From: Nemertoderma westbladi
Lineage: Eukaryota > Animalia > Xenacoelomorpha
Direction: 5' to 3'
Assembly: GCA_032718475.1 (NCBI GenBank)
Contig: JAUCBJ010002011.1
Location: 1 to 36,153 of the forward strand
DNA: 36,153 nt
In this document: one piece after another, positions 1-36,153 of the stretch
How the letters are laid out: every line of letters begins with the position of its first letter
How positions within the stretch are numbered: the stretch's first letter is position 1
Made by a program: the position numbers and the translations under genes
The notes under the pieces: generated by a model
What the model saw: the letters and a program-made list of their open reading frames with translations, nothing else
What the model was told of the DNA's origin: nothing
Database searches by the model: none

Positions 1-342
1 TAATTCTACCGCTAGCTTTGCATAATGTCACCATAGCAACAACCACGCTAGAATTAGAATTGAGTTAAAAGAACAATAGAAAGCTTGTCCCATTGAATAG
101 CATAGGGAATAAATAGTGCACTGATGGTGTCCAAGGATACATAATAATACAGTGACATTCTGGAAGGCATTGACTAACGGACAAGTGACCCGAGTGTGTG
201 TAATTTGTGACAAGTTGTGTGTGTGGTACTTGTGAGTTTATAGGCGAATGTTACTACTAAGGTGTGTTTACAGTAGCCAGTCGCAATCGTAAAATAACCT
301 AACTCTCCAAGGAAAACCTGAAGTACATCTAAGCCTTTGGGA

Positions 343-487
343 CGGACAGTTGAGTGACTTGTGCCGGTTGTCGTTGTCGTTGTGCGGCTACGTCGTTGGC
401 GAAAGTACAGCGGCGACGACACATCGGCGCTGAGGATCTCGTACTGTCCGGGGGTTGATTGGGTAGGCAGCGACGCCCGCTCGCCTA
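343..487 (+). ncRNA. Conserved cis RNA structure (extended stem-loop plus small hairpin) upstream of the accessory ORF, copy 1
   Basis: 361-385 pairs with 405-430 (25 pairs including G-U, one bulge). CGGACAGT 343-350 pairs with ACTGTCCG 443-450. TAGGC-AGCG/CGCT-GCCTA hairpin at 464-487. Pairing is retained in copy 2. Confidence 0.7.
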
Positions 488-531
488 AATATAAACTCAT
501 TATAATATGGATAAACTCACATATAGCAGAT

Positions 532-1862
532 ATGACGGAGTTGATAGCAGATGGTCTTAGTATCGGGGAGCGATATACTCTACCTTTGCAGGCGTTTGTC
601 GATGGCTTGATGTGCGGCGACGCTGATCCAACTACTACGGAGGACGATGGTCGTTATATCGAACCGCCAATGTCCCAGGAGCAACTTGTGCGTGAATTGG
701 ATTATAGAAAGTTCACTGCTCACTACACGCATCGTAATGGTACGTATATGGACTTCTTGACCACTGGTCATCTTATCGATTTACATAATACGGACTATGT
801 CGACTATATATCCTGCCCAGCGGAGTCGGAACCATAAACTGAAATTCGAATGCAAAAATTCTATTCGAAATCGACTCGAAAGAAAAGACACTAAAGAAAC
901 AAATAAACGCGGTAACTCCAACGTATATTTAGAATTCTTGATAGAAGCATTGTAACAACAAATAAATATCACCCGCGTTTCCCCTACCAGACGTGCGTCT
1001 TTGGTATTATTACGGTAAATGCCCTAGATCCAGCCAATAAACGGAAAGACATAAACATCCACGGAAACGTTGTGTTAAACACAGTTGTGCTCGTTATATT
1101 TACTTGAGTTTCGAGCGAAACTTGTTTGACGTACCACCTATGCTCACTCGGCTCGAACGATCCTGGAGTAAACCTACGATCAGAGTCCCGGAATACTCGA
1201 TCAAACCTCCTCATTCCTTAGTCGGACCTCAGACCTGCGATCCTGGTGGTGTCGCGGATCCTCGTGGACTGTATTCACTGTTCAAAGATCTAGTGCTACC
1301 CTAACAATTAATCGGTAACACTCCGACAGTGATTTCTAGCTAGCCGCCCATCTTACCTAGCCGGATTGTGATGCGGACACCTAATATCACTATCCTACCG
1401 TATGGTCGTCCCCGTTTAACGCGATACAACCCTTCATCAAGGTGAAGGAGAGTTTTGTACGAAACGAGTTAAACGTGATTCTATAAAGATCAAAAAGGAA
1501 ACCTGCGTTTGTTCAGATAAACGTAAGTTATAACAGTAAGTCCAATCGATAAACGAATTGGCCTTATCTCGGTTCGATTGGGAAATCTCGAATCTCTAAA
1601 GATATCAAGCTTAGAAAACCCTATTCTCTGCGAGAGTTTTGGACGAACATATCCCATGACAAGCGGAGGAAAATCAGCTCGAGGAGAAGCATATCGAAAT
1701 GGACGAGACACCGACAGTAAACCCAAACCTTCTAATGCAATCATATTGCACCCTTCACCCAGGAGTTATGGCCCTCCTAGTAAAGTGGTTCCCCCCAAAG
1801 AGAAAAGGACTCTTGCTAGCTTTAAAAAACTGCGTAAACGCCGTCCGCGCGAGAAAGACTAA
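532..1862 (+). pseudogene. Deleted and frameshifted homolog of the accessory ORF
   Basis: MTELIADGLSIGERYTLPLQAFVD matches the N-terminus at 20077. Several indels. A junction near 1707 joins the equivalents of about 21448 and 24176 (about 2.7 kb deleted). Ends KKLRKRRPREKD-stop. Confidence 0.9.
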
Positions 1863-1940
1863 CTGTTTAGAGTATCTTTAGGTTTTAGAAACTGTGATTT
1901 TTATATTTTATAGACTGAAAATCCCATTTTCTGGGAGCGG

Positions 1941-3171
1941 TGTAAAAGCCTTTGCTGAATTGCCCCGTTATTTTTATTATCTTTTACATTAAAATACTCT
2001 GTAGTTGATTTAATAAGTGTAAGAGACCGTATTATTGCTGTATCGGTGTTTTTAGAGGATCTAAGACCTATTTCCTCCGTATGTGTACTGTGAAAGGCAT
2101 ATTTTATGATTCTATGGCAATTCGTGACGCAAAGGGGTGATAGCTACTCTTGAACAGTAGTTACTATGACTACGGTTAACAGCTGACATTCATACGTGTT
2201 GATTTCCTTTGTTCTACGGCGTCTCTCAGTTCAGTCAGCCAATGAGAGCGTTTTTGTGGCTCCTTGTACAGAAAATTTCCGAGAAATGACGCAATGCCTA
2301 TGTGCAGTGTTTACATTCAGTCCTGAGCCTAAGAAAGAACGGCTTGGAAGTATTTTGTGCCTTACTGTTTTTGGTCTTACACTAGTAGGTTTAATTATAA
2401 AGGGCATATATCCTTTAACATACCTAAAGACTACTGCTAACTGATCATACATCCTGACTGCTGAAACATTGCAAACTCGTAACAATCAGTGTTCAGTTGT
2501 TGTTTTATACTGCTATTTACTGTCAGTTCTTCATAATATGGTTGATGAATTATTATATTTGGAATAACGATAAATAACCCCTCAACCCAATATTCTTGAT
2601 ATACCGAAGGTAAGAGAGAAAGGTTACCAATAACGATTGTGACTTATGTTAAAGTGGTTTGAAGTGAATCTAATGTTATTTGATAGACCCTACATGAGTC
2701 AGCCTGTGTTCCTTTTATATGTGACTAAAATCAGTGAAGATTGGCAGATTAGTATGCAGTATTGTGCAGCATTGTGTATGAGTGAGTCTGTTAAAGAAGC
2801 AATTCCTAAAGAATGCGCCATATGTGAATTATAATTAAGCCATATCGTTGTGAGTAGTTTAAGTCATAACTCTGTTTATATAGATAAAGCGCCACGTCCT
2901 AAAGGAACTGTTAATATTCCCGAAGGTGAATAATATTGTCAGAGATTATATAATACTGTCAGTCGAATAATACATTAGGCTTACATAGCAATAAAAATTA
3001 AACCGTCGAACCCAATCTCCCGGGAATATCCAGCGGGTGAATGGTCGCGCACGGATTGGTTTCGACTAGTGTAGTGAATCAAATACTTATCATAGACTAA
3101 AAACAGATTTAATATCTAGAAGACATCTTAATTTGGTGGGTTAAACTGCCAAAGGTCTGAAAGCGCGAACA
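1941..3171 (+). repeat. 3' LTR of the diverged BEL/Pao copy (1231 bp, TGT...ACA)
   Basis: Colinear along its length with the 5' LTR at 6736-7914 but clearly diverged; preceded by the purine tract GGGAGCGG. Confidence 0.92.
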
Positions 3172-3344
3172 CATCCATTCATAAAATAAACACTGACTTT
3201 TTTACTTAGATCTTTATAATGGTACAGCACCGGTATTGGTTTCTTATATTAAATAATAACAGCAGACTAGTTGTTGTTTATTAAGTTGCAAAGACTTTGT
3301 TAAACTAATGTGTTAGTTGGATAGTACGCAAACACGAATCTGGG

Positions 3345-4311
3345 CCGAACTGAACCAGATAGACCATTATTCTGTTTCATAGGAAACAAAGGAGCTCTAT
3401 ACAAGACTATAATACTTTTACACTTCGACACTTCTCCAGTGATCACCGCCTTATTGTGGCCAAGGTAAGAATTAGTCTGCGTGCTAGCAGAACAACGAAA
3501 TCTGCCTTGCCGCGGCATGACTGGTCCTCTCTGTTGCAACAGCCAAGTGTGAGATCCAGCTTCACACTACAGCTGAGCAACAGGTATGAGGTTCTTTCCT
3601 CTGAGGCGACAGATCACTGCGAGGGCTATACTGCCTTCACCGAAGCAGTTAAGTTAGCAGCTGCTGAAACAGTTCCTGTATACCCTCGAAACAGGAAACG
3701 GGCCCCCTGGACTGACAACAAAATTCAGAAGTGCCGAAATGACCTCTACAAGGCGCAGAAAGAGTCCCGACTCAAACAGACTACAGCGGCCAAGAATGCA
3801 GTTAAGGCTGCATCTAGGTCCCTGAACAGGCAGTACTCTGTTAATCTGCAGGAGTTAATAAACCAACAGGTTGATGCCATCAATGATGCTGACGACAGCA
3901 GGCAATCATCCCAGGCATATGGAAATCGATCAACTTGCTTACTGGGCGGAAAAGCCAACCAACCACCAAGGTTAAGGCTGAATCACCAGCCGGTCGCCTC
4001 AATAGTTGGAAGGCCCACTTTGAAAAGCTCCTCAATAATGACAGGATATTGCCTGATAACTTTATATAAGTAAAAGTGTCTGAGTCTGTACTCCCAGATA
4101 TTCCCATTGGTGATATCTCCTTTGCTGAAGTGAAGGCTGCTGCAAAGAGAAGACAGGCATCTGGCTGTTATCTTTTGACTTCTCCAAGGCCTTTGATTCA
4201 CTCTCTCGCCTATGTATGTTCAGCATACTTTCATTATATGGGATTCCTGATGAAATTATTGCAGCAATCAGATCAGTATACGGTGGTTCGACAACAGTTG
4301 TGTCTATCGAG
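3345..4311 (+). mobile_element. Non-LTR retrotransposon (RTE-like LINE) fragment: end of APE endonuclease, linker and part of RT; internally deleted and frameshifted
   Basis: Translates across a frameshift to QIDH-ILFHRKQRSSIQD...FSSDHRLIVAKVRISL (APE C-terminal SDH motif, about 3357-3480). From 4174 it reads FDFSKAFDSLSR...LSLYGIPDEIIAAIRSVY (RT DFxKAFDS...YGIP block). Confidence 0.85.
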
Positions 4312-5742
4312 AACCAAGGAATATGAGGTGATGCAAGGGCTGAGGGAACATGGGGTGACAGAAGTGGGGGTAAAACCAACCAATGGGGGGGGGGGCGCAG
4401 CTGGCAAGTATAACGTGTATCCTTTGGTCAGTCGCCATGTAGGTAGGACTGTGTAATAAGTTTCCCCATAGTTTCCATATATCTGTTAGACAATATTAAT
4501 TGTGTTCAGTTGGCTATTAATTACTGTGGATGTCGGACTGTATACCACCGTCGCCGTAGTTTCTATTGATTGTGCTGTAATTTGTCTACTGGTACTTATA
4601 TATTTATCAGCTATTATTAACAACGATAAACCAATAACTCTTGTATTTTACCAGCCTACGGCCTTCAGCCTTCATAGTCATTATAAACACGGCAATGCGT
4701 AGGAAACACAACAAGAGATTTACCCGGTCGGGATCCCACGCCAACTCGGATCCCATCACATATTATTATATTATTTATTTATTTACAGAATAACCGCGAA
4801 TCAAAAAAGAAATCCTAATAAAGTAATCCAACCCTCTACAGAAAGAAGTTCAGATGTTGGAACGTCAAACTGTCCTAATTATTCCATTGAAGATCAGATC
4901 AAATGATTGAATAACATCAGTTCAATTCCGTATCTTACAGAATATTACATTTAGTTACAAAAAATAATTTATAGTATTTTGTATTAATTTTAATTTATGG
5001 AATTTTCTAACTCTATTTATATAATAAATAATAACAAAGATTTATTAGTATTTTCCATAGGGAGAGCTCGCAATGTTTGCTAAAATTAGATATAAAAGAA
5101 TTAATTTATATCAGATGTAAATACAATTATGATATAAATTTCTTTCAATATTACCTCGTTCTTGGTCGATTTATTCCCATATTATCTGTATTGTGTATTC
5201 GAGTAATACCTGTGTATCTGCTACTTGCCCCTTTGGTAGACACAAACCTGGACCATCCACTAATAAAACGTTTTAATTATAACTCAGAGGTTCCCATTGG
5301 TTATATTATTAACCAATCGGTTCTTTAACCAATAAAACATTGGTTTACAATGAGTGTAACGGAGTTGGTTCCCATTCAGAACTACTATAATGTTATATGT
5401 TTATCTAATCTATTCTAATTATCTCGGTCCCACTGTGGCTGGTTGTGGTTTCCCTAAAGTTACCTGACAACCCTATGTCATTGTACGTCCGTCCGTGTTA
5501 CTAAACTATCAACTCTGTTTGGACAACCGCACTCCATTCTGCATCCAAAATCTCCAGTTCAGCTATTTATATCCTTATAAAGGTTATATTTAGCATTAAT
5601 TCATTACAGCGATCAGTGGATTGGTTACAGACTTGTTCAGTAAACCCAGGGGGGTCTGTATTGGATACACAGGGTTCTTTCTCTATATACTTACATTCCT
5701 ATATGAAACACTGACATGAAACCAAATCAGATTTTCAGCTGT

Positions 5743-6381
5743 TGTAATTATTGAAGGATCATTATTGTGAGCTAACCCTATTCCTTTATATTAATTATTT
5801 GTATTTATTGAAGGATCATTATTGTGAGCTAACCTTATTCCTTTATATTAATTATTTGTAATTATTGAATCATCATTATTGTGAGCTAACCCTATTCCTT
5901 TATATTAATTATTTGTATTTATTGAAGGATCACTATTGTGAGCTAACCCTATTCCTTTATATTAATTATTTGTATTTATTGAAGGATCATTATTGTGAGC
6001 TAACCCTATTCCTTTATATTAATTATTTGTATTTATTGAAGGATCATTATTGTGAGCTAACCCTATTCCTTTATATTAATTATTTGTATTTATTGAAGGA
6101 TCATTATTGTGAGCTAACCCTATTCTTTTATATTAATTATTTGTATTTATTGAAGGATCATTATTGTGAACTAACCCTATTCCTTTATTAATTATTTGTA
6201 TTTATTGAAGGATCATTATTGTGAGCTAACCCTATTCCTTTATATTAATTATTTGTATTTATTGAAGGATCATTATTGTGAGCTAACCCTATTCTTTTAT
6301 ATTAATTATTTGTATTTATTGAAGGATCATTATTGTGAGCTAACCCTATTCCTTTATATTAATTAATTATTTGTAATTATT
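5743..6381. repeat. 57-bp AT-rich minisatellite, 11 near-identical copies
   Basis: Unit ATTGAAGGATCATTATTGTGAGCTAACCCTATTCCTTTATATTAATTATTTGTATTT. The GCTAACC core recurs at 5771, 5828, 5885 ... 6339; one unit is 55 bp. Confidence 0.97.
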
Positions 6382-6485
6382 CGGTTTAATTGATGCAATT
6401 TAATTGGATTGTGTCCCAGTTATTTATATTTAGTCATATTAAAGAAATTATGTGAATATTAATAACATATTAATATTAGAAAGCT

Positions 6486-6606
6486 AGGGGGAGTGAGGGG
6501 TGGGGGGTTGTGTATGTTAGTCTGTTTCATTGGGGAGGGGGAGGGTGTAGGTTAGACTGTTCCATCGGGGTGGTGGGGAGGAGGGGGGAGGAGGGGGGGG
6601 GGGGGG
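6486..6606 (+). other. G-rich tract with multiple G-runs (G-quadruplex potential); C-rich 3' UTR of the minus-strand CRE-like element
   Basis: Many runs of 4 or more G ending in a long poly-G, directly after the minus-strand stop codon at 6609-6611. Confidence 0.6.
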
Positions 6607-6608
6607 TA

Positions 6609-6734
6609 CTAGGGACCATGGACCACCTTGTAGAGTCCCTCGTTGTTAGTGAGTGAAGGGTCCGCGGTCCCCATAATGGAGGCCGCATTTCCGACCACAA
6701 TGGCAACAGCCAGTCTCTGCAGGAGGAAGCGGTG
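6609..6734 (-). pseudogene. C-terminal 41 codons of a CRE-like (restriction-like endonuclease) non-LTR retrotransposon ORF, truncated by the BEL insertion
   Basis: Minus strand reads HRFLLQRLAVAIVVGNAASIMGTADPSLTNNEGLYKVVHGP-stop, resembling the QRL(S/A)xAxxxGNAASxxGT terminus of CRE-type elements. Too short to be in the ORF track. Confidence 0.75.
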
Positions 6735-6735
6735 A

Positions 6736-7914
6736 TGTAAAAGCTTTTGCGGAATTAGCCGGTTATTTTCCCCGCAAAGTACTCTGTAGGTGTTTTAACG
6801 GACATCAAAAGCCGTTTCCTTACTGTACTGGTGTTTTAGTGGACATAAAAAGCCATTTCTTCTGTATGTGTACTTTAGCGGACATAACTAGCAATTCTAT
6901 GTCGCAATACGCTAAAATCCTCTTGAAACAGTGTAGTTACTATGACGACAGCTAACAGCTGATCTGTACACGTGTAGCTTTTCCTTTGTTCTCTGTCGTT
7001 TCTTTGTTCGGTCAACCAATCAGAGCGATTCTCCTGCTTTTTGTACAGAAACCTCCGGGAAATCGCGCAATGCATTATGGGTTAATGTTTACCTTTTTTC
7101 CTGATGCCAGAAGACCGGCTTTGGAATATCTGTGTTTTCAGGCTTTAGCCCAACATTAGTAGGCTTGATCATCGAAACGTATATCTGTTATCCTACTCAA
7201 ACTAATCAATGCAAATCATATTGTCAACTACAAACACCGCATTTTTACTGCTATTTACTGTCGGTCATTAATTATCGGTTGATGGAATATTATTATATTT
7301 GGATAATATCGATCAATAATCAGAAACCCCAATCTTCTTGATATACTGAAGGTTAGAGAGACCGGTTACATATAACAATTGCGACTTACATTAAAGTGGT
7401 TTTAGAGTGAATCTAATGCTATTTCATAGGCACTACATGAGTCGGTTGCTGTTCTCTTTATATGTGACTAAAATTAGTGAAGGTCGGCAGATCAGTGTGC
7501 AGTATTGTGCGGTAGTGTGCATGATTGTGACTGATAACAAAGCATCTCCTAAAGAATGCGCTTTATACGTGAATCCATAGCCATCCCGTTGTGTCTAGTA
7601 TAAGTCATAACTCTGTTTACATATTTAGAGCGCCACGTCCTAAAGGAACTGTTAGTATTTCCCGAAAGTGAATAATATTTGTCAGAAATTATATATTAAC
7701 AATCAGTCGAATAATACAGTAGGCCTACACCGCAATAAGGTCAAAGCTTCCGAATCCAGTCTCCCGGGTATATCCAGCGGGTGAATGGTCACGCATAGAC
7801 TGGCTTCGGCTAATGTAGTGTATCAAATACTCGTCATAGGCTAAAGTCGATTTATAATCTAGAAGACATCTAAATTTGGCAGGTTAAACTGCTGAAGGTC
7901 TGAAAGCGCGAACA
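6736..7914 (+). repeat. 5' LTR (1179 bp, TGT...ACA)
   Basis: Start fixed by identity to 24410; end fixed by loss of homology with the 1941-3171 LTR after GCGCGAACA. CCAAT box near 7016. Confidence 0.95.
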
Positions 7915-7926
7915 ATAACAGATATA
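7915..7926 (+). promoter_or_regulatory. Putative self-priming primer-binding site (not tRNA-complementary)
   Basis: ATAACAGATATA starts at the first base after the LTR and is the exact reverse complement of TATATCTGTTAT at 7180-7191. No TGG-starting tRNA PBS follows the LTR. Confidence 0.68.
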
Positions 7927-7953
7927 TACGTACAATCAAAAAATATAGTTGTC

Positions 7954-8080
7954 TATTGTTCTGGTAAGAACAGTAACAGATATTGATTTCAGATTGCAGT
8001 GTAGGCAATAAATACAGTTTAATATTGTTCTGGTAAGAACAATAACAGATATTGCTTCTTTATTGCACATAGGCAATAAA
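7954..8080 (+). repeat. Two 69-bp leader repeats, each with a hairpin and a copy of the LTR-end/PBS junction
   Basis: TATTGTTCT-GGTA-AGAACA(A/G)TA-ACAGATATTG at 7954 and 8023. GAACAATAACAGATAT also occurs at 7910-7925. Confidence 0.85.
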
Positions 8081-8321
8081 AGGGCAAGAGTACCGGTCGA
8101 CCGGTAACTAGTAGGCCTAACTACCTAACCACCCGAACCGGTACTTACTGCAGTACAGGTACTAGTATTATTTCGATTGTGATATTGTATACCGGTAGGC
8201 TGTTTAAGAGATTAGGGACTGTACACCCCTTGTTTCTTTTGGAGCTTACTTATTTCTGTCAGTTTTATTTACTTGTAGGTTAATATTGAGCAGAAGACGT
8301 GTAAGCCTGCCCAGATTATAC

Positions 8322-8902
8322 AGATAATTTGTAGGCTGGACTGTTGTCTGACTGTTGTTGAGTCTGAGGAGATTGTAGTGTGTGTAGAGCGTATGTCCGA
8401 AAAAGTACTAGCTAGGAACGTAGGGGCTTCCAGTGCTGTGAAGTAAATCCCCTCGAAAGAATAAGTCGTACTACTCGGTTAGAACGCATACTAACTAACC
8501 ATTTCGGAGTCTGCATATACTGTAGTTTGTTTAGGCTTGATAGTAGTCTGCCAGCGTTTGGGCTGTATTTTGTATGTGTAGTCTGTACGGGTAGCGTAAT
8601 ATTTCTTATTTAGATAATTTGTAGGCTGGATTGTTGCCTAGCTGTTGTTAGGTCTGAAGAGATTGCGGTGTGTGTAGAGTGTATGTCCGATAAAGTACTA
8701 GTTAGGAACATAGGGGCTTCCAGTGCTGTGAGGTAAATCCCCTTGAAAGAATAAGTCGTACTACTCGGTTAGAACGCATACTAACTAACCATTTCGGAGT
8801 CTGCATATACCGTAGTTTGTTTAGGCTTGATAGTATTCTGTCAGCGTTTTGGGCTGCATTTTGTTTGAGTAGTCTGTACGCGTAGCATAATATTTATTAT
8901 TC
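8322..8902 (+). repeat. 290-bp tandem duplication in the 5' leader
   Basis: AGATAATTTGTAGGCTGGA starts at 8322 and 8612; the copies are colinear with scattered substitutions. Confidence 0.95.
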
Positions 8903-9847
8903 AGAGTTTATGCGATTATTCGCAACATTCATATCCCCAAGTTTATTCCTACAGTAATTGTGCTTGTTATATATACCGTTATAGTTAAATTAACCCCGGT
9001 ACTACATCAGGGCTGCTTGGCATAGGTAAAGACTGGTGATTTTATGCCCCGGTCACTCCAGCAGATACCGTGGTTCTTTTAGCCGTACAAGTATTTCTAA
9101 CTGCTGATTATTTGTTGTATAAGTACTTGTACCTAATTTAGGGTTTAGTGTACAGTACTTTCCGAAGGTAATTAGTGTGTAGGCAGTATATTTGTGTTGT
9201 AAAGTGGTTAATAGGCAAGTTGGTTCTGGTAGACCGTGGTAATTAACTTCTAGGTAGGAACACTCCGTGATACATAACGTAGTACTTATAGCGATACGGC
9301 TATAAGTCGTCAGACGGTGGTATTTTTCCTATCTGGACAACGCAGTATATTTACTACTACTTATTATTTTCAAATACCGTAGTACCCTGTCCGTTGTAAT
9401 AACCAGATATTCTAACCCTTTGTTAGGCTGGTTTGTAGACTTCTTGTAAAATTACCCTAAAAATTCGTACGTGTAATTTTTGTGTTTATTTAGAGATTGT
9501 AATCTCACCCCGAATTGTACGTAATTTGTAGTAATAAGTAACTTAGGTAAATTAGAATTATTAGTTTTAGTGTCCAACAAGTAGCACTTCACTGAGAGCG
9601 TACAGCTTCTGTGCAGTGACTCCTTCCCAGAAATAATAACATTTATTTCAAATATTGACAAAACCCATTATACGGGTATATATATATTATAAATCAACTC
9701 AAACGATTTATAAAATAGTAGGCCTGTCTTACAACAATTAGGTCTAAATATCAGTTGGACTACTGCTTAAATAACGGTAATAAAGTAAGTAAAGTAACTA
9801 AGTAACCCCTAAAATTCAGAAATTCAATTATTCTAAAATAATTGACA

Positions 9848-10095
9848 TACCGGTATTTACGATAGGCTTATTATATTTATTTCTATAAATTTAGGCTGAA
9901 ATTATACCGGTATTCTGTAATTAATTCTAGTCCATAATTATACTTATATATACTATAAGTGTAAGCTGTATACCGGTATTCACGATATGCCTATTATATA
10001 TTTATATATATTTGTACTGAAATTATATACCGGTATTCTGTGACAAATCTAGTCTGTAATAATACTTATATATATACTATAAGCATACCGGTATT
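9848..10095 (+). repeat. About 122-bp AT-rich tandem duplication with ATACCGGTAT palindromes just before gag
   Basis: Units begin ATACCGGTATT(T/C)ACGATA near 9848 and 9970; five ATACCGGTAT copies in the interval. Confidence 0.85.
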
Positions 10096-10231
10096 CTAAT
10101 ATATTGTATATATATCACGTTACATAGAGTGACGATATCGGTAATTAATTACTAGGCTAACAGTTAATACTGAATTACTAGACTTGCTTTAACTGTAATA
10201 CAGCAGTAGGCATCCAACTGTATAAACAAAC

Positions 10232-13200
10232 ATGTCTGACACAAAGCAAAACCTGTCAGACAGTCTCTTAGATACAACCATCTGTGACCCAGATAGGAGT
10301 GTGGAACGTGTGAGACCGAAGTTCAACTCACCTCCTACTGTAAGAAAAATCATCCCTCCAGTAGTAGTATCAGACACTAGGCTAGTCCAACACCGTAGGT
10401 CTATCATAGGCACTCGAGCTCAAGTCAAGCGAGACCAAGAAGCAGCGGAACAGCAGCAACACTCGAGCCGAGAACTTATTTCTCAGCGGCCCGACAGCTC
10501 CAGTAGTGCGGATACTATAGAGCTGACACCCGAGCGCGGAGTTAAGATGGCAGATGCGGTTTATTCGGATCCCCTTCTCATCCTTCCTGCAGCCGTACTC
10601 ACTAGAGTATTGATTGCTGTGGAGGAACACCAGATTGATTGGGCGAGAAGTAAGCGATCGACCAAGGATAGTTATGCGGGATACACAAGGGAAGAACTGA
10701 AGTCTATTGTCGAGTCGCAATGGAACTTCCCCGGACCCAGACTCCCGTTTGACTTATCGGAAGCTGCCTGGGAAGACATACACAGGATGGGAGTGACAAA
10801 GGAAACCAGCGATCCAGCTGTATGGAAGAGGTCAGCAGCCGGATACGTACAGGGATTCTTCAGCTCTATGGAGCGATTAGAGGAACAATTGTTTCGACAA
10901 CCACAAGGACCTCAAGAGCAGGGAGAGCTGCTTTATCAAGTTAGAGAAAGAATTCTAAGATTCAGACTAATCTTATCTGCCTTTGAGGAGGCTTCGAAAA
11001 GAAGACAAGACACGTCGTTGCAAGTTGCCGTAAAGACTTGGTTACAGCGGGTGAGTCTCCAAGTTCAAAGAACTGCCCCGTGGAAATCTCAGTTGGATGA
11101 GTGCTCAACCCACGGAGAATCAACAGACGCTACCTTTTCCCAAGTGGAAAGCGAAGCGACAGCAGAGAAACCGCATAAGAGGGATGCTATTGACATCTAT
11201 CTGTCAGACTATCAACGATTTGTAGGTGACGAAGAGTTGAGGAGACGGCTGGATGGACTTAGCCCCAATAGTGAAGGAGCCAAGCTTGTGTTGGACGCAA
11301 TCGATGTGGATATGTTAGCTGCGAACCAAGCTAAATTCAATGAAAGCATCCGCATTACTAAGGTTCAAGAGGAACAAGTAAGGAAAAAACGTATAGAAGA
11401 CAGAAAGACAGCAGCAGCGGCAGCGGCAGAAGCAGAAGCGGAAAGAAAGGCAGCAGAAGTGGAAAAGAAAGCGGCAATGGCAGCAGCAGAAGCGGAAAGA
11501 AAGGCAGCAGAAGTGGAAAAGAAAGCGGCAATGGCAGCGGCAGAAGCGGAAAGAAAAGCGGCCGAAGCGGAAAGAAAGGCGGCCGAAGTGGAAAGAAAGG
11601 CGGCAATGGCATCGGCAGAAGCAGAAAGAAAAGCGGCAGTGGCAGAAGCAGAACGGAGGGCATCTGAAGAGACAACCCAGCTAGAGTTGGAAAATCTTCA
11701 AGAGAGGCAGGACAACTTCAATAAACAGTTAACAGCTAGTCAAATGCAGATGATGAGTCGATCTACTCCCAAACGACAGGGATTTACATCATCTGATGAA
11801 GGCGATGCCACAGATCTTGAAGGCGGAGGAAATAGATCTCGTCTAAGTAGGCGTAGAAGAATGTCCCACCGTCAGAAATTGCCTGATTTGCCCCCAGCTG
11901 TTAGAAAGCAACTAACTAACCCAGACTTAGGTAGTACAGAACCCACAGACCAAATAATTAAAATAGAAAGACTCCCTACTATAGTAGATGAGCCTGAAAT
12001 AATTAGGCCTGTTCTCGATGCCACCCCTTCGGTGATAGAGACACCTGTACTCCCAGAACTTACCTCTAAATTCCCTCTGCACAGCACTAAGCTACCTGTG
12101 CCCCACAGAACCATCCCTGAAAATGTTCATGTCCTGGACTCCGAGCGAAATATTAATGATTTGTCGCCCGTTGTCCCTCGTCCGCCCGCTACAACGTTGG
12201 CGGCTCCCGCTTCGGCGGTCGAGTGGGTGGATGAGAGACGACGGGGGATGGATCTCCTGCTCGGGCAGATGCAGGAGACTGTTCAGCAATTCAAGGGCAC
12301 AGTAAGGGAAAGTAGGTTAGAGTTGCAAGAAGTGCAGCAAAGTATCGCGTTAGAACGCGATAAATTAGTAAATACCCAAAGAGGTATACCACCACCCCCG
12401 GTAACAATGTGTCAACCTGTTAGGTCTGAAGTATCTCATGCGCAAGGTGTAGAGCCTACACGCATCTATACTGCTAGTGAAGTGGAAACTCCTATAGTAA
12501 ACCCTATTAAGGGTAATTATAAACCTGTTGACAATGATATTCCCTATAGACCTGATCATAATCCGAGAAATTTATATACCGATAACTCGATATTAAATAA
12601 CACGATGGCCCAAGAAAGTTTTACGCGTCAAATGGCTAGAACCGAAGCCCGTCAAGCGGTAAAGGTGGGAGAGATAGTCAAGTTCAATGGAGATGAGATG
12701 AAATGGTTACCTTTTAATGAATATTACAAAGATAACATACAGAACTCTGTGCTATCTAACGGAGAGAAACTTAGATTCCTCATCGAGTGCTTGGAAGGAT
12801 CTCCCAAGTTAATGGCGTTAAAGTTTATTGGACATCCAGATGGATTAAGACAAGTTTGGGATACCCTAAACATCAGGTATGGTAATAGGAATAACATAGC
12901 TAAGTATTTGTATGCAAAATTGGTAGCACCCCGAAAATTCATTAGCAGCAGGATTATAGAGTTTTCCGATGAGATTCAGGAGATCTGTAGACAATTAGAT
13001 TGGCTAGGTAAGTCTCATGAATATCAGAGTTCTATGGTTATTGGAGCCGTGGCCTCTACTTTACCAAGGGTGGAGTAGGTACACGCTGGGATAAGAAAGT
13101 GTTATATATGATGGAACAACAACGACGAGACCCTACCATGGCTGATCTCATGTCATTCTTGGATGGAGAAGTGAAATTACAACTCCTAAAGCAGTCGAGA

Positions 13201-16200
13201 GAGAAGACACCGGAAAACAAGGTAAGTGAGAAACCCGTTTCTAGGAGAAAGGAAACACCAGTGTGTTATACCGACGACGGCGAAAGCCAGGCTTCTCAAG
13301 GAGAGGACAGCAGGAAAGACACTGAAAGATCTTATTATGTCAACAAAACGCCTAAAGATGTAAGTAAATTCAAGTCTCGAACCAATGACAGGAGAGAACA
13401 GGTAAGAAAAACTCCTCCTACGTCTCCTAAGATAATTCAGTTAAGAAAGCCCGAAGAAGTGTGCACAACGTTACTCAAAATAAGGTAAGTAACATCAAAC
13501 CGAAATGCGCACTGTGTGACGGGCCCCACCGTTTGAATGTGTGCGATGAATTCCTAAAGAAATCATTAAAGGATAGACGGGAAGTCATGTGGGATAAGCG
13601 GTTGTGTTATAATTGCCTCAGACAAGGACACCAATGGCGAACCTGTTACTCCGACGCAAGGTGTGCAAAGTGCGGTGCGAAACATCATATCTTGTTGCAC
13701 ACTGAATTCGAGCGAAACAGCCCGAGTCAGGTAAGTGAGTCCGAACTACATGTCCAATTCAGTGATGTGAACGACACTGACCAAAGTTCTGAGATGGAAG
13801 GATTCTATACGGACGAATTCTCCGACGAAGACGAATCCTGTTACATGATAAATACCTCAGTGTATCGAGCACTTACGTATGAAAAGGACACCGACAGCGA
13901 GCTCACCCTAACTACTTCTGACCGACAACCATCTTGGAAAGCACCAACTTCCAATGTAGGAATCCGAGAATTTCCTGTAGTACAGTTAAGGGTCCACGGA
14001 CCTACAAGGAGTTATATAGTGAACGCCCTCCTTGACTCCGGTAGCACAGGAACATTCATCGACAAAGAACTAGCCGAAGACATCTTTGCTGGACAACCCA
14101 AGTTCCGAACTAAGCTAAACATGTCAGGAATTATGCAGGTTTGGAAATCTACAGTAATAGCGGATTATTATGTAGGTGCGTTGTCCACCCCCCAGGATGA
14201 ACTAGGAGAACACAGCATAAGGTCAGTAAAAATGGTAGCGATAAAGAACTTCGCTACCAGCCAAGTAGAACCTTATAACTGGGATGAGGACAATTTCACC
14301 CAGCAGCTTGATATACCTAGATTCAACACCGATTACCCTGGAGTGCAAATACTCATCGGTCAAAATGAGCATGAGGCGCTCGAGACATTGGAGAAACGGC
14401 CTGCTCAACCGCAACCACTACAAGCCTATGCGGGAAGAACTAGAGTGGGTTGGTACTTTACTGGCCCTTCCCGTAGAACTCTCATGGAAAGATTACCAAA
14501 AGATCAGGTATATCAAGTAAGAGAATGGGAAGTTGAGAGCAGTGAGTTAGACGATCCAACTGAGGGAACACCATACTCCTCAGATAACGACGATATCCAC
14601 CAACTCTTCGACGAGGAGAATACCATTGATCACCTTACGGAAAACGAGACTTGGCAAAACCAAGTGAACCTATGTCAGCTCATTCGTCCATCAGAACGAG
14701 TCGACTATAACGACGAACTGAATGACGTCATTGAACGTTATAATGCAAAAACTCGGGATGAACATGCCGTACGATTCTTTACTCAAGTGGCTGTAGAGCC
14801 CAATTCCTACAATAAGGCCCTATCGGTAGAAGAAGAAAGAGCCAAGCAGATCCAAGAGACAACTACACGTTTTCTTAAAGATCAAGGTAGATATGAAATC
14901 GGTCTACCTTTCCGAAAGCGAGAACCAAAGTTCATAAACAACAGACCCTTGGCCGAGAAAAGAATTGCTCAACTACATGGACGTCTTACGGCAAATTCTT
15001 CAGCTAAAGAAATGTATCAGACGCAGTTGAAGAAATTTATTAACAAAGGATATGCGGAGCGAGTACCGGAAGGAACACCTATAACTGAGAGAACGTATTA
15101 TTTAACACATCATTACGTTCCCAAACCCGGTAAACCTCATGAGGTACGAGTAGTGTTTGACGGCTCCGCCCTTTACATGGGCCAATCCCTTAATTCCGAG
15201 TTGTTACCAGGACCCAACTTACTCCAATCCTTGTTGGGAATACTCTTAAGATTACGACAATATTAAATCGCTTTCGCCTCCGATATAGAAGGCATGTTCT
15301 TACAAGTCAAGGCGCTGGATAGGGATCGAGATAGCCTATGATTTCTGTGGTGGCCTGAAGGAGACCTCAACCAGAAACCGGTGGAATATTGGATGACCAT
15401 CCAGGCTTTTGGGATAATCTCGAACCCTTCAAACGCCTGTTCAGTGGTGCGCACCACTGCTGATGACAACCGGGAAGCCTTCTCTAAAGAGGTGATCGAC
15501 AACATCAAACGGGATATATACATGGACGACAATTTAAAGTCCCTTCCATCAGTCGAAGAAGCCATTAATGTCGCCAAAGGAATGGTAGAGTGCTTAAAAA
15601 GAGGTGGATTTCGCCGTGAGTTTCTGGAATCGATCCCGGTAGAAGATCGAGGAGCGAAAGACCTAGACCTAATCAAAGATGATCTTCCAGAAACCAAGAC
15701 ACTTGGTTTGAAATGGGACACAGAGAGAGATATCCTGTTTTTCCAGCTAAAACAGCGAGATAATCCAGTTCGAACTAAACGGATTTGTTTAAGTATCCTG
15801 AGCACTTATTTCGATCCATTGGGATTTATTAGCCCAGTTATATTGATTGCTCGGAGTTTAGTACAACAAATGTGGCTTGAAAACCACTCATGGGACGATC
15901 CACTCAAGGGAGAATTATTAAAGAAGTGGATGAAATGGGAAGATTCTCTACCAGCCATCGAGAACTTTATAATTTCCCGTTCATATTTTGGTCATGTTCT
16001 CCCTACGTATTCCTATCAACTCCATGTGTTTGGAGACGCCAGCGATATGGGAATAGGTATAGTAGCCTACCTGAGAGTTGAAACTCCGGATGGAATCAAG
16101 GTCGCCTTGGTTACCTCTAAGGCGTTGATAAACAACAAGTTGAAGGTTCCTCGAGCGGAGTTAAAGGCGGCTCCATACGCTACAGCCATCGGCCGGAATG

Positions 16201-18380
16201 TAACAGAACAGATCGACTATCCATTGGAGAAAACTGTATATTGGACCGATGCCTTACTCGTGTTGGAGTATATAACCAATGAAGTCTGTCAGTTCAGCAT
16301 CTTCGTTACCAACAGAGTAGCCATTATACTTAGTCGCACGAAGATGGATCAATGGAGACATTGCCCCGGAACGATTAATCCAGCAAACATCGCCTCCAGG
16401 GGAGCAACTCCACAAGAACTGATAGATACTCCAGACTGGTTAGGTGGACCCGACTTCCTCTACAAAGGAGAAGAAGAATGGCCTCCTCATCTTACTACGG
16501 CAGAGATTAGACAGGCCAAAGGAGCGGAGAAAGTCAAACCTAAAACTCAGGCGAGTAAATCGAATTTATTTAAACCCGCGGTAGATCTGTCTGTACTACA
16601 CACTTCCGGAGACGACGCTTTGGTTCCGAAACCCACAGCCACAAACAAGTCTGTTGTGGAAATCAGAGAGAAGGATTGGAAATCTGGAATACCAGACGTC
16701 TCGCAAGGACTCTCACCTCTCCTGCAGAGAGCGATATATCATTACAGTTCCTTGAATCGGCTCTGTAAAGCCGTTACATATTTAAGGCGATGTTTTCATC
16801 ATCACTACTCCAGGGCGAAGACCAATAGTGATACTGCTCCACTGACATCTGTGCAGGTCCATGTTGTTAAAGATCTTCCCAAATATAAGATATCCGACAG
16901 GTTTCTGAAGGAGAAGATCAGTTATCAGGAGCATGAAGAAACCAACAAGCAGATGCTGAGACTCCTGCAATGCTATGAGGATTCCGATAACTATTTCCTG
17001 TTGTTGAGAAATCCACAGATGCGCTTAAGGGATCGTTTCTCTAGCACAATGATAGATGGGTTGATATGTGTTGGAGGAAGATTAATGAATGCTCCATTAT
17101 CCTTTGACACTAAGTTTCCCATACTCATTAGAAATCTTGAGATACAAGTCAAGATGATTGTGGATGTTCACAGCAAACTTTATCATGCTGGTAGAGAACG
17201 AGTTCTTAGCGAAATTCGAACTCGCTATTATTTTTATAAACCCCGTAGAGCTCTGAACCAAGTTCTTAGGAACTCCATACCCTGTAGGAAAGTATTCAGT
17301 AGGCCTTTAACACAGCGAGAGGCAGAATTACCTAGGGAACGAGTAAGCTTCTATGAACTACCCTTTACTAATACCGGTGTAGATTTATTTGGCCCTATTG
17401 AAGTGTATCGTGCTAGGACTATAGTCAAGAGATGGTGTATCATCTTTGTTTGTATGACTTGTAGAGCTATCCATCTCGATATGGTGAACGATTTATCTAC
17501 CAACAGCTTCCTATTAAGCTTACGACGACAGATCGCTCGCTTTGGAACTAGTAACACGATGAGGTCTGATAAGGGAACGAACTTCATTGGTGCCAACAAT
17601 GAAATCAAAGCTTATGTCAAAGATTGGAACCAAAGACAGGTGGACGATCAGCTAAGGGTAACAGCGTCTAGCTGGACCTTCAACGCCGCCGACGCCCCTT
17701 GGTGGGGAGGAAGTTGGGAGAGATTAATCAGGAGCGTGAAGACCGCATTTCACTTTATAGTGCCGTGCCGCGCGTATCTCACTGACAAACTTTTGCGGAT
17801 GTTAATGGAGGAAATCACCGCCTATCTCAACGAGAGACCGCTTATGCCAGTCTCATCGAGTCCCGATTCCCTGGAAGCGCTAACACCCGCGCACTTCCTA
17901 CTGAAGAAACCTGTAGCCATGCTCCCACAATCGGAAATCACAGACGGAGACGAATACTGCCGGCAAACTTGGCAACTTATGCAGTTGTTATCCCGTCGTT
18001 TTGCTGACCATTTCGAAAAACATTATCTGCCCATGCTACAACTTCAAACTAAGTGGTTTGCGCAGCAAGAAAACGTCGGCGCTGGAGACATGGTCCTTAT
18101 TGTGGATTCAGATCTTCCACGTAAGCGGTGGCAGACAGGTCGTATCATCGAGACTCACATCTCGGATGACGGTTTGGTGCGATCGGTAGAACTCGTCGTC
18201 ATGCGACGTAACTTCAAGAAACCGGGAATTGTCTTCGAGACACAGCAGCTCAATCGCCCAGTTGGTCGTTTATGTTTACTGGAAAGAGACAGAGAACTCT
18301 CCGGAAACTATGGAAGACAAGATACTCTTCCCACGACCACCTCCCTAATCCAACAAACATCTAGGGACTCCCCAGCTTAG
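10232..18380 (+). pseudogene. gag-pol: BEL/Pao gag-pol polyprotein (about 2,700 codons) disrupted by two frameshifts and two nonsense codons
   Basis: DUF1759-like gag core KFNGD..KW..F..EKLRFL..RYG (about 12675-12885). Knuckles CALC..H..C, CYNC..GH..C, CAKC..HH.LLH (about 13506-13700). Protease LLDSGS (DSG 14034-14042). RT YMDD 15519-15530. RNase H LHVFGDAS, PRAEL, YWTDA, NPANIASRG. Integrase GVDLFGP, SDKGTNF, GGSWERLI. Frameshifts near 13065 and 13431-13488; stops at 15264 and 15339. Confidence 0.96.
11410..11660 (+). repeat. Coding tandem repeat in gag (18-aa/54-bp units built from AAEAERK-like heptads); predicted long helix or coiled coil
   Basis: AEAERKAAEVEKKAAMAA repeated; 54-nt period (11461 vs 11515). 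Confidence 0.9.
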
Positions 18381-18385
18381 CAGCG

Positions 18386-18399
18386 TCTGGAGTGGGTGT
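18386..18399 (+). promoter_or_regulatory. Second PPT-like motif directly after the pol stop
   Basis: TCTGGAGTGGG-TGT resembles the true PPT/LTR junctions TCTGGGAGCGG-TGT (1930) and TCTGAGAGCGG-TGT (24399). Confidence 0.45.
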
Positions 18400-18926
18400 G
18401 TGACCATATTATTTTATATTCTTATCATTTTATATTTATGTATATATTATTATGTAATTTTATTATAATCGTTTTCTTTCATTTTATTTAGTAGAATGTT
18501 ATTTTAGCGATTATTTAGTAGATTAGTGCAATATATATTCGCGTTTATTACTTAATTACTTATATATTATATATTTAGTGCGACGGCGAGAAATAATTCT
18601 TTTTCTCTTTCCTTACTGTCCGTATTACATTATAAATACGTAACTACAGTAAGATGAAATATCCGTACTTATTAAAGTATTCACTCCTACTATATTCAAG
18701 TATTATTGGTAAAGTAGAGTATTAGGAATGCAAAATTCAGATCCTCGTGTCTCGGCTAAACCAAGCTCTGGGTAGACCTTGGAAACGACTTGCCTCTTCT
18801 CACTGACATTGCTTCGTGCGATATTGCTCTCATACCGTATATTAAATAATACATATAGTAGCGTGATGTCCCTTTAACAGTAGCATAAAACGCAAAAATA
18901 AATCTGTTGAACCCTTTGACCATCTG

Positions 18927-19277
18927 TAATTCTAGTCGATTAAGATATCGCGGCACCCACCGATATACTTGAAAGACAAAATTCTAGAATCAATGGTTAA
19001 CGTCCCCAGACATGTTCTGGAATAAACCGGTGCCCATCTTAAATATTAATTATTAATATTTATAAAATCTGTCAAATAGATACAATAGAGTAACTACTTA
19101 CAAGTTAACTCTAGAAAATCTATAAATTAAAGTCTGTCAAATTCAGATCCTTTAAAATTCTAGTCTATTAAGATATCGTAGCACTTACCGATATTCTTAA
19201 AAAGATCAATTTCCTAGAATCAAGGATCCCAGTCCCCAGATATGTTCTGGAATAAAATTGTGTCTATTTAATATTAA
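18927..19277 (+). repeat. Diverged direct repeat (about 122 bp, about 228 bp apart) in the spacer between pol and the accessory ORF
   Basis: AATTCTAGTC.ATTAAGATATCG...GTCCCCAGA.ATGTTCTGGAATAAA at about 18928 and 19156. Confidence 0.85.
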
Positions 19278-19887
19278 ATAATAAAATTTACGGGAATAAA
19301 TTTAAATTCATATTTTAATGAATTTAATAAATTGTCATTTTTATACAATTTATAACATTCCCAAAATTCCTTTAATTAATAGATCATGGGAGCGGAGATT
19401 CACCCTATTAAGTGTATTAGTGTGCGAGAATCTCCAATATATAGTCAATAGCCGATAAAATTCATAAAATCATGTATAAAGAGGATATTGACAATTAAAG
19501 AATTACTATTAAATAGCATCCCAGATCTGTATGCATGAGAATTACCCTAATTCTACCGCTAGCTTTCCATAATGTCACCATGGCAACAACCACGCTAGAA
19601 TTAGAAGTGAGTTAAAAAAACAATAGAAAGCTTGCCCCATTGAATAGCATAGGGAATAAATAGCACACTGCTAGTATCCAAGGATACATAATAATAACGT
19701 GACATTCTGGAAGGCACTTGACTAACGGACAAATGGCCCGAATGTGTATAATTTGTGACAGTTGTGTGGAATTTGTGCGTTTATAGGTGAATGTTACTAC
19801 TAAGGTGTGTTTACAGTAGCGAGTCGCAATTGTGAAAGTAGCCCTAACACTGCAGCAAGAACCTGAAGTAAATCTAAGCCTTTGGGA

Positions 19888-20033
19888 CGGACAGTGGTGT
19901 GACTTGTGCCGGTTATCGTTGTCGTTGTGTAGCTACATCGTTGGCGAAAGCAGAGCGACGATGGTACATCGGCGCTGAGGATCTTACACTGTCCGGGGGC
20001 AGAGAGGGGTAGGCAGCGACGCCCGCTAGCCTA
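19888..20033 (+). ncRNA. Conserved cis RNA structure upstream of the accessory ORF, copy 2
   Basis: 19906-19930 pairs with 19950-19975 (24 of 25 pairs). CGGACAGTG 19888-19896 pairs with CACTGTCCG 19987-19995. Hairpin at 20010-20033. Substitutions relative to copy 1 mostly preserve pairing. Confidence 0.72.
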
Positions 20034-20076
20034 AAATATAAACTCATTATAATATTGATAAACTCATATAGCAGAT

Positions 20077-23000
20077 ATGACTGAGTTGATAGAAGATGAT
20101 CTTGGTATCAGGGAGCGATATACTCTACCTTTACAAGCGTTTGTCGATAGCTTGATACGCGGCGACGCTGGTCCAACTACTACGGAGGACGATGGTCGTT
20201 ATATCGAACCGCCAATGTCCCAGGAGCAACTTACGCGTGAATTGGATTATAGAAAGTTCACCGCTCGCTACACGCATCGTAATGGTACGTATATGGACTT
20301 CTTAACTACTGGCCATCCTATCGATTTACATGACACGGACGATGTAGACACCGAAAGGGAAATGGTTTTATTTAAATATCATACCCAGCGGAGTCGGCAC
20401 GATCAACCGAGAATAGAACATGAGAATTCTATTCGAAACAGACTCGAAAGGGAAGACGTTGAAGAGCTGGATAAACGCAGCGACTTCAACGATTATCTGG
20501 AATTCCTGAGAGAGACATATCTCAATATTGCCAGCCAACAAAATCTAGAAACTCGATATCCTCAAGGTATACATCATGACCCTATGATAGAACTCAAACG
20601 ACTCTATTTCACTATGATGTATCTTACCGCCGATCGACCCCTACTTGTCGTCCCAGATAGCTTCGAACAGATGGAGGAATATTGTAAAAGTGGAGAACGA
20701 TCACCCACGTTTCCCCTGCAGGACGTGCGTCTTTGGTATTACTGCGACGAATGCCCTAGACCCAATCAGCAAACGGAAAGACATAAACATCTGTGGAGAC
20801 TTTGCGCTAAACACAGTTTTACACGATATACTTATGGGAGTTTCGAGCGAAACCTGTTCGACGTATCACCTACGATCGCTCGACTCAAACGATCCTTGAA
20901 TAAACCAATGATCAGAGTTCCGGAATACTCGGTCAGACCTCCTCATTCCTCTGTTAGACCTCAGACTCTAGATCCTAACAGTATCACGGATCCTCCCGAA
21001 CTGTACTCACTGTTCAAAGATCTAGTGTTACCCGAACAGTTGATCGGTGGCACTCCGGTAGTGGGCTCACTAGATATTCGCCAACCCTACCTAGCCGGAT
21101 TAGGATGCGGTCATCTAATATCGCCGTTTAACCCATACAACCGTCCCGGCTTAACCCCGATACAACCCATTACTGAAGTCGAAGAGAGCGTTGTACGAAA
21201 CGCGTTAGACGCTATTCGGCAGAAAATCAGAAAAGGAACTTACGATTGTTTAGAGAAACATAAATTGCAGCAACAAGTCCAAGCGGTAAAAGAATTAGCT
21301 TTACCTCAGTTCAATAGAGAAATCCAGGATCTCGAGGAAGACATCGAACGTGGACGCACCTACTCTTTACAAGAGTTCCTAGACGAGCGTTTACAACAGC
21401 AAGCGGAGGAAAATCAGCACGAGGAGAGACATATAGAAATGGATGAGAGAGAAGAAGCAGCTTTAGCCCAGCCAGAAGCTCAAATTCTTCTAACGGATCT
21501 CTATTCTAAAACCATCATCCATCCTTCGATGGTTCCCCATTTTGGAGACAAACTCTTCGCCACGGCACAGCCTCAACCGGTTGATATCAACCTAAGATCT
21601 CGAGATCTTATCGCTGACACTCCCATGTTGCAACGTCCGCCAATCGAGGCCGCTTGTGTCGATGGTATACTCGTTGAACCTCCGGACAATAGAGCGGATC
21701 TTGTCCGTCGTATGGTACACGATGTTAACATACGCACTAGACCTTTACCGAACTCGTTTTATGGGATCAAAGATCACCCTTATTACGTCAATCTAACGCA
21801 ATATTACATGGTAAAACCGGAAGATCCTACACATAGTCTGAGGTTTCTACCACTAATAAATCCTCTCGATCTTGTCGAACTCGAACAACTGCAGAAACAT
21901 CTGGATCAGTTAGTTAAAGTAAACTCATTTCGAAAACCCTATAATGTTTCCAGAATAGAGAAAGAGACAATACCTCCGTATAATCTTGATGGATTCATCA
22001 AAACTCGATTAGTACACTGGAATCTTGACGTGTTATTCGAGGAGGAAAGAATACAACGATATGGAGATGTAGAAACATATACTACACAATATTTAAAGTA
22101 TAGAGATTTACCTAATGCTAGCGAATGCGCTACCTTGTGGCATCCAGTGGGAATGACTCTAGAAAACGCCACTAAAGAGTGGAATGAGACTCTTAACGTT
22201 ATCGAGATGTATGGAGTTGTCACTTACGATAACGAAGGTAGCGTTCCGGTTGGAGAACTGGGAACTACGCGAATGATACATATATGAGGACTAGCTGGTT
22301 CTAGCCACGTATTTACTCGAGCGTGTTCCGATGTGATTGATTATTCTTTTGAGACCCTTACCGAGATACAAAAGAAACTCCGACATGGACAATTCGAACT
22401 CGTGCAGCGTTACGTCACCGACACCGAGCGCAAACCGGCCATGGGTATCGATGGATCGATGTTACCCCAGCCCGTGCTCGAGATGTTGTTTAATTAAAGA
22501 ATCCTTAAAATCGGCTCAGCTGTTTATGGAGATCTACAAAACGACTTTCGGAACATGGAGAACATTCCATACCCTTTCGTCGATACTCAGCTGATTGCTC
22601 CCTGGGCAGAAGGCCGAGGTTTCTTCCGCACTATGTATGCCAATACACCCAGCGGCATTACTAAAGTACAACGAACCTCCATCGGACATCTTGCCTTTCA
22701 AGAATACGGATGGAATTTCAAGGTTGGAAATCCTATCAATTACCAACAAGTATATGGAGATCATTATTCTCGTTTATACTTTGACGGACCATTGACCGCA
22801 CCTGGCGCCGTGTATAGCTTTATGAGTGTTCCACTTCGTCCCTCCTTAGCTATATACATGATCTTTGAAAAAGCCGCACTTGCCGGTTGGCTAGCGGATG
22901 TGTGCAGTCGTACCATACGCGCCCATCCCTTAATACTTGTAACCAAACTCGCCAAGCTAGATGAACACAATAAATTCATCCGCTTCGAATGTTTCAGGCG

Positions 23001-24332
23001 CTTTCTGACTCCGTTCCGTAACGTTGATAGTCAGTTCAAGGACCGCGCTCTGACCTAACTCAGCCTAAGAGACTCAGCTGCGGAGAAGTTAAACAGCGCG
23101 GGATTCGCCCTTTTCAAGGACGTTTGTATACAGAACTTACATTCATCTGTTATACAAAGACCTCGAATACCCACGGGTTATTCTGTCGTGGAAGTTCAGA
23201 CAGTGGGTTCGCTTGCGGAGACAGCCGCACCTATCTCAGCTATGCAATTGGAGGACGAACCAATATGCTTAGAATCTGAGGAGATTCAGCCTACCGCGCC
23301 CCGGAGCAGCGATAACGACTACGTCTTGGAATGGTATCAAGGTCCACAATGTCTCACCGCATACGATTATCTGCACGCCAACTATATTTCTCGAAAACGT
23401 TGCCGATTATGCGCATCGAGAGATCATTTCACCCCTATGGACTCAGACGTACCCTGCTCCTATTTCCACGAACAACCGATGATGGAGATCTATTGTGCGT
23501 ATTGCAGACTTAATAACTCACACATTTTTGCAGTCTGCCCACAATTTATGACTCAATGCCATCACTGTCAACTTAAAGGACATGCCAGTTTTAATTGCCC
23601 TTTTAACCGCGATTTAGAAAGCGTAGGTGAGATGATTACCCTGCGCTACATCCGAGCTTGGGAAGCGAACATGGATTTACATTGTGAGTCCCACCATCGC
23701 TATTACCCTGGACGCGCTTACGAAGGAGTTTACGCGTTCCATCCTTATCGATTCGCGTCTGTTGAACAAAAAACACGCACCCCTAGTTACGAACTAATGA
23801 AGCGTGTTGGTGAGTGCATTTCCACCAAATTTGTTCGCAAATATCTCAGGAACGTCAATCCTAACGATATTAGCTCATACCATTTGATTAATTTCATCCG
23901 TCAAGACCCTGAGTATGGCGATTTATTTATCAACTCGCACCCTGAGTTACAGGAAGTATCTCGACGGCCCTACGAATATCGAGCCCGAGAAAGCGAGCTG
24001 GAAAGAACCATTAAACCGAGGAAGTTTCTCACCACTCACGGTCCACCTACCGCTATTGTCCAGACGACTCGTCAGGGACCAGTAGGAGCTGCTGTCCTAA
24101 GACGCGCCCTAAAGGCCGTTAGACCTCGCTCTACTGAAGTTGATATCGATCAACCAGTTACCTCGACCGGCGGATACACCGATCGTAATCCTAAACCTTC
24201 TGATGCAATTGTATTGCACCCTTCACCCAGGAGTTACAGCCCTCCTAGTAAAGTGGCTCGCCCCAAAGAGAAAAGGACTCTTGAAAAGGACTCAAAAAAC
24301 TGCGTAAACGCCGTCCGCGTAAGAAAGACTAA
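20077..24332 (+). pseudogene. Accessory ORF, about 1,417 aa when repaired: unknown N-terminal region, DEDDy-type 3'-5' exonuclease, three CCHC zinc knuckles, basic C-terminal tail
   Basis: Track ORFs 20077, 22555 and 23188 share one frame, with only three stops between them (TGA 22285, TAA 22495, TAA 23056). ExoI VVTYDNEG (22216-22239), LPQPVLEMLFN.RILKIGSAVYGD (ExoII D 22531), PFVDTQ, SIGHLAFQEYGWNFK, PLRPSLAIYMIFE (ExoIII-like 22855-22869). Knuckles at 23401-23600. A +2 indel near 24284-24293 masks the KKLRKRRPRKKD-stop seen in copy 1. Confidence 0.85.
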
Positions 24333-24401
24333 CTGTTTAGAGTATTTTTATATTTTAGAAACTGTGATTTTTATATTTTATAGAATTAAATCCCATTTTC
24401 T

Positions 24402-24409
24402 GAGAGCGG
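24402..24409 (+). promoter_or_regulatory. Polypurine tract before the 3' LTR
   Basis: GAGAGCGG abuts TGT at 24410; GGGAGCGG sits at the same place in copy 1. Confidence 0.75.
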
Positions 24410-25277
24410 TGTAAAAGCTTTTGCGGAATTAGCCGGTTATTTTCCCTGCAAAGTTCTCTGTAGGTGTTTTAACGGACATCAAAAGCCGTTTCCTTACTGT
24501 ACTGGTGTTTTAGTGGACATAAAAAGCCATTTCTTCTGTATGTGTAGTTTAGCAGACATAACTAGCAATTCTATGTCGCAATACGCTAAAATCCTCTTGA
24601 AACAGTGTAGTTACTATGACGACAGCTAACAGCTGATCTGTACACGTGTAGCTTTTCCTTTGTTCTCTGTCGTTTCTTTGTTCGGTCAACCAATCAGAGC
24701 GATTCTCCTGCTTTTTGTACAGAAACCTCCGGGAAATCGCGCAATGCATTATGGGTTAATGTTTACCTTTTTTCCTGATGCCAGAAGACCGGCTTTGGAA
24801 TATCTGTGTTTTCAGGCTTTAGCCCAACATTAGTAGGCTTGATCATCAAAACGTATATCTGTTATCCTACTCAAACTAATCAATGCAAATCATATTGTCA
24901 ACTACAAACACCGCATTTTTACTGCTATTTACTGTCGGTCATTAATTATCGGTTGATGGAATATTATTATATTTGGATAATATCGATCAATAATCAGAAA
25001 CCCCAATCTTCTTGATATACTGAAGGTTAGAGAGACCGGTTACATATAACAATTGCGACTTACATTAAAGTGGTTTTAGAGTGAATCTAATGCTATTTCA
25101 TAGGCACTACATGAGTCGGTTGCTGTTCTCTTTATATGTGACTAAAATTAGTGAAGGTCGGCAGATCAGTGTGCAGTATTGTGCGGTAGTGTGCATGATT
25201 GTGACTGATAACAAAGCATCTCCTAAAGAATGCGCTTTATACGTGAATCCATAGCCATCCCGTTGTGTCTAGTATAA
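24410..25277 (+). repeat. 3' LTR, first 868 bp (rest displaced by an insertion)
   Basis: Matches 6736-7603 with about 5 substitutions and no indels by eye; homology stops abruptly after TAGTATAA. Confidence 0.96.
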
Positions 25278-26013
25278 CCCAGTGAAAAGTGCGCAAGCGA
25301 ATCGCAAGTGATATTCATGCGCCATGCGTTATTCTTGCGGAAAAATTATTAGTGATAAAACTCCTGCGATACACTTGCGAATCACATTCGTTTTATCTCA
25401 TGCGAAAAAACGCATTGGAATCACTTATTAAAGAAATTTGTGAAATCAACACTTATGAATTTCTTGAGATTTATCACTCATTTGTCACCTTATGCTGTTA
25501 TGCCTTTTGCGGGCATATTTGAATTTGAATTTTTGGCGCTACAACCCTACAACTGTACTGGCTGACTTACTGCTGTACCGGTACGTACTGAATATCCGAA
25601 TGCAGGAATGTATTCATTCAGTACATTGCAGTTGCAGTACTGTTGTTTTGTAACTACCGGTATCATAGTTGTAGCAAGTAGTGACAGTGAAGTGTGAACT
25701 GCCTATGGACTGACGGAGTCACTCACAACTGCAGCAGTAGGCAGGTAGGCCTGCTTCAGTCAGGCAGTTTGCTTTGATGGTCAAGCTAGCACTAGCTGTC
25801 TACTGGTCTATAGCCTATCTGCTATCTGCAGTAGGCTGACTCTGACTGGGACTGGCCGTGTCTTGTGCTGCGTCCTACGTCTAGGTCTACCGGTACCGGC
25901 AGACCGGTACTACCTGACTACTGCCAGACTGCTGTACTCCTGTACTGTTACTGTATGCTGGTAGCAGTCTGCCGGTACCGGTCAGCAGGCAGCAGGTGCA
26001 GGCGCAACTTTTC

Positions 26014-26505
26014 CGGTCCTACGACAGTACGAATTACCCAAAAATACCCCAAAACACCCCAAAACACCCCAAAATACTCCAAAAGACCCCAAAATAGTAT
26101 AAAACTACCCCAAAATACCCCAAAATAGTTTAGGCCTATAATTACTCCAAAATACCCCAAAATAGTTTAGAATTACCCCAAAATACTTTTTTTTGAGCCT
26201 TTGTTTTGGAAATTCAATTTACCCCAAAATATGGCAAAATGACGAATTACCCCAAAATAATGATGAATTACCCCAAAATAATTAAAAAATTTTTCTTCAC
26301 TCTCGTTTATTGTTTTGGTTCAAAAAACTTGCCACTGTAACCTGCTCCTTTCCCTCGCTGTTAAAAAACATTGTTAGCTTATTTTGGGGTATTTTGGGGT
26401 AATTTTTTAGCCTTTTTGGGGTATTTCAGTATTTTGGGGTAATTTTTGACTATTTTGGGGTACCGGTATTTTGGAGTATTTTGGGGTAATTCGTAGGTAG
26501 GACCC
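26014..26505. mobile_element. Mutator/Foldback-like MITE (492 bp) with 9-bp TSD
   Basis: CAACTTTTC at 26005-26013 and 26506-26514. Termini (C)GGTCCTAC...GTAGGACC(C). TACCCCAAAA arrays in opposite orientation on the two arms. Confidence 0.88.
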
Positions 26506-26875
26506 CAACTTTTCTTTATATTGGGGAAATTAGAGCGATCAAACTGTCAAAGCCAAAGCAGCAACGCAGCAAACACAGACTGAACTAGATTGGTTCATCA
26601 GTTCATTCGTTATGGTTAGATAAATTTAACAGGCCGAATTCAGGCATTTGTTCAAAATTATATTTTATACAGCACTAGCTGACTAGTAGGCCTAGCTGCA
26701 GAGCTGGGTACAGGGTACACCGGGTAGGCCTAGTCGCCTCGATCAGTAGATAGGCCTACCGGTTCCGGTAAGCTTACAATATAGGCCTATTAAAATAGGA
26801 TGGCTAAAACGTCTGTCCTTATCTGATCTGATCTGATCTGACGGTATCTGACACTTGTTCCACCTTGGTTCAGAG

Positions 26876-28640
26876 CCCACCTTGGTGTAGTGGTTATATT
26901 GAATTCACATCTCACGGAGGTTATGGGTTCAACCCCGGCATGCAGCATGGGCAGTAAGGGAAAATACCCCGAATCGGGGTACAGCTCTATACACCGAATC
27001 GGTGTCATAGTGGAAAATAGTGACACCGATTCGAGATTTTCAGTAGAAAGCTATACCCCGAATCGGTGCTCTACTAGAAAATCTTCAGGCAGCGGAAAAA
27101 TTAGGTATACCCCGAATCGGGGTATAGGAGTTATTTACGCCCCTCCAGAAAAATGATGTTTCACTCACGCCAGACTGGAATTCATAGTGCGAAAATTACA
27201 TTTTGTGCAGTACAATACTGTTTCATAGTCATAATATAAATGTGGTAACTATATTGATAGATAGGGCCTACTACTGAAGTATGGGAGGTACTGTATATTA
27301 CTATACTATATTGTACATTTACATTATTATTATTGCAGTGTTTTGTCTATCAACTGATATATAAATATGGATATGATAACAAAAAGTATGTTTTTTAATC
27401 GACACAGAGTACCAGTACATTAGTACCAGTACAGTAAATTCCATTATTAAGAGATAGGAGCAGGTTACAGTAGCTGCTTTTTTTTAACCAAAACAATACA
27501 TGAAACTACATTTCGAAATTGAGGGAAAATAGTAAGTTGTAGTTACAGTGGTGGGGTGGTGCTTTTAACTACTCAACCCACCCCTCTAGCCTCTAGGTGT
27601 ACAACTTAATCCGAGGATGACTAATATTAGACAATGTAGGCCTACGCCATAATAAAAAATAACATGTAATACTGTAAATCACATTAGCGGCAACTGCTCT
27701 GCCACCAGGAATAGCTCACATTATAAACTTGGCCCATTTATTACACTACCAATTTGTCACTGTCACGAGACCATATGTGGAGAAACCAAAGGCTAATTAC
27801 TACGTGGTGTACTCAAGGTAGCCTCGGGAGAAACGATATGACAGTTCGATAAACAAATTTAATCGTAGGACAATGAACCAGATATTATTTATACAGCAGA
27901 TTGGAAGACTGGTTTCGTATTTTCCATATCAGTCAACAGAGGCGTTATTTATTTAACTTTTATCTGCCACCTGTCTTCATCGAAAATATATTAAATATTT
28001 TAATTAATTTGTTCGTTTATATAACACTAATACTAATTAAAATATGAATTACATCACGAAAATCCATTAAAAAATATAAAAAACGACTAGAAAATATACA
28101 CCGAATCGGTGTCAGAGTGGAAAAAAAGAGCCGATTCGGTGTATTTTCGAGAAAATTGAATTCCTGAATCGGTGTACTAGAAAATACTGACCCCGAATCG
28201 GTGCTTCTGCAGGCTGTATGAATATATCGCAAGCCCCCATTCGGGGTACAGGGAGTCCTGGATACCCTGATTCGGGGTATAATTTACATTAGATTTTCCG
28301 GTACAATATCGAAGCCGGAAGATTTCATTATTACTCCAAAGTTTTCTTATTTGTAGTACACACCAATGTGTATTCGAATATGCTAAAACGAAATTGCGGA
28401 ATTAAAATCTTCATATGCGGAAATGAAGGAGAAAAAATGTCTATGGGAGAACCCCGAATCGGGGTATACCAAAACCCCGAATGGGGGTTTGCTTCTATAC
28501 CCCGATTCGGGGTATTTTCCCTTACTGATGGGGGCCAAGGTAGTTTTCGTTTCGTCACGAATGCTTTGAAGGGTTTAGCGAGGCATCTCTGCCTTGCATC
28601 CTTAAATGGTAGCTAAATGAGTACTGGAGTTTCTGCCCAT
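26876..28640 (+). mobile_element. tRNA-derived SINE with Nin/Deu-like core, split by the 26952-28527 insertion
   Basis: A box TGGTGTAGTGG 26883-26893 and B box GGTTCAACCCC 26926-26936. After the insert, CTCTGCCTTGCATCCTT...GGTAGCTAAATGAGTAC (about 28587-28625) resembles the Nin/Deu-type SINE core. Outer ends approximate. Confidence 0.62.
26952..28527. mobile_element. Non-autonomous DNA transposon with 30-bp TIRs and 5-bp TSD (hAT5-like)
   Basis: CAGTAAGGGAAAATACCCCGAATCGGGGTA is inverted at the right end. ATGGG at 26947-26951 and 28528-28532. Many subterminal CCGAATCGG quasi-palindromes. The hAT5 label rests only on CAG ends plus TSD length. Confidence 0.85.
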
Positions 28641-29293
28641 GTCAGTCAATATAACACCCCCCCCCCCCTCTCTCTCTGAAACTAATGCTACTAACTAAAA
28701 GCCTAACTGAATCTAACTAAAAGGGATTCCTATAAAATAAGCTAGAAATTTTAATCTTGTTTTTAGCGGCGGGTGCCAAATTTTGGTGCCAGCCCCATAT
28801 TTTGCAATATTTCAATTTTGTAAATTGATTATATTTGAAGCTGTTTTTTCCGCAATAGGTGTTTTAGGCGTTCTAGTCTCGTTGGAATATATATGAATTG
28901 CACCATAGGCATATCATCAACGTTGTATTTTTCGGTGCCGTGTGCAAAATTTGGTGCCAGCAAGAAATTTTGAAAATTCATTCAATAGTTCAATTGATTG
29001 TGACAACTCATAGTCCTATCTATTGTTTTATTGTTATTGTCCTAACAACTATACATCTCGGTGGGTGAAAATTTTCAACAACATCGTTTATTGTTTTGGT
29101 TAGAAATTGCCGCCTTGTAACCTGCTCTTTTCCTTCAATTGGAAGGTAAAAACATCGTTTGATTCCCACCTTCCAACCCACCTTCCAATCTTCCTTCATT
29201 GTCTGGGTATAATAAACTCCACTGTATCAGTGGCAATCAGGGCAATATGGGGAATGTTAAAGTGTTTCGCCATATTCGGCAGCAACAGTACTG

Positions 29294-29795
29294 CCTGTAT
29301 GGAATCCATCCAAAAAGTGCGCCGGATAGCGCGCCAACCAATTTTTATGCGCGCCGCGCGCCGATGCAATTTCGAAGAAACCCTGCGCCAACGAAATTTT
29401 TAAGGGCGCCGCACATTGAAACAATTTTGAAGAGCGCCGCGCCAATGCAATTTAAATTTTGAAGGAGTGGAACCAGTCTGCCAATGTCAGTACTGCTGTA
29501 CATGTCAGCATGTCCCTGTTCAGCAGTAACCATACTGTCAGCACACAACAGAAAAAAGAACAAAGAAAGGCGAGCGAAGCGAGCCGAAATTTTTTAACAG
29601 CTAATAATTCAATTTTTAAGGCACTTCCGTAATTGTTAAACCAGCAAATTGGCCCCGGTTTTTATTTTTGGGAGCGCCACGCGCCAAAGCCGGCGCACGT
29701 TACGATTTTCGAGCGCGCCACACGCCACATTGGCGCGCTTTTATTGTAAAGTGCGCCGGATTAATCCGGCGCAAAGTGTATGGATTCCAGTCTGG
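29294..29795. mobile_element. About 500-bp MITE with imperfect TIRs and GCGCC subterminal repeats
   Basis: CCTGTATGGAATCCAT...GCGCCGGAT at the left end versus inverted CCAGACTGGAATCCAT...GCGCCGGAT at the right. CAGTACTG flanks both sides (palindromic, so the TSD/TIR boundary is ambiguous). Confidence 0.72.
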
Positions 29796-30219
29796 CAGTA
29801 CTGTACAGAGGTACTGTACCTCTTCCTGCCTTCCCTTTACTGCTTTAGCGTAACAAACAAACAATAAATATTTTAAATGTAATATACTAATAAGCACAGT
29901 ATCATTATTTAATAATATTAATTATAATTAATATAATTATCTTTAACTATTAATAAACTATTAACAAGAAAGATTACTAAAATATTGCAGCAAAGGCAGA
30001 AAGGCTGTATTGTTTTTAATAAATGATTAATGTTTCAACACCAACTACATCTGCGAAAGTTGTTTACATCCGAAACTATCCATCTTTGCTGGGGCAATCA
30101 CACAACTTTCATACCTGCCATCCTTCATCCTACTGTATATCGCATTTTTAACATGCCTTTGCTGCATTGGCTGCATACCGGTATGCCTGAAGGCCTACTG
30201 CTATGTCATATGATGGTAC

Positions 30220-31666
30220 TAGGGCTCAACAGAAGCTTCGGCTTCGGTTCGGTTCGGGCCGAAGTTTGGCAATTTCGGTTCGGTTCGGCTTCTGCAATTG
30301 ATACTGCAGAAGCCAGGAGCAAACTTTGCTAATTATTCCAAGTATTACATTGACTGATTGAGCTAAGACCAGAAGACAGTAAGACTAATCAATCTGTCCA
30401 TCGTTGTACTAATTAATTTTGGGGTGTAAACGTTAAGCAGACACTGGTGCAGAGCAGACAGTAGGTACAGACAGTGGTGCAGACAGTGATGCAGACAGTG
30501 GTGCAGACACCTGGCAGCCTGGTGCAGACAGTGGTGCAGTCGGGCAGACACTGGTGCAGAGCAGACAGTGGTGCAGACATTTGTGCAGGTTTTGGTACAG
30601 ACAGTGGTGCAGACACTGGTGCAGACAGTGGTGCAGACACTGGTGCAGACAGTGGTACAGACAGTGGTGCAGACAGTGGTGCAGACACTGGTGCAGACAG
30701 TGGTGTAGACAGTGGTGCAGACACTGGTGCAGACAGTGGTGCAGACACTGGTGCAGACACTGGTGCAGACAGTCTGTCAGTGGTGCAGGCAGTGGTGCAG
30801 GCAGTGGTGCAGACACTGGTGCAGACACTGGTGCAGACAGTAAAGGGGCGAGCAGGTTAGTAAAGGAGCAGTTTAGTAAAGGAGCAGGTTTCAGAGGAGT
30901 ATTGGGGGAACCAAAACAATAAACGTTATTGTTTTGCAGGCTAAGAATACCCAAGGGCCAAGAATACTCGCAGGCTAAGAATACTCGCGGGCTAAGAATT
31001 CCTGAGACCTTACTGTAGTTAGTCTGCACTGTCTGCACCACTGTCTGACTGTCTGCACCAGTGTCTGCACCACTGCCTTCACCACTGTCTGCATCACTGT
31101 CTGCACCAGTGTCTGCACCACTGTCTGCACCAGTGTCTGCACCACTATCTGCACCAGTGTCTGCACCACTTTCTGCACCAGTTTGCACCACTGTCTGCAC
31201 CAGTGTCTGCACCACTGTCTGCACCTGCACCAGTGTCTGCACCAGTCTGCCAGTGTCTGAACCACTGTCTGCACGCTGCACCACTGTCTGCATCACGGTC
31301 TGCACCACTGTCTGCACCTGTGTCTGCACCACTGTCTGCTTAACGTTTACACGAACTTCCATTTAAATGGCATTATTTTTTTAATTGTTTTCAGTTTACT
31401 TGGGTAGTTTCATTTGTCATTTTATTTTGTAGTACTTATTTTTTTAATTAATCATAGCTTTCTTGCTAAGTCCATAGACCAAATAGGTACCAGTCTGCCA
31501 CTGCCAGCAGGCCAGTCAGCCAGTATAGTGACGTAAATACGAATTTATGACCATAACTTGCTAACTTTCTGAACTTCGGTTCGGATTCGGTTCGGTTCGG
31601 CCCGAAGTTGGCCCTGCTTCGGTTCGGTTCGGTTCGGCACCATAAAGTGCCTTCTGTTGAACCCTA
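30220..31666. mobile_element. Non-autonomous hAT element (1447 bp) with 8-bp TSD
   Basis: TIRs TAGGG(C/T)TCAACAGAAG. GATGGTAC at 30212-30219 and 31667-31674. (TTCGG)n subterminal repeats at both ends. Confidence 0.92.
30424..31352. repeat. Foldback structure: two inverted arrays of a 12-bp unit (GCAGACA(G/C)TGGT) around a spacer of about 180 bp
   Basis: GTGTAAACGTTAAGCAGACA 30424-30443 is inverted at 31333-31352; arms about 30424-30842 and 31021-31352. Confidence 0.92.
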
Positions 31667-32123
31667 GATGGTACTGATACATAACATGGCAACCTGATGA
31701 TCCCCTATTGGCTATTTACCTATATCTCTTTCTCCTGATTGGTTATATGATCAGATGCCGTCAGATCAGATCAGATCAGATAAGGACAGACGTTTTATTC
31801 TACCTCCTATTAAAATCCCGTAATCGATTTGATTTTTGTTTTAAAAAGGGATACCGGTAGGGTGAAATTGTTGTGAAAAGTTGAAATTTCAACTCAGTTG
31901 AAAGTAGAACTTCTCCCCGACTGTCTGTTGAGCCCTAGTACAGTCAGACAGTAGTACCGACTGACTGACTGACCGGGACCGGTCACTTCAGTCATTGGTC
32001 ATTCACACTGTACCGGTAGTACGGTAGGCGCCTACTATAATATTGTAATAAAAAAAATAATGCAGTAGGCCTAATACAATATTATACGTACAGACGTAGG
32101 CCTATTCAATTTTAATAAAAAAA

Positions 32124-34154
32124 ATGGCATCCAAACGAAATTTGTATAGACTAAACAGACAACAACTATGTTCAGAATTGAATCAGGCGCTTGGTCTACC
32201 TGTAGGCAACAATTATGGCATCGAGATGGATGCTGAGTCAGGTTCTGAGTCTAACCCCGATCATTATGCTGCTTCTGTTATTGATCGGCCTCCAACTGTT
32301 GATCTTGATCAAAATGATGATATCTCACTTCCTGATGACATCATTGTGGACGATGGAACAAGTTCGCATACCGTCACTGATCTCAATCGTAATGACAATA
32401 ATGAGCAAGTGTATGACACCGATCCAGATGAAGACACATCCGACAGCTCTATAGATTCCTTTTCTTTTTCCCCGATTCCAACATCAAAATGCCACGAAAA
32501 CAAACATGTTTGTTGTAAACTGCTCCAGTGGTCGTCCAATAACAGTTCAGTTAGTGACAGGGCATTTTCGACCTTGCTAAGTGAGTTGAATTCAGTTATT
32601 CCAAGTCTGCCATTAACTGCCAAAACATTGAGACACCAGCATATACAGCAATCACTTTTACCCATTGACAGCATTGATATTATTGCTTGTGCTGGTGGGT
32701 CCATGTCCTTTTTTGGTATTCCTCTGAAGTATCATAGTTCACCGATTATAATAAACATCGATGGAACTCCTTGGATTAAGTCGTCAAATGGTGCTTTTTG
32801 GCCTATCCTAGGAGGTGTTTATGGGAGGAAAGATGTAGGGACATTTATCGTTGCCTTATGGCTTGGTCCATTACAAAAGCCAACTAACATGAATGAGTAC
32901 CTTGATCCTTTTGTTAAGTATGTTATAAATAACTCTATAAATGTTATTTTTCTAACTGTAGATACGCCTGCTCGAAGTATGTTGTTGTGTACTAAGGGTC
33001 ACTCTGGATATTGGCCATGTACATACTGTAAAATAAAAGGCATTCATGATGGTACAAAGGTGTACTTTTGTGACAGACATGCACCACCACGAAGCGATAT
33101 TGAATACTTGCAGATGACTGACCCTGGCCATCAAAAACAACTCTGTCCCCTTCGAGCAATTGTAGGTTTGTCGTCAGGACTGCCACCGGAGTATATGCAT
33201 TCTGTTTGCATGGGTGTAACAAAACAACTTATAGCTGCATGGACTTCATACGATTCAATATGCAATCGGACAATGCCCTTGCCCTGCGTTCTTATCCCTT
33301 CTAGAAAAGCCTCCCTTAATGTACTATTGAAGTCATTTGGTATGCACATGCCTCTTATATTCAACCGTCCAGTGCGAGGTTTTGATGAGGTGTCACACTT
33401 CAAGGCGACAGAATTTCGATCTATTCTATTGTATGCGTCCCCGCTTTTAAAGGAATATCTTCCTACTTCTTATTTTAATAACCTAATGAAACTTCACTTG
33501 GCTATTCGTATTTTAGTATCTGAAATGTTGGTATCACAAATACGATTCTTAAATATTGCTAAGAAATTGATTAACGAGTTCCATGATGAAATTGATGGCC
33601 TTTATTCTCATTCAGTATACACCTTCAATGTCCATTTATTGACACATCTTCCTGATTTTTGCTCTATGTATGGTGCACTGGATAAATGGAGTGCTTTCCA
33701 ATTCGAATCGTTCATGGCTGTACTCAAGAAACGGTTGCGATCGAAACGATTAGATTTAATTCACAAGGAGGCAATAAGTGGAGTTTTATTTGATACCTGT
33801 TCCACAATTTGTGCTGAAAAAACACTGAACCCTAAGGTTTTCTTGCCTAAAAAGGGGAACTGCATATTTATTGATGGTAGGTATATGTTGCTTTCTAAAG
33901 TTCAAACTTTCAGTACCAGTACCGGTACCAATCTCGTAGTCTCAGGTCACTCACTGACATTTGTTGATGACGTTTTTACTGTTGTTGCTGGTCAGGAGAT
34001 CTACAAAAGCCTTCCATTCGGGGAAGGCTTTTTCAAGAAGGGAGCAATTATTTCAAACTTGTCCGTAGATAGTTCCATCTTCAAGTGGTGCATCTGTTTT
34101 CCCCATTTGTTCAACAATGAGAATGTGTTTTATGTTACGATGTTTTGTAACTAA
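32124..34154 (+). CDS. EnSpm/CACTA (CMC superfamily) transposase, open 676-aa ORF
   Basis: LPLTAKTL, INIDGTPW.KSS...FWPILG, DTPARS.L..KGHSGY..C.YC, EYMHSVCMGV.K, FKATEFR..LLY, NVHLL.HL, YG.L...SAF.FES; no stops or frameshifts. Confidence 0.93.
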   Translation: MASKRNLYRLNRQQLCSELNQALGLPVGNNYGIEMDAESGSESNPDHYAASVIDRPPTVDLDQNDDISLPDDIIVDDGTSSHTVTDLNRNDNNEQVYDTDPDEDTSDSSIDSFSFSPIPTSKCHENKHVCCKLLQWSSNNSSVSDRAFSTLLSELNSVIPSLPLTAKTLRHQHIQQSLLPIDSIDIIACAGGSMSFFGIPLKYHSSPIIINIDGTPWIKSSNGAFWPILGGVYGRKDVGTFIVALWLGPLQKPTNMNEYLDPFVKYVINNSINVIFLTVDTPARSMLLCTKGHSGYWPCTYCKIKGIHDGTKVYFCDRHAPPRSDIEYLQMTDPGHQKQLCPLRAIVGLSSGLPPEYMHSVCMGVTKQLIAAWTSYDSICNRTMPLPCVLIPSRKASLNVLLKSFGMHMPLIFNRPVRGFDEVSHFKATEFRSILLYASPLLKEYLPTSYFNNLMKLHLAIRILVSEMLVSQIRFLNIAKKLINEFHDEIDGLYSHSVYTFNVHLLTHLPDFCSMYGALDKWSAFQFESFMAVLKKRLRSKRLDLIHKEAISGVLFDTCSTICAEKTLNPKVFLPKKGNCIFIDGRYMLLSKVQTFSTSTGTNLVVSGHSLTFVDDVFTVVAGQEIYKSLPFGEGFFKKGAIISNLSVDSSIFKWCICFPHLFNNENVFYVTMFCN

Positions 34155-34435
34155 ATTGTATTCCATGTATTACGCTACTTGTGAACTTTATATATTTACC
34201 ATTACTATATTGACTCTCTAATAATTCATAACAAACTTTGATTCTGTAATTATCAATCGTTAAGTTTCAAACTACAGTATATACTTTGTAGATAAAACTA
34301 TTTCACTTCTGTGAGCAGATGCTGTAAACTCAATTAGAAGATACCTACCTACAGACCTATTATATATCCCGTTAATTATCATCACTTTTTATTATAATTG
34401 TATATTTTGTTACCGATTTCTTGACCTCATAAGCA

Positions 34436-35716
34436 ATGAGTTACAACCGGGAATTGCACCCATATACCGATGTGATTGTTTATTGTCGTAAAGATGAGTC
34501 GTTCTTTGTTGCTAATATTGAGGCGGATGTAGACTTATCCGAAACGAATGGTGATCTCAGGGTTGGTGGCGGTTACTACGATGTCATCTATGATGGGAAA
34601 CAATATTCACAGTGCAGTATTCTAACGCATGGCTATACTGAAGAAGAAGACTTCATGGTTATTCTCGAGAAAGCTCGGTCAATGAAATTATGTGGAAAGT
34701 TTCGCTTCGAACAAATATTTAACGCAACACCGAGAGTTGTAGATAGAATGGGCGGGACTAGGAAGCGCCTAACGTTCAAGTCGTACAAATCGATAGGGCC
34801 AGCAATGGCATCTTCTGATGAAGATGGCTGTACGCGACAACCCAGCAAACGTCCTAATATTTTTAGAGATAGACAACTGCATTCTGGCACTACGGAAGTA
34901 GAGTTTATATCTCCACCAGTAGCCCCTCAAGCTCAAGCATTACCAGCACCTATAATAAACCATCATACCGCCTCCAAGACTACCGGTATTTCGGAGAAGT
35001 TAGCTAATGATAAAACAGGTGAAGATGAATCCATTTACAACTCTGTGTATTGTCGAAAAAATACCAGGGAATGTAGTGTGAAAGTCTTCAACAAAGATGA
35101 TAAGTTCGACATTAAGTCACTAACGGATCGAGAGCTCCTAGAATGTACTTACCATTTGCAGGAAAACAATAGAAAGAGTATTTTGTCGCTAGAAATCAAG
35201 GTGGGAATGTTCCTTTCCAACATGTCCAAATGGAAGAAAGAAATGCAGGCAACGATTAATGAACCCCAAGGAGAAAATTCTGATCTTCGTCCAGCCAATA
35301 CGATTGACGAATTGGTAGCTCTAGCTGAACATCCTAATGTAGTTTCGTATTTATCACTGCAAGGGGGTTGTAATTTTAGAAATGCACTTTGTCGACAATT
35401 TGAAGCGTTAATGTCAAGACAACTCGCAAAGAAAGTGAACATTTCAGGTCGATCATCGGCAAAGGCAAAGGAATATTGTGAGTCGAAGGTTTCTCTCTCA
35501 AAGATTGGTATTATAAAGATACTTGAGAAAGTGAACCGCAATAGAGAGGGTTTCTCTAATGCAGCTCTGGAGCGTCACGTTCGCAGTGTGCATCATACGT
35601 ATTGCGATATCCGGCGGTTTCAAGGAAACAAAGGTAAAAAGATTAATTTTTATATTATAAAATACATATCTTTTGTCTTACTTTACACCGCAACTTCTTT
35701 GTATTTTTTCAGATAA
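34436..35716 (+). CDS. Second EnSpm-associated ORF with DUF4806-like C-terminal domain; 3' end uncertain (possible intron from 35634)
   Basis: Coiled-coil segment followed by YLSLQGG.....L.R....LMS..LA..VN.SGR, in tandem downstream of the transposase. The last 27 or so codons are AT-rich and follow AAG|GTAAAA. Confidence 0.7.
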   Translation: MSYNRELHPYTDVIVYCRKDESFFVANIEADVDLSETNGDLRVGGGYYDVIYDGKQYSQCSILTHGYTEEEDFMVILEKARSMKLCGKFRFEQIFNATPRVVDRMGGTRKRLTFKSYKSIGPAMASSDEDGCTRQPSKRPNIFRDRQLHSGTTEVEFISPPVAPQAQALPAPIINHHTASKTTGISEKLANDKTGEDESIYNSVYCRKNTRECSVKVFNKDDKFDIKSLTDRELLECTYHLQENNRKSILSLEIKVGMFLSNMSKWKKEMQATINEPQGENSDLRPANTIDELVALAEHPNVVSYLSLQGGCNFRNALCRQFEALMSRQLAKKVNISGRSSAKAKEYCESKVSLSKIGIIKILEKVNRNREGFSNAALERHVRSVHHTYCDIRRFQGNKGKKINFYIIKYISFVLLYTATSLYFFR

Positions 35717-36153
35717 TAATAATTTTTTTCATAATTTTCAAATAATAATAATAAATAATCATTTTTATCCAAAAACCCATAACCTAGGCCAAAAGTTAGG
35801 TTTTTTGGGCTCATACCTAAAAACCAACGTTGACCAAAAATGTATTATTAATTGCTTTGGTTCAATATCCTGGTGTCGTTAATGAAAAGGAGCAGGTTAC
35901 AGTGACATGCAATTATGACCAGATCAATAAACAAAAGTCAATAATACATGTTACAATTTAATCTTTGCTGGGAATAAATATATTTTCTGTATAAATAAAA
36001 CTACTGTAGGCAACACCTAAGGCTAATGACGCAGGACCTAATTAAGTAACATAGTAACATAAAGGACCCCTTTGTAAATAATCCCTACTCCTTTCCCTAA
36101 ATCGATAATTTAACATTGAGACAATAGAGACATAATACAGAGATATTAATTCG

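Follow-up and report, generated by a model that had tools for sequence, protein, structure and literature searches.

The question raised by this locus is how an LTR retrotransposon without a tRNA-type primer-binding site (PBS) behind its 5′ LTR might prime minus-strand DNA synthesis. The window (the whole stretch of DNA analysed, 36,153 nt of a Nemertoderma westbladi contig) carries one long element and part of an internally deleted relative, with the following parts.

6736–7914, + strand: 5′ LTR, 1179 nt, TG..CA, from self-comparison of the window
10226–18377, + strand: gag-pol in four stop-free pieces (10226–13075, 13021–13485, 13431–15263 and 15342–18377)
20062–24411, + strand: extra sense ORF region in three pieces between pol and the 3′ LTR, no Pfam hit
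24402–24409, + strand: short purine-rich, PPT-like tract abutting the TG of the 3′ LTR with zero spacer
24410–25277, + strand: 3′ LTR, cut off at 25277, 99.4% identical to 6736–7603 (868 nt)
1941–3171, + strand: diverged 3′ LTR of the internally deleted relative, 73.5% identity

As the 3′ LTR is cut short, the LTR end was set at 7914 by means of the diverged LTR: the two complete LTRs (6736–7914 and 1941–3171) have their last 20 letters in common and then diverge. A leader of 2.3 kb lies between the 5′ LTR and gag, and the gag-pol pieces contain DUF1759 (E 5e-11), zinc knuckles, a protease motif, YMDD, Peptidase_A17 (E 1e-35), integrase and DUF5641 (E 4e-19), the domain order in pol being PR-RT-RH-IN. 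A search for homologues gave 149 proteins, of which the best (35–40% identity) are named in records of sea anemone, brittle star, brachiopod, ribbon worm and fish, and PF05380 was present in nearly all of the 120 listed. Judged by its proteins the element is a member of BEL/Pao; a quick tree without named references does not assign it to any of the named clades (Sinbad, Suzu, Pao, BEL, Tas, Dan, Flow), its row sitting on a long branch (1.44) among open forks. The Pfam search of the element gave no chromodomain hit and it is not a member of the Tf1/sushi group. The ICTV profile of the Belpaoviridae (genus Semotivirus) describes priming by host tRNA from an 18-nt PBS for tRNA-Arg or tRNA-Gly and calls BEL/Pao replication poorly understood (PMC8742986). 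The present element agrees with that profile in its LTRs (within 0.2–1.2 kb), gag-pol domain set and order, short PPT and metazoan-type relatives, but differs from it in length (at least 18.5 kb against 4.2–10 kb), in the extra ORF region and in having no 18-nt tRNA PBS (PMC8742986). Its gag-pol is broken, so this copy may have lost selection.

The extra ORF region (~4.3 kb) has Cys/His knuckle-like motifs near 23500–23600, and DNA homologous to it lies at 1–1708 in the diverged copy, where the equivalent of ~21450–24170 is missing. Both LTR types carry a splice-donor-like AG/GT(T/A)AG (7350–7356 and 2608–2614), located where the best-conserved part of the LTR begins. The leader contains a 290-nt tandem duplication (8316–8852) and a 57-nt tandem array lies upstream of the element (5685–6471). 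The 5′ flank (6722–6735) ends in a purine-rich stretch resembling the element’s own PPT plus TG, which may be chance or the trace of a homology-guided insertion. Unrelated DNA starting CCCAG follows the stop of the 3′ LTR (25278–36153); it includes two inverted arrays of a 12-nt unit (30424–31352) and ORFs at 32100–34154 (weak DUF4218, E 0.003) and 34433–35716, which presumably belong to a CACTA/EnSpm-type DNA transposon with its far end outside the window.

The sequence immediately behind the 5′ LTR was compared with the LTR itself, which gave the following sites.

7915–7926, + strand: putative PBS, abutting the LTR’s CA and complementary to 7180–7191
7180–7191, + strand: putative self-primer segment, with an 11-nt core at 7181–7191
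7968–7983, + strand: second copy of a 16-mer spanning LTR end and PBS (15/16), in leader repeat unit 2
8037–8052, + strand: third copy of the 16-mer (16/16), in leader repeat unit 3

The sequence-only reading had proposed that no TGG-type tRNA site follows the LTR and that 7915–7926 is instead a perfect complement of 7180–7191 starting exactly at the LTR boundary. All of this was confirmed: the leader opens with ATA, the reverse complement matches at 12/12 positions and the match begins on the first base after the CA at 7914. The extension also proposed (ACG at 7177–7179 with CGT at 7929–7931) is present in the window copy but is not constant in the family, base 12 being C, T, G or A elsewhere. 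Under a first-order Markov model the expectation for the 12-mer anywhere in the LTR is 4.2e-4. Among 2285 leader positions (7915–10199) a 12-nt run is reached by 7915 only, the 11-nt runs being at 7916 (the same site) and 8042 (the repeat of the PBS site), and none of 40 control windows reached 12 nt (maximum 9). The homologous site in the diverged LTR (2407–2418) differs from 7180–7191 at three of 12 positions, and its pairing with the PBS of the window element is weak (−3.6 kcal/mol). ARAGORN found no tRNA gene in the window and an Rfam search over 6700–10300 gave one chance hit (E 0.9). From these comparisons and those with other copies described below, 7915–7926 appears to be a real, family-wide, non-tRNA putative primer site in a BEL/Pao element.

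Folding of the 5′ part of the RNA was predicted with ViennaRNA. When the RNA was taken as 7180–7960 the helix 7180–7191:7915–7926 formed with probability 1.0; with its start moved to 7100 the probability of the PBS helix drops to 0.006–0.34. In the longer RNA (7180–8100) a second helix is predicted at probability 0.997, with these arms.

7723–7736, + strand: LTR arm of the predicted second helix, overlapping AATAAG at 7734–7739
7993–8006, + strand: leader arm of the predicted second helix, 13/14 complementary to 7723–7736

The energy of this helix is −19.0 kcal/mol. Of the four leader sites that are 13/14 complementary to the LTR, 7993–8006 alone has its helix preserved at the corresponding position of the diverged LTR; the arm there (2979–2992) still pairs at 13/14 and differs at three positions, two giving G-U pairs and one falling at the existing mismatch. 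The AATAAG is poly(A)-signal-like and its counterpart at 2990 in the diverged LTR is AATAAA; a plausible additional role of the second helix is to mask the poly(A) signal at the 5′ end. Since this helix crosses the one at the PBS, a nested folder shows one and not both. In Tf1 the ‘pretzel’ consists of a central primer:PBS duplex and two further duplexes in which sequence next to the PBS pairs with part of the LTR lying downstream of the primer (bioRxiv 2022.12.06.519325), and the crossing predicted here is what that description would imply. When the last 225 nt of two sequences were folded to a consensus, 53 pairs resulted, two of them changed on both sides; in this fold the partner of the U5 end differs from the one drawn by hand, and the third pretzel helix has competing candidates.

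These folds also bear on the explanation that ranks next after self-priming, namely that the pairing is structural or regulatory (leader folding, packaging or poly(A) masking) and that priming is by a tRNA fragment or host small RNA. The 16-mer recurs at 7968 and 8037 inside a 58/69-nt leader repeat, which the sequence-only reading had overlooked, so that the PBS-like sequence is present three times in the leader and the copies compete in folding; in the nested fold of 7180–8100 it is repeat unit 3 that takes the primer segment (P 0.98). Leader and U5 as a whole contain abundant structure (7177–8100 folds better than 20/20 shuffles, z −3.9). All of this would suit a structural role. However, the match starts on the first post-LTR base, where the 3′ end of a primer must sit, and its footprint is 11 nt here and 11–12 nt in six distant elements (below) regardless of their sequence. 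The tRNA and Rfam searches above likewise speak against it, and we consider this explanation unlikely.

Other copies of the family were sought by comparing the contigs of four sequencing runs (11151, 3447, 149 and 105 contigs) with 6600–8400 at 80% likeness. Of 29 joints, contigs that leave the reference and rejoin it, 15 were listed; nine of these leave at 7901–7927 and rejoin at 7969–8089, eight of the nine leaving at 7924–7927 with a shorter side of 21–30 letters. Because the break lies at 7924–7927 and neither side is shorter than 21 letters, these eight joints hold both LTR end and PBS. Most joints rejoin at 7988–7993, which places the block 7993–8006 about 10 nt behind the PBS and indicates that these copies have fewer leader repeats. 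The first 11 leader bases are common to other copies and base 12 varies as noted above (contigs from two runs); a further class of joint keeps seven leader bases and then differs. Depths in the table of joint variants were 735, 246 and 921. The joint contigs are short (sides below 31 letters) and ascertained on the window reference. The partner PBS predicted for 2407–2418 was absent among the 15 of 29 joints and the 24 of 577 loose ends listed. Two leader variants are without a full partner in either window LTR (best runs 7–8 and 6 nt), as would be expected if they come from subfamilies whose LTR lies outside the window.

The recurrence of the 16-mer meant that a deletion merited testing: the window copy might have lost a TGG tRNA site that lay between the GAACA at the LTR end and one in the leader, in which case its complementarity to the LTR would be incidental. 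Consistent with this, GAACA and PBS-like sequence stand again at 7968 and 8037 with a TGG a few bases upstream of each, repeat number differs among copies, and a TGG junction could sit beyond the 15 of 29 joints listed. Against it, in runs X1 and X3 several contigs with different continuations have these same 11 nt directly behind the LTR end, which disfavours the possibility, raised by the sequence-only reading itself, that other copies have a TGG site here; and a deletion accounts neither for the 12/12 match nor for the conservation edge at 7192 described next. We regard such a deletion as improbable.

Around the primer segment (7145–7220; 32 contigs from three runs) the family copies agree up to 7192 and then differ, so that the edge of conservation lies one base past the paired segment. 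Eleven of the 14 contig pieces listed end at 7192, in all three runs, and loose ends at 7192–7196 have three different continuations. Piece ends were used here and not the 7- to 9-fold fall in depth at 7192/7193, part of which is built in since only 28 reference letters lie beyond it. Under self-priming the edge is where strong-stop DNA would end, and a plain hypervariable spacer would look alike. Variation past 7192 would be expected, as Tf1 reverse transcriptase adds non-templated bases to cDNA ends (PMC11042837). The depth of one X3 contig at the LTR site (914.6) is close to that of the variant leader contig (921.2), a similarity that is no more than suggestive and was not counted. Run X5, guessed to be RNA, gave no cover at 7149–7209. 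Outside these runs, the LTR-end motif had four matches in metagenomes, all due to chance with no similarity beyond the motif, and none in viral contigs, where a protein-based search also gave no locus.

More distant relatives were obtained by an alignment search of prokaryote MAG contigs, which gave 19 loci of contaminating animal-type DNA; 20 more stretches were taken from four of the five genomes searched. GTDB prokaryote MAGs thus contain whole animal-type LTR retrotransposons as contamination (L005–L023, G001–G005; 52 matches in G005). Elements were counted when both LTRs stood around a pol match, which left 11, and the leader of each was scored at its first 10 offsets (20 in L054, which has a cut 3′ LTR) against the contiguous LTR and against GTRAG/YAG junctions, a junction pattern picked once a looser pass had been made. 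Dropped from the count were loci lacking an LTR pair, duplicates (L065, L067 and L072), contig-end overlaps (L010, L012, L015 and L019) and L066 (a 65% repeat that is not an LTR). The L023 LTR pair (1020–5739, 331 nt, 99.7%), which lies beside a BEL match, was dropped as it does not enclose the pol match; we take it to be a Copia-type element that runs on the opposite strand and has a site of the half-tRNA type.

In six of the 11 elements a self-match of 11–12 nt was found, each above 40/40 control windows. That of L005 is contiguous (11 nt at offset 4), and the other five appear across a junction only (L007, 12 nt; L008, L011, L054 and L055, 11 nt each). In L008 and L011 the last three exon bases and the matching leader bases change together in a compensatory manner. 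L055 is ambiguous because it also has a TGG at offset 1. L056, L057, L058 and L061 have a TGG at offset 0–1 and no self-match (4–7 nt). L063 was rejected as a self-match (10/11 across the junction, longest run 8, equalled by five of 40 controls). There is uncertainty over where the LTRs of L007 and L054 end, and the lineages are few, L008 and L011 being close kin, as are L056–L058; a quick tree (48 rows, without L054, L063 and L064, whose matches are short) does not show the self-matching elements as one clade. A poly(A) signal lies 1–24 nt behind the matched segment in L008 (1000–1800), L011 (1000–1892), L007 (4290–4700), L054 and L055.

As in some of the relatives, the primer of the window element might be made by splicing, or come from another LTR position, 7180–7191 being secondary. 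Five of the 11 relatives match across a GT-AG junction only, the donor-like site is kept at 7350 and 2608, and the diverged LTR has no contiguous match. In the window LTR, however, no junction beats the contiguous 12 (the best is 11, with non-consensus donors and no GTRAG donor), and none in the diverged LTR exceeds 10, making this very improbable. Chance complementarity in AT-rich sequence, for which one could cite that 10 of the 12 matched bases are A or T and that 6600–10300 contains 73 inverted pairs of at least 10 nt, is hardly credible given an expectation of 4e-4 at a fixed position, the best score of all 2285 positions and the recurrence in distant elements.

We therefore favour the reading that this family primes minus-strand DNA synthesis with its own RNA, which the comparisons make probable. 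The sequence-only reading had likened the geometry to that of Tf1 and the likeness is partly upheld: the 11-nt footprint, the edge after 7192, the predicted second helix and the distant self-matches fit it, but the reach of 723 nt from primer end to LTR end is long (44–148 nt in the seven relatives measured, a 5- to 16-fold difference) and 2407–2418 pairs poorly. That reading had also placed the transcription start near 7180. This is loosened by the spliced relatives, whose primers probably are not the RNA 5′ end because just 3–6 primer bases come from the first exon and TATA-like boxes lie ~50–240 nt upstream of the donor in L008, L011 and L054. By analogy the primer need not equal the RNA 5′ end here, and a start at or upstream of 7181 would suffice. 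A pyrimidine–purine step is a rule for start sites, and such a step at 7180/7181 (a weak indication) and the 11-nt footprint speak for a start at 7181; against it, TATAAA stands just 11 nt upstream of the homologous site in the diverged LTR. Whether the start is at ~7181, giving an 11-nt, Tf1-like primer, or further upstream appears about evenly balanced, and we put an exact Tf1-style 5′-terminal primer, overall, somewhat below an even chance.

In the mechanism that we propose, the genomic RNA would fold so that 7181–7191 pairs with 7915–7925 and 7723–7736 with the leader just downstream, forming a Tf1-pretzel-like pseudoknot, and this fold may also hide the 5′ poly(A) signal. By analogy with Tf1, the RNase H of the element would cut after 7191, and the new 3′-OH would be extended from the last LTR base to give a strong-stop DNA of ~720 nt (7192–7914), which would jump to the 3′ R region (the 3′ LTR has its copy of the primer segment at 24854–24865); plus-strand copying of the paired bases would then restore the 11-nt PBS. 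Alternatively, with a start further upstream, the primer would be longer and paired at its 3′ end only. Taking window and relatives together, it is possible, at a shade under an even chance, that self-priming is widespread in BEL/Pao elements of aquatic animals in a contiguous build (window element, L005) and a build whose primer becomes complete only when an intron in the LTR is spliced out (L007, L008, L011, L054 and L055), that it arose independently of Tf1/sushi yet arrived by convergence at an 11-nt duplex with a pretzel-like pseudoknot, and that the window element has a 720-nt R-U5 with a masked poly(A) signal and a primer that may be internal.

The closest known systems are Tf1 and Tf2 of Schizosaccharomyces pombe, Tj1 and Tosmo1–3 in the Tf1/sushi group, which resemble the window element in having no tRNA site and a PBS of ~11 nt directly behind the 5′ LTR that is complementary to the LTR (PMC7175516, PMC4600332). 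The Tf1 primer is 11 nt and is cut by RNase H (PMC7175516), and the group also has an extra helix in which sequence beside the PBS pairs with the LTR downstream of the primer (bioRxiv 2022.12.06.519325). These are Ty3/gypsy chromoviruses, whereas the pol of the window element is BEL/Pao and its primer is remote from the LTR end. Two of the three pretzel helices are supported here by prediction, the leader has PBS-like repeats, and identity of RNA start and primer is putative. Self-priming has also been predicted from sequence in plant Tcn1 chromoviruses and in TAR elements (Houba, Osr-1) of Ty1/copia, where PMC6317226 asks for a complementarity to the 5′ LTR of 10 nt or more that begins 0–5 nt behind this LTR; the window element has such a match, in another superfamily and host kingdom, and it is a prediction in both. 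No description of self-priming in BEL/Pao was found in the literature searched (Repbase, GyDB and older subscription papers lay outside the search): it is not described in the accessible portions of PMC5341516, PMC6934838, PMC3601003, PMC13524379, PMC8220671 and PMC3286476, and terms for PBS, tRNA or priming do not occur in the text available of PMC3118150 or PMC554778. What would be new is that a known, Tf1-type mechanism occurs in a superfamily for which the literature searched has no record of it.

BEL/Pao is among the major groups of LTR elements and is taken to be tRNA-primed by assumption. Cer7 of C. elegans, a BEL-type element, is said to encode its own tRNA-like primer; the window element would likewise supply its own primer, but the window has no tRNA gene and there is no TGG site. 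If the self-priming reading is correct, BEL/Pao would be the third superfamily with self-priming, its self-priming members may be freed from host tRNA supply and from silencing by tRNA fragments, and the PBS calls missed by annotation tools would be explained. For a family that is very abundant, it also predicts a cut site, 7191/7192, that is exact and can be tested.

Follow-up and report, generated by a model that had tools for sequence, protein, structure and literature searches.

What does the third open reading frame (ORF3) of a BEL/Pao retrotransposon from Nemertoderma westbladi encode, and how might its product serve the element? The window, which is the whole 36,153-nt stretch of contig JAUCBJ010002011.1 analyzed here, contains this element on the + strand at 6736-25277. 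A first-pass annotation had described ORF3 as a non-env reading frame encoding a DEDDy 3'-5' exonuclease. The features on which the analysis draws are the following:

1..3171, + strand: diverged second copy, with the end of the spacer, the 5' third of ORF3, the ORF3 tail and a full 3' LTR (1941-3171)
6736..7914, + strand: 5' LTR, 1,179 bp, TG...CA
7180..7191, + strand: candidate self-primer in the LTR, a perfect complement of 7915-7926
7915..7926, + strand: candidate primer-binding site, directly 3' of the 5' LTR
10232..18380, + strand: BEL/Pao gag-pol, with Gag DUF1759, three Cys/His fingers, protease, RT YMDD, RNase H and integrase
18381..20076, + strand: non-coding spacer between pol and ORF3, 1,696 bp
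20077..24332, + strand: ORF3, about 1,417 codons, the third ORF after pol
22150..22900, + strand: predicted DEDDy-like 3'-5' exonuclease domain, with D718, E720, D819, DTQ 836-838 and likely Y927/E931
23401..23598, + strand: codons 1109-1174, with three zinc-knuckle-like Cys/His motifs; the third has the canonical form CX2CX4HX4C
24410..25277, + strand: 3' LTR, 868 bp, then broken by unrelated DNA

The earlier assignment of the element to BEL/Pao is borne out by Gag and Pol profiles and by domain order. The DUF1759, Peptidase_A17 and DUF5641 profiles all exceed their Pfam cut-offs in gag-pol (PF03564, E 5e-11; PF05380, E 1.3e-35; PF18701, E 3.8e-19), and motif positions run from Gag through Cys/His fingers, protease and RT to RNase H and then integrase, the BEL/Pao order. 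The host family is a high-copy BEL/Pao family. The element measures about 18.5-18.9 kb, as compared to a usual BEL/Pao length given as 4.2-10 kb (PMC3118150). Its two LTRs have 868 bp in common with 5 mismatches (99.4% identity), and the boundary at 7914 is supported by similarity to the second copy's LTR, which extends to that position with a CA end in both. The gag-pol of the window copy contains two frameshifts and two in-frame stops, and the spacer contains an internal 135-bp duplication and has its 3' 530 bp retained in the second copy. Contig depth was considered as a measure of copy number and rejected. An Rfam search of the window returned no match, and metagenome and viral contigs contained no loci related to ORF3, to pol or to the ORF3 homolog P0001 discussed below.

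ORF3 starts at ATG 20077 and is interrupted by stops at codons 737, 807 and 994 (nt 22285, 22495 and 23056), three in its own frame versus 79 and 90 in the other two + frames. The motifs quoted in the first-pass annotation do share this frame, and its account of one frame split by three stops holds, but it overlooked a fourth lesion, a frameshift near 24282-24290. Position 24332 is the stop of the frameshifted tail, and since this tail matches that of the second copy, the annotated size of about 1,417 codons is correct at the level of the family. The lesions are private to the window copy, with each of the three stops absent from at least 99.5% of read depth in all four DNA runs (three studies). 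Hydropathy in a Kyte-Doolittle scan of ORF3 peaks at 1.31 in any 19-residue window, and thus nothing in it looks like a signal peptide or transmembrane segment, in agreement with the non-env description. A Pfam search also matched no fusogen family, and an env role was rejected. The knuckle region matches PF13917 (E 0.0068). Both these knuckles and the true LTR length of 1,179 bp had escaped the first-pass annotation.

Several individually weak lines converge on a DEDDy-like 3'-5' exonuclease in ORF3. In a block search of ORF3, the ExoI, ExoII and DTQ positions all come out on top of their rankings and lie in order. The ExoI D-x-E (D718/E720) is narrowly the best of 1436 positions, and the ExoII Asp, D819, lies inside the profile matches. 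An ordered motif test, with spacing limits chosen after the sequence had been viewed, scored 27.3, and none of 100 shuffles went above 13.9. A custom profile of 33 DEDDy sequences gave the region 10.2 bits, above all 500 shuffles and first of 1,182 window tiles, and the only NCBIfam matches to the domain are RNase D families (E 0.005-0.027; RNase D best); none of these profile scores comes near the curated cut-offs, and the matches span ExoII for the most part. Profiles built from RNase D only or Pol I only did not separate the region, with 7 and 61 of 500 shuffles, respectively, scoring as high. The window domain had no match in Pfam, PDB-sequence, plasmid or phage searches or in word-index protein searches, and PF01612, the Pfam family to which the first-pass annotation had pointed, was among those that failed to match it. 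A match of the ExoI part to PHROG 1674 'exonuclease' (E 0.082) was set aside as too weak. Modelled from its single sequence, the domain did not fold (pLDDT 31).

The only database homolog found, P0001 (E 1.2e-4 among 1.84 billion), is distant (28% overall identity) and naturally intact, and combines a predicted exonuclease with tandem zinc knuckles that it has in common with ORF3 (pairwise E 2e-5) and that resemble those of retroviral nucleocapsid and Air2. It retains D62, E64, D130, DTQ and W-x2-PL-x3-Q-x2-Y229-x3-E233; the two proteins thus have the Tyr and every one of the four acidic residues in common. PF01612 gives P0001 11.9 bits against a gathering score of 23.6, and a word-index search with P0001 recovered only itself. 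Its structural model (mean pLDDT 45, with residues 97-225 below 50) was built from an alignment without any known nuclease, and Foldseek placed DEDD-family chains as the first 28 of the 43 matches listed, with EXD2 first; the best E was 1.0e-3 and TM was at most 0.3 for this low-confidence model. VIA gave it a Z of 7.3, within the range that tool calls common, and an rmsd of 14.2 over 136. Those matching best, by fold and by profile, are EXD2, RNase D, EXD1, Egalitarian, Rrp6 and Nibbler, and not the proofreading domains of polymerases. On the converging weak profile signals and these fold matches, ORF3 very probably contains a DEDD fold, as annotated.

The identity of the ExoIII block requires more care. 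The block search recovered neither candidate register, which came out at ranks 103 and 170 of 1428. A Y-x3-D is found in neither: the P0001 alignment gives Y927-x3-E931 and bacterial profiles give Y913-x3-S917. Since there is no strict Y-x3-D, we file the domain as a DEDDy-like variant and not as a strict member. The bacterial ExoIII profiles chose the Y913/S917 register in six of six block tests, and in that register the catalytic Asp would be lost; we regard it as rather unlikely to be the correct one. The P0001 alignment backs the register with Glu for Asp that the first-pass annotation had proposed. A Glu is the likely fourth acidic residue in both ORF3 and P0001, and its presence in both predicts a variant DEDDy enzyme. 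The active site would then probably consist of D718, E720, D819, Y927 and E931, with Glu replacing the last Asp and two-metal binding retained. The domain also has family-specific insertions before ExoII and ExoIII.

Is the nuclease maintained by the family? Around ExoIII (22690-22890), 22 of 25 read variants are synonymous versus 8.5 expected (p 3.6e-8; omega about 0.07), a test in which 201 of about 4,250 bp were fully covered and the variants are not independent events. No variant among those listed falls in codons 913, 917, 927 or 931. Purifying selection acts on the 201 bp tested; the neutral evolution in other copies that the first-pass annotation had named as evidence against its reading was not seen in that stretch, and the excess of synonymous variants marks ORF3 as selected cargo. 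Given such strong selection on related copies in the tested stretch, ORF3 likely helps the element. The second copy, which aligns with the element in segments at 73-85% identity, tells less than had been supposed. It aligns with ORF3 only to about 21448 and again from 24173, with the exonuclease and zinc knuckles deleted, and its dN/dS against ORF3 is 0.40 over 448 codons of the N-terminal third. Because it lacks the nuclease part, it was rejected as proof that the family as a whole carries the nuclease; that trait rests on the reads. Deletion joints within ORF3 are also present in the reads (21439-24168 and 20444-23250).

The novelty of such an ORF was overstated earlier because DEDDy exonuclease ORF3s were published in 2017 for Gypsy-type LTR elements of bdelloid rotifers, with the same functional guesses (PMC5408684). 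As described there, the ORF3s of Juno, Vesta and Athena/Terminon are likewise stand-alone third ORFs after pol in the env position, encoding DEDDy-type 3'-5' exonucleases with no membrane segment and one altered acidic motif residue. However, the host element here is BEL/Pao, and the rotifer signature is DEED, whereas here the third acidic residue is Asp and the change is in the fourth (DEDE). Compared by description, ORF3 here also differs in its about 1,417 codons, three knuckles and long N-terminal half, and none of the protein searches returned the rotifer DEDDy proteins. The rotifer cases are low-copy, in contrast to the high-copy family here, whose tested stretch is under strong purifying selection. 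Full-text literature searches, whose coverage excludes Repbase Reports and subscription journals, showed no exonuclease ORF in a BEL/Pao element. The supplements of PMC3118150 (7,861 element sequences and a length table) could contain BEL/Pao elements of this kind. BEL/Pao elements with env-like ORFs, such as roo and mosquito elements with a Chuviridae-like glycoprotein, have the same type of gag-pol and use the same slot (as described in PMC3118150 and PMC13524379), but ORF3 here has no signal peptide, anchor or fusogen similarity and its element is about twice the usual length.

Among cellular proteins, EXD2, WRN-exo, Nibbler/mut-7, RNase D, Rrp6, EXD1 and Egalitarian have ExoI, ExoII, DTQ and ExoIII in the same order and spacing, while ORF3 differs by its insertions before ExoII and ExoIII, its ExoIII Glu and its sub-cut-off scores. 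Neither profile nor fold matches indicated closer affinity to any one DEDDy subfamily. Trypanosoma brucei RNase D (PDB 7C42, 'CCHC-type domain-containing protein'; Foldseek ranks 5-6) also joins a DEDD exonuclease to a CCHC knuckle but, unlike ORF3, is a cellular enzyme, and the common architecture may be convergent. DEDD exonucleases are additionally described in the mobile elements Dada (DEDDy; PMC3706591) and KolobokD (DEDDh; PMC9587614), which unlike the element here are cut-and-paste DNA transposons with a proposed action on DNA ends.

As a tentative best explanation, we suggest that the ORF3 nuclease is directed at RNA, acts in trans and dampens the silencing of the element by host small RNAs. 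The predicted product is soluble and joins a DEDDy-like 3'-5' exonuclease to zinc knuckles that would bind RNA; it likely acts in trans on RNA. The knuckles would hold single-stranded RNA and the nuclease would trim or destroy antisense small RNAs or their precursors, allowing element RNA to survive, and these two steps are the weakest of the scheme. Alternatively, the protein may compete with host trimmers of the Nibbler/mut-7/EXD1 type, with the same outcome. Copies with ORF3 deleted would ride along on protein supplied in trans. Action in trans is suggested by the existence of copies without the domain (the second copy and the read joints), and RNA direction by fold and profile matches to RNA enzymes rather than polymerase proofreading domains. 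Counting against a counter-silencing role, mut-7-like enzymes promote silencing in their hosts, and in the rotifer study the presence of a DEDDy ORF3 showed no clear relation to copy number (PMC5408684). A precedent for a nuclease in immune evasion is arenavirus ExoN (PMC7968707).

Several other roles must be weighed against counter-silencing. End processing and proofreading had, like counter-silencing, been proposed in the first-pass annotation, and an inactive RNA-binding protein is an additional candidate. It is conceivable, but on balance unlikely, that a knuckle-packaged nuclease trims 3' ends of RNA or cDNA during replication, for example of a self-primer to the edge of the PBS duplex. 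The element shows a predicted self-priming signature resembling that of Tf1, with a primer-binding site complementary to its own LTR and no TGG-type tRNA site within 7915-7940. The 12-nt pairing of 7915-7926 with 7180-7191 is in priming orientation, and pairing of at least 12 nt was reached in 5 of 3000 LTR shuffles and at 0 of 2270 other leader positions. The likeness of the P0001 knuckles to nucleocapsid and Air2 and the finishing of structured-RNA 3' ends by DEDDy enzymes (PMC5408684) fit such a role. However, Tf1 self-priming requires only the RNase H of RT (cited in PMC4600332), ORF3 is separate from gag-pol and its packaging is therefore not assured, and in the second copy's LTR the primer site has diverged. 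About as unlikely is a pseudo-nuclease comparable to Egalitarian or EXD1, both among the P0001 fold matches, whose retained fold would bind RNA, either bringing element RNA to the germ line or poisoning host trimmers as a decoy. Neither register has the canonical residue at the fourth acidic position (Glu in one, Ser in the other), and a plant exonuclease with an incomplete DEDDy signature has been proposed, unconfirmed in that source, as a dominant-negative silencing suppressor (PMC8062710). Yet four acidic residues and the Tyr are kept in P0001 across such low overall identity, as catalysis predicts.

Proofreading of reverse transcription, permitting a genome of about 18 kb in the manner of nidovirus ExoN, is very unlikely even though the element far exceeds the usual BEL/Pao length (PMC3118150) and nidovirus ExoN accompanies genomes of at least 20 kb (PMC7968707). 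Much of the excess is taken up by ORF3 and the spacer, the enzymes matched by fold are those of RNA processing, errors of host RNA polymerase would presumably persist, and LTR elements of 25-30 kb are described with no mention of such a domain in the available text of PMC6431247. A doubtful broader proposal would make this a giant self-priming BEL/Pao element with a replication-machine exonuclease (self-primer finishing or proofreading). It would be the retroelement equivalent of nidovirus ExoN and would found a nuclease-knuckle family, so far unrecognised, with P0001 as another member. Least probable is a chance motif resemblance or a captured host gene in neutral drift. No curated profile matches at its cut-off, the single-sequence model has low pLDDT and dN/dS against the second copy is just 0.40, but the omega around ExoIII largely refutes neutrality, the ordered motif score exceeds every shuffle, and P0001 has the same residues together with DEDD fold matches.

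The range of nuclease cargo in the env slot comes to include BEL/Pao, an LTR lineage separate from the Gypsy-type elements, which suggests that retrotransposons have captured RNA-trimming enzymes more than once. The DEDE active site, if real, would be an unusual DEDD variant. With an abundant family under selection and a naturally intact distant homolog, the role of a retrotransposon exonuclease, be it counter-silencing, end processing or proofreading, becomes testable.

The third open reading frame (ORF3, 20077-24332) of the BEL/Pao LTR retrotransposon at 6736-25277 is genuine non-env cargo that is under selection and carries a DEDDy-like domain. The element is bounded by two LTRs, the limits of the 5' LTR having been set by alignment with the LTR (1941-3171) of a diverged second copy, copy 2, located at 1-3171.

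LTRs of the BEL/Pao element
6736-7914, plus strand: 5' LTR, 1,179 bp, TG...CA
24410-25277, plus strand: 3' LTR, interrupted at 25277

The 3' LTR is mismatched with the 5' LTR at 5 of 868 bases, and the element measures 18,542 bp as present in the window and 18,853 bp with a complete 3' LTR; PMC3118150 gives 4.2-10 kb as the usual BEL/Pao size. Its gag-pol carries four disrupting lesions, two frameshifts and two stops. The 2.3-kb leader (7915-10231) contains tandem duplications at 8316-8905 (~290 bp) and 9847-10083, and in the Gag region tandem repeats with 21- and 33-nt units (11411-11640) give an Ala/Glu/Lys-rich stretch, likely a coiled coil. A tandem array of about 11 copies of a 57-bp unit (5685-6471) lies a short way upstream of the 5' LTR, and the 3' LTR is interrupted by unrelated DNA (25278-26470) with inverted arrays of a 10-bp unit (26032-26281 versus 26380-26462). 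Elsewhere in the window are a large palindrome composed of two inverted arrays with a 12-bp unit (30452-31363) and open frames at 32100-34154 (684 codons) and 34433-35716 (427 codons). The 684-codon frame has a weak DUF4218 match (E 0.0034) and resembles a CACTA-type transposase. The fragment at 3363-4456 resembles the region that links endonuclease and RT in non-LTR retrotransposons; a Pfam search gave no support for this.

No tRNA-type primer site was found after the 5' LTR. Directly 3' of this LTR, 7915-7926 is a perfect 12-nt complement of LTR positions 7180-7191 in priming orientation; a complement of at least 12 nt was reached in 5 of 3000 LTR shuffles and at 0 of 2270 other leader positions. 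This pairing is a candidate self-priming signature like that of Tf1, which together with Tj1 is a known self-primed element (PMC4600332). Repeated partial copies of the LTR end plus candidate binding site occur near 7970-8060.

ORF3 is separated from pol by 1,696 bp, and from its ATG at 20077 the frame contains three stops versus 79 and 90 in the other two frames. A fourth lesion, a frameshift near 24282-24290, leads into a shifted tail that stops at 24332; since this tail matches the tail of copy 2, ORF3 is assigned ~1,417 codons. Hydropathy analysis found no hydrophobic segment in ORF3, which together with the frame bears out the size and non-env character given in the first-pass annotation. 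Three Cys/His knuckles occupy codons 1109-1174, and profile searches (Pfam, NCBIfam, PHROG) with the first 690 residues returned no match of useful significance.

Conservation was assessed in one organism with four DNA runs, drawn from three studies, which gave 35,139, 24,230, 11,487 and 482 contigs on 19500-25300 with 30 of 30 bins covered. The number of divergent contigs indicates a large element family, contig depth not being equal to copy number. At each of the three ORF3 stops at least 99.5% of the depth is without the stop in all four runs. Within 22690-22890, a 201-bp stretch that covers the ExoIII region only, 22 of all 25 variants at ≥12% depth are synonymous third-position changes, against an expectation of 8.5 when mutation types are matched (p 3.6e-8, omega ~0.07; three of the four runs, with variants that are not independent events), and none is listed at codons 913, 917, 927 or 931. 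ORF3 as a family trait, as proposed earlier, is thus upheld. The use of copy 2 as evidence that the nuclease is such a trait is not, since copy 2 skips from ~21448 to 24173 of ORF3 and has no nuclease part. Over 448 shared codons (seven stop-containing codons excluded) the dN/dS of ORF3 between the element and copy 2 is 0.40. Two different joints in the reads, 21439-24168, which matches the deletion in copy 2, and 20444-23250, remove the nuclease in other copies, so that at least two distinct internal deletions exist. The 33 ORF3 differences (21 non-synonymous, 9 synonymous and 3 stops, among 40 listed of 1,411) are mostly ones distinguishing the window copy from the rest, and their 21 to 9 pattern is what neutral decay of one copy gives.

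Pfam, PDB-sequence and word-index protein searches with the ORF3 exonuclease region gave no meaningful match. Although the proposed DEDDy identity thus lacks a Pfam match, weak lines converge on a DEDD fold. NCBIfam matches are to RNase D families only (E 0.005-0.027), and E. coli RNase D aligns across the ExoII and DTQ motif blocks (pairwise E 3e-4). Among custom DEDDy profiles, made from bacterial domains and one from a giant virus, a 33-sequence profile scores 10.2 bits, a value reached by none of 500 shuffles, and puts the region first of 1,182 window tiles; a WRN-like 10-sequence profile scores 6.7 bits (0 of 500); with RNase D-only and Pol I-only profiles, 7 and 61 of 500 shuffles, respectively, score as high as the domain. 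In a block test along the whole of ORF3, ExoI, ExoII and DTQ each rank first and in the correct order, and ExoIII is not singled out.

When 1.84 billion representatives were searched exhaustively, the sole match was P0001 (E 1.2e-4, 29% identity), a 648-residue protein on one ENA contig of 9,449 bp. Like ORF3 it has the exonuclease, tandem knuckles and all the acidic residues; unlike ORF3 it is without the long N-terminal half. Pairwise E values are 2e-12 for the domain and 2e-5 for the knuckles, which lay outside the search query and in P0001 match nucleocapsid and Air2. P0001 matches PF01612 below threshold (E 0.2) and scores 16.7 bits on the 33-sequence profile, again above all 500 shuffles. 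Its domain model, from a two-sequence alignment only, has a mean pLDDT of 45 (50-70 over the first ~90 residues, which alternate strands and helices; <50 over 97-225). With this model, DEDD-family chains (EXD2, T. brucei RNase D, EXD1, Egalitarian, Rrp6, Nibbler, NrnC) are the first 28 of 43 Foldseek matches listed (best E 1.0e-3, TM ≤0.3); 1vk0 is counted here as a DEDD-family chain. Several 3'-5' exonucleases are among the best named viral matches, and VIA places EXD2 first, at Z 7.3 and an rmsd of 14.2 across 136 residues; ribosomal proteins, which are unrelated, reach a Z of 6.1. The ORF3 region very probably has the DEDD fold.

D718, E720 and D819 are clear in ORF3, and P0001 retains all three. 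For ExoIII two registers of equal spacing are possible, Y913-x3-S917 and Y927-x3-E931. The former is favored by bacterial profiles in six of six block tests and by a joint alignment of P0001, window and bacterial sequences. The latter, chosen in the first-pass annotation, aligns with an unmistakable W-x2-PL-x3-Q-x2-Y-x3-E in P0001, with a preceding insertion common to both. From this alignment ExoIII is probably Y927-x3-E931 and the active site likely DEDE; as the canonical ExoIII Asp is missing in either register, the domain is classed as a DEDDy-like variant.

The spacer, and the statement in PMC5408684 that retroelement ORF3s are usually separate, spliced units, suggest that ORF3 would be translated from its own message as a soluble protein. 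The nuclease would likely be provided in trans, since nuclease-less copies exist (copy 2 and the two joints in reads). The nearest folds to the P0001 model are RNA enzymes, and zinc knuckles bind single-stranded nucleic acid; an active RNA exonuclease with knuckles could counter host small-RNA silencing. We tentatively rank this counter-silencing role first because, to our knowledge, replication of most LTR elements does without an enzyme of this kind, and all of them are under small-RNA control. Arenaviruses, in which a viral exonuclease is used in immune evasion (PMC7968707), provide a precedent.

Among roles in replication, processing of ends or of the primer by the nuclease is placed second and seems rather unlikely, and proofreading is improbable. 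ORF3 as an inactive RNA-binding adaptor or decoy has a comparable case in PMC8062710 and is unlikely as well; the order of these first three readings is tentative. Motifs arising by chance, or a drifting ORF, would sit poorly with the ordered blocks and the synonymous variants and are the least probable reading.

DEDDy exonuclease ORF3s are described in the bdelloid rotifer LTR retrotransposons Juno and Vesta and also in Terminons (PMC5408684, PMC6431247, PMC6338049); these have a DEED motif and a function termed untested (PMC5408684), versus the likely DEDE of the BEL/Pao ORF3. DNA transposons Dada (PMC3706591) and KolobokD (PMC9587614) also carry DEDD domains, and extra ORFs of BEL/Pao elements are described as env-like (PMC3118150, PMC13524379). 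Full-text literature searches returned no BEL/Pao exonuclease ORF; Repbase Reports, subscription journals and supplements may contain one. Several things are new here: a BEL/Pao element as host, how large the protein is and how it is laid out, its likely DEDE site, together with clear purifying selection on the tested stretch and co-occurrence with a self-priming signature.
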